Source: a bacterium
Lineage (GTDB): Bacteria > UBP18 > UBA7526
NCBI GenBank assembly: GCA_030619985.1
Contig: JAUXAI010000001.1
Span: 8,708 to 72,707 of the forward strand
Length of the DNA stretch: 64,000 nucleotides
Direction: 5' to 3'
How positions within the stretch are numbered: position 1 is the first letter of the stretch; every line of letters begins with the position of its first letter. The notes below the pieces were generated by a model. That model was given only the letters and a program-made list of their open reading frames with translations, did no database searches and was not told the origin of the DNA. Below are positions 1 through 64,000 of this stretch, piece after piece. Made by a program: the position numbers and the translations under genes.

Positions 1-168
1 TCTTTGGATTCTACCAAGATCAGGGAATTAGGCTGGAGACCAGAATATAATTTTGAAAAGGCTTTGAGAAAGACGGTCGATTGGTATAGAAATAATGAAT
101 CCTGGTGGCGAAAATTAAAAGTGAAGGCAGAAGAGTTTTTTAAGAAGCAATATGGAGAATTAGAGTAG
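1..168 (+). CDS. rfbB: dTDP-glucose 4,6-dehydratase, C-terminal fragment (5' end outside window)
   Basis: Frame 1 reads ...LDSTKIRELGWRPEYNFEKALRKTVDWYRNNESWWRKLK...*, typical of an RmlB C-terminus. The TAG stop lies 1 nt before the rfbD start. Confidence 0.55.
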   Translation, partial: SLDSTKIRELGWRPEYNFEKALRKTVDWYRNNESWWRKLKVKAEEFFKKQYGELE

Positions 169-169
169 G

Positions 170-1066
170 ATGCGCATACTAATTACTGGTGCCTCTGGAA
201 TGCTGGGCACAGATCTGGTAGAAACCTTATCAAAAGAGCATGAGGTAGTGGGATTAGATATTAAAACTCCACCGTTCACAGTTCACCGTTCACAGTTCAC
301 CGTTTGCGATATTACGAATGAAAAAGAGGTAATGAAAGCGGTCTGTGATGTAAAGCCAGAGGTAGTGATTCACGCTGCAGCCTATACTGATGTCGATGGC
401 TGTGAAAAGAATGAGGATTTAGCCTACAGAGTAAATGGGACTGGTACCCGGAATGTAACCTTAGCCTGTCAAAAGTGCAAAGCAGTTATGGCCTATATCA
501 GCACCGACTTTGTCTTTGATGGAGAAAAGAAAGAGCTCTATCTCGAAAGTGATAAGCCCAATCCTTTGAGCATCTATGGAAAAAGTAAATTAGAGGGAGA
601 GAGATATATTTCTTCCCTTTTAGATAAATACTTCATCATTCGCACTTCTTGGCTATTCGGTAGACATGGAAGAAACTTCGTTAATACTATATTAAAACTC
701 GCTCAGGAAAAGAAGGAACTAAGAATAGTAAATGACCAAATCGGCTCACCCACCTATACCAAAGATCTCGCCCAATCGATCAAAAAACTGATCACCGATC
801 ACTGTTCACAGAGCACCGACTTCGGTATCTACCATATTTCCAATAGTGGTTCCTGCTCTTGGTATGAATTTGCTCAAGAGATATTAAGGGTTAAGGGTTA
901 TGGGTTAAGGGTTAAAGGTATTAGTTCCGAGGAATTGGAACGGCCGGCGAGAAGGCCAAAGTTTTCTGTCTTAGATAACAGTCGCTATATCAAAACTGTG
1001 GGTAAACCATTAAGGCCGTGGCAAAAAGCCCTGAAAGAATATATTGGAAAAATTGAGGCAACATAA
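170..1066 (+). CDS. rfbD: dTDP-4-dehydrorhamnose reductase
   Basis: 298 aa with N-terminal MRILITGASGMLG Rossmann motif and RmlD-like body. It contains two in-frame tandem-repeat insertions. Confidence 0.85.
   Translation: MRILITGASGMLGTDLVETLSKEHEVVGLDIKTPPFTVHRSQFTVCDITNEKEVMKAVCDVKPEVVIHAAAYTDVDGCEKNEDLAYRVNGTGTRNVTLACQKCKAVMAYISTDFVFDGEKKELYLESDKPNPLSIYGKSKLEGERYISSLLDKYFIIRTSWLFGRHGRNFVNTILKLAQEKKELRIVNDQIGSPTYTKDLAQSIKKLITDHCSQSTDFGIYHISNSGSCSWYEFAQEILRVKGYGLRVKGISSEELERPARRPKFSVLDNSRYIKTVGKPLRPWQKALKEYIGKIEAT
272..304. repeat. Heptamer tandem array (CGTTCAC/AGTTCAC x4) inside rfbD, in frame
   Basis: ccgttcacagttca ccgttcacagttca ccgtt; it encodes FTVHRSQFTVHRSQFTV. Confidence 0.8.
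887..919. repeat. Heptamer tandem array (GGGTTAA-like x4) inside rfbD, in frame
   Basis: agggttaagggttatgggttaagggttaaaggt; it encodes RVKGYGLRVKG. Confidence 0.8.
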
Positions 1067-1091
1067 AATTAGTCCTATTGTAGGAGGTAAG

Positions 1092-1433
1092 ATGAAAAAT
1101 CTTAAATTCCTCAGTCCCAAAGAAGAAAAAGCAGTAAAGGAATTTTGCAAAAGCCTGAGGACGAAATACAAAAAGAGAGTGAAGTTTATCAGGATATTTG
1201 GCTCAAAAGTTCACGGCAAAAGTGACAAATTCTCGGACATTGATATATTCATCTTACTGGATAAAAAGGATAAGAGAATAAGGGATTATATTTCTCGGGC
1301 TGCCTGGGAGAGAAGCCTAAAGTATGATGTCGTTCTCTCTCCCATAGTCTATGAAGAGCGCCTATTTCGCAGGCCAGTCATCCAGATTACCCCTTTTATC
1401 AAGAATGTTTTAAAAGAAGGAGCTATGATATGA
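1092..1433 (+). CDS. Nucleotidyltransferase-domain protein (MNT-type antitoxin of a HEPN/MNT pair)
   Basis: GS-x9-DxD motif (FGSKVHGKSDKFSDIDIFILLD). A GGAGGT RBS sits 5 nt upstream of the ATG at 1092. The six-frame ORF extends upstream to 1044. Confidence 0.7.
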   Translation: MKNLKFLSPKEEKAVKEFCKSLRTKYKKRVKFIRIFGSKVHGKSDKFSDIDIFILLDKKDKRIRDYISRAAWERSLKYDVVLSPIVYEERLFRRPVIQITPFIKNVLKEGAMI

Positions 1434-1899
1434 AAAGGGAACTGGTGGATTTAGCAAAGCATAGATTAAAGAGAAGTAAGGAGGCTAAGAGAGACGCCCT
1501 CCTTCTCTTTAAGAAAGGGTCTTACGCCAGTGCCATAAATAAGAACCTGCTGAAGCAGAATCTTGTTTATTCCTTATTTAGATGAGGCAAGTAGAACGCG
1601 TCGTCATAAATAGAGCATATTACGCGATATTCTATGCTACACGCGCCTTACTAGCAACAAAGGAGCTGGATTCTTCTAAGCATTCTGGAGTAATCGCCCT
1701 TTTCAATCGTCATTTTGTTAAGAAAGGATTAGTTCCCAAAGAGTTAAGCAGAATACTCCACACTGCTTTTGAAAAGAGAATAGCCGGGGATTACAAGGAC
1801 TTTCCTGAATTTTCTAAAGAGGAGACTAAAGAAATCCTTTCCAAATGTAAGATATTTTTGAATGGAATTGAAAAGGTTTTAAAGAAATTCCTATCTTGA
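1430..1899 (+). pseudogene. HEPN-domain protein, frameshifted (N-terminal part 1430-1585, C-terminal part 1582-1899)
   Basis: ATGA start/stop overlap with the MNT gene. The N-terminal frame gives MKRELVDLAKHRLKRSKEAKRDALLLFKKGSYASAI... The C-terminal frame gives ...RAYYAIFYATRALL...HSGVIALFNRHFV.... Together they form a full HEPN fold only across a frame change near 1546-1608. Confidence 0.6.
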
Positions 1900-1923
1900 T
1901 AGAATACTCTTGAGGACAAACTG

Positions 1924-2859
1924 GTGAAAGTACTAATAACTGGAGGAGCAGGTTTCTTGGGTTCGCATCTCGTGGACCTTCTCTTAAAAGAGGGCAACGA
2001 GGTCATCTGCCTGGATAATCTAATAACTGGAAGTATGGATAACCTTGCCCATTTACAAGACAATAAAAAGTTTAGGTTCATTAAACAGGATGTAACGGAG
2101 TATATCAAAATAGATGGGCCGATTGACTATGTCTTACATTTCGCCTCACCAGCCAGTCCCATCGATTATCAGAAATATCCCATCCAGACCCTCAAAGTTG
2201 GTGCCTTAGGAGCCCATAAGACTTTGGGTTTGGCAAAAACAAAAACAGCCAAATTCCTTCTGGCCTCGACTTCAGAGGTATACGGGGATCCATTGGTTAA
2301 TCCCCAGAGAGAAAATTACTGGGGGAATGTTAATGCTATAGGGCCGAGGGGAATGTATGATGAGGCAAAACGTTTTGCTGAAGCTATGACTATGGCTTAT
2401 CATAGGTATCACGGAATAGATACCAGAATCGCTCGCATATTCAATACCTTTGGAGAGAGGATGCGGAAGAAAGACGGTCGCGTAGTTCCCACCTTCATTA
2501 CTCAGGCCCTAGCCAATGAGCCCTTAACCGTCTTTGGAGATGGTTCCCAAACAAGAAGTTTTTGTTATGTCTCGGATATGATTGAAGGACTATATAAGTT
2601 AATGCTATCCGTTATTCATGAGCCCATTAATTTAGGCAATCCTCAAGAGATGACCATCTTGGACTTTGCTAAAAAAATAATTGAATTGACTAAGAGTAAG
2701 AGCAAAATAGTCTATAAACCATTGCCCCAGGATGATCCCAAGGTGAGAAGGCCCGATATCTCTAAAGCCAGGAAACTCTTAAAGTGGGAACCAAAAATAA
2801 GTCTGGAAGAGGGACTAAAAAAAACCATTGCTTGGTTCAAAAAGAGCAAAGAAGCATAG
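1924..2859 (+). CDS. uxs: UDP-glucuronate decarboxylase (UDP-xylose synthase)
   Basis: GTG start; [14 protein letters not shown] plus YxxxK SDR-extended features; 311 aa, UXS-like throughout. Confidence 0.8.
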
Positions 2860-2864
2860 CAGAA

Positions 2865-2976
2865 TACAAGTTGACAAGGATACAAGAATACGAAAATAAC
2901 TAAACTTGTTAACTTGTCAACTTATTAACTTGTTAACTTATCAACTAATCAGCTAATCAACTTGTCAACTAATAAG
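2865..2976. repeat. Inverted oligomer-repeat hairpin (ACAAGTTAACAAGG family), empty form
   Basis: Forward acaagttgacaaggatacaag (2865-2891), then reverse complement cttgttaacttgtcaact... arrays (2905-2976). Confidence 0.8.
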
Positions 2977-2992
2977 TATGGGGGTGGAAAGA

Positions 2993-3151
2993 ATGATTGA
3001 CAAGGAATTGTTAGAGATTTTAGCTTGTCCAGTATGCAAAGCAAGTGTAAGATTAGAGCAGAATAAAATTGTCTGTATCAAATGTGGCAGAAGGTATCCC
3101 ATTCGGGACGGTATTCCCGTGATGCTGGAAAGCGAAGCAGAAAAAGAGTGA
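2993..3151 (+). CDS. Trm112-like small protein (UPF0434)
   Basis: 52 aa MIDKELLEILACPVCKASVRLEQNKIVCIKCGRRYPIRDGIPVMLESEAEKE, with the Cys4 zinc-ribbon pattern of the Trm112 family. Confidence 0.6.
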   Translation: MIDKELLEILACPVCKASVRLEQNKIVCIKCGRRYPIRDGIPVMLESEAEKE

Positions 3152-3155
3152 CTGA

Positions 3156-4412
3156 ATGAAGTTTGTCGGCACCTTCGAGAGACAAGTCTCTTTCATATTC
3201 ATTGCTCTCACATTGGGCAATATAGGTAACTTTATATTTCACATTTTTATGGGGCGTCATCTACCAGAAACGGAATATGGAATCCTCTATAGATTGCTTG
3301 CCCTTTTAATGATCGTCTCTGTTCCCGCAACTACTATCCAGACAGTAATTACCAAGTATACTGCCCACTTCAAAGCCTTTAGCCAATATGGTAAGATCCG
3401 TTTTTTATTATTTAATCTTCTCAAGAGGCTCTTCTTCTACGGTTTCCTGGGCTCCCTTATATTTCTGACGGCAAGCGGTAGAATCGCTTCTTGGCAGCAT
3501 TTTCCCTCTAGCAGGCCAGTTATGATCCTGGGAATACTTTTGTTGTTGAGTGTTATCGCCCCAGCAGCAGGAGGAATAATCCAGGGCCTGCAAAAATTTA
3601 ATTACTTAGGATGGAGCACCATATTAGGCACCGCTTCCCGTTTAATATTTGGAATTATCTTTGTCTTCCTCGGTCTGGGAGTAAGTGGGGCTTTAGCTGC
3701 TTCTATTCTCGCCATGCTTGTCGGTATATGCATCCTCTTCTTTCCCCTGAAGTTTCTGTTTAAATCAAAGGAAACAGAGGAGAGGGTAGACTTTAAAGAG
3801 ATCTACAGATATTCTGCTCCGGTTATATTCAGCGTCCTCTTCTTCATGATTCTGACCAACATCGATGCTCTATTAGTGGGAAACTTCTTTAGCCCGGTTA
3901 AAGCAGAAATTTATTCTGCTGCTGCCTTTGTGGGAAGGATGATATTATTTCTTCCCATGCCCATTGTGATTGTCATGTTTCCTAAAGCCTCAGAACTATA
4001 TGCCCAGAGAAGGGACTCTTCCCTTATCTTGAAAAAAAGTCTACTTTACGTTGGCCTCTTAGCGGGTGGAACAACCCTTGTTTGCCTTTTCTTTCCCTCT
4101 CTCATAATTAAGCTTATCTGGGCCGGTAAACATCAAGCAAGTACCCCATTAATTGGAAAGTTCGCCTTAGCCATGGCCCTATTTGGTCTAGTCAATATCC
4201 TTTTCTTCTATCAGCTCTCCATTCATAGGTTTAGATTTTTATATTTAGCAGGCGCTTTCACCCTTTTACAGATAATCGCTATCACTCTATTCCACAATAC
4301 CCTCTCCCAGGTAGTCTGGATCTTGGTGGCCAATGGAGCGTTACTCTTTTTAATTAATCAATTTTTAGTTTGGACACCGAAAAAGATTTCTGAAAAAGTC
4401 AGAAATCTTTGA
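3156..4412 (+). CDS. wzx: Polysaccharide/O-unit flippase (Wzx-like, MOP superfamily)
   Basis: 418 aa, about 12 predicted TM helices, typical polysaccharide-biosynthesis-protein architecture. Confidence 0.65.
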   Translation: MKFVGTFERQVSFIFIALTLGNIGNFIFHIFMGRHLPETEYGILYRLLALLMIVSVPATTIQTVITKYTAHFKAFSQYGKIRFLLFNLLKRLFFYGFLGSLIFLTASGRIASWQHFPSSRPVMILGILLLLSVIAPAAGGIIQGLQKFNYLGWSTILGTASRLIFGIIFVFLGLGVSGALAASILAMLVGICILFFPLKFLFKSKETEERVDFKEIYRYSAPVIFSVLFFMILTNIDALLVGNFFSPVKAEIYSAAAFVGRMILFLPMPIVIVMFPKASELYAQRRDSSLILKKSLLYVGLLAGGTTLVCLFFPSLIIKLIWAGKHQASTPLIGKFALAMALFGLVNILFFYQLSIHRFRFLYLAGAFTLLQIIAITLFHNTLSQVVWILVANGALLFLINQFLVWTPKKISEKVRNL

Positions 4413-4494
4413 TTACAGTGATTAAAAAATAAGATTACACAGATTAGTTATTAACGACGAAATCTGTGTAATCATTCTCAAAATCTGTGTAGTC
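4411..4494. repeat. Inverted 13-mer array hairpin (GATTACACAGATT x2 / AATCTGTGTAATC x2)
   Basis: gattacagtgatt, gattacacagatt ... aatctgtgtaatc, aatctgtgtagtc. The same 13-mer family recurs in frame inside the GT2 gene at 10048-10081. Confidence 0.8.
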
Positions 4495-4552
4495 AGAGCC
4501 CTCTGAAGATTTTTTCAGAGACCTCCGAAAAGAAGATTAGAAAGGATAGAGA

Positions 4553-5296
4553 TTGAAGGAGTTTAAAGGTAAGTTATCCATTCTGGTTCCAGCTCATAAT
4601 GAAGGACCCCATATCTATGGTAATATCCGTGAGATTCAGAGGGTCTTCGATGAAATTGGTTGCCGGTATGAACTCATTATTATTGATGACGGCAGTAAGG
4701 ATGAGACCCATGAGAATGCTCAGAAGGCGGCAAAGGGGTTCAAGAACATTATAGTAAAGAGGATGCGCCAGAACCGGGGCAAAGGAAGAGCCTTGAAGTA
4801 TGGCTTCCGCTTCGCTAAAGGAGATCTGGTGGCCTTTCTCGATGCCGATTTAGATCTCCATCCAGAGCAGATTCAAAACCTCTTCAGGATTATGAATAAA
4901 GAGGAGGTAGATGTAGTCATTGGTTCTAAAAGGCATCCAGAATCAAAATTGAAGTATCCTTGGCATAGGAAAATTATCTCCAATGTTTATTTTTTCTTAG
5001 TCAAGATTATATTCGGTTTACCTCTCAGAGATACCCAGACGGGCATTAAACTCTTTAAATATGAGGTACTTAAGAAAATATTTCCCAAGGTACTTATTAA
5101 AAGATATGCCTTTGACTTAGAATTATTGGTCAATGCCCACCATCTGGGATACAAGATTGCAGAAGCACCCATAACCTTAAATTACCAACGCTTTATGGGA
5201 CGTATTGGTTTAAGAGCCATTTATCACACTTGGTGGGATACCATGGCCATCTACTATCGTATGTATCTCCTGAAATACTACAATGGAAAGAAATAA
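4553..5296 (+). CDS. GT2 family glycosyltransferase
   Basis: LSILVPAHNEG...IIIDDGSKDET N-terminal GT-A motifs; a TTG start is possible. Confidence 0.7.
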   Translation: MKEFKGKLSILVPAHNEGPHIYGNIREIQRVFDEIGCRYELIIIDDGSKDETHENAQKAAKGFKNIIVKRMRQNRGKGRALKYGFRFAKGDLVAFLDADLDLHPEQIQNLFRIMNKEEVDVVIGSKRHPESKLKYPWHRKIISNVYFFLVKIIFGLPLRDTQTGIKLFKYEVLKKIFPKVLIKRYAFDLELLVNAHHLGYKIAEAPITLNYQRFMGRIGLRAIYHTWWDTMAIYYRMYLLKYYNGKK

Positions 5297-6254
5297 TTAT
5301 CCTAAGGTCTCTATTATTATTCCAGTAAAAGAATCTAATGAAAATCTGCAGGAATGCCTTGAACATTGTTTGGAACTCGATTATCCGGATTATGAAATTA
5401 TAGTATTACCAGATAAGATGGAGAGATTATCTTATTCTCAGGTGAAAGTCATCTCTACCGGGACTATTGGGCCTTCTGAAAAGAGGGATATTGGGATTAA
5501 GCATGCTCGAGGGGAGATTCTTGCTTTCTTAGATGATGATACCTTCTCCACCAAGGATTGGCTCAAAAAAGCAATGAAAAACTTTGAGGAGACAAACGTG
5601 GCTGCTGTAGGTGGTCCAGCCGTTACTCCAGAGAGTGACGGTCTAAGACAGCGAGCAAGCGGCTTGGTCTATTCCTCTCTTTTAGCCAGTGGAGGATTCA
5701 CTTACCGCTATATTCCCAAGGAGAAATGTTTGGTAGATGATTATCCTTCCTGTAATTTCCTAATTCGGAAATCGATTATGGAGAAAATAGGAGGCTTTGG
5801 TTCTAAATTCTGGCCGGGGGAAGATACCAAACTCTGCCTTCATATTACTAAAAATTTGGGCAAAAAGATTATCTATGATCCGGAAGTCTTAATCTACCAT
5901 CATCGTCGCCCCCTTTATAAAAAACACTTAAGGCAGGTAGCCAGTTATGCTCTTCATCGGGGTTATTTTGCTAAAAAGTTTCCTGAGACCTCATATAAGA
6001 TATCATACTTTATCCCTTCTCTCTTTGTCATTGGTCTATTCTTTGGTTGGTCATTAGGCTTTATCCATCCTTTCTTTTTCAAGATTTATCTCGGCGTAAT
6101 TTTGTTTTATCTTGTCTGCGTTCTACTTACTGGTTTTAAGCATAGAAATCCTAAACTGGCTTTTCTGGTATCCTCAGGTATTCTGGCTACTAACCTCTCC
6201 TATGGAATCTTCTTTCTTAAGGGTCTATTCTCCCGAAGGCTAAAAGAAGAATGA
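5283..6254 (+). CDS. GT2 family glycosyltransferase with C-terminal TM helices
   Basis: VSIIIPVKESNENL...EIIVLPD, a DDD motif, and C-terminal hydrophobic helices. Confidence 0.7.
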   Translation: MERNNYPKVSIIIPVKESNENLQECLEHCLELDYPDYEIIVLPDKMERLSYSQVKVISTGTIGPSEKRDIGIKHARGEILAFLDDDTFSTKDWLKKAMKNFEETNVAAVGGPAVTPESDGLRQRASGLVYSSLLASGGFTYRYIPKEKCLVDDYPSCNFLIRKSIMEKIGGFGSKFWPGEDTKLCLHITKNLGKKIIYDPEVLIYHHRRPLYKKHLRQVASYALHRGYFAKKFPETSYKISYFIPSLFVIGLFFGWSLGFIHPFFFKIYLGVILFYLVCVLLTGFKHRNPKLAFLVSSGILATNLSYGIFFLKGLFSRRLKEE

Positions 6255-6257
6255 TGA

Positions 6258-6308
6258 ACCCCGCACCTTTAGGCAAGGGCAGAAAATGAATACAAAAAGG
6301 TGCGGGGT
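6258..6308 (+). terminator. Conserved stem-loop element, copy 1 (ACCCCGCACCTTT ... AAAGGTGCGGGGT)
   Basis: 13-bp perfect stem with a loop containing agaaaatgaata. It is near-identical to the element at 58741-58806. Confidence 0.6.
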
Positions 6309-6315
6309 GAAGGTA

Positions 6316-7839
6316 ATGATTTCTTATCCTCCCTTGAAAGGACCAGGATGTCCTTTATTGAGTCAGAACCGTCAGTTTCAATGGTTCCATAATCCTACTT
6401 ATATCTATCCCGTAGTTCCGGCCTGGGCAGCGACGATGCTTAAGAACGCGGGTTATGAGGTCATCTGGAACGACTGTATTGCAGAAAATTGGGACTATAA
6501 AAAGTTTTTGGATTTTGTCCAAAAGGAAAAGCCCGACCTCATTGCCTTTGAAACCAAAACCCCAGTAATAAAGCAGCACTGGCAAATCATCAACGATTTG
6601 AAAAGACCAATCACCAATCACCGATCACCGATCACCGTATTATTCGGTGATCACGTTACTGCTCTACCTGAGGAATCTTTCCACAATTCTCAGGTCGATT
6701 ATGTTCTGACCGGTGGTGACTATGATTTCCTCCTCCTCAACCTCTGTAACTTTTTAGCTACCGATAACCCGATTACCCGATCACCTGATCACCTGATAAC
6801 CCGATTAGAACCCGGCATCTGGTATCGAGAAAGTGGCGAAATTAAGAATTCCGGTCTTTTCCGATTAAATCATGATTTAGATTCTTTACCTTTCATTGAT
6901 CGTGATTTAACTAAATGGAAACTCTATGCTTATGAAAATGGAAATTATAAATTAACCCCCGGGACCTATATTATGGCGGGAAGAGATTGTTGGTGGCGAA
7001 AGGATGGTGGCTGTACCTTTTGCTCCTGGACCGCCCTTTATCCTACCTGGAGGGTGAGGTCGGTAGAGAATGTCTTGGATGAGATGGGCGAGCTTATTGA
7101 GAGATATAAGATTCGGGAGATAATGGATGATACCGGTACTTTTCCGGCTGGGGAGTGGCTGCGAGAGTTCTGTCAGGGGATGATTAAAAGAGGTTATAAT
7201 GAAAGGATTAATTTCGATTGCAATCTGCGTTTTGGAGCATTAACCAGTAAAGATTATAAACTGATGGCCAAGGCGGGATTCAGATTCCTCCTTTATGGGC
7301 TTGAATCGGCGAGCCAAGAAACAATTAATAGATTGAATAAGGAGATAAAGATTGCCGCCATTGAGGAGGAATTAAGAGAGGTCAAAAGGGCAAATAGAGA
7401 GATTAAAGGACATCTCGAACCCCATGTCACCTGTATGGTTGGCTATCCCTGGGAGACAAAAGAGGAGGCAGAGAAGACGATTCAGATGACAAAGGATTTG
7501 TTCAGTAAAGGCTTGATAGACACCCTTCAGGCAACCATTATGATTCCCTACCCAGGAACGGCCCTCTTTAAGGAATGCAGGAAGAATGGATGGTTAAAGA
7601 ACGAGGATTGGGATGGGTTTGATATGAGTCAGCCGGTCATGAAGACTCCTCTGAAGGATGAGGAAGTAATGCGACTCACTCAGGGCATTTATAAATCCTT
7701 TATTACCCCACGCTTCTTATTTAGGAAAATAATATCTATCAGGAATATTGATGGCTTAAAGTTTTTCTGGCGTGCTGGAAAGGCAGTTTTGGGCCATCTC
7801 CGGGACTTTATGAAAAAACAATCTAAATTTTTGACATAG
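6316..7839 (+). CDS. B12-binding-domain radical SAM protein
   Basis: N-terminal Rossmann-like B12-binding region, then a Cys cluster (CWWRKDGGCTFCSW) and a TIM-barrel region. The six-frame ORF start at 6286 lies inside the hairpin, so ATG 6316 is more likely. The CDS carries two in-frame repeat insertions. Confidence 0.65.
   Translation: MISYPPLKGPGCPLLSQNRQFQWFHNPTYIYPVVPAWAATMLKNAGYEVIWNDCIAENWDYKKFLDFVQKEKPDLIAFETKTPVIKQHWQIINDLKRPITNHRSPITVLFGDHVTALPEESFHNSQVDYVLTGGDYDFLLLNLCNFLATDNPITRSPDHLITRLEPGIWYRESGEIKNSGLFRLNHDLDSLPFIDRDLTKWKLYAYENGNYKLTPGTYIMAGRDCWWRKDGGCTFCSWTALYPTWRVRSVENVLDEMGELIERYKIREIMDDTGTFPAGEWLREFCQGMIKRGYNERINFDCNLRFGALTSKDYKLMAKAGFRFLLYGLESASQETINRLNKEIKIAAIEEELREVKRANREIKGHLEPHVTCMVGYPWETKEEAEKTIQMTKDLFSKGLIDTLQATIMIPYPGTALFKECRKNGWLKNEDWDGFDMSQPVMKTPLKDEEVMRLTQGIYKSFITPRFLFRKIISIRNIDGLKFFWRAGKAVLGHLRDFMKKQSKFLT
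6608..6637. repeat. Heptamer array CAATCAC/CGATCAC x4 in frame inside the radical SAM CDS
   Basis: caatcaccaatcaccgatcaccgatcaccg encodes ITNHRSPITV. The same CGATCAC heptamer forms the array at 50912-50939. Confidence 0.8.
6761..6808. repeat. Octamer array CCGATNAC x6 in frame inside the radical SAM CDS
   Basis: ccgataac ccgattac ccgatcac ctgatcac ctgataac ccgattag. Confidence 0.8.
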
Positions 7840-7900
7840 GGCATTCAAGATGTTATGCTAAATCTGGAAAACCGAACTTTATTTCGGAAATCCAAATCAT

Positions 7901-7994
7901 TAAAAGGACGGGAAATATACTCCATACCTAGACGCAGATATAATATCATCAGAAAATGTTATATCTGAATGCGTAGAAAAATGTGGAGAGTAAG
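7901..7994 (+). pseudogene. Duplicated internal fragment of the downstream GT2 gene (9590-10558)
   Basis: It translates to KDGKYTPYLDADIISSENVISECVEKCGE*. The intact gene has RGKYILYLDADMILSKDVISECVEKC; the two are about 75% identical at nucleotide level over roughly 80 nt. Confidence 0.7.
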
Positions 7995-9362
7995 ATGGAT
8001 ATAAAAGCACTAATTAAAGAAGGCGAGTCTGAAGCCTTAGAATTTAAAGAATCTACAGGAGAGTGGAAAGAGATAGTTTCAACTATCTCTGCTTTTGCTA
8101 ATACTAAAGGTGGTAGGATAATTATTGGAGTTTCTAAATCGGGTAAACTATTTGGTGCAGAAATTGGCAAAGATACTATTGAGCGTCTAAGCAATCAAAT
8201 CTCTCAGAATACCGACCCCAAAGTTCATCCCCGCATTACTACAGAGAAGATAAAAGGCAAATCCATAATCATTATTGAAGTAAAAGAGTCATCCGACCAT
8301 TTGATTCTTGCATTTGGTAGGCCATTCAAAAGGGTAGGCAAATCAACTGTCAAAATGTCCAAGGATGAGTATGAAAAGTTGATTTTAGAAAAGCATAGAG
8401 AGAAATTATATTTTGATTCTCAAATTTGTAAAGGTGCGAAGCTAAAAGATATCAATAAGGAAAGATTATTATGGTTTGTTAAGGAAGCAAGGGTTCATAG
8501 GGGTTTGGATGTAGAAGATATGCTTCCCACAGAAGAAATTTTAGAAAGATTAAAACTTTTAAAGGAAAGGAAGTTAACCAATGCCGCTATATTGTTATTT
8601 GGAAAAAATCCTCAGAAGTTTTTTCTTCAGACGATAATAAAAGCAATCAGATTCAAGGGGACTGATGTAACGGAAGATATGCTAGACTTTAAGACCATAG
8701 AAGGAGATATCCTGATTCAGCTTAAGAGGGCTGAAGACTTTATCTTTGAACACATTCCGAAACAGGCATGGATAGAAGAAGGTAAACTTCAAAGACAGGA
8801 AAAATGGTTATACCCGCCTAAAGCGATAAGGGAGGCTTTGGCAAACGCATTAGCGCATAGAGATTATGAGACAACATCAAGTGTTCAGGTTAGAATTTTT
8901 GATGATAGGTTAGAAATATGGAATCCAGGAGGTTTGCCATCAGGACTTACAGTGGAAAAACTAAAGAGAAAACATACTTCCATCCCTCGCAATCCTCTTA
9001 TTGCGAGAGCCTTCTTTTGGGTGAAATACGTAGAAGAAGTTGGCACAGGAACAAATAAGATTATCAAATGGTGTAAAGAGTGGGAGTTACCTGAGCCAGA
9101 ATTTGAAGATACAGGAACAAGTTTTGTATTAACTTTCCGAAAATTCTATGTGAGTGAAAGTTTATTAGAAGTATTGAATGAACGTCAGAAAAAGGCTGTA
9201 GGGTATCTTAGGGAAAAAGGCAAAATAACAAATAGAGAGTATCAAAAACTTTGCGCTGGTGTAAATAGAGAAACCATAAGAAAAGACCTAAATAATTTAA
9301 TTAATAAAAAAATTATTATTAGAAAAGGAGAAAAAAAAGGGGTTTATTACGAACTTATATGA
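7995..9362 (+). CDS. COG2865-type putative regulator/defence-associated protein (AlbA_2 Schlafen-like domain + HATPase_c_4 + C-terminal wHTH)
   Basis: N-terminal ...EFKES...region of the divergent AAA/AlbA_2 type; the central region resembles the RecG-C-terminal-like ATPase fold; the C-terminus is a winged helix. The six-frame ORF starts with GTG at 7983; ATG 7995 is preferred. Confidence 0.6.
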   Translation: MDIKALIKEGESEALEFKESTGEWKEIVSTISAFANTKGGRIIIGVSKSGKLFGAEIGKDTIERLSNQISQNTDPKVHPRITTEKIKGKSIIIIEVKESSDHLILAFGRPFKRVGKSTVKMSKDEYEKLILEKHREKLYFDSQICKGAKLKDINKERLLWFVKEARVHRGLDVEDMLPTEEILERLKLLKERKLTNAAILLFGKNPQKFFLQTIIKAIRFKGTDVTEDMLDFKTIEGDILIQLKRAEDFIFEHIPKQAWIEEGKLQRQEKWLYPPKAIREALANALAHRDYETTSSVQVRIFDDRLEIWNPGGLPSGLTVEKLKRKHTSIPRNPLIARAFFWVKYVEEVGTGTNKIIKWCKEWELPEPEFEDTGTSFVLTFRKFYVSESLLEVLNERQKKAVGYLREKGKITNREYQKLCAGVNRETIRKDLNNLINKKIIIRKGEKKGVYYELI

Positions 9363-9396
9363 TATGCCAACTTTATGCCAACTTTATGCCAACTTT
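9363..9396. repeat. 11-mer tandem array (TTATGCCAACT x3)
   Basis: atgccaactttatgccaactttatgccaacttta, immediately after the COG2865 stop. Confidence 0.8.
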
Positions 9397-9589
9397 AAAG
9401 ATAGTTGTAAAGGAGGGAAGGGTAAGGGAAAATGGTAAACAGAGCATTAAACGGGTGCGAGTTCTCCGCTATCGTGGGGAAGCCGCCAGATAATAATTAT
9501 GCGTCAGATTTGCGCCAGATAGCAGAAATAAAGAATACACGAATTTCACTTTGCGAAAAAGTGAAAATCTGACGCTGAGTGATAAAGGG

Positions 9590-10558
9590 ATGGAAGAATA
9601 TCCAGTGGTTTCTGTAGTAGTTACAACTAAGAATGAAGCAAAGAGCATCGAAAATTGCTTGAGGAGCATAAAAAAACAGACCTATCCACAAAAAAAGATA
9701 GAGATAATCATAGTGGATAATAATTCAACCGATAAAACGAAGGAAATTGCTAAAAGATTTGCAGATAAAGTCTACAATAAAGGTCCAGAAAGATCAGCCC
9801 AAAGGAATTTTGGAGTAGAGAGGGCAAGAGGGAAATACATCTTATACCTTGATGCAGATATGATATTATCAAAAGATGTAATTTCTGAATGTGTAGAGAA
9901 ATGCCTGCCCCGTAGGAAGCCAACCTGCCCCGTAGCTTCCGCCTCGGCGGGATGGTATGGGGAGGCTTTCCTTCGGGGTGAAAACGAAGACTGCGTTGCC
10001 CTATATATTCCCGAACGAATAGTAAATTTATCTTCCGATCAGTTAAATAATCGGTGTAATCTAAATTTTAATCTGCGTAATCAGCGTTTCTGGATAAAGG
10101 TAAGAGATTTTGAGAGAAATTTCTATAATGCCACAGTAATAGATTGTGTGAGATTTATTCAGAGAGATAAATTTTTAAAAATTGGTGGATTTGATGAAAA
10201 ATTAACTGGTCCTGAAGATTGGGATTTTGATCGAAGAATCAAGGAGAAGGGAAAAGTGGACATAATAAACGCTCCTCTGTATCACAACGAAGGAGAATTT
10301 AATCTCAAAGAATATCTAAAGAAAAAAAGTTATTACTCTCGATTTTTCAATAAGTACATTCAGAAATGGGGTAAGGATGATTCTATTATAAGAAAGCAAT
10401 TAGGCCCTTGGTATCGTTTATTTGGAGTTTTTATTGAGAATAGAAAGTGGAAAAGATTCATCAGTAAACCTCATTTAGCTTTTGGCATAATTATATTGAG
10501 ATGTTCAGTTGGGCTAGTATTCTTAGTTTCTAAGATTTCAAAAATTACTCGGCGTTAG
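9590..10558 (+). CDS. GT2 family glycosyltransferase carrying two in-frame repeat insertions
   Basis: VVSVVVTTKNE...IIVDNNSTDKT...LDAD motifs. In-frame inserts are a 12-mer x2 (cctgccccgtag, 9903-9935) and a 13-mer x2 (aatcggtgtaatc / aatctgcgtaatc, 10048-10081). The six-frame ORF starts at 9551. Confidence 0.65.
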   Translation: MEEYPVVSVVVTTKNEAKSIENCLRSIKKQTYPQKKIEIIIVDNNSTDKTKEIAKRFADKVYNKGPERSAQRNFGVERARGKYILYLDADMILSKDVISECVEKCLPRRKPTCPVASASAGWYGEAFLRGENEDCVALYIPERIVNLSSDQLNNRCNLNFNLRNQRFWIKVRDFERNFYNATVIDCVRFIQRDKFLKIGGFDEKLTGPEDWDFDRRIKEKGKVDIINAPLYHNEGEFNLKEYLKKKSYYSRFFNKYIQKWGKDDSIIRKQLGPWYRLFGVFIENRKWKRFISKPHLAFGIIILRCSVGLVFLVSKISKITRR

Positions 10559-10591
10559 ATAAGAAAAATAATAAGATAGGAGAGAAAGAGT

Positions 10592-11311
10592 ATGAAGAAG
10601 AGAATAGATGTTGTGATTCTATGCGGGGGTAAGGGAACCCGTCTCTATCCCCTGACTACCAAGGTCCCCAAACCTATGGTTAAGATCGGTGATTTCCCGG
10701 TTCTGGAACATCTAATAAAGTATTATCAGTATTATGGCTATAAGAACTTTAAATTACTTCTGGGTTATAAAGGAGAGACCATTAAGGATTATTTTAGCAA
10801 TTGCTATAAAGATTTGCATATCGAATATTTGGATACCGGTATTGATAGTGGAACGGCAGAGAGAATTTGGCAGGTAAGAGAAAGGCTCTCCAAGATTTTT
10901 CTACTATCCTACACTGATGTTTTGGCTGATATCAATTTAGAAGAGAAAATGGCGTTTCATTTATCCCATAAAAAGGTGGGAACCATGAGCATTGTTCCCT
11001 TAAAAACCTCCTATGGCGTGGTGGAATTTGATTCTCACAGTATAGCCACTGATTATCTCGAGAAACCAATCTTTTACGATAAATGGATTAACGCCGGTTT
11101 CTTCATCTTTAACTCCACTCTTTTTAATTACTGGAGTTGGGAGAGTAAAAACTTTTCCCGAGGTATGCTGGTGAAGTTGGCTAAATTAGGATTATTGGGA
11201 TGTTTTAAGCATTATGGTTTCTGGGGCAGCATGGATACTATCAAAGAGAATAGCATCTTAAATGAACTCTGGAATAAAGGGGAGGCAAAGTGGGCTCTCT
11301 GGCGAAAGTAA
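10592..11311 (+). CDS. rfbF: Glucose-1-phosphate cytidylyltransferase
   Basis: VVILCGGKGTRLYPLTTKVPKPMV N-terminus; 239 aa, DdhA/RfbF-like. Confidence 0.75.
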   Translation: MKKRIDVVILCGGKGTRLYPLTTKVPKPMVKIGDFPVLEHLIKYYQYYGYKNFKLLLGYKGETIKDYFSNCYKDLHIEYLDTGIDSGTAERIWQVRERLSKIFLLSYTDVLADINLEEKMAFHLSHKKVGTMSIVPLKTSYGVVEFDSHSIATDYLEKPIFYDKWINAGFFIFNSTLFNYWSWESKNFSRGMLVKLAKLGLLGCFKHYGFWGSMDTIKENSILNELWNKGEAKWALWRK

Positions 11312-12258
11312 GGATCTTGGTAAGTGGAGCCAGTGGTTTTATCGGTGCCCATCTTACTTGGAGACTGATTCAGGAAGGGGCTCAAGTCTTTGCTTTAACA
11401 GAAAAGAATCAACTGGGCAATCTTCCCATTTTTCTAAAGGAGCAACTGAAAAAGGTTAACATTTTTCAGGTTGATTTAAAAGATTATCCACAGCTTAAAT
11501 CTATAGCAGAGAAGGTCAGGCCTCAGAAGGTATACCATCTGGCAGCATTTGTTAATCTGGAACGAACTTTCTCTAATGTCCAAAGATGTATTGAAACTAA
11601 TATCAAAGGAACGGTCAATCTCTTACAAGCCTTCGAAAGAGTAGGATGCGAGGTCTTTATTCATTCCGGGACATGTGAGGTCTATGGTAATGGACCTATC
11701 CCCTTTAGGGAAGAGCAACCCATTTATCCCATTTCTCCCTACGCCATTTCTAAGGCCTGCGGAGAGTTCTTCTGCCAAATGTACCAGCAGTTATACCAAT
11801 ATCCAGTCGTTATGTTGCGTCTCTCCACTGTTTATGGACCGGGACAGAACCCAGAAAGGCTAATTCCCTCAGTGATCCTTTCGTGCTTAAGAAAGGAGAA
11901 GATTGAGGTAAGTTCTGGTAAGCAGAAAAGAGACTTTACTTATGTTAAGGATATGGTTGATGGTTTTATTCGGGCCTCGACTACTGAAAGAGCGATTGGC
12001 CAGATTATTAACTTAGGAGACAAGAAAGGATGTAGTATAGAAAGCATAGTAAATAGAATTGTGAGAAAGATAGATCCTTCCTTGAGGCCTGTCTTCGGAG
12101 CCAGAAAAGAGCGTCCGTTTGAGGCCCGGAATTGGTGCTCCAGTAATGATCGAGCTTGGGAACTGCTTGATTGGAAACCCAGGATTAGCCTGGACGAGGG
12201 GTTAGAGAGAACCATTCGTTATTATCGGGAAGTCTCCAGGTGGGGTGAGGATGAATAA
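11290..12258 (+). CDS. NAD-dependent epimerase/dehydratase (candidate CDP-3,6-dideoxyhexose synthase or 2-epimerase, RfbJ/RfbS/RfbE-like)
   Basis: GTG start with a GGGGAGG RBS; ILVSGASGFIGAHL Rossmann motif; it sits between rfbF and rfbH. Confidence 0.55.
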   Translation: MGSLAKVRILVSGASGFIGAHLTWRLIQEGAQVFALTEKNQLGNLPIFLKEQLKKVNIFQVDLKDYPQLKSIAEKVRPQKVYHLAAFVNLERTFSNVQRCIETNIKGTVNLLQAFERVGCEVFIHSGTCEVYGNGPIPFREEQPIYPISPYAISKACGEFFCQMYQQLYQYPVVMLRLSTVYGPGQNPERLIPSVILSCLRKEKIEVSSGKQKRDFTYVKDMVDGFIRASTTERAIGQIINLGDKKGCSIESIVNRIVRKIDPSLRPVFGARKERPFEARNWCSSNDRAWELLDWKPRISLDEGLERTIRYYREVSRWGEDE

Positions 12259-13567
12259 GGGTGAGAAGGTTCGGAAAGAGATCCTGGATAAAGTAGCAGA
12301 ATTTTATCGCTGGCGTAAAAGTCAGGAAAGTTTCATCCCGGATAAATCAAAGGTTCATTATGCAGGTAGAGTCTACGATGAAAAAGAGATGATGAGTTTA
12401 GTAGATGCTTCACTTGACTTTTGGCTAACCGCGGGAAGATTTGCTAATCGGTTCGAAAAAGAATTTGCAGAATTCTTAGGAGTAAAATATTGCCTTCTGA
12501 CCAATTCTGGTTCCTCAGCTAATCTTTTAGCAATTTCTGCTTTAACTTCATCAAAATTTGGAAGCAGAAGACTAAAACCTGGTGACGAAATTGTTACTAC
12601 CGCCTGTGGATTTCCTACTACGTTAAGTCCCATTATCCAGAACAATTTGGTTCCCGTTTTTATTGATGTTGACTTAGGAACATATAATATTCAGGTGGAT
12701 AAAATTGAAAAAGCGATAACAGAAAAAACAAAAGCAATTTTTATTGCTCATACATTAGGCAATCCAGCAAATTTAGGTAAAATTATGAAGATTATAAAGA
12801 AATATAATCTTTGGTTTTGCGAAGATAACTGCGATAGTTTAGGTTCTAGATATAAAGGCAAATATACCGGTACCTTCGGGCACATTTCTACTTGCAGTTT
12901 TTATCCCGCCCATCACATAACTATGGGAGAGGGTGGGGCGGTTTTAACTAATGACCCTTTATTAAAGAAAATCATCCTTTCCTTTCGCGATTGGGGAAGA
13001 GATTGTTGGTGTGAACCAGGCCATGACAATACCTGTGAAAAAAGATTCAGTTGGCAATTGGGTAAACTTCCCTTTGGCTACGATCACAAGTATATTTATT
13101 CTCACATAGGTTACAATCTTAAAGTTACCGATATGCAAGCAGCAGTTGGTGTGGAACAACTAAAAAAACTTCCCGAATTTATAGAAAAAAGAAAAGAAAA
13201 CTTTAAAATACTTTATGATGGATTAAGAAAATATGAAAAGTATTTTATTCTCCCTCAAGCAACAAGAAATTCTGAGCCCAGTTGGTTTGGCTTTCCAATT
13301 TTGGTAAGAGAAGGCACCTCCTTTACACGGGATGAAACTGTGAAATATTTAGAGGAGAACAAAATTGCCACTCGAATGCTTTTTGGTGGAAATTTGACAA
13401 AACAACCTGCTTATGAAAATATAAAATATAGAATCTTCGGGCCATTAGAAAATACCGATTTAGTGATGAATAATCTCTTCTGGATTGGAGTATATCCCGG
13501 TATCAGTCAGGAAGAGATAAGTTTTATCTTGAATAAAATAGGGAAATTTATGAAAGGTTATCGTTAA
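12251..13567 (+). CDS. rfbH: CDP-6-deoxy-D-xylo-4-hexulose-3-dehydrase (DegT/DnrJ/EryC1 family, E1/RfbH-like)
   Basis: About 438 aa PLP-fold aminotransferase-like protein of RfbH length (DegT family members are typically around 370-390 aa), positioned between rfbF and rfbG. Confidence 0.65.
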   Translation: MNKGEKVRKEILDKVAEFYRWRKSQESFIPDKSKVHYAGRVYDEKEMMSLVDASLDFWLTAGRFANRFEKEFAEFLGVKYCLLTNSGSSANLLAISALTSSKFGSRRLKPGDEIVTTACGFPTTLSPIIQNNLVPVFIDVDLGTYNIQVDKIEKAITEKTKAIFIAHTLGNPANLGKIMKIIKKYNLWFCEDNCDSLGSRYKGKYTGTFGHISTCSFYPAHHITMGEGGAVLTNDPLLKKIILSFRDWGRDCWCEPGHDNTCEKRFSWQLGKLPFGYDHKYIYSHIGYNLKVTDMQAAVGVEQLKKLPEFIEKRKENFKILYDGLRKYEKYFILPQATRNSEPSWFGFPILVREGTSFTRDETVKYLEENKIATRMLFGGNLTKQPAYENIKYRIFGPLENTDLVMNNLFWIGVYPGISQEEISFILNKIGKFMKGYR

Positions 13568-13582
13568 TAGGAGGATAATGAA

Positions 13583-14563
13583 ATGGTGAAGAGGAAGTAT
13601 TGGAAGGAGAAAAATGTTTTAGTAACTGGAGCTACGGGCATGCTTGGTTCCTGGCTGACGGCACGCCTGGTAAAGGAAGGAGCCAATGTGGTCTCCTTGA
13701 TCCGGGACTTAACCCCTAAATCTAACTTCTTTTTACTTGGTCTGGATAAGAAAGTAACCATCATTTATGGTGACCTGTGTGATTACCAGATTATAGAGAG
13801 GACTTTGAACGAATACGAAATCGATACCTGTTTCCATTTAGGGGCTCAGGCTCTGGTTCCGGTAGGGAATAGAAATCCTTTATCTACTTTTGAGTCAAAT
13901 ATCCGGGGCACCTGGAATGTACTTGAGGCTTGTCGAAATAGTAAGTTATTGAAGGGGCTGGTTGTTGCCTCAAGCGACAAGGCTTATGGTTCTACTGACC
14001 AGCTGCCCTATACTGAGGAGACCCCCCTCAGGGGATTATATCCTTATGATGTTTCTAAAAGCTGTGCCGATCTTTTAGCTCAGACCTATTTTAATACCTA
14101 TGGCGTGCCCTTGGGCATTGCCAGAAGCGGTAATTTTTTTGGAGGTGGAGATTTTAACCTTAGCAGAATTGTGCCAGGGACGATCCGTTCGGTGCTTAAG
14201 AATGAAAATCCCATTATTAGAAGCGATGGTAGCTATGTTCGTGACTACATATATGTTAAGGATGTTGTAGATGCTTATCTTTGTTTGGCTCAAAAATTAG
14301 ATGATCCATCTATTCAAGGCGAGGCATTTAACTTTAGCAATGAATGCCATTATACGGTTCTAGAACTTGTTAATCTGATATTAAAGTTAATGAATCAAAA
14401 AGACCTAAAGCCAATCATTTTAAACAAAGTCTCACATGAGATAAAGAAGCAGTATCTTTCGGCAAAAAAGGCCCATTCACTTCTAGGATGGAAATCCAAA
14501 TATGATGTTGAAAAAAGTCTTATTGAAACGATAGATTGGTATAAGAGATATCTTAAATGGTAA
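13583..14563 (+). CDS. rfbG: CDP-glucose 4,6-dehydratase
   Basis: VLVTGATGMLGSWL (the GxTGFKGSWL-type motif of CDP-glucose dehydratases); 326 aa. Confidence 0.7.
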   Translation: MVKRKYWKEKNVLVTGATGMLGSWLTARLVKEGANVVSLIRDLTPKSNFFLLGLDKKVTIIYGDLCDYQIIERTLNEYEIDTCFHLGAQALVPVGNRNPLSTFESNIRGTWNVLEACRNSKLLKGLVVASSDKAYGSTDQLPYTEETPLRGLYPYDVSKSCADLLAQTYFNTYGVPLGIARSGNFFGGGDFNLSRIVPGTIRSVLKNENPIIRSDGSYVRDYIYVKDVVDAYLCLAQKLDDPSIQGEAFNFSNECHYTVLELVNLILKLMNQKDLKPIILNKVSHEIKKQYLSAKKAHSLLGWKSKYDVEKSLIETIDWYKRYLKW

Positions 14564-15747
14564 ACTATTTTTCAAATAAAAACTTTCGAATAGTTGTCTT
14601 TAACCATACCCAGTATAGAAATCATAAACCAATACATGGCCCTTCTGACACCATCGTTGATTTTTTGAAGGATAATGTTTCAGGAAGGATTTTTTATGTA
14701 ATGCATTCTATTTATAAAGGTGATGGCTCTTTGCTTCAGACCTATCAAAATGGCCAGGTTCAGAAAGTTGAAAGAAGTGTTTTTTCTAAAAACTTCCCGA
14801 ATATTATGCGTTATGCTATAGACTTTTTTTCTACGTTTAGGTGGTTTATATTTGAGAAACATTTCCATCTTGCCATCGCTGTTGACCCGTTAAATTTTTT
14901 TTATGCCTATGTTCTTAAAAAATTTAGGAAGGTGGATAAGATAATTTATTATACCGTTGATTATGCTTATCGACGTTTTGACAACCCATTTCTTAATAAG
15001 GTTTATCACTGTTTAGATTTGTTTGCCGTTAAAAGGGCAGATATGCTCTGGAATTCTTGCAAAAAGATAAGAGAAGTAAGAAGGAGACAGGGAGTTCATG
15101 ATAGAAAAAATATCTATCTCCCTAACACTCCAATCTCACATGGGGTAAACATAAAAAACGAAAATGAAATTGATAAATTTTCGCTGGTCAATATTTTTTC
15201 AAATCATAAACAGGTTGATTTTGACATCATGTTTGAAGCCCTTTCCCGCCTAATTGAACATTTCCCCCAAATAACCCTCAAACTAATAGGGAGAGGAGAT
15301 TTCGCAAAAGAAGTTATACCCCAGATAAAAGACTCAGGGATACGAGGCCACGTAAAATTTATGGACATATCCTCTCATACTCAAGCTCTTGAGGAAATTA
15401 GTCGAAGTGCAATTGGGTTGGAATGTAACCCTCAGACGGAGTCTCGGAATGAATTTAGGGAGCCAATAAAGATTATGGAGTATATAACTTTCGGTCTTCC
15501 GATTATTTCCAAACCTGGCCACGGAGTTGTAGATGTAATCGTTAGGGAAAAAATTGGCTTTGTGGTCAATAGTTCCAGAGACTTTTTTGAAGCAGTCAAG
15601 GCGTTTTTGAGTGATTATAATTTTTACTGCAAGATGAGAGAAAAAGTGTTAAGGTTAGCGGAAAAGTATAATAAAGAAAAAATTCTGTTTGATGCTTTTA
15701 CCAAACTCGGTATTACGTTAGAGGCAAGGGATCATCATGTTGGATAG
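14557..15747 (+). CDS. GT-B fold glycosyltransferase (GT4-like)
   Basis: 396 aa. The C-terminal half has a Rossmann-like GT-B donor-binding pattern (LIGRGD...GLPIIS...); the N-terminal half is divergent. Confidence 0.45.
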   Translation: MVNYFSNKNFRIVVFNHTQYRNHKPIHGPSDTIVDFLKDNVSGRIFYVMHSIYKGDGSLLQTYQNGQVQKVERSVFSKNFPNIMRYAIDFFSTFRWFIFEKHFHLAIAVDPLNFFYAYVLKKFRKVDKIIYYTVDYAYRRFDNPFLNKVYHCLDLFAVKRADMLWNSCKKIREVRRRQGVHDRKNIYLPNTPISHGVNIKNENEIDKFSLVNIFSNHKQVDFDIMFEALSRLIEHFPQITLKLIGRGDFAKEVIPQIKDSGIRGHVKFMDISSHTQALEEISRSAIGLECNPQTESRNEFREPIKIMEYITFGLPIISKPGHGVVDVIVREKIGFVVNSSRDFFEAVKAFLSDYNFYCKMREKVLRLAEKYNKEKILFDAFTKLGITLEARDHHVG

Positions 15748-16657
15748 CAAATTGTTAAAAATGTTGGTCTGCCCTGTTTGCCGTAATGGTCTAGATTTTA
15801 AACACGGGCAACTTAGATGCAGGAATGCTGCCTGCGGGGCAACCTATACCATTAATGAGGATATTCCGATTATGATACCGTCCCATAAATTAACAAGCGA
15901 TTTAGAATTGACATGGGAAAGATGGGAAAGAAGTTATTCCCATGCCTCTCTTGCTGTCGATTTGGAACATGACCGCGGTCTGCAGGATAGTAACAGATTT
16001 ATTCGTCAATACGCTAATTCCCGGAAAAAGGGGATATATTTTGAAGCTGGCTGCGGACTGGCTAAAAATGCTTTGTTATTGGCCCGTGATGGGTTTACGG
16101 TTGTGGGCTTGGATATTTGCATAGGTGCTTTAAAGAAAGCAAAAGAGATCTTTCAAAGAGAAGGCCAAAGAGGTTTTTTCGTCTGTGGCGATATGAACTG
16201 TATGCCCTTTAGGGATGACTTATTCGGTACCATTTATGCCGGAGGCTCAATCGAACATTTTTCGGATACCTTAAGTTCAGTAAAGGAACTGCATCGGGTT
16301 CTGGCAAAAAACAGTATTTTGATTGCTACAGTTCCATTGGTCTCGTTAAGTACCTTGACCTATGGACAGCTTTCCGGGAACATACCAGATGTGCCATTCT
16401 TGCGCCAGCTGGCCGAGTTTATCCAGATAAGATTATTCAAAAAACGATTAATGATTTATGGGTATGAAAAATCATTTACTATAAGAAAGATATATAATAT
16501 TTTCCAAAAAGCCGGTTTTTCCGAGATCGAATACGGCCCCTATCATACGCATTGGGAAATTAAATTTTTCCGGAATAATTATGTCAAGCGTATAATCCGG
16601 AGAATCTCACGCTGCCGGCCGTTTTGGCCGTTTATTTATATCTTGGCGGAAAAATAA
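15737..16657 (+). CDS. Trm112-like zinc-ribbon domain fused to a class I SAM-dependent methyltransferase
   Basis: N-terminal LVCPVCRNGLDF...CRNAACGATYTINEDIPIM (Trm112-like), then motif I (FEAGCGLAKNALLLARDGFTVVGLDI). Confidence 0.65.
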   Translation: MLDSKLLKMLVCPVCRNGLDFKHGQLRCRNAACGATYTINEDIPIMIPSHKLTSDLELTWERWERSYSHASLAVDLEHDRGLQDSNRFIRQYANSRKKGIYFEAGCGLAKNALLLARDGFTVVGLDICIGALKKAKEIFQREGQRGFFVCGDMNCMPFRDDLFGTIYAGGSIEHFSDTLSSVKELHRVLAKNSILIATVPLVSLSTLTYGQLSGNIPDVPFLRQLAEFIQIRLFKKRLMIYGYEKSFTIRKIYNIFQKAGFSEIEYGPYHTHWEIKFFRNNYVKRIIRRISRCRPFWPFIYILAEK

Positions 16658-16660
16658 GAT

Positions 16661-18178
16661 ATGAGAATTACCTTTGTACAATCCGAAAGTGAAAATTTAG
16701 CTGTCGAATACTTATCAAGTATCTTGAAATCTCACGGACATTCGGTATATTTAGCCTTTGATTCCAAACTATTTAGTACCACTATCATAAAAAATACTCT
16801 CGGGAAGAAACTATTAGATATAAAGGATATTTTGATAAAAGAGATCGTTTTATCTAAGCCGGATTTGGTTGCCTTTTCCGTCCTTACAGGTGATTATTTA
16901 TGGGCAATAGATACCGCTAAGTCTCTCAAAGAAAAAATTAATACCCCAATTATATTTGGCGGTATCCATCCGACCTCGGTACCCGAGGAGGTAATAAGCA
17001 ACGAATGTGTTGATATAGTCTGCATTGGAGAAGGTGAGCATCCCTTAGTTGAATTAGCCGATAGCCTTAAATCAGGTCTTGATTATAGTATAAAGAATTT
17101 GTGGTTTAAAAAGAACGGTAAGGTCATCAAAAATGAAATGAGACCCCTTTTAGATTTAGATAGCCTTCCATTTCTTGATAAAGAAATCTTCTATAGCAAA
17201 GTGCCACTTTATAAAAAGATCTATGTCACGATGGTCAGTCGGGGCTGTCCTTACGAATGCACATTCTGCTGCAACAATATTTTAAAAAAGATTTATAAAG
17301 GGAAAGGCAGATATTTCAGAATTAGAAGTGTAGAAAATGTAATGGAAGAACTTAATGTAGCCAAAGAAAAGTATAAACCTAAATATTTTTCTTTTCCTGA
17401 TGATATATTTACGTCGAATAGAGCGTGGCTTGAACAGTTTATTACAAGATACAAAAAAGAAATCAATAAGCCGTTTCTTTGTTATACCCATACCAAATTC
17501 ATTAATGAAGAAATCGCCAAATTATTAAAATACGGTGGATGTTTCTGGTTAAATATCGGTATTCAGACAGCTTCGGAGAATAATCGTCGCAAGATCTTAA
17601 AGAGAATTGAATCCAATGAAGAGATAGCCCAAGCAGCCGAGAGTTGTCATAAAGCAAAATTAAAATTCTCTATCGACCATATCTTTAACATTCCTTACGA
17701 GGGAGAAAAAGAATACATCGAAGCACTTAATTTTTACAATAAATTGCGTCCCAGCATAATAAATTCTTTTTACTTAAGATATTATCCTAAAACAGAAATT
17801 ATCGATGTGGCCAAAGAAGCAGGAATTATTAATAATGATGTAGTCAAAGATATTGAGAGAGGTAGGTATTTTATACCTTTTACAGTTAGTATTGGTGGGG
17901 GTTCTCAGTCAAAATTCTATAACAAAGAAAAGACACATAATAATTTCCTTTTCCTTTTTTCTGCACTCCCTTTAATTCCTAAAAAGTTAATGGATAAGAT
18001 AATCGAAAAAAAATGGTATAATTTATTTTCATCATTTCCTGTGGCTTTTGCTATTTTGGTAAAGTTTATCGTGAGATTAAGAATCAATCAATGGTATCTA
18101 TATACAGATGAAATAAAAAGATTAGTCTACTTTGCTTTTCAAAATTTAAAACTAAAGACCGCATCCCGTAATTTTTAG
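16661..18178 (+). CDS. B12-binding-domain radical SAM protein
   Basis: N-terminal B12-binding-like domain, then the canonical CxxxCxxC (RGCPYECTFC). Confidence 0.75.
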   Translation: MRITFVQSESENLAVEYLSSILKSHGHSVYLAFDSKLFSTTIIKNTLGKKLLDIKDILIKEIVLSKPDLVAFSVLTGDYLWAIDTAKSLKEKINTPIIFGGIHPTSVPEEVISNECVDIVCIGEGEHPLVELADSLKSGLDYSIKNLWFKKNGKVIKNEMRPLLDLDSLPFLDKEIFYSKVPLYKKIYVTMVSRGCPYECTFCCNNILKKIYKGKGRYFRIRSVENVMEELNVAKEKYKPKYFSFPDDIFTSNRAWLEQFITRYKKEINKPFLCYTHTKFINEEIAKLLKYGGCFWLNIGIQTASENNRRKILKRIESNEEIAQAAESCHKAKLKFSIDHIFNIPYEGEKEYIEALNFYNKLRPSIINSFYLRYYPKTEIIDVAKEAGIINNDVVKDIERGRYFIPFTVSIGGGSQSKFYNKEKTHNNFLFLFSALPLIPKKLMDKIIEKKWYNLFSSFPVAFAILVKFIVRLRINQWYLYTDEIKRLVYFAFQNLKLKTASRNF

Positions 18179-18189
18179 AAAACAGAAAA

Positions 18190-19182
18190 ATGAAATCAAA
18201 AGATCCTTTAGTAAGCATAATTATTGTGAATTATAATGGACGAAGATTTTTAAAAGAATGTTTTAATTCGTTGAAAAACATAAGTTACCCAAATTATGAA
18301 ATCTTATTTGTTGATAATGCTTCAACTGATGGAAGTATAGCTTTCATTAAACAAAATTATCCACAGACAAAAATAATAAGAAATAGAAAAAATCTTGGTT
18401 TTACTATTGCAAATAATAATGCTTCATATATGGCAAAAGGGAAATACTTGTTCTTTCTAAATAATGATACAAAAGTTGATCCGAAAGTACTCTCAAGATC
18501 AGTAGAAAAGATGGAAGAGGATCCTACTGTTGGTATTTGTGCCTGCAAAATCATGACTTATGATGGAAAGAGCCAGTTTCATGCTGGCACGGGACTGGAT
18601 ATTTATGGTTACCCTGTAGTGGGCAGGAAAATTTTTTACGCAGAAGGGTCTAGCCTGATGATAAGGAAAGTATTATTTCATAGGTTGGGCGGTTTTGACC
18701 CAAAATATTTTATGTTCCATGAGGATATAGACCTTGCCTGGAGGACTTGGTTGATGAACTATCAGGTAGTCCCAATTCCTGAGGCCATTATTTACCATAT
18801 GCATGGAGGTAGCGCTGGCGGTGCAGTAGTAGGAGGCAGATATGTTTCAACGCTATTTAGAAGATATCTATCAGAGAGAAATAATATCAGGACAATATTA
18901 AAGAATTACAGTCTAAAGACTCTGGCAACAGTTCTACCCAGGTATATTCTGATAAATCTATGTGAAATATTCTTATTTTTGGTTACTTTGCAATTTAAGG
19001 CGGTGCTTTGCTATCTGAAAGCATATTACTGGAATATGACCAACCTTAGGGATACTATAGAAAGAAGAAGAGAGATCAGGCAGATCAGGCAAATTTCTGA
19101 CAGAGAGCTTGTGAAAAGAATGCATAAAGGCAGTGGGAAATTTCTCGTGTTTAAAGAAACTGGTATTCCAAGGTTTAAATGA
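18190..19182 (+). CDS. GT2 family glycosyltransferase
   Basis: VSIIIVNYNG...EILFVDNASTDGS, plus DxD. Confidence 0.75.
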   Translation: MKSKDPLVSIIIVNYNGRRFLKECFNSLKNISYPNYEILFVDNASTDGSIAFIKQNYPQTKIIRNRKNLGFTIANNNASYMAKGKYLFFLNNDTKVDPKVLSRSVEKMEEDPTVGICACKIMTYDGKSQFHAGTGLDIYGYPVVGRKIFYAEGSSLMIRKVLFHRLGGFDPKYFMFHEDIDLAWRTWLMNYQVVPIPEAIIYHMHGGSAGGAVVGGRYVSTLFRRYLSERNNIRTILKNYSLKTLATVLPRYILINLCEIFLFLVTLQFKAVLCYLKAYYWNMTNLRDTIERRREIRQIRQISDRELVKRMHKGSGKFLVFKETGIPRFK

Positions 19183-19186
19183 TTTA

Positions 19187-19798
19187 ATGCTCAAGAAAGA
19201 TTATAAAATAGATCGTTTTGTAAATAGTAGCCACAGTATAATCTTTAACCTGATAGGGAATGGCGTTAAGGTATTAGATGTTGGCTGTGCGAGTGGTTTT
19301 TTAGCAGAACGACTAAAAAATGAAAAACAGTGTACAGTCGTAGGAATAGAGTTTAACCCAGAATTAGCAAATCAGGCAAGAACATATTGCAAAGAAGTAT
19401 TTAGTGGCGATGTGGAAGAAATAGACATTCGTTATCCTGAGGATTACTTTGATACTATTATCTTTGGCGACATTTTAGAACATACCAAGGATCCTAAAAA
19501 GGTAATTATGAGGTATAAGAAGTATGTAACAAAAGATGGAAGGATAATAATATCACTCCCCAACATAGCTTTTTGGAGTATAAGGTTGAATTTATTATTC
19601 GGCAGGTTCGATTATCGGGAGAAAGGTATCCTGGATAAAACTCATCTGAGGTTTTTTACTATTAAGTCTGCCCAGAGACTGATCCGAGACTGCGGATTAA
19701 AAATCTTAGAAACTAAATATGCCGGCAGAATGATATATTATCTAAGGTTATTTCCCACCCTATTTGCTTACCAGAGTATTAATGTGTGTAAAAAATGA
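19187..19798 (+). CDS. Class I SAM-dependent methyltransferase
   Basis: Motif I VLDVGCASGFLAERL. The ATG at 19187 is preferred over the upstream overlapping ORF start at 19133. Confidence 0.65.
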   Translation: MLKKDYKIDRFVNSSHSIIFNLIGNGVKVLDVGCASGFLAERLKNEKQCTVVGIEFNPELANQARTYCKEVFSGDVEEIDIRYPEDYFDTIIFGDILEHTKDPKKVIMRYKKYVTKDGRIIISLPNIAFWSIRLNLLFGRFDYREKGILDKTHLRFFTIKSAQRLIRDCGLKILETKYAGRMIYYLRLFPTLFAYQSINVCKK

Positions 19799-20964
19799 CA
19801 ATCAAACCTTATATAGTTTATTTAAGTGGTGGTGGTAGAAAGACAAACAGAGAGAGATTACTAACCCTATGTTGCTTTTGGTCAAAAATCAGTAGCCGGG
19901 TTAGAATTTTGACAACGGAGGCAACAGCCAATGTTCTCTATAACGAGATAAAGGGATTGAGGTCAAATATAATGATTGATCGGATTCTTTTTTCTAATAG
20001 AGAACCAGCTGCATATTGGGAGATATTTTTGGAGACGATTAAAAGGGCTATCCTGGGAAGCATCAAAAAGGTTCCTAAAGATATAAATTTGATTTATTCT
20101 ATGACTGGAATAATCACAGAGGTTATGCCCGGATTTTTCTTTAAGATGAGAAATTCAAAATTAAGATGGGTAGTCTTAATGGATAACCTCGTACTCCCCC
20201 CTTCCCAAAGGCCCGGGAATTATTTCGTCAATCTGTTAGCATATTTAGGATTTAGGCTCTCAGTTTTGCTATCAAAAAAGGCGGACATTATTTTACAATG
20301 CAATTCATCAGTTAAGAAAGAGTTATTGAAGCTTGGAATTACTGAGGAAAAAATTAAGCCGACCAGCAATGGTATTATGTTGAATGATATCAGGCAAATT
20401 GCCGAGCCTATTGTCAAGAAATATGAGGCGGTTTTTTTGGGCAGATTACATTATACCAAAGGGATTTTTGATTTGGTAAAAATATGGGCTAACATTATCA
20501 AAATTAAACCCCGAGCAAAATTAGCTTTAATTGGGGACGGAGAAAAAGCGATAGTTATAAAATTAAAAAGAGAGATTAAAAAAAATAATTTAGAAAACAA
20601 CATTCTATTTCTGGGATATCTAATCAGAAAAGAGAAATTCAAGGCTTTAAAAGAGGGAAGGATTTTTGTCTTCCCCAGCAGTGACGAAAGTTGGGGCGTA
20701 GCCGTTATGGAGGCCCTGGCCTGTGGATTACCAGCAGTCGTCTATGATTTAGCGATATACAGAGAAATTTATTCTCCTCACTTATTACAGAGGGCGCAGA
20801 TAGGGAACCTTGAAAAGTTTACTAATCAAGTATTAACTCTATTAAATAATAGAAGAATGAGAGAGAAGCTATCAGATGGGGGGAAAGAAGAAGTAGAACA
20901 TTTCAGCTGGGATGCCATAGTGCAGAAAGAGATAGTTCTTCTCCGAAGACTCTTAAAGGATTAA
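19795..20964 (+). CDS. GT4 family glycosyltransferase (GT-B)
   Basis: C-terminal EAVFLGRLHYTKG...FPSSDESWGVAVMEALACGLPAVVYD, the typical GT4 E-x7-E region. Confidence 0.7.
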   Translation: MTIKPYIVYLSGGGRKTNRERLLTLCCFWSKISSRVRILTTEATANVLYNEIKGLRSNIMIDRILFSNREPAAYWEIFLETIKRAILGSIKKVPKDINLIYSMTGIITEVMPGFFFKMRNSKLRWVVLMDNLVLPPSQRPGNYFVNLLAYLGFRLSVLLSKKADIILQCNSSVKKELLKLGITEEKIKPTSNGIMLNDIRQIAEPIVKKYEAVFLGRLHYTKGIFDLVKIWANIIKIKPRAKLALIGDGEKAIVIKLKREIKKNNLENNILFLGYLIRKEKFKALKEGRIFVFPSSDESWGVAVMEALACGLPAVVYDLAIYREIYSPHLLQRAQIGNLEKFTNQVLTLLNNRRMREKLSDGGKEEVEHFSWDAIVQKEIVLLRRLLKD

Positions 20965-21166
20965 CTTGAGAATAATTGTCAAAATGCTTCAATTATACTA
21001 CTAATTGCCAGTTAGGATGGAGAAAACCAACTTTTATAAGATTAGAAATATATCTTTAGTAAGAAGGCCGAGGAGGTTGCGAAACCTAATATTCTCAGAA
21101 CGGTTGGTATGCCTAAATTTGAATGAGAGGGCTCAGTTTTAGTGCACCATTCTTTAAGAGAGAGGA

Positions 21167-22057
21167 GTGAATGAGATGGATCCGACGGTAACTGTAATTG
21201 TCCCCTTTTTTAACGAAGAGAATGCCCTACCAAAGGTCTTAAAAGAATTAAAGGCTTTGAATAGAAACTATGAGGTTATTCTGGTAGACGATGGTTCGAC
21301 AGATAAAAGTTATATGCTGGCTGAACGATCTAAACTAAAGATCGTACGTCATCATAGGAATAAGGGGTATGGGGCTTCCCTGAAGAGTGGAGCAAAAAAG
21401 GCAAAAGGAGATCTATTGGTTTTCTTTGACGGCGATGGTCAACATAAAACAGAAGGCATCTCTAAGCTTGTGGAATCGATAAAGGAAAATGATTTAGTCA
21501 TCGGCCAAAGAATTAATCAAAGAAAGGTTGCCCCTATGAGGGCCCCAGCAAAATTCATATTAAACCGCATTGCCAACTATCTGACAGGTGAGAAGATACT
21601 CGATCTCAATTCGGGATTTAGAATCATAAAAAGAAAACTTTTTTTAAGATTTATGCATCTCTTTCCTGACGGTTTTTCTTGTTCCACCACCATGACTATA
21701 TTTTTCAGCAAATTCGATTATAAAGCCGCATATTGTCCAATAACTATCAGGAGACGTTATGGCAGAAGCACGGTCAATCCGTTAGTAGATGGATATAACA
21801 CCATTCTTTTGATAATGAGATTAATTGCCCTCTTCGATCCCCTGAGGATTTTTTCTCCGGTGGCCATTTCCCTAATTGTTAGTGGTTTTGCATACGGCTT
21901 CTATAAACTTTTACGTAATCAGTTTGGTTTCACTGTTGGCGCCCTACTCCTCTCTTTATCGGGGGTGGTAATCTTCTTTTTCGGAATTCTATGCGATCAG
22001 GTCTCCAGCCCCAGGTTGCATAAATTCATTGAACATGATTCCAAGCATCAGGATTAG
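21167..22057 (+). CDS. GT2 polyprenyl-phosphate glycosyltransferase (GtrB/ArnC/DPM1-like) with C-terminal TM helices
   Basis: VTVIVPFFNEE...VILVDDGSTDKS...DGDGQH; two C-terminal TM helices. Confidence 0.7.
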   Translation: MNEMDPTVTVIVPFFNEENALPKVLKELKALNRNYEVILVDDGSTDKSYMLAERSKLKIVRHHRNKGYGASLKSGAKKAKGDLLVFFDGDGQHKTEGISKLVESIKENDLVIGQRINQRKVAPMRAPAKFILNRIANYLTGEKILDLNSGFRIIKRKLFLRFMHLFPDGFSCSTTMTIFFSKFDYKAAYCPITIRRRYGRSTVNPLVDGYNTILLIMRLIALFDPLRIFSPVAISLIVSGFAYGFYKLLRNQFGFTVGALLLSLSGVVIFFFGILCDQVSSPRLHKFIEHDSKHQD

Positions 22058-22059
22058 AA

Positions 22060-23946
22060 ATGTGTGGTCTTTGCGGAGTCTTTAATTTCAGAAAGGGCGT
22101 TCCTGTTATCCCATCTTCTATAGAGAAGATGGTCAACATCCTTAGACATCGCGGACCGGATGAGAGTGGCTTATATTGTCGAGGTAGAATTGGGTTGGGG
22201 TCTTGTCGATTAAGCATTATCGACCTAAAAAAGGGGCATCAGCCACTCCATAATGAGGATAACTCTATCTGGATTGTATGTAATGGCGAAATATATAACT
22301 ATCTGGAGTTGAGAGACGAACTGAAGAAAAAGGGTCACACTTTCTATACCAAAAGCGATACCGAAGTTATCGTCCACTTATATGAGAAGTATGGGGAAAG
22401 ATGCTTAGATTATTTGAATGGAATATTCGCCTTTGCTATCTGGAATAAAAGAAAGAAAAAACTTTTTCTCGCTCGCGATCGATTAGGAGTAAAGCCCTTA
22501 TTCTACTATCGCGACAAAGATAAATTAATATTTGCCTCCGAGATTAAAGCCATTCTTCAAGAACCAACCCTAAAGAGAGAAGTCAATCAGGAAGCCCTTT
22601 ATCACTTTTTGTCCCTTAATTATATACCTTCACCTTTGACTATATTTAAAAATATATATTCCCTTCCCGCAGGACACATGCTCATGTGTTCTGATAAAAA
22701 CTTCAAAGTTTTGAAGTATTGGGACGTCTCTTTTGAAGAGACATATGATTTGGGCAAAATGGAATTTATTGAACAGCTCAAGGATTATTTAGATAGATCG
22801 ATAAAGATGCAACTGATAAGTGATGTTCCTATCGGGGCATTCTTAAGTGGTGGGATTGATTCCAGCACTATCGTTAATTTTATAAGAGAAAATTCCAATG
22901 AAGCAATTAAAACTTTCAATGTAAGGTTCCAAGAACCATCGTATGACGAATCCTGCTATGCGACCCAAGCTTCTAAATTATTTAACACGCAGCATTATGA
23001 AATATTCTGTAAGCCTCAGGACTATATAAATTTTTTACCAAAGATTATCCGGCATGCAGATAATCTTACTACGGATGTCTCAATGCTTCCCTTATATTTA
23101 GTCTCCCAATTGGCAAGTCAGCATGTAAAGGTAGTCTTATCTGGAGATGGAGCAGATGAGTTATTTGCGGGTTATTCAACCTATGCAGCAGATAAATTAG
23201 CCTGTCTTTATCGATACTTACCAGGAGTTGTTACTACCAAACTTATTCCTTCTTTGGTTAGCAGATTACCTCTTTCAAGCCGGAAAATGAGTTTCGAATT
23301 TAAAGCCAAAAGATTTATCCAAGGAGTAAATTTATCACCGGAAGAGGCACATTACTCCTGGCGGACAATTTTTTCTGAGGAGGAAAAGAAAAAACTCCTT
23401 GTCAAAGATTTTTTGAATGATAGTTTTAGAGACACTTTCCAGGTCTACCGGAAATTTTATCAAGATACTTACTCCTGGGAAACTTTAAGTAGACATCAAT
23501 ATGCAGATATGAAGGTCTGGCTGGTAGATAGTATTTTAGCTAAAGTAGATTCTATGAGTATGGCAAACTCCTTAGAGGTGCGGGTTCCCTTCCTTGATCA
23601 TCGATTAGTTGAATTTGCGGCGAAAATACCAGCCAAACTTAAACTGAATGGTTTGGTCAATAAATACATTCTTAAAAGGGCAATGAAGGATAAACTACCG
23701 AGTTCTATATTGAAGAGAACCAAGGCTGGTTTTGATATTCCGATAGGAAAGTGGCTCAGGACGGACTTAAAAAAATTAATGACCGATATCTTAAACAAGA
23801 CAACTGTAGATAGGGTTGGTTATTTTAATTGGGAATACATAAAAAAACTAATGGACGATCACTCATCCCTGAAGAGAGATAATGGCTTTAAACTGTTAGG
23901 TTTGATTCATTTTTCTCTATGGCATGATTTTTATATTAAGGGATAG
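22060..23946 (+). CDS. asnB: Asparagine synthetase B-like glutamine amidotransferase
   Basis: N-terminal MCGLCGV Ntn Cys, the SGGIDSS PP-loop, 628 aa. Confidence 0.8.
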   Translation: MCGLCGVFNFRKGVPVIPSSIEKMVNILRHRGPDESGLYCRGRIGLGSCRLSIIDLKKGHQPLHNEDNSIWIVCNGEIYNYLELRDELKKKGHTFYTKSDTEVIVHLYEKYGERCLDYLNGIFAFAIWNKRKKKLFLARDRLGVKPLFYYRDKDKLIFASEIKAILQEPTLKREVNQEALYHFLSLNYIPSPLTIFKNIYSLPAGHMLMCSDKNFKVLKYWDVSFEETYDLGKMEFIEQLKDYLDRSIKMQLISDVPIGAFLSGGIDSSTIVNFIRENSNEAIKTFNVRFQEPSYDESCYATQASKLFNTQHYEIFCKPQDYINFLPKIIRHADNLTTDVSMLPLYLVSQLASQHVKVVLSGDGADELFAGYSTYAADKLACLYRYLPGVVTTKLIPSLVSRLPLSSRKMSFEFKAKRFIQGVNLSPEEAHYSWRTIFSEEEKKKLLVKDFLNDSFRDTFQVYRKFYQDTYSWETLSRHQYADMKVWLVDSILAKVDSMSMANSLEVRVPFLDHRLVEFAAKIPAKLKLNGLVNKYILKRAMKDKLPSSILKRTKAGFDIPIGKWLRTDLKKLMTDILNKTTVDRVGYFNWEYIKKLMDDHSSLKRDNGFKLLGLIHFSLWHDFYIKG

Positions 23947-23950
23947 ATAG

Positions 23951-25039
23951 ATGATAGATTATGCTGCTTGGTATAAAAGAATTTTAAAGCTATATTCGTT
24001 TCTACCTTATTCTTTATTCAAAGGATATGCCTTTCCCCCTTTAACAGTTCAGATGGAAGTTACTCATCGGTGTAATCTCAATTGCTCCTTCTGTTTTCTA
24101 GAGAAAAGTGCCAACTCCTCCTTAGAATTAACTTATGAAGAAATTAAAGAAATCATCGACCAAATACCTCCCTGGTCCCTTTTAACCTTTACTGGTGGCG
24201 AGCCCTTTGTAAGGAAAGATTTTTTTAAAATATTACAGTATGCTTTAGATAAAGGTAAATGTAATGTGGTAACCAATGCCGATTTAATAACCGATGAGTT
24301 TATTGATCTATTTCTTAGTAAAAATTTATTATTAATGGGGATATCCTTGGATGGTGTGGGAAAAATTCATGATAAGTTAAGGGGTAAGAATGGGTTATTC
24401 GATGTTGTAATTGACGCCATTAAAAGAATTCAAATAGCAAAGAAGAAACAAGGGAAGCGGTATCCACTAATTGATATAAAGACTGTTATCCTTGAGCAAA
24501 ATTTGACCTGCCTTTTCAAAATCCTAGAATTAGCCGATAAATTAAAAGTTGATTTTTTTACAGTTTCATTACCCAAACTTTCTGATATCCAATTTACCCC
24601 TCCCTATTATGATGAATTTCGACAAAATAAATTTTTCTCCCCTCCCTACAAAAAAGGCATCAATAAATCTGTAAACCTTAAGATATTAAAAGAAGAATTA
24701 GATTTAATCAGAGAATATTCTGGTTCTGTATCAGTGCGATTTTATCCCTATAATATGCTAAATGATTATGCTATCAGGCAATATTATAATGGCGAATTAA
24801 AAATTAGCGATTTTTACCCTTGTTTTGTACCCTGGACCACAGTTTGTATTTCACCATATGGGGATATGTATCCTTGTTTGGCCTATCGGATTGGGAATTT
24901 AAGGGAGCACAGATTTAAAGAATTATGGAACAGTCAGCGTTTTAGAACGTTCAGACAATCCTTAAGAAAAGCAGGTATCTTACCAAGTTGTCTGGGGTGT
25001 TGCTATTCAGAGTTTAAATCCGAAGTTATTCCTGAATAA
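23951..25039 (+). CDS. Radical SAM protein with C-terminal SPASM/twitch-like Cys cluster
   Basis: HRCNLNCSFCF (CxxxCxxC) plus C-terminal CFVPWTTVCISPYGDMYPCL...SCLGCC. Confidence 0.65.
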   Translation: MIDYAAWYKRILKLYSFLPYSLFKGYAFPPLTVQMEVTHRCNLNCSFCFLEKSANSSLELTYEEIKEIIDQIPPWSLLTFTGGEPFVRKDFFKILQYALDKGKCNVVTNADLITDEFIDLFLSKNLLLMGISLDGVGKIHDKLRGKNGLFDVVIDAIKRIQIAKKKQGKRYPLIDIKTVILEQNLTCLFKILELADKLKVDFFTVSLPKLSDIQFTPPYYDEFRQNKFFSPPYKKGINKSVNLKILKEELDLIREYSGSVSVRFYPYNMLNDYAIRQYYNGELKISDFYPCFVPWTTVCISPYGDMYPCLAYRIGNLREHRFKELWNSQRFRTFRQSLRKAGILPSCLGCCYSEFKSEVIPE

Positions 25040-25107
25040 AGAATTTAGTGTGGCAGAGAAATGGTAATAGCTGGTGTGGATACGCCCAAAAGATAAGGGG
25101 GTAAAAT

Positions 25108-25974
25108 ATGGGTGGTAAAGGTGTTTCTATCATTATTCCCGTTTACAATGAAGAGAAAGGGTTGGCCGTTATGCTTGACGAACTTAAGGCTTCAGTTAAG
25201 GATTGGCCTTTTAAGCCCGAGATTATCGTAGTAGACGATGGCTCTGATGATAACACTAGTTTGGTGGCAGAAAAGAGAAAAGTGAAAGTAATCAAGCATC
25301 CTCGTAATTTTGGATACGGTATGGCAATCAAAACTGGAATCTTAGCCGCTAACCATAATTATCTTGTCACGATAGATGGTGATAATAGTTACTCTGTGGA
25401 AGATATACCCAAATTAGTAGCAGAATTAGACAAATATCATTTAGTATTAGGGACAAGGAGTGGAAAACATTATTGGGATAGATTTTTTAAGTATCCCATG
25501 AGATTTATTTACAGTTCCTTAGTGAGATATGTTACTGGAGAAAGGGTTCCAGATGCCAATACTGGTCTACGCGCCTTCCGTAGAGATATAGCCTTAAGAT
25601 TTTTAGGGCGTCTTTGCACAGGATTTTCTTTCTCTACTACCATGACCCTCGTCTTCATGCTCAATACTTATTTTGTAGGTTTTGTACCAGTAGATTATAA
25701 AGGTAGAATTGGTAAATCAAAGATAAGACTGGTTCACGATACCTTGAGAACCAGTCAGATTTTGACCTCAGCGATAATGCTTTATAACCCGATAAAAGTA
25801 TTCTTACCTATCAGCCTCTTAGCCTTCTTATTTGGCTTAGGTTTTTTAATTAGATATATAATTTTACCTGAGAAAATAATTTTACTAATTGGCGTTTTAC
25901 TCATATTAGCATCACTTTTATTCTTTGCTTTTGGACTTTTAGCCGATCTGATAAGTCAATTAAGAAAAAAATAG
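25108..25974 (+). CDS. GT2 polyprenyl-phosphate glycosyltransferase (GtrB-like) with C-terminal TM helices
   Basis: VSIIIPVYNEE...EIIVVDDGSDDNT; C-terminal hydrophobic helices. Confidence 0.7.
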   Translation: MGGKGVSIIIPVYNEEKGLAVMLDELKASVKDWPFKPEIIVVDDGSDDNTSLVAEKRKVKVIKHPRNFGYGMAIKTGILAANHNYLVTIDGDNSYSVEDIPKLVAELDKYHLVLGTRSGKHYWDRFFKYPMRFIYSSLVRYVTGERVPDANTGLRAFRRDIALRFLGRLCTGFSFSTTMTLVFMLNTYFVGFVPVDYKGRIGKSKIRLVHDTLRTSQILTSAIMLYNPIKVFLPISLLAFLFGLGFLIRYIILPEKIILLIGVLLILASLLFFAFGLLADLISQLRKK

Positions 25975-26035
25975 TCCAAAGAAAAACATTTTCCAGCCTG
26001 CTTGGGATGTTGTTATCTTAAACAGAAGAAATAAA

Positions 26036-27442
26036 ATGAAGATTGTTTTAATTAATCCAGCAAGCCAAGAGAAAGTTTACGGTAAAATCCATAAACATCT
26101 TCCTCCAACAGCACCCTCTCTAGGTGTGTTGTATTTAGCTGCCGTTTTAGAGGAAAACAAAATTCCTGTTTATGTTATTGATGCTTACGGAGAAAATTAT
26201 AATTTAGAGAGGACAGTAGAAGAAATTAAAAGATTAAAACCTGATATCGTTGGTTATACTGTAATGACGACTGTTTTGGGAGTGGTGGTGGAGTTAGCAA
26301 GAAGAGTCAAAGAAGACCTCCCTTGTAGTTTAAACATAGTTGGCGGGCCACATATAACAGCGATGCCAGTCGAATCCTTGATAAATTATCCCTTTTTAGA
26401 TATCAGCGTTATTGGGGAAGGTGAATATACACTTTTAGAAATTGCCCAGGGAAGAAATTTAAATGAAATTAAAGGCATTGCTTACCGTCAAAAAGACGGA
26501 GAGGTGGTTTTAAATCCTCCTAGGGAAGGATTTATTGATGTAGATAAACTTCCCCTTCCAGCTAAACATCTTATTGACCTTGCGAAATACCACCATGCTT
26601 TATTCGAAAGTTATGGAAAACCTCTAACCACTCTTTTGACGAGCCGAGGTTGTCCCTACCAATGCACTTTTTGTTCCTCTCAGGTGACTTTCGGCCGAAG
26701 AATTCGCTTTCGGAATGTGGAAAGCGTAATGGCTGAGGTCGATTCTTTGATCGAAAAATATAGAATTAAAGCAATTGAATTTCGGGATGATGTCTTTACA
26801 GTGAATAAAGCAAGAGTTATTAAACTTTCGGAAGAGTTAGGAAAGAGAAAGATCGCTTGGATTGCTAATGCTCGGCTGGATATAATTGATGATGATATGG
26901 TAAAGGCGATGAAGGAAGGTGGTTGCAAACTTTTAGAAGTAGGAGTTGAATCCGGGAGCCAAAAAATTCTTGACGAGTACCGGAAGGGAATAAAAATTGA
27001 GCAGATCCTGAAAGCTTTTGAGATTTTTAACCGTTACAAAATTGACACATTAGCTTTTTTTATTTTTGGGGCCCTTTCAGAAACTGCTAAGACAGCCCAA
27101 AAGACGATTGACCTTGCCAAAAAAATAAAGCCCACCTTTGTAGAGTTTTTCATTCTTAACCCAATGCCTGGTTCCCCCGCTTATAAAACAGCCTTAGAGA
27201 AAGGAATGATGAAATCGATTGACTGGACGGAGGTTTCTTCGCCCCAGTTTTTTAAACCAATTATTAAACATCCAAATTTCTCAGAAGAGGAATTAGTCGG
27301 GCTAATTAAACGTGCTTACAAGGAATTCTATTTGCGTTTTTCTTATATTTTAAAAATCGCTCTGAGGATGAATTCTCCTTTAAGGATACGAACTTATGTA
27401 AGGCTTCTGCCGGCAATTTTGAAATTGTCAGGAGTAGAATAA
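26036..27442 (+). CDS. B12-binding-domain radical SAM protein
   Basis: B12-binding-like N-terminal domain; SRGCPYQCTFCSS. Confidence 0.75.
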   Translation: MKIVLINPASQEKVYGKIHKHLPPTAPSLGVLYLAAVLEENKIPVYVIDAYGENYNLERTVEEIKRLKPDIVGYTVMTTVLGVVVELARRVKEDLPCSLNIVGGPHITAMPVESLINYPFLDISVIGEGEYTLLEIAQGRNLNEIKGIAYRQKDGEVVLNPPREGFIDVDKLPLPAKHLIDLAKYHHALFESYGKPLTTLLTSRGCPYQCTFCSSQVTFGRRIRFRNVESVMAEVDSLIEKYRIKAIEFRDDVFTVNKARVIKLSEELGKRKIAWIANARLDIIDDDMVKAMKEGGCKLLEVGVESGSQKILDEYRKGIKIEQILKAFEIFNRYKIDTLAFFIFGALSETAKTAQKTIDLAKKIKPTFVEFFILNPMPGSPAYKTALEKGMMKSIDWTEVSSPQFFKPIIKHPNFSEEELVGLIKRAYKEFYLRFSYILKIALRMNSPLRIRTYVRLLPAILKLSGVE

Positions 27443-27444
27443 TT

Positions 27445-27582
27445 ATGAAAATTTCAATTACTATCCCTGCTTTTAATGAAGAAGAGGGAATTGAGGAGAT
27501 TCTTGATGAGGTTATGGAAGTAAACGACCTAACTAAAAATCATTTAATATGTTTTCTGAAAAGTTTGGTTCTCACTCACTGA
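27445..27582 (+). pseudogene. GT2 N-terminal remnant (46 codons)
   Basis: MKISITIPAFNEEEGIEEILDEVMEVND... then a stop; only the first GT-A motif is present. Confidence 0.55.
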
Positions 27583-27683
27583 ATTTGGGAACAAACTGAG
27601 AAAAAGGTTACCATGAATCTTGGTCTAACGCTGTGGTCTTTTGGACTATTCCGCATATTTGCTCGAGGGAGGTAAAGAAAAGC

Positions 27684-29768
27684 ATGTTAAGAAGAAAGTT
27701 ATTTAGTAAATATTTAATATTGATACTCTTAATCTTTATTATATTGAAGAGCTGCCTTGGATGGCCTATGGAAAAGGTGATTCAGGTTATAAGATATTTT
27801 GGTTTTACTTTAATCCCGGAGTTGTTTATTCTATTTTTTATCATCTCCTTATCGTTTCTTATAGGTAATAAACTACTGAGCGTTTTTCGTCTCAATTGGA
27901 ACTCTTTTTTAGAAGAATCCTTAATATCCTTGGGTCTGGGGTTTGGCATTATTGCTTTTGCAAATTTTATTCTTGGTCATTTTGGGCTTTTATATAGTTG
28001 GTTGTATTGGGTCATTTTAATCATTCTCCTTCCCAAGACATTTTCGCATATATATTCCTTTGGGTCTCGTCTCAGAGATAAAATACCTGACTTAACCAGT
28101 ATTAAGAGATCAAAATTTGAATTGGGTTTAATAATTATCCTTTTAATACATATATTTATGGCTGTTACTCTGAGTATGGTTCCTGATCGTGGAGAAGGAT
28201 CTGCTGTCCACTTGGCCATGGCAAGTTATTACAGAATGCATCATGGAATAGTTCATATTCCATTTATGTTCTATGGGGAACAGCCTCATCTGACGGAGAT
28301 GATTTGGCTGAGTTGTATTATGTTATTGAAGAGTTCTGTCCTCTGTAAATTGATGAATTTTACCGCTTATCTTTTAGTCCTGGGTACTATCTACGCCATC
28401 TCAAGAAGGATTCTTTCCAGGAAGTATGCATTATTAGGTTGTGCTATTTTTTCCATAACTACTGAAATAATTTTTGTTTATTTTCATACTTGCAAAGAGG
28501 AATTTTTCTTAACCTTCTTTACTCTTCTCAGCTTTCTCGTTCTACTCTCATATTTCAAAGAAAGAAAAATAGGATATCTATTCCTCCTGACTATAATTCT
28601 TGGCTATGCTACCGGCTGTAAGCTTCTCTTCGGTTTCATTCCCAGCTTGGCGATCATTCCCTTACTCCTGTCAAGAGAAATAGTCGCTCATAAAAAACAC
28701 AGATGGAAGGTAATCTCCAGTTGTATCCTAATATCAGTATCTGTAATTATTTTAGCTTTTCCCTGGTATATGAGACAGCAGATTTATCATCATAGCCTAT
28801 TTTATCCCTTAAAACCAATCAAGACGGTAACTACTGGAGATCGTTCTTCTGTAGGCTTTATTGAAGAAGATCAGGAAGCCTTTACTGTCAAATCGGACCA
28901 ATTGGTCTTTAGACACACTATCCCTTTCCGAGGGTCAAGGGGAGATAAAGTTAAGGGAATCGTTAAGGGTTATTTTCTATTTCTCTGGCGCATGGTAAAT
29001 GAGCCAAAATCCTTTGGGGGAACCTCAGCCAGCATCCTCTTCCTCATCCTCTTGCCTGGCCTACTGTTCTTAAAGCATCCTTTACCCAACGAATATAAAT
29101 ACCTTCTACTCTTTGGACTGTTATTGTATACCTTGAATTTCTTATGTCCAGCAATGATTCAAAGATTCTTCCCCTTAATGGCAGTGTTATCAATGATATG
29201 CGCCTACATTTATTACAACCTGTCAAAAGCTTCAAGAGCAATTAACCTTTTCCTGCTTCTGATAGTGGGGACGATTTTAATAACATTGACAATTACTAAA
29301 AATATAAATCATAAGGTCATCAGTGGTTTCAAAAGCTATTGGCCAGTCGCCTTTGGGGCAGAGACCAGAAAAGAACACCTGGAGAGGACAACGTATGGTA
29401 CATGCTCAACGGCTAATTTTATTTCTGAGAACTTGACTAAAGATGCGAAGCTGTTTTTCTATGCTCTAGCGCAAGGATTTTATTATGAAAACGATTACAT
29501 ATGGGGAGATAAGTTGCATGCCGGGGAATTTATGCAGTACTCCAGAATGAATTGTGCAGAGGATCTGCTTAGGCGATTACATTCTCTGGGGATTACCCAC
29601 TTAGTCATCAGTGCTGGATACTGGCCCCCCCGGAAAGGATATAATGAAGAGAATATACACGCCTGGGTGAAGCAAATTGCAGCACAATACTCTACCAAGC
29701 TCTTCGAAGATAAGTATATCTCCCTCTATGAGATTGATTATTCGAAAAAGGTTGGGGCAGGAGAATAG
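27684..29768 (+). CDS. Large polytopic membrane protein, putative GT-C fold glycosyltransferase (ArnT/PMT-like)
   Basis: About 695 aa with at least 12 predicted TM helices and a C-terminal soluble domain. A GAGGGAGG RBS sits before ATG 27684; the six-frame ORF starts at 27633. Confidence 0.45.
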   Translation: MLRRKLFSKYLILILLIFIILKSCLGWPMEKVIQVIRYFGFTLIPELFILFFIISLSFLIGNKLLSVFRLNWNSFLEESLISLGLGFGIIAFANFILGHFGLLYSWLYWVILIILLPKTFSHIYSFGSRLRDKIPDLTSIKRSKFELGLIIILLIHIFMAVTLSMVPDRGEGSAVHLAMASYYRMHHGIVHIPFMFYGEQPHLTEMIWLSCIMLLKSSVLCKLMNFTAYLLVLGTIYAISRRILSRKYALLGCAIFSITTEIIFVYFHTCKEEFFLTFFTLLSFLVLLSYFKERKIGYLFLLTIILGYATGCKLLFGFIPSLAIIPLLLSREIVAHKKHRWKVISSCILISVSVIILAFPWYMRQQIYHHSLFYPLKPIKTVTTGDRSSVGFIEEDQEAFTVKSDQLVFRHTIPFRGSRGDKVKGIVKGYFLFLWRMVNEPKSFGGTSASILFLILLPGLLFLKHPLPNEYKYLLLFGLLLYTLNFLCPAMIQRFFPLMAVLSMICAYIYYNLSKASRAINLFLLLIVGTILITLTITKNINHKVISGFKSYWPVAFGAETRKEHLERTTYGTCSTANFISENLTKDAKLFFYALAQGFYYENDYIWGDKLHAGEFMQYSRMNCAEDLLRRLHSLGITHLVISAGYWPPRKGYNEENIHAWVKQIAAQYSTKLFEDKYISLYEIDYSKKVGAGE

Positions 29769-29770
29769 GA

Positions 29771-30502
29771 ATGGGTAGTGAAGGAATTATTTTGTCCATA
29801 GTTGCTCCAGTTTACAATGAAGAGAGGAACATTGAGGAAGTAGTCAGATACTGGAACAAAGTCTTAATGAATAGCAAATTAACCGGAGAGATTGTGGTGA
29901 CTAATGATGGCTCAACGGATAGAACAGGTGATATCTTAAGTAGGCTCGAGAACGAATTAGCCAACCTGGTTGTAATAAATAAGGAACACGGCGGATATGG
30001 CCGGGCATTAGCAGCCTCCGTTTCTGCTTCAAGGGGGAGATACGTCATGACCATCGATTCCGATGGGCAGTTCGATGCTGGAGAGTATCACCTACTATTG
30101 ACCAAATTAGAGGAAGAGAATTTAGATCTGGTGACCGGTTATCGCAAGGGAAAGAAGGACTCCCTCTTTAAGGTGGTGGCCGACAGGATTCTCAACCTGA
30201 TAATCAGGATTTTATTCGGTTTAAGATTAAAGGATACTAACTGTGCCTTAAAGCTTGGGAAAGGGGAGATATTAAGGAAGATCGATATCGAGGCCATGGG
30301 ATATCCTACCCCCACAGAAATTATCATAAAGTTGGCCGCCTCAGGGGCTTCCCTTGGGGAGGTGGGGATTAGTCATCTTCCCAGAGCAGGTGGTATCTCT
30401 AAATTAAGACCGGTAAAAACCGCAATTGAGATGTTAAAGTTCCTCCTCTATTTAAAGTTTAAACTTCACCTCTCCAAATCCAGAGTCATCGCTAAAATCT
30501 AA
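29771..30502 (+). CDS. GT2 family glycosyltransferase (DPM1-like)
   Basis: LSIVAPVYNEERNI...VVTNDGSTDRT...DSDGQ. Confidence 0.7.
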   Translation: MGSEGIILSIVAPVYNEERNIEEVVRYWNKVLMNSKLTGEIVVTNDGSTDRTGDILSRLENELANLVVINKEHGGYGRALAASVSASRGRYVMTIDSDGQFDAGEYHLLLTKLEEENLDLVTGYRKGKKDSLFKVVADRILNLIIRILFGLRLKDTNCALKLGKGEILRKIDIEAMGYPTPTEIIIKLAASGASLGEVGISHLPRAGGISKLRPVKTAIEMLKFLLYLKFKLHLSKSRVIAKI

Positions 30503-30514
30503 ATTGAAGGATGG

Positions 30515-31477
30515 GTGACAGAAATGAAGGAGAAGATAGTTGGCGTTATCTTGGCGGCCGGGAAGGGGACCCGCCTTACCCCCTTAAGCATTAAGTATCC
30601 CAAGCCCCTGCTGCCCGTTTGCAACAAGCCCATTATGCAGTATCAAATCGAGTTAATGAAGGAAGTGGGCATCAAAGAGATTATCATTGTAGTCGGTCAT
30701 CTCAAAAAGGAGATAATCAACTATTTCGCTGACGGGGCAAAGCTGGGGGTAAAGATTACTTACGTTAAACAAGGCGAGACGCTGGGCCTGGCCCATGCGG
30801 TGGGTCGCTTAGAGGAGTATATCAAGACCCCCTTTCTCCTATTTCTTGGGGATATCTTCTTGATTCCCAGAGATTTTTCCCGAATGATAGCCGGTTTTGA
30901 AGGAAAGAATATGGCGGCGGTCCTCGCTGTCAAGACCGAGCCAGACACTGAAGCAATCAAGAAAAATTTCGCCGTAGTATTAGATAAGAACGACCTGGTT
31001 AAACAGGTCATAGAAAAACCGAGGTATGTAGTCAATAGATTAAAGGGTTGCGGTGTCTATCTTTTTGACCTTCCTATATTCGACGCCATCAGACAAACCC
31101 CGAGAACTGCCATGCGCGATGAATACGAAATTACTACCTCTATTCAGATCCTTATCGGGGAAGGATATGGGGTATGTGCTAGAAAAGTCGTGGACTGGGA
31201 TATGAATGTGACTGTGGTCTGCGATATTCTGGAGTGTAACCTGAAACAACTCTCCCTGCTTAGAAAGAAGAATCTGATATCCTCCTCCGCTAGAGTACAT
31301 CCTAAAGCTCGGGTGGTGAATTCAATAATAGGGGAGCACTCCCAGGTTGTCTATCCCATCGAAATCAGGGATTCGGTTATTTTCCCCAGAATAAAAGTTA
31401 ATACTAGGGATTCTATTTCTCAAAGCGTGGTTATCCCCCACATGACCGTGAAGTGTCCCCAGGAGAGGAAAAGATGA
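30515..31477 (+). CDS. Sugar-1-phosphate nucleotidyltransferase with C-terminal left-handed beta-helix
   Basis: GVILAAGKGTRLTPLSIKYPKPLLPV; C-terminal hexapeptide-repeat-like region. Confidence 0.7.
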   Translation: MTEMKEKIVGVILAAGKGTRLTPLSIKYPKPLLPVCNKPIMQYQIELMKEVGIKEIIIVVGHLKKEIINYFADGAKLGVKITYVKQGETLGLAHAVGRLEEYIKTPFLLFLGDIFLIPRDFSRMIAGFEGKNMAAVLAVKTEPDTEAIKKNFAVVLDKNDLVKQVIEKPRYVVNRLKGCGVYLFDLPIFDAIRQTPRTAMRDEYEITTSIQILIGEGYGVCARKVVDWDMNVTVVCDILECNLKQLSLLRKKNLISSSARVHPKARVVNSIIGEHSQVVYPIEIRDSVIFPRIKVNTRDSISQSVVIPHMTVKCPQERKR

Positions 31478-32433
31478 GGTATAAAAAGGCATTAGTGACT
31501 GGAGGGGCAGGGTTTATCGGTTCTCACCTCGCCCGGGAACTATTGAGGCATAATTTAGAGGTAGTAGTCATAGATAACCTCCTCACTGGCAAGCGAGAGA
31601 AGGTTCCTCCAGCAGCAGAGTTTATCAAGGGAGATATTCTCAATACCGAATTAATAGAAAGGATTACCTCTCAGGTTGATATTGTCTTCCATCTAGCAGC
31701 CGTGGTGAGTGTGCGCTCCTCAGTTAGAGAATTTTACCCTGATGCCCAGACCAATATTATGGGTACTCTAAATCTGCTCCAAGCCGCTATCAAGAGTAAG
31801 AGGGTCAGAAAATTTATTTACGCTTCTTCTATGGCGGTCTATGCCGATTCTTCCCATCCTTCCCCCATTGATGAAACATATACTACTGAGCCTCTTTCTC
31901 CTTACGGGGTTTCCAAGCTGGCCAGCGAGAAATATGTGCTTCGAGTGGGCCGGCAAAAGAATTTTGACACGGTCATTTTGCGCTACTTCAATACCTATGG
32001 ACCAGGACAGACTTTTACTCCCTATGTAGGGGTGATTACCATCTTCATCAATCGTCTTTTAGCCGGCAAACCACCCATCATCTTTGGTGACGGAGAACAG
32101 AGAAGAGATTTTATTTATGTGGGCGATGTGGTGGAGGCCACTATCCAGGCTATGGAGGAGGATGTCACTGGGGAGATCTGCAATGTCGGTACCGGGATAA
32201 CCACCTCGGTCAACGAAATCGCCCAGTTACTTTGTGCAAAGATAGCCCCGGGGATCAAACCAGTACATGCTGAGGAACAACCAGGTGAGTTAAGGAACTC
32301 TATAGCCGATATTTCAAAGGCAAGCAGAATATTGAAGTTCTCCTCCAAATTTAGGATAGAGGAAAAGATTGATGAAGTAATAGAATCAATCAGAAATCGC
32401 AGGCGAAGAATAGGAGGAAGCGACTATGTTTAA
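31474..32433 (+). CDS. NAD-dependent epimerase/dehydratase (GalE/UDP-sugar 4-epimerase-like)
   Basis: ALVTGGAGFIGSHL, YxxxK; ATGA overlap with the upstream gene. Confidence 0.7.
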   Translation: MRYKKALVTGGAGFIGSHLARELLRHNLEVVVIDNLLTGKREKVPPAAEFIKGDILNTELIERITSQVDIVFHLAAVVSVRSSVREFYPDAQTNIMGTLNLLQAAIKSKRVRKFIYASSMAVYADSSHPSPIDETYTTEPLSPYGVSKLASEKYVLRVGRQKNFDTVILRYFNTYGPGQTFTPYVGVITIFINRLLAGKPPIIFGDGEQRRDFIYVGDVVEATIQAMEEDVTGEICNVGTGITTSVNEIAQLLCAKIAPGIKPVHAEEQPGELRNSIADISKASRILKFSSKFRIEEKIDEVIESIRNRRRRIGGSDYV

Positions 32434-35400
32434 ATTTGATACTAAAAATTTAATCTGTATCGTTTTTCTCCTCCTTCTCTGTTCTCTCTTTTTCCTCTCC
32501 CCCTGGCCCAATGATTTGGGGGATATAGGGATGAGCTTTTTCTCCAACAATTCCCTTTTATTGAAAGCCCACCAATCCAAAATCCCCTTTTCCAAGTTTG
32601 TAATCGAAAAATATGGTGAACCCTCTCGTGGTTATGCCTTAACCTATTATCAGACCACTTTTGCCTATGCTCTCGGTGTTATCGTCCCTTATCTCATCAG
32701 TGCTTTCCTCCATATCTCACCATTTCATAGCCTTCTGATAACTATGATACTTTGTGCCTTTGCCACAGTCTTGGTCAGTTTTTATCTTGGATCGCTTCTA
32801 TATAACCGTCTCTTTGGTTTAGTCTTCGCCATATTAATAGGCACAGACATATACTTCAATATTAATATCAGAACAGGGGCACCAATCTTCGTCTTGCCCA
32901 TTCCTCTTATTCTCCTCACTTGTTATTTCTTTTTGAGGGCCCACCTTAATGGGGAGAGAAAGATAATCTGGATTATTGCCGCTGGCCTCTTCTCATCCCT
33001 CTGTCTACTTCACGGATATCCTGAGACCTATATCGTATTCCCCATCTTAATCCTGTTTCTCATCCTCGCATTGGCCATTAAGCCTCTGATGAAGTTAAAA
33101 ATCCTAAAATCCTCCCAGCGAAGTTATCGCCTCTTACCAGTTACTTATTATCTTCTCTTTTTCCTCTTGACCGCTACCCTCTACCTTTCTTTCTCCTTCG
33201 CCTGGGATGCTTATAACCAGGTTCCATTATTGACTACTCATCAGTGGATCAGCAAGTGTAATTGGGGCCGTTACTCTGGAATGTTCTCTATCGGCTTACC
33301 AGAGTTGAAGACCAGGGTCGCAAAGTTCTTAGAATGTATCTTTATTGATATGGATAAGAACGCCTACTTTGCTGGAGGCGGTGTCCACTCAGATACCTCT
33401 TTCCCTGGCCAGCCTGTTCTGCCTTTCTTCTCCTCCCTCTTCTTTATCCTGGGCATGATATCCATATTTAGAAAGAGGAGAGAAAATGACCTCTTCCTTT
33501 TTCTGCTCTTTATCCTGACCTCTTTCGTTTTAATATTTCTATTTAAACCCTATACTCCGAGGGTCTACATCTTTTCTACCCCGTTTCTCTTACTGGTCTC
33601 AAGTTTAGGATATGTGGAGGTACTAAATCACCTCTCAGCGAGAATTAAGTTTCTTAATAAATATCCCAATATAGCTCTGTCCTTTCTCATTGCCTGTTTC
33701 CTACTAATCAATATTCCCCACTACCATAAGATTAGTAGAACCTTTGTAATTGACCGAGGTGGCCAGAAAATCTGGCATAATGGATGGCCAAGGATCTATC
33801 GCTATCTGCAGAAGGAAAGAGTTGATGATAAGAATCTAGTGGTCTTTGGTATCGGCTTTAGTGGTGTTTACGACTGGCTGCAGGAGCTTTATGTAGATGG
33901 CCATGGAATTGAGACCCAATTCTTTTATAAAGAAAAGGAGATGAGGGAAAGATTTCATCACTGGAGAAATAAACAACTTGAGACTTATGAAAGCATCTAC
34001 TTCATATTTCCCTCCGAATATTATCATATGGAGAAGCCCGGGCTAAATTACGCCTTTATTAGCATGCGAGGGGCCCGGGATTCATTCCGTGAATCAAACC
34101 CAAACCTGCAGCCGATTAAGACAATCTATTCAAGAAAGGGTATACCTCTGCACTATATCTATAAATTAGAAAAAGAACCCAGGCAATTGACTAAGAAAGT
34201 AAGATTAGCCATAAGCAGAGGGGAAGCCGTTAGAATAGGGACAGATAAGGTCTATTCTGGAAAGGCGATCTATATAAGAGGGCCGGCTAAGAGCATAGTA
34301 TTCAAGAGTGATGGTGGAGAGCAGAGGATTCCGCTAAATATCACTCGCAACATGGGTATCTACCTCAATTTTAAGGGCAACAGCTGGGTAGAATTCTTTC
34401 CCAATTTCGATGAGGAAAGAGAGGCCTTTGAGAATGTATATAGTAGAGAACGTATTCAACTGAAAAGGGGAAGAGGGGGATTTAACTGGCTGGAGATTAT
34501 GCCTCCCCATAACCAGGGCACACTGACCTATAAAATAGAGTTACCCTACAGAATTATTAGGTTAGATCTGCGCACTAACCCCAGGATATTCAACGATTAT
34601 CTAAAAAGAAATAGGGTCGAGGCCTACTATTCTCTAAATGGCAAAGATTATGAAAAAATATATGAAATAATTAGCAATGGCAATGGACGATACGGAAAAC
34701 TAATCCTTCCCGGACGGGGCGGAGACCGGGATACAAGAATAGATCGGGCTGGGTTTGATGAATACTCCACTTATGATATCCTATATCCAGATTCAGGAAT
34801 ACTGTATATAAAGTTCATCTTAAAAAGTCCCTTCTCCGGTAGCAATGCTCAGTTGATATCCCATGGGAAGACGATGTTCCTCAGGGCCAGGATAGATACC
34901 CAGGATATGGAGGAACCAATTATCGAAGATGATACAGAAATCACGATTGAAAGAGACGATGAGTATGAGACAAAAACAGAGGTGGCTATCACTCTATGCG
35001 AAATGGGTTATACCTCGGGATTAATGGAGGGTAAGAAGAAAAGCGAGACAATAAAGAATCTCCTACCTAACGGAGATTTTGAGGTATGGTCAAACTACTC
35101 TGGTCCGGGAAAGAATATTGCCCCTGATGGGTGGAAACCCGGAGGTGATGTCATTGTCTCTCGTGAGGAGGAGGTTACTCTCACTGGAAACTCTGCCCTA
35201 AAACTTAGCGGTGCCCCATCCGGTGCTGCTAATATTAGTTACCCTTACTACAAGATCCAAACTCTGGCGGGAAAGATTATAAATTTAGATGCCTATGTAA
35301 AGACGAATGTAGCCAATATAGCCAGACTGAGACTATCTGAGGTCACGAAGCAGGGGGAGGTCACTACGGTTTATTCGGACTTTCATTCAGGTTCTGGCAA

Positions 35401-35560
35401 TTGGGAGCTCCTGAGAGTTTCAAAGAGGTTAGGACAATCCCCAAGTATGATTCTAGTCACCATTTTCAATAGTAGTAGCTTTCCCGAAGATTCTGTGTAC
35501 CTCGATAAAGCTGTCTGTTATAAGGGCAAACCAAGAAGAACGGTTTACTATCTGGATTAA
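32426..35560 (+). CDS. Very large polytopic membrane protein (GT-C-like N-terminal half) with C-terminal carbohydrate-binding-module-like beta-sandwich
   Basis: 1044 aa. The N-terminal roughly 430 aa are multi-TM. The C-terminus (LPNGDFEVWS...) matches the start of CBM4/9/22-type modules. Confidence 0.45.
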   Translation: MFKFDTKNLICIVFLLLLCSLFFLSPWPNDLGDIGMSFFSNNSLLLKAHQSKIPFSKFVIEKYGEPSRGYALTYYQTTFAYALGVIVPYLISAFLHISPFHSLLITMILCAFATVLVSFYLGSLLYNRLFGLVFAILIGTDIYFNINIRTGAPIFVLPIPLILLTCYFFLRAHLNGERKIIWIIAAGLFSSLCLLHGYPETYIVFPILILFLILALAIKPLMKLKILKSSQRSYRLLPVTYYLLFFLLTATLYLSFSFAWDAYNQVPLLTTHQWISKCNWGRYSGMFSIGLPELKTRVAKFLECIFIDMDKNAYFAGGGVHSDTSFPGQPVLPFFSSLFFILGMISIFRKRRENDLFLFLLFILTSFVLIFLFKPYTPRVYIFSTPFLLLVSSLGYVEVLNHLSARIKFLNKYPNIALSFLIACFLLINIPHYHKISRTFVIDRGGQKIWHNGWPRIYRYLQKERVDDKNLVVFGIGFSGVYDWLQELYVDGHGIETQFFYKEKEMRERFHHWRNKQLETYESIYFIFPSEYYHMEKPGLNYAFISMRGARDSFRESNPNLQPIKTIYSRKGIPLHYIYKLEKEPRQLTKKVRLAISRGEAVRIGTDKVYSGKAIYIRGPAKSIVFKSDGGEQRIPLNITRNMGIYLNFKGNSWVEFFPNFDEEREAFENVYSRERIQLKRGRGGFNWLEIMPPHNQGTLTYKIELPYRIIRLDLRTNPRIFNDYLKRNRVEAYYSLNGKDYEKIYEIISNGNGRYGKLILPGRGGDRDTRIDRAGFDEYSTYDILYPDSGILYIKFILKSPFSGSNAQLISHGKTMFLRARIDTQDMEEPIIEDDTEITIERDDEYETKTEVAITLCEMGYTSGLMEGKKKSETIKNLLPNGDFEVWSNYSGPGKNIAPDGWKPGGDVIVSREEEVTLTGNSALKLSGAPSGAANISYPYYKIQTLAGKIINLDAYVKTNVANIARLRLSEVTKQGEVTTVYSDFHSGSGNWELLRVSKRLGQSPSMILVTIFNSSSFPEDSVYLDKAVCYKGKPRRTVYYLD

Positions 35561-35613
35561 ATATGCTTCTTCAGTAACTCTTCCCAAATTTTAAGGATGG
35601 TGAACTCTTCATT

Positions 35614-37716
35614 ATGAAGATATTGTTCATTATGCCCCTGGATTACTCCGTCTATCCCTTTCAGATAGGGGCACTATCTGCCTTTCTAAAAAAACATAAA
35701 CACAAGACAGATTATTTAGAACTCATATTAGGCAGAGAATTCAACCAGGATGATGCCCTCCTGGTTGCCCGTAAAATAGAATCGTTTCAACCTCATCTGA
35801 TAGGTTTCAGTTCCTATGAAATGAGTTTTGAATGGATCAAGGATATTGCAGGTTTCATTAAGGCAGAATATAATCTACCGATTATTGTTGGTGGATATCA
35901 TGCTACCTTAGTGCCTGAGGAGGTGATTAACCACTCTTCGATTGATATGGTCTGTCGTGGAGAAGGGGAATATGCCCTCTTAGAACTATTGGAAGGAATG
36001 GAACAAGATAGAGAGACGGTAGCCATCAAGAATATCTGGTTCAAGAGGAATGGGAAGATCATTAGAAATGGAATGAGACCACTCATTGAGGATTTGGACA
36101 GGTTACCTTTCTTAGATAGAAACTCCTTTAATTATCAAGAGCAACTTAATAGATATGGGCCAAAGAGATATTTAGGAATGATGGGCAGTCGGGGATGCCC
36201 CTTTAACTGTAGCTATTGTTCTAACCATGCCTTTAGAATGCTCTACCCCAACAAGGAAAGATACTTTCGCTGGAGGTCTGTCGATCATGTCCTGAATGAA
36301 ATTGAAGAATGCCGAAGAGAATTTCTCTTTGGGGGAATTAGCTTTGAAGACGATATTTTTACTGGAATCGGGGGTTGGCTTGAAGAATTCTGTGAAAAAT
36401 ACCCCAAGAGGTTTGCCCTTCCTTTTCGCTGTAATGCCCGACCGGAGACAGCCACCTTTGAAAGAATGACCATGCTCAAGGAGGCGGGCTGCGAGAGCGT
36501 CTCTTTTGGTATCGAATCGGGAGACGAAAGGATTCGAAAGGAGGTGCTACGCAGAGACATTTCCAATTCTCAGATCAGAGAGGCCTTCAGAAACGCTAAG
36601 AGGGCGGGATTGAAGGTGAGGTCATACAGTATGGTTGGCCTGCCCCACGAGACCCGTTCTTCTCTACTGAGGACCATTCTCCTGAATTTCAAGGTGGCTC
36701 CCCATGAGGTTCAAACCACGGTCTTTTATCCCTTCCAAGGCACCTCCCTAGGTAAATTATGTTATGAGAAAAACTGGGTAGACTGGGAAAGAAAAAAAGA
36801 GGCAAAAATATACGCCAATGATTCCATCTTGAATCTGCCCACTATTTCCCGCCGGGAGATCCAGATAGCCAAGTGGATAAATTCTGCTACTGCCTTGCGG
36901 AGTGGCAACCTTAAGATTGCCAAGGCAGGAATAGGTCTTATTATCTCCAGGTTGAAGACAGTGTTGAGGAGAAAGAAGGTAGGGGGATGGAAAGAAAACG
37001 ACAGCTATAAAGTTGAAAAAAAGAGATTAATGTTGATGAAGAGCACTAATAAATTTTCTGAGTTCAATGTCCAGAAGTTCACCAAACCTATTAATTATTC
37101 CTCTTCAGATTTTAGGCTAAAGGAAGTTCTCGATTTGATTGGTACCGGGAAAAAGGTTTTGGATATTGGCTGTTATGATGGTACGGTTACAAAGTTGATT
37201 AAGGATAAAGGGAATGATGTTACGGGTCTCGAAATTTCGGATGAGGCAATAGTTTTGGCGAAAGTAAAAGACCTGCAAATTATTAAAGCAGACCTTTCAC
37301 AAGAATTTCCTGTGCCTGATAATGCTTTTGATGTGGTTTTCGCAGGAGAGGTTATAGAGCATATTTTTGACACAGACGGCTTTCTGCAGGAGATAAGTAG
37401 AGTATTAAAAAACAATGGCCATTTGGTCTTGACCACCCCAAACTTAGCTACCTTTGGCAGAAGACTGCTTTTGTTATTTGGCAAGAACCCTCTTATTGAA
37501 AATTCTATTCGAGACAAAAACTCTTCAGGTCATATTAGGTATTTTACTAAAGGTAGTTTGTCAGAATTGTTGTGCTCTAACGGGTTTAAGATAGATAAGT
37601 TAGTATCGAATGTTGTGAATTTTAATTTAAGCGGAACATTGAGGAGCAGGTTATTAGCTAAGCTTTTTCCAACCTTAGGAAGCATACTTATACTCAAAGC
37701 ATCTAAGAGGTTTTGA
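35614..37716 (+). CDS. B12-binding radical SAM domain fused to a C-terminal class I SAM methyltransferase
   Basis: SRGCPFNCSYCSN; C-terminal VLDIGCYDGTVTKL motif I and VVFAGEVIEH motif II. Confidence 0.75.
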   Translation: MKILFIMPLDYSVYPFQIGALSAFLKKHKHKTDYLELILGREFNQDDALLVARKIESFQPHLIGFSSYEMSFEWIKDIAGFIKAEYNLPIIVGGYHATLVPEEVINHSSIDMVCRGEGEYALLELLEGMEQDRETVAIKNIWFKRNGKIIRNGMRPLIEDLDRLPFLDRNSFNYQEQLNRYGPKRYLGMMGSRGCPFNCSYCSNHAFRMLYPNKERYFRWRSVDHVLNEIEECRREFLFGGISFEDDIFTGIGGWLEEFCEKYPKRFALPFRCNARPETATFERMTMLKEAGCESVSFGIESGDERIRKEVLRRDISNSQIREAFRNAKRAGLKVRSYSMVGLPHETRSSLLRTILLNFKVAPHEVQTTVFYPFQGTSLGKLCYEKNWVDWERKKEAKIYANDSILNLPTISRREIQIAKWINSATALRSGNLKIAKAGIGLIISRLKTVLRRKKVGGWKENDSYKVEKKRLMLMKSTNKFSEFNVQKFTKPINYSSSDFRLKEVLDLIGTGKKVLDIGCYDGTVTKLIKDKGNDVTGLEISDEAIVLAKVKDLQIIKADLSQEFPVPDNAFDVVFAGEVIEHIFDTDGFLQEISRVLKNNGHLVLTTPNLATFGRRLLLLFGKNPLIENSIRDKNSSGHIRYFTKGSLSELLCSNGFKIDKLVSNVVNFNLSGTLRSRLLAKLFPTLGSILILKASKRF

Positions 37717-37717
37717 T

Positions 37718-40162
37718 ATGTATTTTATATTTAGAAAGGCGAAATTATTTTTTCTTTTTTGCAAGGTACACCCGGTAGTTGATTTAATATTTATCCTCCT
37801 GGTTGGATTACATATTTTTAGTTGGTTCCATGGAGACTTTTTATATATCGGAGGTGACTACCTCATTCCTCTTAATCCCATTGAAAATTTGCAGCACCTC
37901 TATACCTGGAAGACCCAGCTGGGCGGTGTTGAATCCTGGGGCTTAAATCAAATCTTAGTAAATGGGTTCTTTGCTCTCTTCCATTTTCTTGGTTTTTCCC
38001 TGCCAACCATACAGCAATTCTATATCTATTTCAGTCATATTTTAGCTGGTTTATTTATGTATTATTTAGCGTCAACCTTTGCCTCTGGTGAGAAGGATAG
38101 ACGAGCGGTGAGCCTGATAGCCGCCTTTTTCTATATGTTTAGTCCCTTTATGCTCGGCCTGGGCCAGATAAATGTCTACCTTCCCTATGTCTTCATGCCC
38201 CTGGTGCTGGCTTTCTATGTAAGAGGGCTGTCAGATAGAACAAATCAGATTAGATATGCTTTCTTTACTGCCTTAGCCTTATTAGGCTTTATCGGGGAGC
38301 TTCCTCAGTATAAAATGCTTAGTATAGCGATTGCTTTAATTCTCTTATATACCTTATTTCATATCCTTTTCCTTAGAGGAAGTATCCGGCATTGTGCTAA
38401 ATTTTTACTGATTATTATCGTCTTGGCATTCGCCTTGACTGCCTGGTTTATCCTCCCTTATTTTCGAGTCATTACCTACACCGGCCTGATCGAGACTGCC
38501 CGGGCTGCAACATCGAGGATAGGATCAGTAAGAGGCTTTGGAGACTATGGCTTTGCCACATTGAAGGAGCTTTTCAGAATATTGGGTAGCGCTGGATTCT
38601 ACTATGGGTCAACCTATTCCCGACCCTATTTCCATAATCCATTTCTAATTCTAATCAGCTATCTCATTCCTCTCTTAGCGTTTAGTTCTCTGATATTCAA
38701 ACCTAAATCCAAGAACGTTATCTTCTTCGCTACTGTTTCATTATTCTTTCTCTTTTGCGCTAAAGGCACCAATCCACCCTTTGGCTACATCTATAAATGG
38801 ATTGTAAATTATATTCCCTTTGCCAGGGTTTACAGGACTTCCTGGACTCTACTTCTGGGCGCAGTAATAGGATACGCTTTCCTCATAGGAGTTGCTACAA
38901 TAAGCATCTATAATAAGTTACGTCACCGTAAACCTTACCTGGCCAGAATTTTTATCTTAGTAGTTATCGCCGTTATTCTTACCAATGCCTGGCCATTAGT
39001 AACCGGGGCTTACCTCGAAAATCTCAATAATCCCCCTGATTATAAAGGAGTGGAAATTCCTCCATCATACTATGCGGCCAATGTCTTTTTGAATACCCAG
39101 GGCACCGAGGATTCTAAATTCCTGGTATTACCACCGAGCGCTAGTTATCTGATCACAGATTGGGGCTATCTGGGCAGTGCCCATTTGCTACCCTTTATTT
39201 TCTCAAAGCCCCTGATATACGGTTACCACACAATAACCTTGACTCAGGCCGTTACCAAGCTCGCCTATCATTCATTCATCCAAGAGGATTTTAATCAAGC
39301 CAGTAAGATCTTAGGCCTGCTCAACGTTCGCTATTTGCTCTTGGATAATAGTATCGATACCGCCAGCAAGATTATTATTGCGGAATATCCCTTAGAAAGA
39401 TATCGAGAAGGGTTGAAGTCGCAGAAAGGAATCCATTTTAAGAGAAGTTTTGGAAAGTTAGACCTCTATCGGGTTGACAATTGTTTACCCCATATCTTTG
39501 CCTCCTCTCACACTACATTAGTAGACGGGAGCAGCGAGGCTTTGGTTCCCCTGAGTAATACCAAGTATCTAAGGGAAAAACCATGCCTCCTCTTCTTAGA
39601 ACAGCTCCCTGGCTACCAGCAGAGAAAACTTATGAATAGAACAGATGTTCTAATTACTTTCAAGAAGGAAAGTCTAAAAATAAAACCAGTTACCTTTAAG
39701 AAAAAAACACCCCCTGAAGTCTCTTTTGAAAGGATTAATCCCACCAGGTATGTGGTGAAGTTGAGGAGGATAAAGGAGCCTTTCTGGTTGGTCTTTTTGG
39801 AGAGTTTTCATAAGGGGTGGAAGGCATACATGCTTCAAACTCCAAACTCTAAGCTCAAAACTCAAAATAGACGGGAATGGTCGGCGTTGGTGAGTGCTTG
39901 GAAGGATAGGGGGAGGAGGATTGAACTGAAAGAGCATTATGTAGTGAATGGGTATGCTAATGGATGGTGGATAGATCCGTCCAAAGTCAAAGAAATAGAG
40001 ATTGTGTTGGAGTATATGCCTCAAAGACTGGTTGAAGTTGGAATTCTAATATCAGGATTGACTTTTTTGGGATGTATTGGATATTTAGCGGGGACTGGAA
40101 TCAGGAGGAAACGGAGAAAGTTAGCTGATGAAAAAGTTAGCGATCGAGCGGAGAATTTCTAA
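37718..40162 (+). CDS. Large polytopic membrane protein (GT-C-like / YfhO-like) with C-terminal soluble domain
   Basis: 814 aa; N-terminal roughly 450 aa multi-TM; one C-terminal TM anchor. Confidence 0.4.
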   Translation: MYFIFRKAKLFFLFCKVHPVVDLIFILLVGLHIFSWFHGDFLYIGGDYLIPLNPIENLQHLYTWKTQLGGVESWGLNQILVNGFFALFHFLGFSLPTIQQFYIYFSHILAGLFMYYLASTFASGEKDRRAVSLIAAFFYMFSPFMLGLGQINVYLPYVFMPLVLAFYVRGLSDRTNQIRYAFFTALALLGFIGELPQYKMLSIAIALILLYTLFHILFLRGSIRHCAKFLLIIIVLAFALTAWFILPYFRVITYTGLIETARAATSRIGSVRGFGDYGFATLKELFRILGSAGFYYGSTYSRPYFHNPFLILISYLIPLLAFSSLIFKPKSKNVIFFATVSLFFLFCAKGTNPPFGYIYKWIVNYIPFARVYRTSWTLLLGAVIGYAFLIGVATISIYNKLRHRKPYLARIFILVVIAVILTNAWPLVTGAYLENLNNPPDYKGVEIPPSYYAANVFLNTQGTEDSKFLVLPPSASYLITDWGYLGSAHLLPFIFSKPLIYGYHTITLTQAVTKLAYHSFIQEDFNQASKILGLLNVRYLLLDNSIDTASKIIIAEYPLERYREGLKSQKGIHFKRSFGKLDLYRVDNCLPHIFASSHTTLVDGSSEALVPLSNTKYLREKPCLLFLEQLPGYQQRKLMNRTDVLITFKKESLKIKPVTFKKKTPPEVSFERINPTRYVVKLRRIKEPFWLVFLESFHKGWKAYMLQTPNSKLKTQNRREWSALVSAWKDRGRRIELKEHYVVNGYANGWWIDPSKVKEIEIVLEYMPQRLVEVGILISGLTFLGCIGYLAGTGIRRKRRKLADEKVSDRAENF

Positions 40163-42300
40163 TGACGTTAGCTAAATTACGCAATATAATGGATATATTT
40201 CCAAAAAAAGTAATATACCTATTGACAATAAAAGTGTTGCCTATAGCGCATAAAACTCTTCGATTCCTTCTCCATAAACAGAGGAAGATTGAATTATTTC
40301 TGGTGCTATTGTTTGTTCTATTTACTCTTTTAAATGGCATTAAACTAATTGACAAAATTTTTGAGCAAAATATTGGCTACGCAGATACTATGGCTAAGAT
40401 TCGTAGTTCTGACATAATCCTTGATGGCCAGGTTCCTTTCAGGGATTTCTATCGTCCCCGGGGACCGCTCCTTCTCTACCTGGAGACCCCATTATATAAG
40501 GTGTTTGGGAGAAATCATTTCGCCAGTTTCTTTAGCCATTTTTCTCTGCTTCCTGCCATTTCTCTCATCCTTCTCTATCTCTGGGCAAAGATATTCCTGA
40601 AGAGTCCCTTCCTCCCCATAGCATTTCTTATCGCTGTCTCACTCCAGAACCTGTTCTGGGCTGGTGATCCTACCCTCCGTATCTTAGCCGCTGCCTTTGC
40701 CTTAGGACTATTTCTCCTCGCTCGGCAGAGACTAAAAAAGAGATACTTCTATCTTTCTGGCTTTCTTTGCGGCTGTTCTTTATTGATTGATCTTGGATTC
40801 GGCATTGCTGCCCTGCTTACCATTATGCTCCTGCTAATTGGTGAGGGATTAATGAGGAAATTTCCTTTTAGGTTTTCTTTCCTCTGGATATTGGGTATAG
40901 TATCCATAGTATTGCCCTTTTCCATCTTTTTTCATTATCAGGAAGCATTATTCCCCTATCTAAGATATACCCTGAAGTTTATGCATCGCTTCGCAACCGG
41001 TTATGCAAAGCCTTTCCCTTTTCCAGGAGAAGACTTCAGATTCTATCTGCCGCCCCTTCTCTATTTCTTCTCCTTTCTACTGGTAATCTTTACCATTAAA
41101 AGGAAGGGCTGGGAGGAACTCAGGCGTTCCCTATTAGCACTTACCATATTTGGACTCCTGATTTATAAAAGAGCATTTTCTACTCCAGAATTTGGCTACC
41201 TTCTCGCAGTCATACTTCCCGCCACCACTATCTGTTTCATTCTGATTGAGAGGACATCCTTCGGGATTAAGGACTGTCTCTCCCATAAGAAGATAGGAAG
41301 ACTATCCCTCTCCTTTCTTTTTATCTTTATCCTCCTTTTCGGGATATATGCTACAAAAGAGAAATTAAGGGTATATAATCTTTTAAAGATACACCAATTA
41401 GCCAACCCAAAATTTTGGATTTCTAAACATAGGGATTTAGTATTTTATGACCGGGTAGGTTACTTTATATCCCAAGGGGCAGCTAAAGAATATGAAAGAA
41501 TAATAGAATATATCCAACTTCACACTGATAAAGACGATTTTATCTATGTTTTCCCCTGGGGACCATATAACCATTTTACCGGAAGGCCCAGCCCAGTAAA
41601 AATGGAGGTCCTTCTATGTAATGTGGCAGATCCGGAATACTACAACCGCGAAATAGTAGAAGAACTGGAGAAGAACAAGCCTAAATATGTTATTCTCAAC
41701 CTGTACAATGGCCAGGGAATGGTGGGCTGGAATAAGAGAAGGAATGTGCAGGATTATATCGGCTGGAAGACAGAAGATAGCCCAAATTTCGTTGTTTCTA
41801 TTGAGCAAGAACCGATTGTTGAAGAATATATCCTTGAGAATTATCATACAGAGGCCAGGTTCAGATACGCAGCAATTATGGTCAGGAACGAGAAGAGGAA
41901 AGAGTACCACCGCTGCTTCGAGAAAGTATTCTCTCAGGGTGGATTCCAGATCGAAAGGAAGCATTCTTACATTTTGATAAAGACCGGAAAAATAGTCGAA
42001 GCCACCCATCTGGAATTGAAATACAAGATGGACATTCCCAAATTGATGAAATTTCTCAGCCACAAGTACCTTGTCAAGTTAAAAATCTTCTTTTTCCTTC
42101 CGGGAGAGAAAGGCGAATGCGTGGGGAATCTAAACCTCTCTGCTGATGGTAATTTTCATACCCTTAGACTTGGCTTCTACGGTATACATAAAAAGACAGA
42201 TACGATTATGTTGAGTCTCGAGTCTCCTGGCGCTTTTAACTTCCTACCAAGAACCTTTGAGGCGGAATATCTGAATCTTTGCTGTGAAAAGGAGGACTGA
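40162..42300 (+). CDS. Large polytopic membrane protein (GT-C-like) with C-terminal soluble domain
   Basis: 712 aa; N-terminal roughly 380 aa multi-TM. Confidence 0.4.
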   Translation: MTLAKLRNIMDIFPKKVIYLLTIKVLPIAHKTLRFLLHKQRKIELFLVLLFVLFTLLNGIKLIDKIFEQNIGYADTMAKIRSSDIILDGQVPFRDFYRPRGPLLLYLETPLYKVFGRNHFASFFSHFSLLPAISLILLYLWAKIFLKSPFLPIAFLIAVSLQNLFWAGDPTLRILAAAFALGLFLLARQRLKKRYFYLSGFLCGCSLLIDLGFGIAALLTIMLLLIGEGLMRKFPFRFSFLWILGIVSIVLPFSIFFHYQEALFPYLRYTLKFMHRFATGYAKPFPFPGEDFRFYLPPLLYFFSFLLVIFTIKRKGWEELRRSLLALTIFGLLIYKRAFSTPEFGYLLAVILPATTICFILIERTSFGIKDCLSHKKIGRLSLSFLFIFILLFGIYATKEKLRVYNLLKIHQLANPKFWISKHRDLVFYDRVGYFISQGAAKEYERIIEYIQLHTDKDDFIYVFPWGPYNHFTGRPSPVKMEVLLCNVADPEYYNREIVEELEKNKPKYVILNLYNGQGMVGWNKRRNVQDYIGWKTEDSPNFVVSIEQEPIVEEYILENYHTEARFRYAAIMVRNEKRKEYHRCFEKVFSQGGFQIERKHSYILIKTGKIVEATHLELKYKMDIPKLMKFLSHKYLVKLKIFFFLPGEKGECVGNLNLSADGNFHTLRLGFYGIHKKTDTIMLSLESPGAFNFLPRTFEAEYLNLCCEKED

Positions 42301-42303
42301 GTT

Positions 42304-42570
42304 ATGGAGATTTCAATAGTTGTCCCAGCTTTTAATGAAAAGAAAAATCTTAAGTTGCTCTATATGGAGCTAAAAGATGAGTAGACTCTCATTTAATTTA
42401 AGTTTAATCGTTCCCTGTTATAATGAAGAGAAAAATACTGACAGAGAGCATGGTTCAAGTGTGCGATGTTCTTAACCTGACTAAATTGAAATACGAAATT
42501 ATTTTTGTTGACAATATCGTCAATGGCAATATGCTTGCCCTGAAAAAGGGAACAAATTAAGGAAAATTCC
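42304..42570 (+). pseudogene. Two tandem decayed GT2 N-terminal remnants
   Basis: MEISIVVPAFNEKKNL...* at 42304-42384, then MSRLSFNLSLIVPCYNEEKNT...* at 42378-42476, followed by a frameshifted ...YEIIFVDN... segment. Confidence 0.55.
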
Positions 42571-42588
42571 CGCAGAAAAGAGGAAGAG

Positions 42589-43305
42589 ATGGTCCCCAAA
42601 GGTGAATCAATCTCCGTTGTTTTACCTGCCTATAATGAGAGAGATAATATTGAGAAAGCAGTGAGGAATGCTCAGGCAGCCCTTAAACTGATAGGCAGAA
42701 GATATGAGATTATCATTGTTGATGATGGCTCAACTGATGGAACAAGGGAAATCTGTGATGAAATAAGAAAAAAGGATCCAAGCAGAATAAGAGTAATTCA
42801 TCACCAGAAAAACATGGGCTACGGCGCTGCCTTGCGCCATGGTTTTGCCCAAGCTAAGTACGAGCTTATCTTCTATACCGACTCTGATAACCAGTTTGAT
42901 ATCTTTGAGTTGCGCTACTTCTTGCCCTTGCTCGATAGCTATGATATTGTTGTTGGTTTTCGTATCTTTCGTAAGGATAACAGACTGCGCAAGTTCATCT
43001 CCTGGGGATATGATAGAATTATTGGTAGATTACTCTTTAAACTGCAGATGCACGATATAAACTGCGCCTTCAAGTTATTTAAAAAGAAGGTTCTGGACCA
43101 GATTGAGATAGAATCAGATAATTTCTTCGTCGATCTTGAACTCCTGGCCAAGGCAAGGAAGCTGGGTTTTAAAATAAATGAGGTTGGGGTACGCCATTTT
43201 CCCAGACTAAAGGGACGGACCACCGTTGGTCACCACCATATTCTCAAAACTATAAGAGAGACCATTAAAATCTGGCGCAGCCTGCGTTCAAAAGATGAGA
43301 AATGA
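42589..43305 (+). CDS. GT2 family glycosyltransferase
   Basis: ISVVLPAYNERDNI...IIIVDDGSTDGT...DSD. Confidence 0.75.
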   Translation: MVPKGESISVVLPAYNERDNIEKAVRNAQAALKLIGRRYEIIIVDDGSTDGTREICDEIRKKDPSRIRVIHHQKNMGYGAALRHGFAQAKYELIFYTDSDNQFDIFELRYFLPLLDSYDIVVGFRIFRKDNRLRKFISWGYDRIIGRLLFKLQMHDINCAFKLFKKKVLDQIEIESDNFFVDLELLAKARKLGFKINEVGVRHFPRLKGRTTVGHHHILKTIRETIKIWRSLRSKDEK

Positions 43306-44027
43306 AGAGACAGAGAAGATATTATGAAATGGGAGAGGATTACTGGTGGTTTGCCAATAAATATAATATTGTCTCTAAATACCTTGATAGGTTAGCTAAA
43401 GGCGGTTCCCAGAGAATCCTTGATTTTGGTTGTGGCCCGGGAAACCTGATAATGCGGCTCTTAAAATATGGAGAAATCTATGGAGCAGATATCTCTCTGG
43501 ATGCTCTGCGCTACTGCAGAAATAAGAGGCAGCATTATGTCTTTCAGATAGAGGAAGGGGCAAGAGTTCCCATCAGAGCTAACTCCTTTGATTTTGTCAT
43601 CGCTTTAGATGTCTTGGAACATATTGAGGATGATTTCCACGCATTATTAGAGTTGTATCGTATCTGTAAAGTGGGTGGAAGAATAATGCTCACTGTTCCC
43701 GCCTATCCCTTTCTCTGGGGAAGTCATGACGAATTAGATGGCCATAAGCGAAGATATCAGAAATCCAAATTGGAAAGGATGATGAAAAAAGCCAATTTTA
43801 AAGTAGAGAAGATTTCTTATGTTTATATTCTATTCTTCATTCCCCTTTATCTCTTAAGGAAGTTTAAGAAATTTTTAGGGATTAAGAAAGACGATTTTAC
43901 TAAGGTCTCTCCGGGCTTAAATAGATTATTACTCTGGCTCAATGGTCTGGAGTTACATTTTCTGACCAAGTTCAATCTCCCCTTTGGAACCTCAATATTC
44001 TGTATTGGTGAAAAGGTTAGGGAATAA
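43302..44027 (+). CDS. Class I SAM-dependent methyltransferase
   Basis: ILDFGCGPGNL motif I and ALDVLEHIED motif II. Its 3' end lies in the left direct repeat. Confidence 0.7.
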   Translation: MKRQRRYYEMGEDYWWFANKYNIVSKYLDRLAKGGSQRILDFGCGPGNLIMRLLKYGEIYGADISLDALRYCRNKRQHYVFQIEEGARVPIRANSFDFVIALDVLEHIEDDFHALLELYRICKVGGRIMLTVPAYPFLWGSHDELDGHKRRYQKSKLERMMKKANFKVEKISYVYILFFIPLYLLRKFKKFLGIKKDDFTKVSPGLNRLLLWLNGLELHFLTKFNLPFGTSIFCIGEKVRE

Positions 44028-44168
44028 CATGAGATTCAAAAATCCAATTTTCTCCATCCCATGCTATGATTATAATAAAGAATACTATTCTACGCTGGGG
44101 ACTAAAGAGGGAATCCTGAAGAAAGTTAAAGAAGTGATGCGCTTTGTGGGACTAAAGGAGGGGATGAA
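43757..44168. repeat. Left copy of a roughly 400-bp direct repeat (methyltransferase 3' end + start of a small ORF)
   Basis: Aligns with 45810-46210 (e.g. ...ctggctcaatggtctggagttacattttctgaccaagttcaatctcccctttgg...) with a few percent mismatches and small indels. Confidence 0.8.
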
Positions 44169-44430
44169 TGTTCTGGGCATCGGCACGGGAAGGGGCGAAT
44201 TGGCCATAGAGTATCCTAGAAAAGGATACTGGGTGAAGGCCATCGATTTCATCTCCCAGGCTACAGAACTGGCTAAGGAGAATCTGCAGGAATCCGACTT
44301 TGCCATGACGAGACCGGGTTTCTGGAATGATCTCTTTGCCCGGGTATTCTCCTTTGAAAGACATTTTATGGGAAGAATCAGGTTTCCCCTGGGGGTATCG
44401 ATCATCATCGTGGCGGAGAAGAAGCTATGA
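44029..44430 (+). CDS. Chimeric small ORF: native N-terminus (within the repeat) fused to a GC-rich methyltransferase motif-I fragment
   Basis: MRFKNPIFSIPCYDYNKEYYSTLGTKEGILKKVKEVMRFVGLKEGM | NVLGIGTGRGELAIEY.... Composition switches at about 44168. Confidence 0.4.
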   Translation: MRFKNPIFSIPCYDYNKEYYSTLGTKEGILKKVKEVMRFVGLKEGMNVLGIGTGRGELAIEYPRKGYWVKAIDFISQATELAKENLQESDFAMTRPGFWNDLFARVFSFERHFMGRIRFPLGVSIIIVAEKKL

Positions 44431-45812
44431 GGATTGCTCTTATCCGTCCTCCACGGCCGTTTGACCGTGCATTTCTTTCGATTCAGACCCCTATCAATCT
44501 GGCCGCCCTTGCCGCCTACTTAATCCGGGAGGGACACGAATGCCGGATCTGGGATTTTGAGGTGGAATCCCGGGATTTACTGGGGGAGAAGATCGCGGCA
44601 TTTCAGCCTGATTTTGCGGGTATAACCTGTATGACTCATTCCGTGGTGGAAGGGGCCCGAATAGCAGAGAGAATAAAAGGCCTTGATCCTTCGATCCGGA
44701 TTGTAACTGGCGGACCACACCCCTCGGCCCTGCCTGAACGCACACTCAAGGAGTTTGAAGCCTTTGACATAGCTGTGGTGGGGGAGGGGGAGATTCCACT
44801 GGCAGATCTCGCAGGAGGGAAAGACCTGGAAGAGATACCGGGGGTCGTTTACAGAAAAGAAGGAGAAATTGAAAAAGGGCCCGATCCCCACCTGATAGAG
44901 GATCTCGATTCTCTTCCTTTTCCTAACAGGAGTCTTTTCAGCACCGGGGGTAAGGGCTATCGCCATCCTACGCGGGGGATTTCCTTTTCTGCCCGTAAAA
45001 TCACGCAGGTGTTTACATCCAGGGGCTGTTCCTTCAAGTGTATATTCTGTGCCATTCACCCGACCCTTACTCACAGGGTCAGGTACAGAAGCGTGGATAA
45101 TGTTATGGCGGAAATTGAGGAGTGTATAAAGGAATGGGGGATTGAACATTTTATCTTCCAGGATGATATCTTTACGCTTATGCGGGAGCGGACGCTTAAG
45201 ATATGCCGGGCATTGAAGAAGTTGGGAATCTCATGGTCATGTGACGGCCGTGTGGATACAGTCGATCTGGAAATGCTTGAAGAGATGAAGAATGCAGGAT
45301 GCAGGAAGATAACCTTTGGTGTAGAGGCAGGAAGTCCTCGGATCCAGGAACTGAACAGGAAAGGTATTACGAGCGAACAAGTGAGGGACGCATTCCGTTG
45401 GGCAAGGACCGCAGGTATTGAATTGATTGAGGGTTCCTTTATGCTCTGCAGCCACCCATCCGAGACAGAAGAGGAAATAAGGATGACCATGGACCTTGCA
45501 AGGGAGGTGGAACCGGATATCTTTTTTTTATCCGTGGCGGTACCATATCCTGGAACAGAACTCTACAGGATCATGACCGAAAAGGGATATATTCATGAAC
45601 TCAACTGGCCCTCCTTCACCATGTATGCGGAGAAACCGTGCTGGAAGACAGAACATTTTTCTTCCATGGACCTTGTCCGGTCTCAGAGAAAATATCTGAA
45701 TATCTATTATTTTAGACCGAGGTATATTTTGAATAGAATAAAAAAGACAAGGAATATGAAAGATTTAGCCTATTGGATAGCACAGGGGATGAGGTATTTA
45801 TGGAACCCATGA
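44427..45812 (+). CDS. B12-binding-domain radical SAM protein on a GC-rich island
   Basis: SRGCSFKCIFCAIH. The local GC is visibly above 50%, against roughly 38-40% in the flanks. Confidence 0.75.
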   Translation: MRIALIRPPRPFDRAFLSIQTPINLAALAAYLIREGHECRIWDFEVESRDLLGEKIAAFQPDFAGITCMTHSVVEGARIAERIKGLDPSIRIVTGGPHPSALPERTLKEFEAFDIAVVGEGEIPLADLAGGKDLEEIPGVVYRKEGEIEKGPDPHLIEDLDSLPFPNRSLFSTGGKGYRHPTRGISFSARKITQVFTSRGCSFKCIFCAIHPTLTHRVRYRSVDNVMAEIEECIKEWGIEHFIFQDDIFTLMRERTLKICRALKKLGISWSCDGRVDTVDLEMLEEMKNAGCRKITFGVEAGSPRIQELNRKGITSEQVRDAFRWARTAGIELIEGSFMLCSHPSETEEEIRMTMDLAREVEPDIFFLSVAVPYPGTELYRIMTEKGYIHELNWPSFTMYAEKPCWKTEHFSSMDLVRSQRKYLNIYYFRPRYILNRIKKTRNMKDLAYWIAQGMRYLWNP

Positions 45813-46210
45813 AATCCAGGGATTGGAAAGAATGATGAAGAAAGCCAGTTTTAAAGTAGAGAAGATTTCTTATATTTACATTCTGCTCTTTATTCCCCCC
45901 TATCTCCTGAGGAAAGCAAAAATTTTTTTGAGAGTTTAAAAGGATGATTTTACAAAAGTTCCTCCAAGCTTAAATAAACTATTACTCTGGCTCAATGGTC
46001 TGGAGTTACATTTTCTGACCAAGTTCAATCTCCCCTTTGGGACCTCAATATTCTGTATTGGTGAAAGGGTTGGAAGATAATATGAGAGTAACGAATCCGT
46101 CCCCAGATTCTTTTTATGATAAAGAATACTATTCTACCTCGAGTACCAGGAAAGAGACCCTGAGAAAAGTAAGGGAGGCACTAAGTCTGGTAGAATTGAA
46201 GGAGGGGATG
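45810..46210. repeat. Right copy of the roughly 400-bp direct repeat (degenerate; the methyltransferase 3' fragment has internal stops)
   Basis: See the left copy. Confidence 0.8.
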
Positions 46211-46324
46211 AGATCGCAATTGAGAAGGGTTCGTAAAATAATTGATAAAGTTAAGAAGCGATGTCAGGAAAAAATGAAAAAAGAAATTAAAGTAGCTTTT
46301 GTAGGTTGTGGTAAACATTCCTGA
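46082..46324 (+). CDS. Small hypothetical protein (native paralog of the N-terminus of 44029-44430)
   Basis: MRVTNPSPDSFYDKEYYSTSSTRKETLRKVREALSLVELKEGM... It diverges from the 44029 copy after LKEGM. Confidence 0.3.
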   Translation: MRVTNPSPDSFYDKEYYSTSSTRKETLRKVREALSLVELKEGMRSQLRRVRKIIDKVKKRCQEKMKKEIKVAFVGCGKHS

Positions 46325-46429
46325 TATCCGGGTATCCGGCTATCCTAGTTCCTGATCACCGGTTCGTCAGCTGACCTTAACTGTTCAGCAATAACCGGCA
46401 AACTCACAAAAGTTAGTTGTTAACTTTGG

Positions 46430-47587
46430 GTGAGGGAGATGAAAGAGATAATTGAGTTTCTAAGACAGAGGCGGAATGTGAAATATTCTGTCTGGATGAT
46501 TATTTTTGGGTTAATATTTGCTTTTAGTTTCCAGGCGAATAAAGTCCAGATTCCCCAAATTTTAGAGAAACCTATCAGAATAGTTCCCGGTACCAAAGGA
46601 AGCAAGCAGTATTTAGTTTCTGGCTGGCAGGGTGCTTATGCTAAAGGAAGAAGATCTATTCTTAGAGTTTCACTTCCCGAAGAAAAAACTTATCCGATGG
46701 TTATAAGGGCCTTTTCCTGTAGTCCTCCTGATGCCCGAGATCAAAGAATGGAGGTGCATTTTAATGATGTTGCTCTTGATAGACTGAAATTCAGAAAAAC
46801 TTCCAAGTGGCAAAAGTTTTCGGTAGATATTCCTTCTTATCTTATCAAAGAGACCAATACCATAAAGTTTGTCTATACTCAGGATACTCATCTATCTCCA
46901 ATTGCTTTTGATTATCTTGAATTTAGAAACTATATCTTCCGTATTAAAAGCCTCTATCTTTTGTTTGATCTTCCGGGACGGATTAATTATTTAACCTCTC
47001 GAGCGATTGGTTATTCCTTTGCCTTTGCTCTTTTCTTTCTATTCTTCTGGCTATTCTATTCTCGTTTTCTTTCCTTTGCTGTCAAGATAAAATTTTCCCG
47101 AGCAATAAGAATCGATTTTTTGAATTATCTTCCCAGTATTATCCTTCTTTCTACCTTCGCCTTATACTCTTTCTTTTCTCCTTGTCATTTCGTTTATTCC
47201 CTTAAGACCTTCTTCGTTCTGGCTATTGTTCCTACCGCGGTCTTAAAACTTTTCCCCTACAGAGATTTACCTTTACGGCTTGCCAGGATTGTCTTTAGAT
47301 TTATTCTCCGCAATATAGAAAAAACTTTCCTGGAGGTTAAAAGGGCTTTTTCTTTTTTGAAAACCCAAGGCAATACTTTTAGAAAGTTTCTCATTCGATA
47401 TCATAAGAAAAACTATGCTCTCGCCTTCATCCAAGATTTTATGATTTTGCTTCTTTTGTGTCTCCTCCTATCAATAATGAGAGCTAAAAAAATTGCTGAA
47501 GGGGTAGCCATTCTGGCCTATTTTCTATTGGTTATGGGGGTGGCTGTCAGGCTGAAAGAACTATTTAGGGAAAACAAGAGAGAGTAG
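46430..47587 (+). CDS. Hypothetical membrane protein (N-terminal TM, predicted beta-rich exoplasmic domain, C-terminal multi-TM region)
   Basis: 385 aa; no recognisable family motif. Confidence 0.4.
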   Translation: MREMKEIIEFLRQRRNVKYSVWMIIFGLIFAFSFQANKVQIPQILEKPIRIVPGTKGSKQYLVSGWQGAYAKGRRSILRVSLPEEKTYPMVIRAFSCSPPDARDQRMEVHFNDVALDRLKFRKTSKWQKFSVDIPSYLIKETNTIKFVYTQDTHLSPIAFDYLEFRNYIFRIKSLYLLFDLPGRINYLTSRAIGYSFAFALFFLFFWLFYSRFLSFAVKIKFSRAIRIDFLNYLPSIILLSTFALYSFFSPCHFVYSLKTFFVLAIVPTAVLKLFPYRDLPLRLARIVFRFILRNIEKTFLEVKRAFSFLKTQGNTFRKFLIRYHKKNYALAFIQDFMILLLLCLLLSIMRAKKIAEGVAILAYFLLVMGVAVRLKELFRENKRE

Positions 47588-47592
47588 TATCT

Positions 47593-48561
47593 ATGAGAAG
47601 CAAGAAGCCCTTTAAAAAAGTAACTTTAAGGACGATTGCTGCCTTAGTTGCAATGATAATGGGCTTATTCATCTGGTTAATTCTGCCCAGTAAGGGGATC
47701 GAAATAACCCAGCTCGTTCCTCAGGAGACATTTACCTTTCTCTCCTTAAAGATAGACTCGAAGGATTCTGGGACTTCTGAGTTGCTCAATAATTTCAACT
47801 GGAGGATTAGGTGGGGGGTACGCCTTCTGGGCCCGGTGGAAATTGCGGCCCTTGCTGCCCCGACGGTTAACAAAGAAGAACCAGACTATCTCTTTCTGGT
47901 CAAGAATGGCCGGCTCATTAGAGTTGTCCGACTCTTCAGAAGATCAATAGATAAAGCAATGATTGATGAGGAGTCGTTTGAGAGAATCGATTATAGGGGC
48001 TGCCGCATCCTTCACCTGAAGGGTTTAGGGAAAGAGGATGAAGTCTCTTCCTACACCCTCTTTAGAGATATTGCCCTTGCTTCAAATAATCTTTCTTTGC
48101 TCAAGGCCTCCTTAGACCAATATGGAGGAGAGGCTACCTTCATATCTGGGGAGGCCTTGGACGACTTCGGGAAATGGAGAGAATTAGGGGATGGCATGCT
48201 CTTTATCAGTAACATTCATTTTGATCTCTCATATCTTATAAAAAGTCTGGAAGAAAAAAGCGTCTACGCTATATTTCCATCTGTGAATTCGGTGCAATGG
48301 CTGGGGGGCTACTTTGATATTCTCGATGCTGATAATTCAAGGGGGGCTTTAACCTTTAAATATAAAGAGGAAGCAGATATGAAAAAGGGTGAGGGAGATG
48401 TCCGTTTTTTAGCTGGAATCCTGCGACGATTATGTAAAGCTCATGATATAAATTTCACTTACGGAATAATGACAGACAATAATTATATAAATTTGAATTT
48501 TAAGATTTCTGGATTGAGATTACTAACCACCAATCTTTTAATAAAGGAGGAGAAAAAGTAG
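47593..48561 (+). CDS. Hypothetical N-terminally anchored protein, paralog of 48562-49785
   Basis: Shared C-terminal motifs: ...DILDADNSRGALTFKYKE...YINLNFKISGLRLL versus ...DIVDPDTARGKMVFESGNE...YVTLNFEVMGLKPL. Confidence 0.45.
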   Translation: MRSKKPFKKVTLRTIAALVAMIMGLFIWLILPSKGIEITQLVPQETFTFLSLKIDSKDSGTSELLNNFNWRIRWGVRLLGPVEIAALAAPTVNKEEPDYLFLVKNGRLIRVVRLFRRSIDKAMIDEESFERIDYRGCRILHLKGLGKEDEVSSYTLFRDIALASNNLSLLKASLDQYGGEATFISGEALDDFGKWRELGDGMLFISNIHFDLSYLIKSLEEKSVYAIFPSVNSVQWLGGYFDILDADNSRGALTFKYKEEADMKKGEGDVRFLAGILRRLCKAHDINFTYGIMTDNNYINLNFKISGLRLLTTNLLIKEEKK

Positions 48562-49785
48562 ATGAAGAGTAAAATCTTTGTTAGTATTCTGTTTATTTTG
48601 ATAGCTACCTTAAGGCTATCTGGAGCGAGTAGAGCTGGGGAAGACTTGGTTAGTCTCATACCTGATGATGTAATGGTTGTTATGGCCATAAATAGTATCA
48701 AAAGTGATCTTGGACTGTCTTACCTAATGGAGTTAGGAAGAGAGCAATCAAAACGCAAAGAAAGCAGTCAAAATGTGGCGGCCATAGAGAAAGTATATGC
48801 CAGAATGGACCCTCTTCAGGTTGTGGGGGCAGTATTGGCTGAACCTGAAGAAAATATTTTCAGGTATATCATCGCTGTGAACATAACCGACGCTAGCAAG
48901 GAACAAGAAAAATATAGGATTTTGCTCCAGGCCCTGAATACCCTGCTAACAAGGGAAGTGGAACTTCAAACCCTAACTTACCAGGGCCATAAAATTACCT
49001 ATAGTGTTGATCGGTGGCAAAGAGATCCTGAGGATATATCGGCCTATACTTGTATCAATGGAAATGTGATACTGGGTTCAGGCATCGATGTGCTCAAGAG
49101 AGTAATTATGGTCGTTGAAGGTAAGGACCGGCCGGTACTGCAGACTAAGAAGTTTATTAATATGAAGACGAGACTTGCTAAAGGGTTGGACGGGTTTATA
49201 TATCTAAATAATAGGGATAGAAAATTTACTAAGATTTTGCGCCAATGGGAAAAAGAATGGCATATGACCTTGTTACTCTCTGCAGAGTCTATAGAGTCCA
49301 TGGGCCTTTCATTTGATATAGTTGACCCAGATACAGCCAGAGGAAAGATGGTATTTGAATCTGGTAATGAGCAAGCCCTACCCGATATTCGGGATGATGC
49401 AGAGTTCGTAGGAGAAGCAATAATGCGGAAATTCATTGCAGAAAAGATCGAGTATACCCGCAGGGTGGCCATCGATGAAGAATATGTTACCCTGAATTTT
49501 GAAGTCATGGGACTAAAACCATTATGGGCAAGAGCATTTGGGAAAGAACCAGAGATAAAAGTGGTAGAACACAGAGAAGAACCAAAGATGAAAGAAAGAA
49601 AGAAAGAAGTTGAGAAAGAACCAGAAATAAAAGAGGTGGCAGAGGAGGAGGTTGAACCTGTTTCTGAGGAGACTCCAGAGAAAATAAAGAAGACCTCATA
49701 TTTACCAAAAGTGATGCTTCTCTTATGGATGCTCGTCATAGCATTGGTAATTATTTTAGTGAAAAGGGAGAGGTCACGGAAGTAA
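48562..49785 (+). CDS. Hypothetical secreted/anchored protein: signal peptide, paralogous core, Glu/Lys-rich linker, C-terminal TM anchor
   Basis: The signal-like N-terminus MKSKIFVSILFILIATLRLSGA and the C-terminal ...KVMLLLWMLVIALVIILVKRERSRK. Confidence 0.45.
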   Translation: MKSKIFVSILFILIATLRLSGASRAGEDLVSLIPDDVMVVMAINSIKSDLGLSYLMELGREQSKRKESSQNVAAIEKVYARMDPLQVVGAVLAEPEENIFRYIIAVNITDASKEQEKYRILLQALNTLLTREVELQTLTYQGHKITYSVDRWQRDPEDISAYTCINGNVILGSGIDVLKRVIMVVEGKDRPVLQTKKFINMKTRLAKGLDGFIYLNNRDRKFTKILRQWEKEWHMTLLLSAESIESMGLSFDIVDPDTARGKMVFESGNEQALPDIRDDAEFVGEAIMRKFIAEKIEYTRRVAIDEEYVTLNFEVMGLKPLWARAFGKEPEIKVVEHREEPKMKERKKEVEKEPEIKEVAEEEVEPVSEETPEKIKKTSYLPKVMLLLWMLVIALVIILVKRERSRK

Positions 49786-50892
49786 GTGAAAATGCCAATA
49801 TTAGCTAAATTCAAACACCAGCGAACTGAAATCCTAATTTTCTCATTTTTTGGTATTCTGAGTCTAATGGCTACCCATCCTATGATCTTTAAAATGAAGA
49901 GTCATATCTACGGATATCCTGGTGATCCCTTAGGAAGTATATGGAGAATTTGGTGGTATAAATTTTCCTGGGTACATCATATTTCTTCTCGGTTTATTAT
50001 CATAATAGCCCATCCCTTTGGAGTTGATTTGAGTCAGGAAATAAGCAGTGCTCCTTTTAATTATTTAGTTTTCTTAATGGCTTTACTTAGTAATGAAATC
50101 TTTACTTATAATTTTATTCTTCTATGTGGGTTTCTACTATCAGCAATTACTATGTACTTCTTGGTTTACCACTTGACCAGAAATAGGGGAGCAAGTACTA
50201 TGGCTGGAGTGCTCTATGCCTTCTGTCCTTGGCACTTTGCTCATGCCGGGCAACATCTTTCCTTGGCTTCTATTCAATGGCTACCCCTTTACGGACTATT
50301 TCTCTTTAAACTGTTTAATAAAAGAACCTATAGAAATGCCTTTCTCTGTGCTCTGGGATTTTCCTTAGTCATTTTTACTGATTTTTCCTATGTCTTTCTA
50401 ATTTCGATTTTTACTACTGCCTTCATTGTATGGGGGTTATGGTTTACCTTGGGTCCCAACCGTAGATTCTACCCTACAAGTTCTAAGGCCTCACTTTTAA
50501 AGACAAGTATAGTAATTCTGGTAACTTTTCTCATTGCTTTGGCTATGATACTTCCTTTTACCTATTCTACTTTTAAGACCGCTCTTACGCTGCCTAAAGT
50601 AGAGTCCATGGCTATCTTAAGATACGCCAAGCCTTTTCGAGATCTTACTTCTAATTCTGCCCGGCCTTTGGGTTATCTTTTACCCTCTCAAGATAACCCA
50701 TTTTTTGGCAGGGTCACTAAAAAATTCATTAAAAGTCCCTTCTATGGTAGCCATCCTACGGAACATACCCTTTATCTGGGATGGGTGGGGATTGTGCTTT
50801 CGATTGTCGCGATAAGGGAATGGAGGAGAAAAAATAGGAAGCAGAGGATAGAGAAAAGAGGTCATCAGGTCATCAGGTCATCAGGTCATTAA
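49786..50892 (+). CDS. Polytopic membrane protein, N-terminal part of a gene apparently split by a tandem-repeat tract
   Basis: 368 aa, about 9 TM helices. It ends ...GHQVIRSSGH* inside the octamer array. Confidence 0.5.
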   Translation: MKMPILAKFKHQRTEILIFSFFGILSLMATHPMIFKMKSHIYGYPGDPLGSIWRIWWYKFSWVHHISSRFIIIIAHPFGVDLSQEISSAPFNYLVFLMALLSNEIFTYNFILLCGFLLSAITMYFLVYHLTRNRGASTMAGVLYAFCPWHFAHAGQHLSLASIQWLPLYGLFLFKLFNKRTYRNAFLCALGFSLVIFTDFSYVFLISIFTTAFIVWGLWFTLGPNRRFYPTSSKASLLKTSIVILVTFLIALAMILPFTYSTFKTALTLPKVESMAILRYAKPFRDLTSNSARPLGYLLPSQDNPFFGRVTKKFIKSPFYGSHPTEHTLYLGWVGIVLSIVAIREWRRKNRKQRIEKRGHQVIRSSGH

Positions 50893-50939
50893 GAGGAATA
50901 GACAGACAGACCGATCACCGATCACCGATCACCGATCAC
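50858..50939. repeat. Octamer array (AGGTCATC x4, 50858-50889) followed by heptamer array (CGATCAC x4, 50912-50939)
   Basis: Units that are not multiples of 3, lying at the junction of two overlapping reading frames. Confidence 0.85.
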
Positions 50940-50974
50940 GGAAAGGGATAAGCTTCTTTCTCTTTGCTGGGATT

Positions 50975-51658
50975 GTGGCTTTGCTATTTTCTCATTCCCC
51001 CTATACAGAAATTGGTCCTTTTCGAATACTCTTCCCTTCTTACTTTATGTATAGAATTGCTCCTATGTTTCGCTGTTATGCCCGATTTGGTATTGTTGTT
51101 ATGCTTTGTGTGAGTGCCTTAGCAGGGATTGGTCTTGCTTCAATTTTAGAGAAGATAAGGAGTAGTAAAAGAAGAAGAATTTTTCTTTCTGTAATTTTTT
51201 TACTTATTTTTATTGAATTTGCTCCTGCTCTGCCAGCCCCCATGGTTAATGCAGTTGATCCTCCTCCAGTCTATGAATGGCTCGCTAAACAAGAAGGCGA
51301 TTTTACTATTGCTGAGTATCCCTTAGAAGATGATCAGGAGTACTTCTTTTGGCAGAGGATCCACCAGAAGAGATTAGTCAATGGTGCTCAACCAGGAACC
51401 TACGCTGATGAGGTAAGGAAAGAGATCATTGATATCTTGAAGCCAGAAACTCCGGGTATTCTAAAATATTTAGGAACGAGGTATATCATTTTTCATCCTG
51501 ATAAGTATCTGAAGAGTGAGGATGTCCCAGTAATTGGCGAGGTTCCAGATGTAAGCAAGCAAAGGGGGCTAAAACTCATTAAGACTTTTGAAGATGCGGG
51601 AGTCTATGAGGTGGTAGTGGAGCCGATTAAGCCCAAGACGCGAATTAACGCGAACTGA
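50975..51658 (+). CDS. C-terminal part of the split membrane protein (its frame is open from 50852)
   Basis: The frame is open upstream through both repeat arrays to 50852, overlapping the first ORF by 41 nt. It continues with TM helices and then a soluble domain. Confidence 0.45.
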   Translation: MALLFSHSPYTEIGPFRILFPSYFMYRIAPMFRCYARFGIVVMLCVSALAGIGLASILEKIRSSKRRRIFLSVIFLLIFIEFAPALPAPMVNAVDPPPVYEWLAKQEGDFTIAEYPLEDDQEYFFWQRIHQKRLVNGAQPGTYADEVRKEIIDILKPETPGILKYLGTRYIIFHPDKYLKSEDVPVIGEVPDVSKQRGLKLIKTFEDAGVYEVVVEPIKPKTRINAN

Positions 51659-51860
51659 AAAGCGAGGACGCAAGATAATCGGCACGCGAATTATCGCGAA
51701 TTAAAAGCAGTTACCAAGCTATCAAGTGATTGAGCTATCGAATTGGATGGTTGGATGGTTAGCCTGTTAACCAGTTTGCTGGTTAGCCAGTTTGCCAGTT
51801 GAATTTGGGGGAGAGCAGAGAAAAGAGCTACCAAGCTATCGAGCTATCAAGTAAGGAGTA
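51644..51860. repeat. 45-nt direct-repeat copy 1 (51644-51690) plus a complex inverted oligomer-repeat region
   Basis: cgcgaactgaaaagcgaggacgcaagataatcggcacgcgaatt recurs at 52862-52905. It is followed by accaagctatcaag/gagctatcga and ccagtttg arrays. Confidence 0.75.
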
Positions 51861-51938
51861 GTAAGATAATAAATTGTGGTTGAGTCAGAAATATGGTATA
51901 TTAAGTAGTAATCACAAAGAGAAGAGGAGGAGTGATTT

Positions 51939-52772
51939 ATGAGAAGGACATTAGGTTTTGTTTTAATCTTGGGTGTTTTAGTGGTAAGTGGATGCGTGAG
52001 AAGGGAACTTCTTGTTCTCCCTGAGGCACCAGAGGTAGGGGTGTTAAAGCCGGTTACCAGGCCAGGGACAGCGGCCTTCAGGGGAGGGGAAAAACTAACC
52101 TTCTTAGCTAAGTTCCGGTTTATTCCTGCTGGAGAGGTGACTATGGAAGTAAGGGAGATGAGATATAGGGGCCATGAGGTCTACAGTCCTTTAATAACTA
52201 TGAAGGCGGCTAAGTTATTTTCTTTTTTCTGTCCAGCAGAGGTAAATATCAGGTCCTATCTCGATGCCCGTACCTTAGATAGTCTACGTTATGAGGAGCA
52301 TACCATAATGGGTCGCCATACCTATGAACGCTTGACGGTCTATGACCAGAGGAATCGATTGGCGACGTATGATGCGCCAGTCTATGATAGAATGGGCAAG
52401 ACAATCAGGATTTATAAGAAGAAGGTAAGGATTCCACCCCATACCCAGGATATGTTATCTGCCTTCTATTATATTCGAACCCAGGAATTAAAAGAGGGAA
52501 AGATTCTAACCATCAATGCCAATGAGCGACACAAGAATTATAGAGTGAAGATAAAGGTCTTGAGGAAAGAGAAGGTTACTGTTCCAGCAGGAACCTTCCT
52601 CACCTGGGTGATAGAGCCGATTTCCATACAGAGATTGGATAAAGAAAAAGAAGGGGAAAAAGGAACAGGTCTTATCTATCTCAGCGCAGATGAGAGGAAG
52701 CTACCAGTCTTAATGAAAGCCAAGACAAAATTAGGCTCGGTTACTGTTCAACTAATAGACGTTAAACTTTAA
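51939..52772 (+). CDS. DUF3108-like lipoprotein
   Basis: Signal peptide with lipobox (VVSGC); beta-rich body consistent with DUF3108 family members. Confidence 0.45.
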   Translation: MRRTLGFVLILGVLVVSGCVRRELLVLPEAPEVGVLKPVTRPGTAAFRGGEKLTFLAKFRFIPAGEVTMEVREMRYRGHEVYSPLITMKAAKLFSFFCPAEVNIRSYLDARTLDSLRYEEHTIMGRHTYERLTVYDQRNRLATYDAPVYDRMGKTIRIYKKKVRIPPHTQDMLSAFYYIRTQELKEGKILTINANERHKNYRVKIKVLRKEKVTVPAGTFLTWVIEPISIQRLDKEKEGEKGTGLIYLSADERKLPVLMKAKTKLGSVTVQLIDVKL

Positions 52773-52774
52773 CG

Positions 52775-52915
52775 CGAATAATCGCGAACTGCAAAGCAAA
52801 GAACGAAACAAAGTAAACAGGACGCGAATTAACGCGAATAAAAGAGGGACGCGAATAGACGCGAACTGAAAAGCGAGGACGCAAGATAATCGGGACGCGA
52901 ATCAACGCGAATGAA
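52775..52915. repeat. ACGCGAA-type oligomer arrays including 45-nt direct-repeat copy 2
   Basis: ttaacgcgaataatcgcgaactg...gacgcgaattaacgcgaat...cgcgaactgaaaagcgaggacgcaagataatcgggacgcgaatc. Confidence 0.8.
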
Positions 52916-53306
52916 AACAGAAACAAAAATATTATATAAGGAGTTAGCTTACCAAATAGTAGGAGCTTTTTACGAAGTATATAATACTCTGGGGCCAGGT
53001 TTTAAAGAGTCCATTTACCATAACGCTTTAGCCATTGAATTTACTTTACGGAAAATATCCTTTGAAACTAATAAGAGACTCACCATCAAGTATAAAAAGC
53101 AAAAGGTTGGAATTTATGAACCAGACTTCGTTATAGATAATAAGATTCTTGTTGAAATCAAAGCTGTTCCCAGGATGCCCAGAGTTTACGAAAAGCAGTT
53201 ATATTACTATCTGAAGGGTACAGAATATAAATTGGGTTACTTAGTAAATTTTGGAGCTGATAAATTAGAAATCAAGCGTAGAATCTACGAAAGGATTCGC
53301 GTTTGA
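52911..53306 (+). CDS. GxxExxY family protein
   Basis: AYQIVGAFYEVYNTLGPGFKESIYHNAL..., the family-defining G-x2-E-x2-Y N-terminus; 131 aa. Confidence 0.75.
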   Translation: MKTETKILYKELAYQIVGAFYEVYNTLGPGFKESIYHNALAIEFTLRKISFETNKRLTIKYKKQKVGIYEPDFVIDNKILVEIKAVPRMPRVYEKQLYYYLKGTEYKLGYLVNFGADKLEIKRRIYERIRV

Positions 53307-53318
53307 AGGAGGTTTGAG

Positions 53319-53747
53319 ATGGCTTTTGTATTACTCTTTGCTTCTATATTTTTGGCAGTGGTGGGACAGTTATTGCTGAAGAAGGGGATGTGGACGGTGG
53401 GGATTGTCTATTTCCATTTCTCCCATCTCTGGTCTACCTTCCTTAAAGTCTTTTCTAACTGGTATGTTATCTTTGGATTCGTCTTTTTTGTTTTAAGTGC
53501 CCTTCTGTGGTTGGCGGTCTTATCAAGATTGGATATTAGCAAGGCCTATCCCATGGTGGCCGCGGGCTATATTCTGGTTCTTTTAGCTTCCAGGTGGGGA
53601 ATAATTGTGACTAGAGAACCAGTCTCTCCCATCAGATGGATAGGGGCCCTGGTGATTTGTTTCGGTGTTTACCTTATTTCGCGCACTGATTTCGCGCAGT
53701 TGATTAAGGACTTATCAACTTTAATCTTCTGGAGGAAGCATGGTTAA
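53319..53747 (+). CDS. Small EamA/SMR-like membrane protein (ArnE/ArnF-like undecaprenyl-phosphate-sugar flippase subunit family)
   Basis: 142 aa, 4 TM helices, GQLLLKKG motif near the N-terminus. Confidence 0.5.
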   Translation: MAFVLLFASIFLAVVGQLLLKKGMWTVGIVYFHFSHLWSTFLKVFSNWYVIFGFVFFVLSALLWLAVLSRLDISKAYPMVAAGYILVLLASRWGIIVTREPVSPIRWIGALVICFGVYLISRTDFAQLIKDLSTLIFWRKHG

Positions 53748-54819
53748 GGCGGTCATTATTGCTGGGGGGAGGGGAGAGAGGTTTTGGCCTAAGAGTAGGA
53801 TTAGAACACCGAAGCAACTCCTTCCCATAGCCTCTAAAAAGAGTATGATCTATGAGACGGTGAAGAGGATAAGCCCTTTGGTGACATCAAAGGATATTCT
53901 GATTATTGCCAGAAGAGGTTTGGGGGCAAGAATCAAGAAAGATCTTCCTAAGATCCCCACTAAGAATATTATCTCCGAGCCCTTTGGGCGGGATACTGCA
54001 GCAGCAGTCGGCTTAGGAGCAATATTAGCGGAGAAGAAAGACCCAGATAGCGTTATGGTTGTCTTACCCGCAGATCATGTAATTGGTGAGCCGAAGAAGT
54101 TTCTAAAAACTTTAAGAGTGGCCATCAAGGCTGCCCGAGATACAGATAATTTAGTGACTATGGGAATCAAACCTAACAGGCCAGAGACGGGGTATGGGTA
54201 TATAGAAATTGGTTCGCCAGTTCGCCAGTTCGCCAGTTCGCCAGTTTATGAGGTGAAGAGGTTTGCAGAAAAGCCGGATAGGAAAAAAGCATTAAAGTTT
54301 ATGAAGAGCGGGAGGTATCTCTGGAATAGTGGAATGTTTATCTGGAGAACCTCTGTTATCCTGAAAGCGATGAGAAAACATATGCCCCAACTATATAGAG
54401 GCCTTTTGGAGATTCAGGAGGCCTTGGGTACTTCTCAAGAAAAGAAAGCGATTGAAAAGGTCTACAAAAAGTTGGACAAAATATCCATAGATTATGGTAT
54501 AATGGAGAAGGCAAAAAATACATTGGTGGTGAAGGCAGATTATCTCTGGGATGATGTGGGGAACTGGCAGGCCCTGGAAAGAATCTCAGTTAAAGATAAA
54601 GAGAGGAATATTACCAAGGGAGAAGTCTCTTCTTTAGATACGAGAGATTCCATTATTCTCTGTGACAAAGGAATGGTAGGAACAATCGGTATAAAAGATT
54701 TAATCATCATCTCAACAGAAGATGCTACTTTAATCTGCCCTAAAGATAGGGCCCAGGAAGTAAAGGAACTGGTCCACAAGCTTGGTAAGAATAAGAAATT
54801 AAAGAAATACATTAAGTAA
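53740..54819 (+). CDS. manC: Mannose-1-phosphate guanylyltransferase (nucleotidyltransferase domain only)
   Basis: AVIIAGGRGERFWPKSR...PKQLLPI...GYGYIE; 359 aa. It carries an in-frame octamer repeat insertion. Confidence 0.75.
   Translation: MVKAVIIAGGRGERFWPKSRIRTPKQLLPIASKKSMIYETVKRISPLVTSKDILIIARRGLGARIKKDLPKIPTKNIISEPFGRDTAAAVGLGAILAEKKDPDSVMVVLPADHVIGEPKKFLKTLRVAIKAARDTDNLVTMGIKPNRPETGYGYIEIGSPVRQFASSPVYEVKRFAEKPDRKKALKFMKSGRYLWNSGMFIWRTSVILKAMRKHMPQLYRGLLEIQEALGTSQEKKAIEKVYKKLDKISIDYGIMEKAKNTLVVKADYLWDDVGNWQALERISVKDKERNITKGEVSSLDTRDSIILCDKGMVGTIGIKDLIIISTEDATLICPKDRAQEVKELVHKLGKNKKLKKYIK
54213..54246. repeat. Octamer array CGCCAGTT x4 in frame inside manC
   Basis: It encodes SPVRQFASSPV. 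A related CCAGTTTG array lies intergenically at 51766-51800. Confidence 0.8.
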
Positions 54820-54910
54820 GGTTCACGGTTAACGGTTTACGGTTAACCGTAAAAAAACGGTAAACGGTAAACAGCGACAAACAAGGTGAGGAGCGGGTAA
54901 ACTGTAAACT
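54820..54910. repeat. Inverted heptamer-array hairpin (CGGTTAA/CGGTTTA ... CGGTAAA)
   Basis: cacggttaacggtttacggttaaccgtaaaaaaacggtaaacggtaaacag; it contains the perfect palindrome acggttaaccgt. Confidence 0.8.
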
Positions 54911-54932
54911 ATCCGAGCGAAGCGAGGAGAGA

Positions 54933-56345
54933 ATGGAGAGAATAAAGTTTGGTACTGATGGCTGGAGAGGAGTGATCTCAAAGGATTTTACCTTTGAGAA
55001 TGTCAAGATCGTCTCCCAGGCCATGGCCGATTATCTAAAGAAAGAAAAGATTGGGGAGAGGGAGATCATCATAGGATATGATGCTCGTTTTCTCTCTAAG
55101 GAGTATGCCCAGCTTGTGGCCTCTGTCTTAGCCGGGAATGGAATAAGGGCTATCTTGAGCGACAGAATCCAGCCCGTTCCTTGTGTCTGTTTCGCCATAA
55201 AGGATAGGGAGGCTGCTGGGGGGATAATGATTACTGCCAGCCATAACCCCTTTCAATATAATGGAATAAAGTTCAAAGGAGAGTATGCGGGAAGCGCAGA
55301 TGATACAACAACTAAGAAGATCGAGAATTTCTTGTATAAGAATAAACCGAAAGAAATAGATTTTGAGGCGGAAGAAAAGAAAGAACTCATCCGGACAATA
55401 GATCTTACTCCGCCCTATCTCCAGTTTCTAAAATCCTTCGTCAATTTGGAATTAATAAAAGAAGCGTCGCTTAAAATAATTGTTGATTCCATGTATGGTG
55501 CAGGAAAGGATTATACTGCCCAGGTCTTAAAAGAAGGGAAGTGTCAGGTCATCACTATTCGGGGCGAGGAGAACCCCTCTTTCAGGGGAGTGAACCCCGA
55601 GCCCATTGCTCAGAACTTAGGCGCCTTAATAGATAAGATAAAGGAAGAGAAGGCAGATTTAGGACTGGCCACAGATGGGGATGGGGATCGGTTAGGAGTC
55701 ATGGATAGTGAAGGCAACTTTGTCAATCCCCATCAGGTTCTTTCATTACTTACCCTTCATTTGATTGAGAGCAGGGGATGGTCGGGAGGAATAGTGAAGA
55801 CCATATCTACCACCTCCTTGTTGAATAAAATAGCAGAAAAGTATAAGAGAAAAATCTATAAGACCCCGGTAGGCTTTAAGTATATCTGTGAGTTGATGCT
55901 AAAGAAGGATATCCTGATTGGAGGAGAAGAATCAGGAGGGATCGGAGTCAAGAATCATGTTCCGGATAGGGATGGTCTATTATCTGGTCTACTTCTTCTT
56001 GAGATGTTAGCCTTGAAGAAGAAACCCTTATCCCAGATTCAGGAGGAGATGAGAAAAGAGTTTGGCACCTATCTTTATCAAAGGATTGATAGTGAGTACC
56101 CTCTGGACAAAAGAGACATCTTGATTTCTACCTTAAAGAAAAATCCACCAAAAGAATTGGCGGATATTGAGGTAAGAAAAATAGATGCTTCAGATGGAAT
56201 AAAGTTTATTCTGGAGGATAATAGCTGGCTCTTGTTTCGCACCTCGGGGACAGAACCCATCATTAGAATCTATGCTGAATCAGACGAAGAAGGAAAGTTA
56301 GAAAAGATTATGGAAGCAGGAAAGGAGTTGGCCTTCTCTATCTAA
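54933..56345 (+). CDS. manB: Phosphomannomutase/phosphoglucomutase
   Basis: Active-site TASHNP, the GEESGG sugar-binding loop, 470 aa. Confidence 0.85.
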   Translation: MERIKFGTDGWRGVISKDFTFENVKIVSQAMADYLKKEKIGEREIIIGYDARFLSKEYAQLVASVLAGNGIRAILSDRIQPVPCVCFAIKDREAAGGIMITASHNPFQYNGIKFKGEYAGSADDTTTKKIENFLYKNKPKEIDFEAEEKKELIRTIDLTPPYLQFLKSFVNLELIKEASLKIIVDSMYGAGKDYTAQVLKEGKCQVITIRGEENPSFRGVNPEPIAQNLGALIDKIKEEKADLGLATDGDGDRLGVMDSEGNFVNPHQVLSLLTLHLIESRGWSGGIVKTISTTSLLNKIAEKYKRKIYKTPVGFKYICELMLKKDILIGGEESGGIGVKNHVPDRDGLLSGLLLLEMLALKKKPLSQIQEEMRKEFGTYLYQRIDSEYPLDKRDILISTLKKNPPKELADIEVRKIDASDGIKFILEDNSWLLFRTSGTEPIIRIYAESDEEGKLEKIMEAGKELAFSI

Positions 56346-56475
56346 AGTTAACAAGGATACAAGTTAACAAGAAACTTATCAACTTATTTCTGAGTGGTAA
56401 CGAAGAAACAAGGTTCTGCGAAGCAGGTTCTTATTAACTTGTCAACTTGTCAACTAATCAACTTGTCAACTTTTT
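56346..56475. repeat. Inverted oligomer-repeat hairpin (ACAAGTTAACAAGG family), empty form
   Basis: agttaacaaggatacaagttaacaag ... cttgtcaacttgtcaactaatcaacttgtcaac. Confidence 0.8.
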
Positions 56476-56500
56476 AACTCACTGAGTAAGGAGAATTCGC

Positions 56501-57742
56501 ATGAGATACAAAGTGGCTCTACGCAATGAGACCAGGCACAGGCTGCGTACCAAGATAAAGAGGGCAGACATCGTGGTTGGTATTCCCTGTTACTATGATG
56601 AGGATACCATCGGCTATGTCATCCAGCAGGCAGCAGAAGGATTGGCCAAGTATTTCCCTAAGTATAAGAAGGTCATCCTGGTCTCTGACGGTGGCTCCTT
56701 AGACGATACCAGGGAGATCATCATCGCTGCCCCAGTTCCCAAGGTAGTGGATAAGATGTTCTTCATCTATAGGGGCCTTCCAGGAAAGGGGACCGCCTTC
56801 AGATCTGTCTTCGAAGCAAGCAAGATATTAGGAGCAAAGGTCGTTCTAACCCTGGATTCTGATTTAAGAAGCATTACTCCCCTCTGGATAAAGCTCATGG
56901 CCCATCCCGTCTTAAGCGGGAAGTATGATTATGTTACTCCTTACTATCTTCGCCATAAATACGACGGAACGATATCGAATAACATCACCTATCCCTTAAT
57001 CAGGGCCTTATATGGCCTAAGGATCAGACAGCCCATGGGAGGAGACTTCGCTCTCTCTGGAGACTTAGCCAAGGCCTACCTCATAGAGGATGTCTGGATG
57101 GGGGTTGTGGCTCGCTTCGGTATTGATAGCTGGATGACTACTGAAGCCATAAATAAGGGATATAGGATATGTCAAGTAGCCCTGGGAACAAAGATTCACA
57201 ATCCCAAGGAGCCTTCCCTGAAATTAGGTTCTATGTTTCGAGAAGTGGTGGGAACCTTATTCAGCCTAATGGAGAAGTATGAATATAATTGGATGCAGGT
57301 AAAGGGTTCCCAACCAGTAAAAACCTATGACCATCGCCAGATTGTGGAACCCGAAGCACTCTTAGTAGATGTAGAAGGGATGATCGGCCAGCTTGCCCAT
57401 CACTACTCCGACTGTCATGACATCTGGAGGGAGATCATGCCTGAGGATAACTTTCGGGCGGTAAGGGAACTGGCCCATACCAAAGAGATAAGAAACTTTA
57501 AGTTCCCTCTCGACCTCTGGGCAAGGATTGTCTATGACTTTGCCGTTGCCTATCATCAGAAGGAAATCTCCCCAGATGATGTTTTGGACCTTTTTGCCCC
57601 CCTCTACTTTGCCAAGACCGGCTCCTTTGCTCAGGAGACCTTGAGGATGAGCAGTAAGGAGGCGGAGAGGGTAGTTGAGGCCCAAGCCAAGGCCTTTGAG
57701 AAAGAAAAACCCTATTTGATCGAGAGGTGGGAAGAGGTATGA
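56501..57742 (+). CDS. GT78-like glycosyltransferase resembling mannosylglycerate synthase (candidate mannosyl-glucosylglycerate or mannosylglycerate synthase)
   Basis: Motif order PGKGTAF..LDSDL..ITPLWI...QPMGGDF...FGIDSW, as I recall it for Rhodothermus-type mannosylglycerate synthase (MGS); the assignment is from memory. About 400 aa GT-A domain plus helical C-terminal extension. Confidence 0.5.
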   Translation: MRYKVALRNETRHRLRTKIKRADIVVGIPCYYDEDTIGYVIQQAAEGLAKYFPKYKKVILVSDGGSLDDTREIIIAAPVPKVVDKMFFIYRGLPGKGTAFRSVFEASKILGAKVVLTLDSDLRSITPLWIKLMAHPVLSGKYDYVTPYYLRHKYDGTISNNITYPLIRALYGLRIRQPMGGDFALSGDLAKAYLIEDVWMGVVARFGIDSWMTTEAINKGYRICQVALGTKIHNPKEPSLKLGSMFREVVGTLFSLMEKYEYNWMQVKGSQPVKTYDHRQIVEPEALLVDVEGMIGQLAHHYSDCHDIWREIMPEDNFRAVRELAHTKEIRNFKFPLDLWARIVYDFAVAYHQKEISPDDVLDLFAPLYFAKTGSFAQETLRMSSKEAERVVEAQAKAFEKEKPYLIERWEEV

Positions 57743-58731
57743 GCAAGGTAGAAAAGTGGTTTAAGAACCGCACCTTCCATCACTCCCAGTTCTCTGACAT
57801 CAAGGAACTGGTGAGATTAAAGAGGAAGAAAAACCTAACCATAAGCGTAGGCCTTCCCACCCTGAATGAGGCAGAGACCATTGCTACGGAGCTTATCGTG
57901 ATCAAGAGTGAGCTCATGGATAAGCATCACTTAATAGATGAGTTAGCCATCATAGACTCTGGCTCAACAGATAAGACCAGAGAGATTGCAGCAAAGTATG
58001 GGGCAGATGTCTATTTGACAGACGATTATTTAAAAGAGGAAGGAATCTATTCTGGCAAAGGAGAGAACCTTTGGAAGAGTCTCTATCTCCTAAAAGGAGA
58101 TATCATCCTATGGCTCGATGCCGACATTAAGAACATCCATCCCAAGTTTGTCTATGGGTTACTGGGTCCCCTTCTAACCAATAGTCGAATAGGTTATGTC
58201 AAGGCCTTCTATGAGAGACCAATAAAGTTAGAGACAGAGAAGACCCTGAGGGCTTCTGGAGGAGGGAGGGTGACAGCACTTATGCTTCGTCCTATCTTCA
58301 ATCTTTTCTTTCCTGAACTTTCGGGACTTATTCAACCCTTAAGTGGAGAGTATGCCGGAAGAAGGGAAATACTAGAGAAAGTTCCCTTCTTTATCGGCTA
58401 TGGGGTAGAGACAGGACTGTTAATCGACATCTATAAGAAGTTTGGTTTAAACTCCATTGCCCAGGTCGACCTGGATCAACGCATCCACCGGAATCATACC
58501 CTTCCCACATTATCTAAGATGGCCTTCACTATCCTGCAGGTGGCTCTAAACCGTGCTGGGGATCTGTGGAAACTGAAGATGTTAGAAGAATTAAATCCCA
58601 GCATGAGGCTCATTAAAAGGAAGGGGAATAGGTATTCCTTTGAGATCTTTGAGAGGAAGGTCGTGGAGCGCCCCCCCATGATTACTGTGAAAGCCTATCG
58701 GGAGAAAAGGAAGAAGCAAAAGAGATCCTAA
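57739..58731 (+). CDS. gpgS: Glucosyl-3-phosphoglycerate synthase (GT81)
   Basis: GKGENLWKSL, GGGRVTAL, QPLSGEYAG, GYGVETGLLID, IAQVDLDQRIHRN. These blocks align one-to-one with the characteristic mycobacterial GpgS motifs; ATGA overlap with the upstream gene. Confidence 0.7.
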   Translation: MSKVEKWFKNRTFHHSQFSDIKELVRLKRKKNLTISVGLPTLNEAETIATELIVIKSELMDKHHLIDELAIIDSGSTDKTREIAAKYGADVYLTDDYLKEEGIYSGKGENLWKSLYLLKGDIILWLDADIKNIHPKFVYGLLGPLLTNSRIGYVKAFYERPIKLETEKTLRASGGGRVTALMLRPIFNLFFPELSGLIQPLSGEYAGRREILEKVPFFIGYGVETGLLIDIYKKFGLNSIAQVDLDQRIHRNHTLPTLSKMAFTILQVALNRAGDLWKLKMLEELNPSMRLIKRKGNRYSFEIFERKVVERPPMITVKAYREKRKKQKRS

Positions 58732-58740
58732 TAAAAAAGA

Positions 58741-58806
58741 ACCCCGCACCTTTTATCTATTCAAAGTAGCAACCTAAAGAAATGAATATTAAAAAGGTGC
58801 GGGGCT
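58741..58806 (+). terminator. Conserved stem-loop element, copy 2 (ACCCCGCACCTTTT ... AAAAGGTGCGGGG), then T-run
   Basis: Same stem and partly conserved loop (agaaatgaata) as 6258-6308; followed by cttttc. Confidence 0.6.
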
Positions 58807-58817
58807 TTTCTCTATCT

Positions 58818-58928
58818 AAATTCTGATTATCTTCTTTTCTTCTTTCCCTTCCTTGCCTTTTTCTTCTTTCTCCTTACAACCTTCTTTCTTTTCACAACCT
58901 TCTTTTTCCTCTTCGCCTTCTTCTTTCT
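58818..58928 (-). CDS. Candidate 36-aa hyper-basic peptide (MAKRKKKAKRKKKVVKRKKVVRRKKKKARKGKKKRR)
   Basis: A minus-strand GTG start preceded by AAGGAGAGGAGGG 6 nt upstream. It lies in a 150-nt polypyrimidine (plus-strand) tract, and its purine-rich composition could be coincidental. Confidence 0.25.
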
Positions 58929-59054
58929 TTTCGCCACTTTTTCCCTCCTCTCCTTAAATTTAGTTTAATAATATCACACTAAATCTCCATTTGTCAAGCC
59001 TTTTTTTGATTTTTATTGAATTTATTGATAGAATGGAAAAGGAAAGAGAATGAG

Positions 59055-59630
59055 ATGACCAAGATCATCCTGGTGCGCCATGGGGAGACGGCCTGGACTC
59101 CAGTAAATAGGATTCAAGGTTGGCTGGATATAGAGTTAAATGAGCGAGGGCTAAGACAGGCAAAAAGAATTGCAAGAGAATTAAAGAGAAAGAAGATAGA
59201 CGCCATCTATTCTAGTGAACTCTCTCGGGCTTATGAGACAGCAAAGATTATTGCCAAACCACATAAATTAAGAGTAAAGAAGGATATTAATCTCAATGAG
59301 CTTAACCAGGGAAAGTGGCAAGGGCTTCTGGTAAAAGAGGCCAGAAGAAAGTATAAGGAACTTTACCGAAGATGGGAAGAAGAACCCTTAAGCGTCAGGC
59401 CTCCTGGAGGGGAGAGCATCCTGGACCTTTACGAAAGGGCAATCCATATTTTAAGAGAGATTACCAAGAAATATCCCAAAGGGAAGGTAGTCATCGTGGG
59501 ACATAAGGTGATAAATACGGTATTAAAATGCTATTTGTTGGGAATAAATCTCTCTAATGTCTGGAAACTACTGCCTAAGGAAGCAAGCTGGGAGGAAATC
59601 AAAATTCCCCAATCAAGAGTCAGAAAATGA
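59055..59630 (+). CDS. Histidine phosphatase (phosphoglycerate-mutase superfamily), candidate glucosyl-3-phosphoglycerate phosphatase
   Basis: LVRHGET with catalytic His, about 190 aa, adjacent to gpgS. Mycobacterial GpgP belongs to this superfamily. ATG 59055 is preferred; the six-frame ORF starts at 59016. Confidence 0.55.
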   Translation: MTKIILVRHGETAWTPVNRIQGWLDIELNERGLRQAKRIARELKRKKIDAIYSSELSRAYETAKIIAKPHKLRVKKDINLNELNQGKWQGLLVKEARRKYKELYRRWEEEPLSVRPPGGESILDLYERAIHILREITKKYPKGKVVIVGHKVINTVLKCYLLGINLSNVWKLLPKEASWEEIKIPQSRVRK

Positions 59631-59672
59631 GTTAACAAGTATACAAGTTAACAAGGATACAAGTTGACAAGG
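59631..59672. repeat. Forward oligomer array (GTTAACAAG / ATACAAGTTAACAAGG) left of a four-helix-bundle gene
   Basis: gttaacaagtatacaagttaacaaggatacaagttgacaagg. Confidence 0.8.
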
Positions 59673-59682
59673 AAGGTGGAAG

Positions 59683-60057
59683 ATGGAAAGAGGTTTTGAA
59701 GGTTTAAAGGTTTGGCAATTGGGAAGGAAATTCCGCAAAAAGATTTATGAGATAAGTAGAAAGTTCCCAAAGGAAGAGATATATTGCCTAGTTCAGCAAA
59801 TTCGTAAAGCAGCAATATCCATAACTGCCAATATCACAGAAGGTCATGGTAGGTATCATTATCAGGAAAATATTCAGTTTTGTCGGGTTTCAAGAGGCTC
59901 GATAAATGAAGTCTTAGATCATCTATATACTGCTATAGACGAAAAATATATTGTTGAAAAAGAGTTCCAGCAATTATACTCTCAGGGCAGAGAAGTAGAA
60001 AAAGTGCTCAACGGTTACATCGGTTACCTTCACAAAAGACTCAGCGAGAAAAGTTAA
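59683..60057 (+). CDS. Four-helix-bundle protein (TIGR02436; '23S rRNA intervening-sequence protein' family)
   Basis: 124 aa ...LKVWQLGRKFRKKIYEISRKFPKEE...ITANITEGHGRYHYQENIQFCRVSRGSINEVLDHL... Confidence 0.8.
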   Translation: MERGFEGLKVWQLGRKFRKKIYEISRKFPKEEIYCLVQQIRKAAISITANITEGHGRYHYQENIQFCRVSRGSINEVLDHLYTAIDEKYIVEKEFQQLYSQGREVEKVLNGYIGYLHKRLSEKS

Positions 60058-60094
60058 ACTTGTCAACTAATCAACTTGTTAACTTATCAACTAT
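60056..60094. repeat. Reverse-complement oligomer array right of the four-helix-bundle gene
   Basis: aacttgtcaactaatcaacttgttaacttatcaactatc, the reverse complement of the 59631-59672 family. Confidence 0.8.
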
Positions 60095-60110
60095 CTGAAA
60101 GGAGTTTATC

Positions 60111-61331
60111 ATGTCTAAACCAAGAATTGCTATCGTTCATTATTCCTCTCCTCCAGTAATCGGAGGGGTGGAGTTCATCTTGGAGGCTCATGCCAGAGAG
60201 ATGCTCAAGCATGGCTATAAGGTGAAGGTTGTTGCAGGGAGAGGGGAGAAATTTCATAAGAAGATCCCGATTGTTATTATTCCCGAGGCGGATTCTCTCT
60301 CAAAGACGAATAAGAGAATAGATGCGGAACTTGAGAAGAATCTTGTGAGTGCTAAATTTCATCAATTAACAGATAGAATCTACGGGAAACTAACTCGAGA
60401 GTTTAAAAATGTCGATCTTGTCATCATCCATAATGTCCTGACCATGCACTTCAACCTCCCCCTTACTGCTGCTTTAGAGAGATATATTAGAGAACATAAG
60501 AAGAAAAAGTACATCGCCTGGTGCCACGATGCCACCTTCAAGGACCCGGTCTATAAGAAGAAGGCCAAGAATAAATACCCCTGGAATGTGATCTCCAAGC
60601 CCATTCCAAAAGTAAGGTATGTTGCCATCTCTTGTGAGCGCCAGAAGCAGCTCTCTCACCTCTTCCGAGTCAATCCCAAGAAGATAACCGTGGTTCCTGA
60701 CGGAATCGATCATAAAAGCTTCTTAGATTTAAATGGGGATGCCCTGGAAGTCTTCAAGAGGTTTAATCTCTTTAATCAGGATCTGGTTATGCTTCTGCCC
60801 ACCAGGATTGTGAAAAGAAAAAATCTGGAACTGGCAATAAAGATCACTAAGGAATTGAATAAGATACTCAAGGCTGTTTTAATTATTACTGGGCCTCCTG
60901 ATCCCCATAATATCGACTCTATGAGGTATTATCGCTCTCTGAAAGACTTAAGGAATAAATCCCGGATGAAGAGGAAGGTCATCTTTCTCTATGAGGAGGG
61001 AATAAAGGTAGGATATTCTATGCTGAGGAGCCTCTATCTATTATGTGATATGCTCCTATTTCCCAGTGCCCAGGAAGGCTTCGGCATCCCCCTATTGGAA
61101 TCTGGATTGGTTAACCTTCCCATCGCTTGTGCCAACATCCCTCCCTTGAAGGAAGTGGGAGAGAAAGACGTTCACTATCTTGACTTAAAGAAGAACCCCA
61201 GAGAACTTGCCTCAGGGATAATTAAGTATTACCAAAGACAGCCCACTATCCCTATGTTCAAGAAGGTATTGAGGAACTATACCTGGGAATCCATCTTCAC
61301 GCAAAAGATAGAACCATTGTTAAAGGGGTGA
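60111..61331 (+). CDS. GT4 family glycosyltransferase (GT-B)
   Basis: N-terminal IAIVHYSSPPVIGGVEFIL; C-terminal ...FPSAQEGFGIPLLESGLVNLPIAC (the E-x7-E region). Confidence 0.65.
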   Translation: MSKPRIAIVHYSSPPVIGGVEFILEAHAREMLKHGYKVKVVAGRGEKFHKKIPIVIIPEADSLSKTNKRIDAELEKNLVSAKFHQLTDRIYGKLTREFKNVDLVIIHNVLTMHFNLPLTAALERYIREHKKKKYIAWCHDATFKDPVYKKKAKNKYPWNVISKPIPKVRYVAISCERQKQLSHLFRVNPKKITVVPDGIDHKSFLDLNGDALEVFKRFNLFNQDLVMLLPTRIVKRKNLELAIKITKELNKILKAVLIITGPPDPHNIDSMRYYRSLKDLRNKSRMKRKVIFLYEEGIKVGYSMLRSLYLLCDMLLFPSAQEGFGIPLLESGLVNLPIACANIPPLKEVGEKDVHYLDLKKNPRELASGIIKYYQRQPTIPMFKKVLRNYTWESIFTQKIEPLLKG

Positions 61332-61362
61332 CAGGGGTGGCAAGGGTGACAGGGGTAACAGG
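61322..61362. repeat. Forward nonamer-like array (GTGACAGGG/GTGGCAAGG/GTAACAGGG) left of the second four-helix-bundle gene
   Basis: ggggtgacaggggtggcaagggtgacaggggtaacaggg. Confidence 0.8.
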
Positions 61363-61363
61363 G

Positions 61364-61732
61364 ATGAAAAGTAAAAGAGAGCCCGGCTATAAGAGATTAA
61401 TTGTCTGGCAGAATACCTATAAACTGCGCAAATTAATCTATAAGATAACCGCTCACTTCCCAAGAAGTGAAATGCGACGGGTCAGTCATATGAGAGATAG
61501 TGCCCGCTCAGCAAAGCAGAATATCCAAGAGGGTTATAAGCGTGCCTCTCGTGGAATATATATTCACTTTTTAACCATTTCTCAGGGCTCTTTAGGAGAA
61601 TTGAAGGGCGATGTAGAAGATTCTTTTGAAGATGGATTGATGAGTAAGGAAGAATATGAAGAAGTAGATGCTTTAATCTGCAAAACCGATTATTTATTTA
61701 CTCGCCTGATCAATTCATTAAGGAAGAAATAA
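61364..61732 (+). CDS. Four-helix-bundle protein (TIGR02436 family)
   Basis: MKSKREPGYKRLIVWQNTYKLRKLIYKITAHFPRSE...AKQNIQEGYKRASRGIYIHFLTISQGSLGEL...; ATG 61364 is preferred over the six-frame ORF start at 61328 inside the repeat. Confidence 0.8.
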   Translation: MKSKREPGYKRLIVWQNTYKLRKLIYKITAHFPRSEMRRVSHMRDSARSAKQNIQEGYKRASRGIYIHFLTISQGSLGELKGDVEDSFEDGLMSKEEYEEVDALICKTDYLFTRLINSLRKK

Positions 61733-61785
61733 ACCCTTGTACCCCTTATATCCCTTGTTCCCCCCGTAACCCCTGTGGAGTACTA
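61733..61785. repeat. Reverse-complement array right of the second four-helix-bundle gene
   Basis: aaacccttgtaccccttatatcccttgttccccccgtaacccctgtgg, the reverse complement of the ACAGGGG/ACAAGGG units. Confidence 0.75.
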
Positions 61786-61787
61786 GA

Positions 61788-63563
61788 ATGACTACCGAGA
61801 GGATTAGAAATTTCTCTATTATTGCCCATATCGACCATGGAAAGAGCACCTTGGCAGATAGACTATTGGAGTATACCAAGACCCTTCCTTCCCGAAAGAT
61901 GAGGGAGCAGGTATTGGATGAGATGGAACTTGAGAGGGAGAGGGGGATTACCATAAAGGCCAAAGCGGTGAGACTGAGGTACAAAGATTATATATTAAAT
62001 CTCATAGATACTCCGGGCCATGTGGACTTCTCCTATGAGGTCTCCAGGTCTCTTGCTGCCTGTGAGGGAGTCTTATTGATCATCGATGCCAGCCAGGGGG
62101 TTCAGGCCCAGACCTTAGCCAATGCCTACTTAGCAAGGGAAGCCAACCTCGCCATCATCCCCATTATAAATAAGATAGACCTTCCCAATGCCCGGCCAGA
62201 AGAGACAGAGAAACAGATAAAAGATGTCCTGGGATTAGAGGACCCCATCTTTACCAGTGCCAAGAAGGGAATGGGAACAGAGGATGTCCTGGAAGCAATA
62301 GTTGAGAGGATCCCCCCACCAAAAGGGGAGATCAATAAGCCCCTTCAGGCCTTGATCTTCGACTCTATCTATAATCCCTATCAGGGGGTAGTGGTCTATA
62401 TCCGGGTTGTTCAGGGTTCCATTAAACCAAGAGATAGGATTAGGCTTATGGGAAGGGGCAGGGATTTTGAAGTGAATGAAGTGGGGATCTTCTCTCCAGA
62501 GATGAGAAAGGTGGAGGGGCTCTCTCCAGGTGAGGTGGGCTACCTAATGGCGAATATAAAGAACCTTCAAGATGCCAAGGTGGGGGATACTATTACTGGT
62601 GCCCAAAATCCGGCCCAGAAGTCTCTTCCCGGATATAAGGAGGTGAAGCCCTTTGTCTTCGCCAGCCTCTATCCTGTAAGAAGCGAGGATTTTGGATCAC
62701 TGAAGGAGGCTTTGGAGAAGCTGAAACTGAATGACGCTTCCTTTAGTTATATAGAGGAAAGCTCCCCAGCCTTGGGCCCTGGTTTCAGATGCGGATTCTT
62801 AGGCCTCTTACATATGGAGATCGTCCAAGAGAGATTGGAGAGGGAGTATGACCTGGATCTGATAACTACGGCACCCAGCGTGGTCTACAGAGTAATCACC
62901 AAAGAGGGTGAAATTAAAAGGGTAGAGAACCCTTCTAGACTCCCTTCTCCCGCTGAGATTAAAGAGATTCAGGAGCCCTATATTAAGGCGATCATCATTA
63001 CTCCCGCCGAATACTTAGGACCCATTATGCAGTTAGTTCAGGGAAGAAGGGGAGTATATAGAGATACCAGGTATCTGGCCCCCAATACCGCCTCTTTGAC
63101 CTATGAATTCCCCCTATCTGAGGTGATCCTCGACTTCTATGATAGGCTGAAGTCTGTCTCCCGAGGTTATGCCTCCTTTGACTATGAGCATATCGGTTAT
63201 CGAAAGACGGATTCGGTAAAGGTCGATGTCCTCTTAAATAATGAGAAGGTGGAAGGATTATCCTTCATTACCCATAAGGAAAAGGCCTATCATAGGGCAA
63301 GCGAGTTGGTAGCAAGATTAAAGGAGGTCATTCCTCAGCACCTCTTTCCTGTTGCCATACAGGGGGCGATAGGGAAGAAAATCATCGCCCGGGAGACAGT
63401 AAAAGCTTTGAGAAAGGATGTCACCGCTCCCTTATACGGAGGGGATGTCACCCGGAAGAGGAAGCTTTTGGAGAAGCAGAAGAGGGGTAAGAAGAGAATG
63501 AAGAGAATTGGAAAAGTCTCTCTTCCCCAAGAAGCTTTCTTAAGCATTCTGAAGGTGGATTAG
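61788..63563 (+). CDS. lepA: Elongation factor 4 (translational GTPase LepA)
   Basis: [17 protein letters not shown]1 motif, [12 protein letters not shown]; 591 aa with LepA-specific C-terminal domain. Confidence 0.9.
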
Positions 63564-63564
63564 G

Positions 63565-63720
63565 AAATTAGGTGGACTAGGATATTAGGTGGATTAGATT
63601 TAGTATACTGGTTAAATTAGGATACTAGTTGGATTACACCCCTATTCCAACTAATTCACCAATTTCCTAATATACTAAACCAATCCAACTATTCCACCAA
63701 ATCCAACTATTTCACTAAAA
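63565..63720. repeat. Long inverted oligomer-repeat hairpin (ATTAGGTGGA arrays / reverse complement)
   Basis: Forward ggaaattaggtggactaggatattaggtggattag...; reverse ...ctaatatactaaaccaatccaactattccaccaaatccaac. Confidence 0.75.
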
Positions 63721-63722
63721 AC

Positions 63723-63751
63723 TTGACAGGTGATTTTTTTTGTGCTAAATT
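63723..63751 (+). promoter_or_regulatory. Sigma-70-type promoter (-35 TTGACA, 17-nt spacer, -10 TAAATT)
   Basis: cTTGACAggtgattttttttgtgcTAAATT, directly upstream of CIRCE. Confidence 0.55.
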
Positions 63752-63755
63752 ATTG

Positions 63756-63782
63756 TTAGCACTCTTATTTAATGAGTGCTAA
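63756..63782 (+). promoter_or_regulatory. CIRCE operator (HrcA binding site), perfect consensus
   Basis: TTAGCACTC-ttatttaat-GAGTGCTAA. Confidence 0.9.
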
Positions 63783-63793
63783 GGGAGCTAGGA

Positions 63794-64000
63794 ATGCTTA
63801 ACGAGAGGAAAAAGAAGATATTAAAGGCCGTAGTTTATAACTACATTACTACTGCTATACCTGTGGGCTCGAGAACCGTTGCCAAGAAATACAGATTCGA
63901 CCTCTCTCCAGCTACCATAAGGAATTGTATGGCGGATTTGGAAGAGTCGGGCTATCTTACTCACCCCCATACCTCGGCAGGAAGGATCCCTACAGATAAG
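63794..64000 (+). CDS. hrcA: Heat-inducible transcription repressor HrcA, N-terminal fragment (3' end outside window)
   Basis: MLNERKKKILKAVVYNYITTAIPVGSRTVAKKY...SPATIRNCMADLEESGYL...HTSAGRIPT; AAGGGAG RBS. Confidence 0.85.
   Translation, partial: MLNERKKKILKAVVYNYITTAIPVGSRTVAKKYRFDLSPATIRNCMADLEESGYLTHPHTSAGRIPTDK

Follow-up and report, generated by a model that had tools for sequence, protein, structure and literature searches.

An octamer repeat array interrupts a GT-C-like membrane glycosyltransferase gene in an uncultured bacterium related to UBP18/Omnitrophota MAGs

Background

Phase variation by simple sequence repeats (SSRs) is well known for glycosyltransferase genes, e.g., pglA and pglE in Neisseria and LOS and capsule genes in Haemophilus and Campylobacter (PMC4235727, PMC2651432). 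For H. influenzae, heptanucleotide SSRs inside ORFs have been put forward as switches, and known in-ORF heptamer tracts carry 8–14 units (PMC2651432), compared to four octamers at the locus described here. By Table 1 of PMC4235727, a 5-nt repeat can reach hypermutability with as few as three units; this review distinguishes "mutable" tracts that follow genome composition from those under selection for hypermutability. The present locus, located in an analyzed stretch of 64 kb (henceforth the window), resembles these systems in having a non-triplet tract in a glycan-synthesis gene, in a one-unit change that toggles between full-length and truncated product, and in slipped-strand mispairing as the likely mechanism. 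It differs in that its tract is background-like, shows no locus-specific expansion, and lies mid-gene in the region of a cytoplasmic loop. Moreover, the locus belongs to an uncultured bacterium of environmental origin rather than to a host-adapted pathogen, the source of almost all known contingency loci, and is known from one assembly, with no ON/OFF polymorphism observed.

Genome-wide heptamer arrays form a second class, comprising GGGAATC in Xanthomonas and GGGGAYT in Nostoc (PMC4692102, whose authors consider a role in phase variation unlikely), the cyanobacterial STRR heptamers, and the TAACTGA repeats of Beggiatoaceae (PMC4679880). The window lineage shares with them the many dispersed 7-nt arrays and a clear bias towards arrays of around four units; it differs in having many 7- and 8-nt unit sequences without G-tract bias, and in arrays that are often in frame inside genes, conserved enzymes included.

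Translated repeats within permissive protein regions are a third point of comparison. The Rickettsia palindromic elements, described by Ogata et al. in 2000, reportedly occur in frame in protein genes and are palindromic and of fixed length. As in those elements, a short dispersed DNA module is translated in permissive loops of conserved proteins, but the cassette of the window consists of tandem arrays, has no significant fold, and was found as a composite module in one protein family only. The intra-ORF repeat units of Borg elements are reportedly divisible by three and hence never frame-shifting. The units of the window are 7 and 8 nt long, and the arrays therefore cycle through three codon phases, a change of one unit being a frameshift. 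The likeness to the Borg repeats (PMC9879509) lies in fast-evolving perfect tandem repeats inside ORFs that encode disordered hydrophilic loops.

Results

Two reading frames of one gene

The window derives from an uncultured bacterium related to "UBP18"/Omnitrophota MAGs, and the interrupted gene sits in a large glycan-synthesis cluster (RmlD, ManC, PMM, and GT2, GT4, and GT-C genes). A reading of the sequence alone (henceforth the sequence-only reading) had proposed that two ORFs overlapping by 41 nt represent one membrane protein gene, split at a repeat tract and switched off by slippage; its ORF coordinates and the overlap were borne out, with the upstream ORF in frame mod3 = 1 and the downstream one in frame mod3 = 2 (Table 1). 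The real start of the upstream ORF is probably ATG 49792, giving the 366-aa database protein P0008, which is 100% identical to the upstream ORF product. The downstream frame, free of internal stops, encodes the C-terminal soluble domain and the last three predicted transmembrane helices. It lacks a credible start codon, since its first GTG (50975) sits within a transmembrane helix.

Table 1 Features of the interrupted gene and its repeat cassette (window coordinates)
Feature	Coordinates	Strand	Description
Upstream ORF	49786..50892	+	N-terminal 368 codons of YfhO/DUF6311-like GT-C membrane glycosyltransferase; ends with TAA 50890-50892
Downstream open frame	50852..51658	+	C-terminal 268 codons of the same gene; +1 relative to upstream ORF
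Left non-repetitive cassette part AGCAGAGGATAGAGAAAAG	50840..50858	+	Identical in the cassette of L001
Octamer array AGGTCATC x3.9 (three perfect units + AGGTCAT)	50859..50889	+	TRF, 100% matches; site of frame loss
Spacer TAAGAGGAATAGACAGACAG	50890..50909	+	First three bases are the TAA stopping frame 1; 18/20 bases identical in L001
Heptamer array ACCGATC x4.3	50910..50939	+	TRF, 100% matches; downstream frame reads DRSPITDHRS

About 45 homologues are single proteins of 580–690 aa covering 91–99% of the fused query, and the homologue alignment (A1) runs continuously across the junction. The two ORFs are thus halves of one gene that is single in every relative. Homologues naturally divided into two genes, which the sequence-only reading had named as a sign against its proposal, were not found among the homologues examined, and two natural genes were ruled out because the homologues are all single chains.

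The fused product was predicted as one full-length GT-C fold (pTM 0.75) with a polytopic N-terminal and a C-terminal domain like solved GT-C enzymes, i.e., the continuous architecture for which the sequence-only reading had suggested looking. Foldseek searches against the PDB matched STT3 (8pn9_A, E = 2e-8) as well as DPY19, AglB, ArnT, PglB, and AftA, with TM-scores of about 0.45–0.55 over 600–790 alignment columns and the full length of the fused model. Residues 362–382, which correspond to the cassette, were disordered in the model between helices 333–365 and 381–405; this loop is probably cytoplasmic and runs from the helix ending REWRRKNR to the helix starting SFFLFAG. In alignment A1, the upstream half contains several near-invariant residues; among them D47, in the motif YGxxGD of the first extracytoplasmic loop, reaches a conservation of at least 90% and may be catalytic.

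Neither the halves nor the fused protein matched a family in Pfam, and searches against NCBIfam gave zero matches. Among the aligned relatives, 8/31 matched Pfam YfhO (E down to 6e-9), and precomputed matches to PF09586 (YfhO) or PF19830 (DUF6311) exist for many homologues. YfhO is a GT-C enzyme glycosylating lipoteichoic acid in Bacillus and Listeria (PMC5836110). It resembles the window protein in size, in the polytopic N-terminal part with a C-terminal extracytoplasmic domain, in the GT-C fold, and through the weak Pfam matches of relatives, and differs in that the window protein stays under every Pfam and NCBIfam threshold and that the cell envelope of the window organism is different. No paralogue of the split gene was found elsewhere in the window.

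The repeat cassette and in silico frame rescue

The cassette has the order (AGGTCATC)n, spacer, (ACCGATC)n, spans 81 nt (31 nt of which are the octamer array), and is flanked by the unique anchors AGAGAAAAG and GGAAAGGGATAAGC. Both arrays had been pointed out from sequence alone and were recovered by TRF as perfect; likewise, the octamer array does translate as cyclic permutations of GHQVIRSS in all frames. A perfect period-8 run of 31 nt is not expected to originate by chance in 64 kb. Read in the correct frame, the spacer encodes (I)KRNRQT. The folding energy of the cassette (MFE −27.9 kcal/mol, z = −1.42 vs shuffles) was not significant and no palindrome or hairpin was evident; searches against Rfam gave zero matches, with no known frameshift signal or stable structure in the cassette.

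The gene contains a non-triplet, uninterrupted tract inside its coding sequence (AGGTCATC x3.9), and unit changes of this tract toggle the product in silico: gain of one octamer yields 626 aa and loss of two yields 618 aa, in agreement with the fusion of roughly 620 aa that had been anticipated. Paired changes of both arrays (e.g., octamer −1 with heptamer +1) also rescued the frame. In contrast to the octamer gain, the loss of one heptamer, offered by the sequence-only reading as an equivalent remedy, was ruled out because two stops of frame 1 (TAA 50890 and TAG 50899) precede the heptamer array; all heptamer-only changes from −3 to +3 units still stop at codon 368.

Comparison with relatives

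In the relative L001, the same cassette is in frame and has 4.9 octamer units, so that five units in L001 correspond to four in the window. The two cassettes align with one single 8-nt gap, located in the window, which therefore represents the minus-one-unit allele. Their identity is 91.8% compared to 67–76% in the flanks (p = 2e-7). The arrays of the window are perfect, whereas those of L001 have 90% and 80% matches, which points to recent homogenization of the arrays in the window lineage. The loop of the +8 variant would comprise 43 aa, exactly the loop length of the relative P0018. The C-terminal half is 83% identical to P0001 and the N-terminal half 85%; since the former is also free of stops, the break appears to be recent.

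The approximately 40 close homologues are all in frame. In both sister pairs of relatives (two assemblies of one species each, n = 2), the loops are identical. GTDB species representatives were scanned, the window's own genome not being among them. The databases searched held no sequence of the same species (the cluster of P0008 has one member), the exact cassette gave 0 matches in metagenome contigs, and looking up P0008 exactly yielded no contig, so that tract-length variants within the species were not seen.

Repeat arrays across the genome and lineage

The sequence-only reading implied that the tract is unique, which proved misleading: TRF detected dozens of 7- and 8-nt arrays across the window, and several of these sit within other intact genes. 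Copy numbers fell between 3.4 and 5.9 for 66/70 arrays (median 4.4), so the octamer tract of the split gene is not longer than the genomic background. Its purity is above average, both arrays of the split gene being perfect compared to 15/70 overall. Arrays of about four units of 7–8 nt are common in the lineage, also in intergenic DNA; their density is high in the window and close relatives, whereas about 50 other Omnitrophota loci have almost none. Arrays are in frame within RmlD, ManC-like, B12/radical SAM, and another GT-C gene, and the heptamer ACCGATC itself forms an in-frame array in a radical-SAM gene (6606-6637). Besides the split gene, the window has at least seven intragenic arrays, none of which breaks a gene, and among about 50 intragenic arrays in the 15 loci examined, only that of the split gene does so. 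Orthologous ManC arrays swap 7- and 8-nt units with the frame kept, and therefore ongoing slippage or homogenization is filtered by selection.

The composite module (GGTTATCN)4-GGTGAAAAGAAAR-(ACCGATC)4 was found at two different loops, only within the family of the split gene. When the module was searched for as a peptide, the matches were all short, spurious ORFs spanning heptamer arrays of a similar kind, largely from Burkholderia, and were uninformative.

Discussion

The anatomy of the locus, its single-gene nature, the exact 8-nt difference to L001, the rescue in silico, and the genome-wide arrays are best explained by a recent slippage frameshift, reversible in principle, at a repeat that is mutable throughout the genome, i.e., a by-product rather than an evolved switch; we assign this explanation a probability of roughly 0.55. 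Slippage as the cause, recency, and by-product status are deduced from these observations. In this lineage, translated cassettes made up of 7- and 8-nt tandem arrays occupy the cytoplasmic loop, and replication slippage or unequal exchange within the octamer array would have deleted one 8-nt unit. The resulting −8 shift would end translation at the TAA directly after the octamer array, leaving a 368-aa fragment, probably inactive, without the C-terminal domain and the three final transmembrane helices. Regain of one unit would revert the allele, and occasional ON/OFF heterogeneity is plausible as a consequence rather than a purpose. An accident is favored over a proven switch because such repeats fill the genome. 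Against an accident, it can be held that the tract is perfect, that surface-glycan synthesis is the functional class in which contingency loci are typical, and that a reversible switch would likewise leave the downstream frame intact; a single assembly fits a fixed dead allele and one state of a switching population alike. Four octamers might also switch fast, given the threshold of three 5-nt units cited above.

Even as an accident, the locus illustrates that conserved enzymes tolerate translated 7- and 8-nt arrays in which every one-unit slip is a frameshift, and it offers a natural system for how selection polices mutable repeats within genes. For annotation, it is a caution that genes split at such arrays in such MAGs are single genes. 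Should one population contain both tract lengths, the locus would exemplify something rare, namely a glycan enzyme switched ON and OFF by a repeat in an uncultured, free-living member of a candidate phylum.

That the tract is an evolved contingency locus, with octamer slippage kept for high-frequency ON/OFF switching of the glycosyltransferase and thus for variation of the surface glycan, and with the assembly having captured the OFF phase, is possible but unlikely. Of the sequence-only reading, which had suggested such a switch, the part that stood is that one gene is broken exactly in the octamer tract, and that one additional unit restores the 626-aa GT-C protein; the n+1 in-frame units of L001, the intact downstream half, the position in a glycan cluster, the perfection of both arrays, and the precedents in Neisseria and H. 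influenzae also agree with it. The locus gives no sign of having been selected for mutability: the tract has background length, and like arrays occur in cytoplasmic enzymes, for which switching cannot be the purpose. Furthermore, the tract lies 59% into the ORF, at codon 358 of 626 and not near the 5' end, and its peptide lies in a cytoplasmic loop. The other close homologues are all ON, loops do not vary within the two same-species assembly pairs, and the orthologous arrays of L001 are decaying rather than maintained.

A wider proposal is likewise unlikely, namely that in this lineage the 7- and 8-nt arrays (about 32 nt) are an actively homogenizing, genome-wide class that colonizes permissive loops, is translated, and provides hotspots for frameshifts and for recombination between glycan-synthesis genes, the split GT-C gene being one visible state of a mode, particular to the lineage, of toggling and reshuffling surface-glycan enzymes. 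Cues for array-driven recombination are the cassette common to divergent genes, modular mosaics of N- and C-terminal parts, and the contig L085 (JABUBM010006790.1), in which two unrelated genes join exactly at an array.

It is improbable that the break is an assembly or consensus artefact, in which a true tract of five units is in frame and the assembler dropped 8 nt or joined or chose co-existing variants. The window does stem from a metagenome-assembled contig (the 73,271-bp source of P0008), the +8 variant restores exactly the P0018 loop length, arrays of the same unit exist at several places of the genome (e.g., ACCGATC at 6606 and 50910), and the L085 junction resembles a chimeric assembly. 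However, the other intragenic arrays of the window, at least seven in number, leave their genes unbroken. Short-read platforms rarely produce 8-nt indels, and collapse of the repeat is not expected because both the cassette and the octamer array are shorter than usual reads and final k-mers.

A functional split or recoded gene, with halves made separately and assembling or with a ribosomal +1 shift within the repeat, is very improbable: both frames are open through the array across the 41-nt overlap and the downstream half is fully conserved, but GTG 50975 has no Shine-Dalgarno-like sequence at usable distance in addition to its position in a helix, split homologues were not found, and the repeat shows neither a known frameshift signal nor an Rfam family or a stable structure (z = −1.4).

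Other apparent splits were resolved individually. ORFs 60111-61331 and 61328-61732 are a GT4 gene and a PF05635 gene rather than an array-associated split, and the flags at 54820, 59630, and position 2261 of contig L067 each mark a normal boundary between genes, with an array in the spacer. P0036 on L067, a candidate for another split, at the other variable loop, proved to be an intact gene in a single frame, the gene caller having picked a late start.

Anatomy of the split gene

The upstream ORF and the downstream open frame overlap within an octamer array, which is followed by a spacer and a heptamer array (the three together are referred to as the cassette). ORF coordinates and Tandem Repeats Finder reproduced the ORF ends, the overlap, and both arrays as described in the sequence-only reading. 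The repeat had also been said to be translated alike in both frames; because 8 is not divisible by 3, the octamer array reads as cyclic permutations of GHQVIRSS in all three frames. In-silico variants were built by varying each array from −3 to +3 units. Gain of one octamer unit (the +8 variant) yielded a full-length product of 626 aa, loss of two octamer units one of 618 aa, and paired changes (e.g., octamer −1 with heptamer +1) gave full-length products as well. Of the two ways of joining the frames proposed earlier, the gain of one octamer thus stood, and the loss of one heptamer did not: no variant with a heptamer change alone was rescued, since the stops at 50890 and 50899 end frame 1 upstream of the heptamer array.

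Coordinates of the split gene, in-frame arrays, and composite modules (window positions unless a related locus, L, is named)
Feature	Coordinates	Strand	Remarks
Upstream ORF, frame 1	49786-50892	+	terminates at TAA 50890-50892
Downstream open frame, frame 2	50852-51658	+	41-nt overlap with upstream ORF
Octamer array AGGTCATC x3.9	50859-50889		100% matches (Tandem Repeats Finder)
Heptamer array ACCGATC x4.3	50910-50939		100% matches (Tandem Repeats Finder)
RmlD	170-1066		3 in-frame arrays (translated heptamers at 270-304, 790-819, 884-919)
B12/radical-SAM	6286-7839		2 in-frame arrays, one of ACCGATC unit as in split gene
GT-C	37718-40162		1 in-frame array
ManC-like nucleotidyltransferase	53740-54819		1 perfect in-frame octamer array
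ManC-like arrays in orthologues	54212-54246; L003 4212-4242; L004 10918-10949; L068 5281-5319; L071 7762-7793
Composite module (GGTTATCN)~4-GGTGAAAAGAAAR-(ACCGATC)~4	L008 6665-6741; L001 3650-3700; L067 1447-1518; L069 958-1030

Homologues and protein model

Searching with the +8 product retrieved 231 relatives, of which the closest ~45 are single proteins of 580–690 aa that cover 91–99% of the query, are weakly annotated as YfhO (PF09586) or DUF6311 (PF19830), and derive from Omnitrophota-like MAGs. The homologue alignment, which is continuous across the junction, was used for an AlphaFold2 model of the fused protein (pTM 0.75), and Foldseek against the PDB returned whole-length matches to the GT-C glycosyltransferases STT3, DPY19, AglB, ArnT, PglB, and AftA (E down to 2e-8, TM-scores ~0.5). 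The earlier view that the two ORFs are one gene is borne out by the single-chain homologues, the unbroken alignment, and these matches, and structure prediction of the +8 variant, suggested at the time as a check, gave one GT-C fold. By its predicted fold, the split protein is a YfhO-type GT-C enzyme; it has the fold in common with YfhO-type enzymes (PMC5836110) but lacks the family-level match, as family-profile searches returned no significant family of its own.

Residues 362–382, which correspond to the cassette, are the sole long low-confidence stretch near the junction and lie between helices 333–365 and 381–405. Since three predicted transmembrane helices and a C-terminal domain follow this loop, and given the flanking RRKNRKQR and the positive-inside rule, we infer from the model that the loop is cytoplasmic.

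Comparison of the cassette with relatives

The junction loop is hypervariable in all close relatives and resembles translated short repeats (e.g., SGYQVIRLSG, RSPITDHRS, KLVNKLTSRQV, QVRKWESEQV); at the DNA level, 7- and 8-nt arrays make up a mosaic that differs from relative to relative and is always in frame. The cassette of the window itself is found in the related locus L001, which encodes P0018 (61% identical to the window protein) and whose neighbouring genes are 82–84% nucleotide-identical to those in the window. The left part, AGCAGAGGATAGAGAAAAG, shows no difference between the two; L001 then has an octamer array of five units, slightly degenerate, a spacer that agrees with the window's at 18 of 20 positions, and a heptamer array. 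Identity amounts to 91.8% (101/110) in the cassette versus 66.7% and 76.1% in the flanks (p = 2e-7), and the pairwise alignment of the cassettes has one 8-nt gap only, on the window side. With the cassette shared and interrupted by this single gap, the window allele is the in-frame cassette minus one unit. The arrays are perfect in the window and 90% and 80% pure in L001, suggesting that arrays in the window lineage were homogenized recently. No decay was apparent in the C-terminal half of the split gene (0 stops in 268 codons), which is 83% identical to the homologue P0001, compared with 85% for the N-half; the break is either recent, reversible, or not real.

Arrays of 7 and 8 nt across the lineage

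Tandem Repeats Finder detected dozens of 7/8-nt arrays in the window, mostly intergenic, with several in frame within intact genes. They are likewise dense in the close relatives L001–L005 and L008 (MAGs labelled 'bacterium', one of them UBP18_UBA7526) and nearly absent from ~50 other Omnitrophota loci having the same YfhO-like gene family. A census of the window and 14 close loci (L001–L005, L008, L067–L072, L085, L113) comprised 70 arrays with a median of 4.4 copies and 32 nt; 66 of them have 3.4–5.9 copies, a range whose lower bound is imposed by the detection threshold and whose upper bound is not. The narrowness of this range suggests that the underlying process is limited in length and is not open-ended slippage. 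Around 50 of the 70 sit inside open frames, and among these an array truly breaks a gene in one case only, the split GT-C gene; other 'split' flags of the array screen were ordinary gene boundaries. Lineage-wide translated non-triplet arrays are more unusual than the split itself. In the conserved cytoplasmic enzyme RmlD (Pfam E = 1e-101), one unit of the TTAAGGG array is TTATGGG, exactly where a perfect unit would make an in-frame TAA.

Orthologues of the ManC-like gene from five genomes hold an array at the same codon position, right after ETGYGYIEIG and in frame. Three genomes have an 8-nt unit (GTTCGCCA type) and the other two a 7-nt unit (GGTTCAC, GGTTTAC), yet insert length and frame are conserved, which is concerted evolution with a switch of unit length. 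Among radical-SAM orthologues, one array is unchanged and the other site holds differing arrays. Slippage or homogenization is therefore ongoing in the arrays, with selection removing out-of-frame products. At the first radical-SAM array site, the window (6606–6637) has ACCRATC x4.6 and L001 (1346–1420) an AACTCCG heptamer flanking the palindrome CTCCCTCGGGGACCTCGAGTCCCCTCGGG, reminiscent of cyanobacteria, in which small dispersed repeats are nested within heptamer arrays.

Borg repeats inside ORFs reportedly have units divisible by three; those of the lineage's arrays are 7 or 8 nt. Borg tandem repeats likewise create disordered loops, as the cassette does (PMC9879509). The lineage's arrays resemble the heptamers of Xanthomonas and Nostoc, for which a role in phase variation was judged unlikely, in being genome-wide and in preferring four units (PMC4692102), but differ in having many unit sequences and in frequently residing in frame in genes.

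Origin of the split

The assembly does contain the split, which falls precisely within the octamer tract. The most likely reading is that a single GT-C gene was recently frameshifted by slippage of one unit, at an array that is one of many mutable ones typical of the lineage. 'Mutable' tracts arising from genome composition have been set apart from 'hypermutable' tracts selected for switching (PMC4235727), and we assign the tract to the former class with a probability of roughly 0.55. Nearest in mechanism is translational phase variation of glycosyltransferases by non-triplet SSRs (PMC4235727, PMC2651432), from which the tract is set apart by a length only at background level.

A phase-variable switch in the OFF state had been proposed from sequence; slipped-strand loss of a unit fits the facts, and the further step to an evolved switch is possible but unsupported and on balance unlikely. 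The tract is perfect, a single-unit change restores a gene of glycan synthesis whose downstream half is intact, and few copies suffice for mutability when units are long (PMC4235727, Table 1), but arrays of the same kind sit in enzymes for which switching cannot be the purpose, every other homologue is ON, and in both species having two assemblies the loops are identical between them. The tract moreover lies mid-gene, its peptide would be cytoplasmic by the model and the positive-inside rule, and decay is under way in the orthologous arrays of L001. An assembly or consensus artefact at the octamer array is less probable still. Phase variation is defined by length heterogeneity within a population; the protein collection yielded no same-species sequence for the split gene, the 100% identical P0008 (366 aa, on a 73-kb NCBI contig) being the window's own N-terminal fragment, and a scan of metagenome contigs gave no match to the exact cassette. 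A functional split or recoding of the two halves is very improbable; the downstream frame lacks a credible start, its first GTG (50975) falling within a helix, and neither an Rfam family nor a stable structure was found for the cassette.

Mosaics, modules, and neighbouring genes

In L085 (1501–2495; contig JABUBM010006790.1), an unrelated membrane protein contributes its N-terminal 110 residues, which lead into a (AACTGGCA)n array and then a YfhO-like C-terminal half. This junction is out of frame at the array, like the split gene, and homology to the window begins at 50943, four bases past the cassette end; it reflects either chimeric assembly or recombination at an array. The homologues P0001 and P0003 (family alignment A1; L002) form a sharp mosaic, with only 30–60% identity over their first 290 residues or so and 90–100% beyond that point, up to and including the repeat loop, whose peptide is the same in both; window versus P0018 has a similar pattern. 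The YfhO-like family exchanges modules. In different genomes, two separate loops of this family contain the composite module, (GGTTATCN)~4, then GGTGAAAAGAAAR, then (ACCGATC)~4, as though it had been copied or were mobile; it was not found outside the YfhO-like family. Distinct from the 7/8-nt arrays, a 10-mer repeat family (ACGCGAAYTRA-type) lies at gene 3′ ends (window 51640–51703 and 52772–52917, the latter with a 73-nt period; L002 4851–4917) and encodes the C-terminal KTRINAN of the split gene and KTRIDAN of P0001.

Two members of the '23S rRNA intervening sequence protein' family (PF05635; 59683–60054 and 61328–61729) lie between glycosyltransferase genes; they also have a weak bAvd-like match and are preceded by arrays of the 8-mer AGTTAACA (59630–59673) and the 9-mer AGGGGTGAC x4.9 (61324–61367). 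A Schlafen AlbA_2/HATPase_c_4/HTH gene (7983–9362) is inserted in the glycan cluster between the radical-SAM gene and a GT2 gene; in L001, the YfhO-like gene comes next after the radical-SAM gene instead.

Follow-up and report, generated by a model that had tools for sequence, protein, structure and literature searches.

A gene cluster predicted to synthesise glucosylglycerate in a UBP18 bacterium, with mannosylglucosylglycerate as a possible end product

Introduction

The known routes to mannosylglucosylglycerate (MGG) are GpgS–MggA–MggB and GgS–MggS, in which GT4 mannosyltransferases work with GDP-mannose (PMC3736172). Glucosylglycerate (GG), a sugar-acid that protects against stress, is made in Persephonella marina by a dual pathway, in which one-step synthesis by Ggs is combined with two-step synthesis by GpgS and GpgP (PMC3736172). 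The Persephonella Ggs, as characterised, converts NDP-glucose and D-glycerate to GG, and the genes in this locus are ordered gpgP–glycerate-kinase-like–ggs–gpgS. Here, we analyse a cluster within a 64-kb stretch of DNA from an uncultured UBP18 bacterium (the window) that shares features with each of these systems.

As in P. marina, a Ggs orthologue (49% identity), gpgS and a phosphatase gene are present in one cluster, with two predicted GG routes. However, the GpgS of P. marina is of the Methanococcoides type (~400 aa), its GpgP is of the HAD type and a glycerate-kinase-like gene lies next to them, while the window has an actinobacterial-type GT81 GpgS (~330 aa), a histidine phosphatase, no glycerate-kinase-like gene, and an extra GT4 gene together with manB/manC. 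In Petrotoga mobilis, GG or glucosyl-3-phosphoglycerate (GPG) is likewise made first and then mannosylated by a GT4 with GDP-mannose, and GgS-type and GpgS-type entries are both present (PMC3736172). By contrast, the window contains a single GT4 that scores far under the MggS equivalog cut-off (97 vs 640 bits), and all genes are in one cluster with the GDP-mannose supply genes. Rhodopirellula baltica, too, combines GpgS with a GT4 and with a phosphatase dedicated to the phosphorylated intermediate, but its genes are scattered, its MggB is a HAD hydrolase and it has no Ggs homologue. The GpgS of the window falls into the subfamily of mycobacterial GpgS (Rv1208; NF010496), matching the M. tuberculosis structures at E 1e-60, and the phosphatase of the window shares its superfamily and the RHG motif with mycobacterial GpgP (Rv2419c). 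In mycobacteria, however, the two genes are non-adjacent and GG feeds methylglucose lipopolysaccharide (MGLP), and the phosphatase of the window has a closer match in PspA than in Rv2419c. Finally, the Rhodothermus marinus mannosylglycerate synthase (MGS; GT78) shares its two-domain architecture and DXD/His metal site with the product of the open reading frame at 56501, of which it is the top structural match; yet the two are only 18% identical, and the nearest characterised enzyme to 56501 moves glucose, not mannose.

Results

A first-pass annotation of the window had described a six-gene operon at 53319–59630, in which GpgS and a histidine phosphatase would make GG and a GT78-type, GDP-mannose-dependent enzyme encoded at 56501 would convert it to MGG. 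All six genes are present on the plus strand at these coordinates, manC and manB are adjacent as GDP-mannose supply genes, and GpgS together with the histidine phosphatase provides the predicted route to GG. As delimited, however, the unit is incomplete because it continues to a GT4 gene at 60111–61331, which encodes the likelier second-sugar enzyme. The stretch is broken by a small antisense ORF (58827–58937) and by two inserted genes for four-helix-bundle proteins. The family assignments, the intact catalytic motifs and the conserved gene linkage are established. The arrangement of the genes is more than chance, because their order is kept in relatives that are 81% and 62% identical and because gpgS lies within the flank of a Ggs-family gene in 36 of 80 genome loci. 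Among these 80 loci, the GT4 gene accompanies the actinobacterial-type GpgS alone, in 6 of 14 cases vs 0 of 22 for the Methanococcoides-type. The order Ggs–GpgS–HisPhos–GT4 is found again in L014 and L045 (Nitrospirota), and L009 (WOR-3) has Ggs–GpgS–GT4 with no phosphatase. In Chloroflexota, GT4 homologues with 41-42% identity adjoin Usp–GpgS fusions, in one case together with a His-phosphatase.

The gene at 56501–57742 (plus strand) encodes a Ggs-type GG synthase homologue of 413 aa with a GT-A domain, a C-terminal helical domain, an MGS-like fold and a DSD motif. Over its full length (412 residues), it is 49% identical (E 8e-141) to the characterised Persephonella enzyme (P0265), named “glucosylglycerate synthase Ggs [Persephonella]” at NCBI. 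Across 232 other Ggs-family members, 83 columns reach a conservation of 95% or more, and the protein has the family residue at 78 of them; the remaining five are conservative changes or fall within C-terminal loops. All members of the family share the DSD motif and H233. Because of the full-length identity and the 78 conserved positions, 56501 is most likely a one-step GG synthase and not a GG mannosyltransferase. The MGS homology put forward in the annotation is borne out for the two-domain fold by an AF2 model (pLDDT 93): The top Foldseek matches are the Rhodothermus MGS structures 2y4j/2bo4 (~405 columns, E 6e-16, TM 0.68-0.75), followed by GpgS (E 3e-10). At the level of sequence, the Pfam MGS_GT match is sub-threshold (21.7 vs 27), a search of the PDB returned solely GT81 GpgS structures, and phmmer gave no match between 56501 and MGS chains in the PDB at E<=1.

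This fold, the weak MGS_GT match and the adjacency of manC and manB are consistent with the annotated role of 56501 as a GT78-type enzyme that mannosylates GG to MGG. Nevertheless, we regard this role as the least probable of those considered here. The similarity to characterised Ggs is at orthologue level with the family-invariant residues nearly complete, and in many genomes the Ggs family is linked to gpgS and the GPG phosphatase gene gpgP without nearby mannose genes, including manC/manB, or a GT4. Moreover, the same unit contains a better mannosyltransferase candidate, i.e. the GT4. The Ggs assignment also undercuts the novelty that had been claimed for MGG synthesis by a GT78-type enzyme, while MGG itself is retained as a reasonable candidate product.

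The next gene, at 57739–58731 (plus strand), has an ATG that overlaps the stop codon of 56501 as ATGA. Its product was annotated as GpgS (glucosyl-3-phosphoglycerate synthase), and its score against NF010496 (372.5 bits, over the NCBIfam equivalog cut-off of 262) and the motifs DAD, GGGRVT and RIHRN support that it is a bona fide GT81 GpgS of the actinobacterial type. In the PDB, it matches the dual-specificity Rubrobacter MpgS/GpgS 3f1y (5e-68) better than M. tuberculosis GpgS (1.4e-60). This match bears on a scheme in which mannosylglycerate and GG are made in parallel, with one of the two GT-A enzymes using the GDP-mannose from the adjacent genes: Either 56501 would be an MGS acting on glycerate, in line with its full MGS fold, or the GT81 would be a Rubrobacter-like MpgS acting on 3-PGA, followed by the phosphatase. 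The window clade is the most divergent in the Ggs family (mean 47% identity), and its clade-specific substitutions T159S, I179M and D237E lie inside the three most conserved Ggs motifs; both points count against the model favored below, and the substitutions would fit this scheme. On the other hand, 56501 is far closer to Ggs than to MGS (49% vs 18% identity), the GT81 has the M. tuberculosis-like RxHRN motif rather than the Rubrobacter RQNRH variant, and the conserved GT4 would be left without a role. We therefore consider parallel synthesis quite improbable.

The gene at 59055–59630 (plus strand) encodes a histidine phosphatase of branch 1 (PF00300, His_Phos_1; E 5e-57) with the RHG and GH motifs, catalytically intact by sequence. 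The annotation was right about this family, but the closest matches are to the phosphoserine phosphatase PspA (NF045917, 178 bits with a cut-off of 350; 4ij5, E 2.7e-45), with the GpgP of M. tuberculosis more distant (4pz9, E 1.5e-17), and, therefore, the label “GpgP” rests on synteny. The phosphatase adjoins an actinobacterial-type GpgS in L001, L007, L010, L014, L036, L045 and L089, an adjacency that spans several phyla. We propose it as a candidate phosphatase for GPG or for a phosphorylated disaccharide-glycerate. Its best match does not point to a dPGM-type mutase.

The GT4 gene (60111–61331, plus strand) encodes a retaining glycosyltransferase with an EX7E motif that is distantly MggS-like. 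Residues 5-341 align to positions 2-349 of NF041101 (97 bits, E 8e-28); with a cut-off of 640 bits, the protein falls outside the MggS equivalog. Among the curated families, MggS alone aligns to both GT4 domains, including the N-terminal acceptor domain, whereas other GT4 families score <=47 bits, nearly all from ~residue 170 on, i.e. in the donor-binding half. MggS is likewise the best curated match of its homologues and the only one to cover their N-terminal domain, and the structures nearest to the AF2 model (pLDDT 93) are BshA, MshA, SPS and GlgM. Homologues adjoin GpgS in L001, L002, L007, L009, L010, L014, L045, L062, L087 and L089, in some of these together with the His-phosphatase. In L001, the 81%-identical relative, nothing is inserted between the phosphatase and GT4 genes, which share 4 bp. 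The GT4 thus belongs to the GpgS/phosphatase unit, and we propose that it may transfer the second sugar (mannose) to GG or GPG. Alternatively, the GT4 would elongate a GG primer of an intracellular MGLP-like polysaccharide or glycolipid, with no free solute being made. An actinobacterial-type GpgS and a histidine-phosphatase GpgP are indeed the mycobacterial pair for MGLP initiation (PMC3240985), and the GT4 has weak matches to glgA_Coryne and MSMEG_0565-type glycosyltransferases (44-47 bits). However, the MggS match is twice as strong, the module has no conserved companion gene for a methyltransferase, an acyltransferase or branching, and a stress role is suggested by the Usp–GpgS fusions among the homologues from Chloroflexota, making a primer function very unlikely.

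At the upstream end, manC (53740–54819, plus strand) encodes a mannose-1-phosphate guanylyltransferase with NTP_transferase (PF00483) and ManC beta-helix (PF22640) domains and the motif GGRGERFWP. It scores 333 bits against TIGR01479 over the guanylyltransferase (GMP) part, and the Pfam profile search found no PMI domain. The domains and the best solved relative, the Thermotoga maritima GDP-mannose pyrophosphorylase 2x5s (E 7e-81), confirm the annotation. The product of manB (54933–56345, plus strand) is a phosphohexomutase with four PGM_PMM domains and the motifs TASHNP and DGDGDR, closest to the putative Thermus phosphomannomutase 1tuo (E 2e-89); this four-domain PGM/PMM is in line with the annotation as manB, and its substrate may be mannose or glucose. 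Overlapping manC by 8 nt is a gene (53319–53747, plus strand) for a small protein of 142 aa. Its four TM segments and its best matches, ArnF (NF002816, 54 bits) and then ArnE, agree with the annotated ArnE/F-like character, but the ArnF match is under its cut-off of 99, as are the Pfam matches to EamA and TMEM234 under theirs. The gene is kept in L001 (75%) and absent in L002, and its place in a solute pathway is doubtful; it may instead serve the polyprenyl-phosphate-sugar/GT-C envelope cluster just upstream, which encodes an ArnC-like GT2 (82 bits), an AftD-like GT-C and a DUF6311-type protein.

Because manC and manB follow these envelope genes, they may serve envelope glycosylation instead. 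The GG module would then be unchanged, with the GT4 moving glucose or another sugar to give glucosylglucosylglycerate or diglucosylglycerate, or to prime a larger glycan. Persephonella is known to contain an alpha(1-6)glucosyl-glucosylglycerate. Consistently, neither manC nor manB is found within 10 kb of the four-gene module in other phyla; their attachment to it is confined to this lineage (window, L001 and L002/L003). In L002/L003, however, manC–manB are kept directly upstream of the module with unrelated housekeeping genes and no envelope genes further upstream, and the sole two-domain curated match of the GT4 is the mannosyltransferase MggS. We consider a non-mannosyl GT4 product unlikely on these grounds.

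Several intergenic elements punctuate the cluster. An “empty” inverted-repeat element (56345–56493) with 8-nt-period arrays (ACAAGTTAACAAG... / CAACTTGT x n) accounts for the manB-ggs spacer of 155 nt vs 33 nt in L001; inverted 8-nt array repeats give 17 matches vs 3.3 expected. Between gpgS and the antisense ORF, a stable hairpin flanked by A/T runs (58742–58805, inverted repeat I3; MFE -28.4 kcal/mol, z = -5.6, 0/200 shuffles) is likely a bidirectional terminator. The ORF itself (58827–58937, minus strand) encodes a polybasic 36-aa product (MAKRKKKAKRKKK...) outside the pathway, has a sigma70-like promoter on the minus strand (58997–58968, score 11/12) and a counterpart in L001 at the same place and on the same strand. 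With the hairpin and this gene between gpgS and the phosphatase gene, the cluster is probably transcribed as two transcripts. Between the phosphatase and GT4 genes, a gene for a four-helix-bundle (“23S rRNA IVS”) protein (59683–60057, plus strand; PF05635, 118 bits; TIGR02436) is flanked by inverted 8-nt array arms (59627–59671 and 60056–60092), and a second such gene (61364–61732, plus strand) is preceded by 9-nt repeats (GGGTGACAG). Both genes are absent in L001; the former is an accessory insertion outside the pathway, and the latter likewise lies outside it.

Discussion

Based on these data, we favor, with some reservation, a model in which the cluster is a GG operon of the Persephonella/Petrotoga kind built from different parts, with two routes to GG and a GT4 leading on to MGG. 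In this model, Ggs (56501) would condense NDP-glucose and D-glycerate to GG in one step. In the second route, GpgS would form GPG from NDP-glucose and 3-phosphoglycerate, and the histidine phosphatase would strip the phosphate from GPG. The GT4 would add a second hexose to GG in an MggS-like manner or, alternatively, to GPG in an MggA-like manner, with the phosphatase then acting on the product. The second sugar would most likely be mannose, because ManB and ManC are encoded directly upstream and could supply GDP-mannose, and the end product would be MGG. We infer the substrates, the order of the steps and, above all, the sugar moved by the GT4. No glycerate-forming gene was found within the 64-kb window.

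That the cluster synthesises GG is highly probable from the enzyme families that it encodes, while MGG as the final product is a tentative assignment that may or may not hold. The cluster represents a novel combination of known parts rather than a new kind of enzyme.

Assignment of ORF 56501

The ORF starting at 56501 had been described in the first-pass annotation as GT78-like, i.e. as a homologue of mannosylglycerate synthase (MGS), and was proposed to mannosylate glucosylglycerate (GG). In a Foldseek search with an AlphaFold2 model (49 homologues in the alignment, pLDDT 93), the top PDB matches are the Rhodothermus MGS entries 2y4j, 2bo4 and 2y4k (E 6e-16 to 1e-14, ~405 columns, TM 0.67-0.76, 18% identity), and GpgS comes second (E ~3e-10, ~270 columns, 25% identity). 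Thus, the GT78-like label fits 56501 in fold and in domain architecture, with the GT-A plus C-terminal helical domain fold being common to 56501 and Rhodothermus MGS. By contrast, the label does not hold for the sequence, because the Pfam model MGS_GT (PF21969) scores 21.7 bits, below its cut-off of 27. In phmmer searches of the PDB at E <=1, no MGS chain matched 56501, and all matches are GT81 GpgS chains (best E 2.6e-10); the GpgS NCBIfam model also matches, weakly (E 1e-15).

A Persephonella protein that NCBI names "glucosylglycerate synthase Ggs [Persephonella]", recovered by a search seeded with the Hydrogenothermaceae homologue L067, is 49% identical to 56501 (E 8e-141; 412 of 413 residues aligned). 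A 238-sequence alignment has 83 columns with >=95% conservation among the members outside the window's own clade, and 56501 carries the consensus residue in 78 of these; departures from the Ggs consensus are T159S, I179M, D237E, G277D and G301H. D119-S-D121 and H233, invariant in the Ggs family, are kept. GgS converts ADP-glucose and D-glycerate to GG (PMC3736172). On sequence grounds, 56501 is most economically read as encoding Ggs. The suggested novelty, synthesis of mannosylglucosylglycerate (MGG) by a GT78-type enzyme, finds no support.

Ggs relatives occur in species-representative genomes on at least 591 stretches, the best 80 of which were surveyed by tblastn. A gpgS gene lies within the flank at 36 of these 80 loci, being of the Methanococcoides/Persephonella type in 22 cases and of the actinobacterial type in 14. 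The usual companion of the former type is a HAD phosphatase of the MpgP family (16 loci among the best 80 of at least 591), and in the Aquificota and Persephonella loci the order is gpgP–glycerate-kinase-like–ggs–gpgS. Neither a glycerate-kinase-like gene nor a HAD GpgP gene was found anywhere in the window. Because the linkage to gpgS holds without mannose genes nearby, these data argue that the Ggs family works in GG synthesis itself.

GpgS and the histidine phosphatase

The gpgS and phosphatase genes belong to a run on the + strand that is unbroken from 53319 to 63563 in the ORF listing. The gpgS gene (57739-58731, + strand) starts with an ATG that overlaps the stop codon of 56501 as ATGA. 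Its product aligns to NF010496 at 303 of the 307 positions and, with 372.5 bits, clears the curated cut-off of 262 for this equivalog, in agreement with the earlier assignment to GT81 GpgS; on this score, 57739 is predicted to encode GpgS. The closest PDB match is the dual-specificity Rubrobacter enzyme 3f1y. The translation and the alignment to 3f1y contain the motifs LDADI, SGGGRVT and QRIHRN, which, from the M. tuberculosis GpgS structures, we take to represent the DXD motif, the 3-PGA loop (GGGRVT) and the metal-binding His (RxHRN).

The gene at 59055-59630 (+ strand) encodes a branch-1 histidine phosphatase (PF00300, E 5e-57) in which the RHG and GH motifs are intact (VRHGET and GHKV). 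Its nearest characterised relative is the metal-independent phosphoserine phosphatase PspA from Hydrogenobacter (4ij5, E 2.7e-45), followed by PhoE-type phosphatases; M. tuberculosis GpgP (4pz9) matches with E 1.5e-17. The PspA model NF045917 gives 178 bits, under its cut-off of 350. Thus, the proposed membership of GpgP's family stands in part: 59055 shares the His_Phos_1 fold and the RHG motif with mycobacterial GpgP (Rv2419c), but PspA is nearer. A dPGM-type mutase was considered and rejected, as the best matches are phosphatases and the protein is short (191 aa); the general phosphoglycerate mutase raised in the first-pass annotation is likewise not what the best match indicates.

Phosphatases of the 59055 type adjoin actinobacterial-type GpgS in the syntenic relative L001 (81% identity) and at six further loci (L007, L010, L014, L036, L045 and L089), and a histidine phosphatase acting as GpgP has mycobacterial precedent (PMC3240985). 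Based on this repeated adjacency across phyla and by analogy to the precedent, we propose that 59055 may dephosphorylate glucosyl-3-phosphoglycerate (GPG) or phosphorylated MGG (MGPG). The idea of GpgS plus a histidine phosphatase as a GG route is supported. In the syntenic relatives L002/L003 (62% identity), two other genes stand in place of the histidine phosphatase gene, one for a 240-aa YaeI/LpxG-like metallophosphoesterase (7249-7971, 78 bits) and one for a protein of 359 aa that resembles GalT only faintly (10249-11328, E 4e-4); the phosphatase step may have been taken over by this pair through non-orthologous replacement. In Chloroflexota-type loci (L007, L036, L062, L087 at 7233-9149, and L089), an actinobacterial-type GpgS is fused to N-terminal Usp (universal stress protein) domains in proteins of ~630 aa, and these fusions adjoin a GT4 gene and, in some loci, a His-phosphatase gene.

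Between gpgS and the phosphatase gene lies a strong hairpin (z = -5.6). The hairpin terminator at 58742-58805 is shared by an antisense ORF (58827-58937, - strand) for an extremely Lys/Arg-rich polybasic protein of 36 aa (MAKRKKKAKRKKKVVKRKK...), which has a sigma70-like promoter at 58997-58968 (TTGACA-18-TATTAT with TG, 11/12 match). L001 has a 49-aa counterpart in the same place and on the same strand (12301-12450). The hairpin and the conserved antisense ORF part gpgS from the phosphatase gene, and two transcription units are therefore likely. Rfam searches of 52500-62000 found no riboswitch or leader, giving only sub-threshold chance matches around the hairpin.

A linked GT4 glycosyltransferase

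Downstream of the phosphatase gene follow a four-helix-bundle gene, a gene for a GT4 glycosyltransferase of 406 aa (60111-61331, + strand) that the first-pass annotation had left out, a second four-helix-bundle gene and lepA. L001 has neither of the four-helix-bundle genes, and its phosphatase and GT4 genes share a 4-bp overlap. The order in L002/L003 is manC–manB–metallophosphoesterase–Ggs–GpgS–unknown (359 aa)–GT4–lepA. The order Ggs–GpgS–HisPhos–GT4 is shared by L014 and a Nitrospirota MAG (L045), Ggs–GpgS–GT4 without the phosphatase occurs in a WOR-3 MAG (L009), and rearranged versions of the module are present in Anaerolineae and Ardenticatenia (L007, L010 and L062). GT4 homologues at 41-42% identity adjoin Usp-domain–GpgS fusions, in one case together with a His-phosphatase, while a homologue at 45% identity adjoins a 35%-identical Ggs-like protein. 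Among the best 80 of at least 591 loci, the GT4 gene is confined to loci with actinobacterial-type GpgS (6 of 14, against 0 of 22 for the other GpgS type). In an all-against-all clustering of module neighbours, the only conserved genes were those of the four core families and of the Usp–GpgS fusion. Metagenomes contain GT4 homologues by the thousands.

The best NCBIfam match of the GT4 protein is the mannosylglucosylglycerate synthase MggS (NF041101, 97.4 bits, E 8e-28), and the alignment covers both Rossmann domains (residues 5-341 on model positions 2-349 of 431). Other GT4 models reach at most 47 bits, and nearly all of them align from ~residue 170 on, i.e. in the donor-binding half; the GT4 homologues give the same pattern of MggS over other models. 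Because the score is far under the equivalog cut-off of 640 bits, the protein is, as judged by these profile matches, a remote relative of MggS and not an MggS orthologue. The two characterised mannosylglucosyl-3-phosphoglycerate synthases (MggA), from Petrotoga and R. baltica, share only 27% identity (PMC3736172), and sequence distance alone therefore says little. In Petrotoga, gpgS is adjacent to a GT4 gene, as in the window. The structures nearest to an AlphaFold2 model of GT4 (pLDDT 93; Foldseek, PDB) are BshA, MshA, sucrose-phosphate synthase and GlgM, which act on small soluble acceptors, with a poor global superposition (rmsd ~18 Å); as these are generic GT4 enzymes, the comparison does not discriminate between functions.

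GDP-mannose genes and a model for the pathway

The genes listed in the first-pass annotation are confirmed, manC and manB beside the GG genes included; their family labels were checked against Pfam, NCBIfam and the PDB. ManC (53740-54819, + strand) is a GDP-mannose pyrophosphorylase without an isomerase domain (PF00483 and PF22640; signature motif GGRGERFWP), and ManB (54933-56345, + strand) is a four-domain phosphohexomutase. Among solved structures, their closest matches are T. maritima 2x5s (E 7e-81) and 1tuo (E 2e-89), respectively. The manC coding sequence holds a perfect tandem repeat of an 8-nt unit, GTTCGCCA x4 (54212-54243).

In the pathway that we propose, GG would be made by Ggs (56501) in one step and by GpgS plus the phosphatase 59055 in two steps. 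GT4 would add a second sugar to GG in the manner of MggS; alternatively, it would act on GPG in the manner of MggA, with the phosphatase acting afterwards. With GDP-mannose from ManB/ManC, the product would be MGG. The two MGG routes of Petrotoga (PMC3736172) parallel this scheme.

Alternatively, manC and manB may serve envelope glycosylation rather than the solute pathway, because in the window an ArnF-like gene precedes manC and overlaps it, and because genes for an ArnC-like GT2, an AftD-like GT-C and a protein of the DUF6311 type lie upstream; moreover, the module in other phyla has no mannose genes nearby. Against this, L002/L003 keep manC–manB joined to the module, with recG, a methyltransferase gene and coaD upstream of them. 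The overlapping gene (53319-53747, + strand) encodes a four-TM protein of 142 aa, and its description as an ArnE/F-like transporter is borne out only as far as ArnF and ArnE are the best matches, both of them under the equivalog cut-off (54 bits against 99 and 30 bits against 92, respectively). Further upstream, the cluster at 35614-45812 encodes two B12-binding radical SAM proteins, one of them fused to a methyltransferase, a class I methyltransferase, the AftD-like GT-C and the ArnC-like GT2; it may be an envelope glycan/lipid modification system and could share manC/manB. A polytopic membrane protein appears to be divided over two ORFs (49786-50892, 368 aa; 50975-51658, 227 aa) and is encoded by a single DUF6311-type gene of 595 aa in L001 (2638-4425); the split of 49786-51658 could stem from a frameshift or an assembly error, or could mark a pseudogene.

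Repeat elements and accessory genes

An intergenic inverted-repeat element with 8-nt-period arrays is present at 2860-2975, at 56345-56493 and at 59627-59671 plus 60056-60092. It has a left arm of ATACAAGTTRACAAG... and a right arm of (C/T)AACTTGT, with 4-8 repeats; the pattern CAACTTGTCAAC has 17 matches with <=2 mismatches against 3.3 expected. Two copies are empty, while the third encloses the first four-helix-bundle ("23S rRNA IVS protein") gene (59683-60057). The element resembles a small mobile or cassette-like unit with this gene as its cargo. Four or five copies of a 9-nt repeat, GGGTGACAG (61326-61370), precede the second four-helix-bundle gene, which probably starts at 61364; this array sets in within the region of the GT4 stop codon. 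Three copies of GGGACGCGAATnAACGCGAA (52809-52916) lie 5' of a GxxExxY/PD-(D/E)XK gene (52911-53306). All three accessory genes are missing from the syntenic L001.

Discussion

GG and MGG are, to our knowledge, rare stress-protective solutes whose gene sets have been described in no more than a handful of cultured organisms. Each enzyme of the cluster described here has a known relative, and the cluster reveals no new enzymatic principle. Rather, it is the combination that appears to be new, in four respects: Ggs occurs together with an actinobacterial-type GpgS; a histidine phosphatase is present instead of a HAD-type GpgP or MggB; there is a single, remote MggS-like GT4; and GDP-mannose genes are clustered with GG genes. 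The four-gene core is found again in several uncultured phyla. Should the function of GT4 be confirmed, it would serve as a usable marker of diglycosyl-glycerate solutes in surveys of environmental genomes and would provide new enzymes for making these protein stabilisers.

Linkage of GT4 to actinobacterial-type GpgS and a histidine phosphatase extends over Nitrospirota, WOR-3, Chloroflexota and the window lineage. We tentatively suggest, at somewhat short of even chances, that the enzymes of the GT4 family glycosylate GG or GPG and form a class that is widespread but has gone unrecognised. In that case, MggS and the MggA of Petrotoga and Rhodopirellula would be joined by a third, distinct GG/GPG-glycosylating class, and MGG or a new diglycosyl-glycerate would be far commoner than one would expect from the 2013 report of an "extremely rare" distribution for MggA.

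Follow-up and report, generated by a model that had tools for sequence, protein, structure and literature searches.

Intervening sequences (IVSs) that carry an open reading frame (ORF) are known from the 23S rRNA of Leptospira, Coxiella and Brucella, where they occupy helix 9, 25 or 45. Heterocystous cyanobacteria harbor short tandemly repeated repetitive (STRR) heptamers, some of which lengthen helix P12 of the RNase P RNA; to our knowledge, no cargo gene has been assigned to them. Avd is a basic, nucleic-acid-binding pentamer. It serves as the reverse-transcriptase (RT) cofactor of diversity-generating retroelements (DGRs; PMC10053308). The Coxiella 23S IVS holds two to three tandem heptamers (GACAGAT), variable in copy number, just 5' of the S23p ORF and is cleaved by RNase III at the first repeat; S23p itself is a homopentamer and is seemingly not produced in Coxiella (PMC4990558). 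As presented in excerpts of Aklujkar 2009 (PMC2700814), Geobacter metallireducens carries paired tandem-repeat sites that were read as global-regulator or IHF/HU sites and as insertion points of IS110/IS481. We found no literature linking genes for four-helix-bundle (4HB) proteins of the S23p type to inverted tandem arrays in general.

Here we examined a 64-kb stretch of bacterial DNA (hereafter the window) in which two such genes, 4HB1 and 4HB2, lie on either side of a GT4 gene, the former following a His_Phos gene and the latter preceding LepA. Each gene and its flanking arrays, i.e., cassettes 1 and 2, comprise the following features:

59620..59673, + strand: 5' arm of cassette 1, comprising the stem base TCAGA (59620-59624) and an array with a period of 8 nt (59630-59673)
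59683..60057, + strand: 4HB1 gene, encoding a 124-aa four-helix-bundle protein (S23p, Avd-like) with a pI of 9.3
60057..60098, + strand: 3' arm of cassette 1, a reverse-complement 8-nt array plus stem base TCTGA
61319..61367, + strand: 5' arm of cassette 2, a G-rich 9-nt-period array (ACAGGGGTG, ~5 units)
61364..61732, + strand: 4HB2 gene, encoding a 122-aa four-helix-bundle protein with a pI of 9.7
61733..61785, + strand: 3' arm of cassette 2, a C-rich reverse-complement 9-nt array (61734-61776), paired as far as 61774

The 5' array of cassette 1 starts at the His_Phos stop codon (59628-59630) and holds ~5 units with a period of 8 (ACAAGTTA, ACAAGGAT and ACAAGTAT, with ACAAGTTG also among them), and an SD-like GGAAGGTGG lies immediately 5' of the 4HB1 gene. 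Its 3' array (60057-60093) has the same period and ~4 units (CTTGTCAA, CTAATCAA, CTTGTTAA and CTTATCAA), the arm ending 2 nt short of the SD of the GT4 gene (ATG at 60111). The best inverted pair joins 59638-59671 with 60059-60092 (34 nt, 76% complementarity), and when RNA of 59620-60100 was folded, 59620-59673 paired with 60057-60098 (MFE -105 kcal/mol, z = -2.3). The motif of this cassette occurs 17 times in the 64-kb window, versus 0.83 expected. A ATCTGAAA-like direct repeat at the junction of His_Phos and GT4, considered as a target-site duplication, is more plausibly a continuation of the inverted repeat, with TCAGA and TCTGA pairing in the fold.

In cassette 2, the 5' arm spans the GT4 stop codon (61329-61331) and reaches the ATG of 4HB2; a mechanical GTG start at 61328 would translate through the array. 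The 3' arm is followed by GGAG and then by the LepA ATG at 61788. The arms are complementary between 61324-61363 and 61735-61774 (40 nt, 70%), and folding of 61315-61790 closed the stem from 61324 to 61774 (MFE -147.7 kcal/mol, z = -4.85), with none of 100 shuffles being equally stable. The corresponding motif was found 6 times in the window, versus 0.32 expected. Thus, both genes are indeed bracketed by an array and its reverse complement, as a preliminary description of this DNA had claimed: the arms, with a period of 8 nt in cassette 1 and 9 nt in cassette 2, are mutually reverse-complementary, and both pairs form a stem on folding. The same description had assigned the repeat units of both cassettes to a single family; the arrays stood but the single family did not, since cassette 1 is built of octamers and cassette 2 of nonamers. 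Arm pairing is imperfect in both (70-76%).

The two proteins, previously called members of TIGR02436 from their translations, proved to be so. They matched PF05635 (4HB1, E = 2.8e-34, 117.9 bits; 4HB2, E = 1.9e-20, 73.5 bits; cut-off 33.8) and TIGR02436 (6.7e-32, 110 bits and 2.1e-18, 66.5 bits, respectively; cut-off 24) over their full length and above the curated cut-offs. PDB 2GSC (XCC0516) was matched at 1e-10, and 4HB1 and 4HB2 aligned with each other at E ~1e-12 (phmmer). Both proteins are basic (pI ~9.3-9.7) and contain the core motif S-x3-N-x2-E-G, as RKAAISITANITEG in 4HB1 and RDSARSAKQNIQEG in 4HB2. The conserved motif is reportedly GxxRxxxSxxxNxxE (Lin 2006; Zhang & Ye 2013), and the R-to-S spacing in 4HB1 and 4HB2 equals this published consensus plus one residue. 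Matches to Avd models were weak (bAvd PF22296, 5e-5; NF033474, 3e-4; the PHROG 'Avd protein of DGR' was also matched), their scores falling far under the curated cut-offs (24 versus 40 bits and 21 versus 80 bits). PADLOC defence models yielded marginal matches alone (Cas11b, 0.0034; Cas4, 0.0058), short of membership, and no relatives were found in viral contigs.

Like rRNA IVSs, both cassettes have complementary termini that form a long stem, as seen in the arm pairing and the folds. Their neighbors, however, are protein-coding genes (His_Phos, GT4 and LepA) rather than a 23S or 16S rRNA gene; the 23S gene of the organism lies outside the window, an Rfam scan of which returned 0 matches and no rRNA, and conserved 16S/23S motifs gave chance matches only in the 117 loci. 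The predicted stems (~35-50 bp, with mismatches) are long enough for RNase III, and the tandem heptamers and RNase III cleavage of the Coxiella IVS (PMC4990558) strengthen the analogy. Mismatches between the arms are mostly transversions and show no excess of G:U over A:C (82 versus 95, p = 0.37), hence the stem is not visibly maintained by RNA-level compensatory selection. A promoter and terminator scan revealed nothing convincing that would belong to the cassettes themselves, and no T-tract terminators were found 3' of the arms.

Beyond the two 4HB cassettes, the window contains gene-less hairpins, a second type of cargo and a probable scar:

2861..2976, + strand: gene-less hairpin of the cassette-1 arm family (z = -2.8)
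50855..50944, + strand: gene-less paired arrays (AGGTCATC x4 and ACCGATC x4)
52773..53312, + strand: second cargo type, a GxxExxY cassette (TIGR04256, PDDEXK_3; gene at 52911-53306)
53676..53727, + strand: probable excision or decay scar (…GTTGATTAAGG/ACTTATCAACT…)
54820..54872, + strand: gene-less heptamer hairpin (GGTTNAC x4 / CGGTAAA)
56345..56475, + strand: gene-less hairpin with arms of the cassette-1 family, between a PGM-like gene and an MGS-like GT2 gene (z = -3.05)
63553..63719, + strand: gene-less hairpin of 9-nt arrays, 3' of LepA (AGGTGGATT… / …AATCCAACTATTCCACC)

The two hairpins of the cassette-1 arm family, suggested earlier on the basis of their repeats, are real and fold. The one at 2861-2976 is lopsided (~2.5 units on the left versus ~8.5 on the right) and looks like a deletion derivative, since it retains TAAACTTGT, i.e., the 4HB stop codon and the start of the arm. 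The GxxExxY gene is preceded by ACGCGAAT-type arrays (52773-52910) and followed by a single surviving inverse unit, GGATTCGCGTTTGAAGG (53293-53309); in locus L099, both arms of this cassette are present. The scar now forms the C-terminal extension of an ArnE/F-like ORF, and relatives hold a 4HB1-type cassette at that junction.

Comparison with related loci, the closest operon relatives being unclassified MAGs, NPL-UPA2 and Nitrospirota, bore out the suggestion that the cassettes are mobile: each window cassette was found again, together with its arms, at an unrelated junction, the proteins being 90-94% identical. Specifically, 4HB1-type genes (90-94% identity) with the same arms stand at the ManC junction in L099-L103 and L107, and the 3' arm of cassette 1 is nearly identical to that in L099-L107, with homology ending at ...AACTRT. 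A 4HB2-type gene (94% identity) with the same arm occupies a different junction in L114, and the GxxExxY cassette recurs, with the same arms, at the rimP junction in L115. The presence of the same gene and arms at unrelated junctions is direct comparative evidence of mobility and, at the level of sequence comparison, shows gene and arms to be mobile as one compact unit.

The filled and empty versions that had been proposed were likewise found: across relatives, one and the same orthologous junction may be filled, empty or occupied by a hairpin alone. Both junctions are empty in L005; cassette 2 is absent from L104 and L105, and sister strains at 96-99% nucleotide identity lack it. At the orthologous junction, L004 and L007 have different 4HB genes framed by different arms, and L006 contains only hairpins, which are nested. 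One junction holds three unrelated 4HB/arm combinations among relatives that are 85-90% identical, the number of repeat units differs between cassette copies, and one pseudogenized copy and one scar point to cassette turnover. At cassette 2, the filled site has 467 nt in place of the 18 nt of the empty site, without duplication; comparing empty and filled junctions gave no consistent target-site duplication, the junctions other than that of cassette 2 being ambiguous. An apparent inversion in L106 lies on a contig with 2.5x coverage and might be a fold-back chimera. The cassettes contain a single ORF, that of the 4HB or GxxExxY protein, and no transposase, integrase or RT was found beside them; this search covered the 64-kb window, and an enzyme acting in trans could lie elsewhere in the genome.

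The arrangement of a gene in a long stem-loop outside rRNA holds for both window genes and for ~70% of homologue loci. Taking an inverted-repeat score of at least 24 as positive, an inverted repeat spanned the gene in 70% of 76 4HB loci, versus 4% of 230 control ORFs from the same loci (Mann-Whitney p = 1e-21). Of the 59 ORFs whose flank score was 26 or higher, 49 were 4HB and 2 GxxExxY genes, a specificity for 4HB as cargo that is overstated because the loci were collected via the 4HB gene. In 27 of 33 clear cases both arms shared a period (11.6 expected), usually of 7, 8 or 9 nt; arms are 70-80% complementary and often unequal in length. No inverted repeat was detectable in ~30% of homologues, some of which have a one-sided array only. 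On finished plasmids of cultured Nostoc and Calothrix, such cassettes being carried by, e.g., pNPUN02 of Nostoc punctiforme and pNe_5 of N. edaphicum, 4HB genes lie between inverted heptamer arrays, and, judged by sequence, the cassette architecture was found to occur in many bacterial phyla. Called ORFs often run on into the arrays.

The arms have a marked handedness, as G exceeds C in the 5' arm of 42 of 48 informative cassettes (p = 1e-7), with C making up 5.7% of 5' arms and G 5.7% of 3' arms. Stop codons are denser in 5' than in 3' arms (0.133 versus 0.067), as are start codons (0.057 versus 0.016). The 4HB genes are co-oriented with their neighbors in 83-89% of cases, and the gaps have medians of 70 and 54 nt. 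As for the handedness, it could be the signature of a mutational process or of a mechanism rather than an adaptation.

Taken together, we think it probable that the two cassettes belong to a large family of compact, selfish, hairpin-enclosed cassettes, the non-rRNA counterpart of ORF-bearing rRNA IVSs. In this family, a 5' arm of ~3-8 tandem units of 7-10 nt, almost free of C, is followed by a ribosome-binding site (RBS) and a gene for a small basic protein, usually an S23p/Avd-like four-helix bundle and sometimes a GxxExxY PD-(D/E)XK-like protein, and then by a 3' arm consisting of the reverse complement of that array, almost free of G. Insertions lie in short spacers between co-directional operon genes, and hairpins nest within each other. 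The cassette, presumably lacking a promoter of its own, would be transcribed by read-through. In the polycistronic RNA its arms would form a stem of 35-50 bp, looping out the cassette as in 23S IVSs excised by RNase III. The stop-rich 5' arm would end upstream translation in several frames, and the 3' arm, which is poor in start codons and SD-like sequence owing to its paucity of G, would spare the RBS of the next gene; with these two properties, insertion would be tolerated in either orientation. The basic protein is probably a pentamer that may bind the repeat arrays of its own cassette, in DNA or RNA form, and thereby promote maintenance or spread. Spread may occur through recombination of cognate hairpins, which would serve as 'landing pads', or may depend on an enzyme supplied in trans. 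Mobility is seen directly in the comparison of loci; the RNA processing and the role of the protein are inferred.

A broader proposal, which we hold tentatively and with considerable doubt, is that S23p 4HB and GxxExxY proteins are dedicated factors of a class of transposase-less mobile elements homing into hairpin loops, in which the pentamer recognizes its own arms. This would account for STRR arrays, the Geobacter sites and rRNA IVSs alike. Templated 3'-end synthesis may build the arrays, which would explain their strict G-rich-then-C-rich handedness.

Alternatively, the arrays might be scars of insertion. At a double-strand break, a polymerase or RT that is templated or slips, assisted by the Avd-like 4HB as cofactor, would add copies of one short unit to each of the two 3' ends; sealing would leave a G-rich array followed by a C-rich one, with captured DNA or none, and nesting would result from renewed breakage at hairpin centers. 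The C-less, G-rich 5' arm of 42/48 cassettes is what 3'-end extension at both break ends predicts; the homology of the 4HB to Avd, the DGR RT cofactor (PMC10053308), the nested hairpins, a one-sided array in L007 that appears grown from local sequence and the variable unit number also fit. Yet the arms accompany the gene from site to site with hardly any change, and are therefore not newly made at each insertion. Moreover, no RT adjoins any locus examined, inspection of the arrays showed no adenine-specific (DGR-like) unit variation, and translation-level selection accounts for the handedness equally well, all of which leaves this origin unlikely. We find it distinctly unlikely that the arrays serve the host as regulatory or structural elements (STRR-like hairpins serving as terminators, attenuators, mRNA stabilizers or global-regulator sites) bound by the 4HB as an ordinary host regulator, with nothing mobile. 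Many gene-less arrays do lie at operon junctions in the window, the proteins are basic, and Aklujkar et al. explained the paired Geobacter metallireducens sites by a global regulator or IHF (PMC2700814). Against these stand the occurrence of the same gene and arms at unrelated junctions, the lack of cassette 2 in sister strains at 96-99% nucleotide identity, the three unrelated 4HB/arm combinations at one junction in relatives 85-90% identical, arms without T-tract terminators, and the turnover indicated by a pseudogenized copy and a scar.

That the cassettes are degenerate DGRs, or orphan Avd genes left by them, is suggested by the weak bAvd, NF033474 and PHROG Avd matches; the scores, however, are far under the curated cut-offs, the neighbors are His_Phos, GT4 and LepA, neither gene adjoins an RT or a template/variable repeat (TR/VR) pair, and the repeats are short tandem arrays, unlike a TR/VR pair. 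This reading is highly improbable, and we rejected a DGR remnant since both the RT and the TR/VR pair are absent. Finally, chance self-complementarity of low-complexity intergenic DNA in a genome rich in AT, or MAG assemblies chimeric at repeats, might be invoked given the L106 inversion on its 2.5x-coverage contig, possibly a fold-back chimera, and the moderate individual z-scores in the window (-2.3; 3.8-5.3). The motif enrichments (17 versus 0.83 and 6 versus 0.32 expected), the 70% versus 4% in control genes, and the recurrence of the architecture in independent assemblies, samples and finished Nostoc/Calothrix plasmids make an artefact scarcely credible, and effectively refute it already.

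These findings tie genes of the S23p family to STRR-type arrays, with the protein gene as the normal cargo of a tandem-repeat-armed hairpin that moves from one operon junction to another. In this light, the rRNA IVS resembles one special landing site, which bears on the 30-year-old question of how rRNA IVSs arose and move. Genetically tractable Nostoc strains with the same architecture provide concrete systems, and the cassettes are of relevance to operon evolution and to gene calling, as ORFs are often overextended into arrays.

Several described systems share part of this anatomy. Integron cassettes are likewise promoterless single genes in the direction of host transcription, have imperfect inverted-repeat recombination sites and accumulate at hot spots (here L099, with GxxExxY and 4HB in series), but the present cassettes have no attC-type single site, integrase or attI platform, and their arms flank the gene symmetrically. 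MITEs and REPINs (with their RAYT transposases) are also short intergenic inverted-repeat hairpins in many copies, with gene-less and gene-bearing forms and nesting; here, in contrast, there is no transposase or RAYT and no clear target-site duplication, arm sequence varies by cassette, and the sole ORF encodes a 120-aa helical bundle or a small PD-(D/E)XK-like protein. With the Avd of DGRs the 4HB proteins share a homologous four-helix-bundle fold, whereas the RT and TR/VR pair are missing here and the scores remain under the Avd cut-offs. The Geobacter sites described in the excerpts of PMC2700814 are inverted pairs of 3-5 tandem 7-9-mers (GTTGCTYN, TCTCCGTS, MTYCTGA) with variable spacing and sit between operon genes, e.g., nifD/nifK and proB/proA; those excerpts report no 4HB cargo. 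STRRs, too, are dispersed tandem 7-nt units, often in inverted pairs that extend hairpins, and such arrays flank the Nostoc/Calothrix 4HB genes, but the present arrays have periods of 8 and 9, come from a MAG lineage outside the cyanobacteria, and form the arms of a gene cassette. Unlike rRNA IVSs, the present cassettes lie between protein genes of operons, have arms made wholly of tandem 8- or 9-mers, and show documented mobility from junction to junction; in common with them, they encode a PF05635/TIGR02436 protein, enclose its gene between long-stem termini and replace a short loop or spacer.

The window's 59.0-63.6 kb segment is a co-directional run of genes encoding GpgS, a His_Phos phosphatase, a GT4 glycosyltransferase and LepA, two spacers of which are each occupied by a small ORF of the four-helix-bundle (S23p, Avd-like) family, 4HB1 and 4HB2. 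With its flanking arms, each forms a cassette:

59016-59630, His_Phos phosphatase gene
59630-59673, 5' arm of cassette 1, ~5 tandem octamers
59683-60057, 4HB1, 124 aa, PF05635 and TIGR02436 well above curated cut-offs
60057-60093, 3' arm of cassette 1, ~4 octamers, reverse complement of the 5' arm
60111-61331, GT4 glycosyltransferase gene
61319-61367, 5' arm of cassette 2, ~5 tandem nonamers
61364-61732, 4HB2, 122 aa, PF05635 and TIGR02436 well above curated cut-offs
61734-61776, 3' arm of cassette 2, reverse complement of the 5' nonamer array
61788-63563, LepA gene

Both proteins are basic (pI 9.3 and 9.7, respectively) and only distantly related (phmmer E ~1e-12); 4HB1 matches the pentameric XCC0516 structure (2GSC), and the match to phage Avd is weak for both. 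The preliminary description had placed each gene in the loop of a long stem, and indeed the inverted arrays are present and their arms pair upon RNA folding, in stems that span 59620-60098 and 61324-61774. The arm motifs are enriched 20-fold over shuffles, and together with the enclosed gene the arms take up the spacers entirely: the upstream gene's stop codon lies at or within the first array unit, and the downstream gene's SD a few bases past the last.

This layout extends well beyond the window. Scanning metagenomes with 4HB1, we scored each gene for local complementarity of its 110-nt upstream and 110-nt downstream flanks, and found scores of at least 24 in 70% of 76 4HB genes, as compared with 4% of 230 other ORFs at the same loci (p = 1e-21). 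The ORFs scoring at least 26 comprised 49 4HB genes, 2 GxxExxY genes and 8 host genes lying between two same-family hairpins (59 in all). Unit sequences are very diverse among 4HB loci. Of 33 clear cases, 27 have one period (7, 8 or 9 nt) common to both arms, as against 11.6 expected; between proteins, the same period is seen in 77% of pairs at least 60% identical versus ~28% of pairs below 60%. A homologue at 71% identity, lodged between a pair of hydrogenase/complex-I subunit genes, repeats the layout with GTTGATAR octamers. In Nostoc punctiforme, N. edaphicum and Calothrix brevissima, finished plasmids carry 4HB genes between inverted heptamer arrays (GGAGTCA, GGGAGTA, GGGTGTA), which are the short tandemly repeated repetitive (STRR) sequences of heterocystous cyanobacteria. 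In one homologue-bearing contig (L001), arrays of a single family apparently occur at several hydrogenase-operon junctions (579-711, 1643-1820, 4665-5046), and for this reason inverted-repeat flanks are also scored for host genes 711-1643 and 3448-4665. The annotation of many database 4HB homologues is 10-90 residues too long; gene callers begin them within the 5' array. A mechanical GTG start at 61328 is the parallel for 4HB2, and N-terminal extensions derived in this way from arrays probably represent a systematic error in the family's annotation.

The cassettes recur, arms included, at unrelated junctions. Proteins 90-94% identical to 4HB1 occur in six contigs at another junction, upstream of ManC, with a 3' arm nearly identical to that of cassette 1 (TAAACTTGTCAACTAATCAACTTGTTAACTTATYAACTRT), right after which homology ends, and a 5' arm of the same family with a different unit number; the window's own ManC junction holds only a short scar, whose translation now lengthens the upstream ORF at its C terminus. 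A 94%-identical copy of cassette 2 with the same 5' arm lies behind an unrelated gene, and relatives of 70-76% identity in other operons keep a CAGGG-core arm with a period of 10. In orthologous operons (GT4 identity 85-90%), the states of the two cassette junctions differ widely: they are empty in L005 (genes overlapping or 14 nt apart), are occupied by differing 4HB genes and arms in L004 and L007, and hold only hairpins in L006, one of them nested within cassette-1-family arms. A strain with a 99%-identical 4HB1 lacks cassette 2 entirely, with 18 nt in place of the window's 467 nt. These findings bear out the proposal of a mobile family with filled and empty versions, whose existence we consider likely.

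The 4HB copy at the His_Phos/GT4 junction of L004 (5501-5893) is a probable pseudogene, interrupted by an in-frame stop codon, and small nested palindromes (GCCTGCCTGCCGGCAGGCAGG, CCCGACCTTATCGGGAC) occur in its arms. In contig L106, compared over its whole length with L104 1830-3637, cassette 1 points the opposite way with respect to the His_Phos gene, and the crossover falls within the arms (27-nt overlap; 2.5x coverage); this may be a real inversion present in a sister sample or a chimera produced by fold-back during assembly.

Cassettes of this type also carry a second class of cargo, GxxExxY genes. The window's representative (TIGR04256/PDDEXK_3) lies between ACGCGAAT/ATTCGCGT arrays, and two gene-less hairpins carry cassette-1-family arms:

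52773-53312, GxxExxY cassette
52911-53306, GxxExxY gene, 131 aa
2861-2976, gene-less hairpin retaining the last bases of the 4HB ORF
56345-56475, gene-less hairpin

The same GxxExxY gene and arms lie at the junction of rimP with its neighbouring gene in another organism (L115 910-1424), and in L099 a GxxExxY cassette (3052-3580) and a 4HB cassette occupy successive junctions, separated by a small membrane-protein gene. A ~73-nt block of ACGCGAAT-type units is present three times in the window (51640-51700; 52772-52917), one copy ending gene 50975-51658 and two standing in tandem ahead of the GxxExxY gene; further small arrays, GAGCTATC and GTTAGCCA, lie at 51700-51850.

Other arrays are one-sided. 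Tandem 7-/8-mers without an inverted partner run in frame within conserved enzyme genes (an RmlD-like gene, gene 6286-7839 and ManC) at 270-304, 883-919, 6602-6639, 6761-6801 and 54209-54249, the ManC array being found also in the L099 orthologue. At the GT4/LepA junction of L007 (4759-4803), a purine-rich array (AAGTAAG/AAAGTAA x4) has apparently expanded out of local stop-codon sequence; since this sequence is single-copy in L005 and L104, it may be an array being born. Separately, a conserved, extremely basic 36-aa ORF (VAKRKKKAKRKKKVVKRKKVVRRKKKKARKGKKKRR) at 58827-58937 on the minus strand, with an SD and a promoter close to consensus (58997-58968), recurs in L004, L005, L007 and L104; no other gene was seen on the minus strand, against 55 ORFs of 90 aa or longer on the plus strand.

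The arms have a fixed handedness. G exceeds C in the 5' arm and C exceeds G in the 3' arm in 42 of 48 informative cassettes (p = 1e-7), C making up 5.7% of 5' arms and G 5.7% of 3' arms, and flipping the whole element leaves this unchanged. Given that stop codons contain no C, 5' arms are stop-rich (0.133 per nt, with all three frames closed in 24 of 50), and given that starts and SD sequences need G, 3' arms are start-poor (0.016 start codons per nt). We read this handedness as letting a cassette lie either way round within an operon while neither fusing with host translation nor disturbing it. The same handedness would be expected if the arms arose through repeated 3'-end synthesis at a break, an origin that we keep as a rival.

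As to mechanism, the cassette would be looped out or excised by RNase III, the arms would insulate translation, and the 4HB protein would recognise the arms. We lean modestly towards this package as a whole, the protein's role being its weakest link. Arm mismatches show no G:U excess, and thus RNA-level stem maintenance is not visible. No transposase, RT or integrase adjoins the cassettes, comparison of filled and empty junctions gave no consistent target-site duplication, a scan found no convincing cassette-owned promoter or terminator, Rfam and viral searches returned no matches, and the defence-system search gave only marginal ones.

In the literature, we came across no paper that describes 4HB genes in general as cargo of mobile inverted-tandem-array hairpins. 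Such genes were earlier noticed wedged among cas genes (PMC3936711), and a Geobacter metallireducens study describes paired tandem-repeat sites between operon genes, interpreted as regulator sites (PMC2700814). Among the closest known systems is the 23S rRNA intervening sequence (IVS): ORF-bearing IVSs encode the same protein family, whose function is still termed unknown, have complementary termini that close them, and are cut out by RNase III. In Coxiella, 2-3 tandem heptamers, strain-variable in number, lie in the 5' portion of the IVS, with the RNase III site at the first of them (PMC4990558). None of our loci held an rRNA-borne copy. The window cassettes share the architecture of the S23p IVS, whereas the rRNA location that defines the latter is not theirs.
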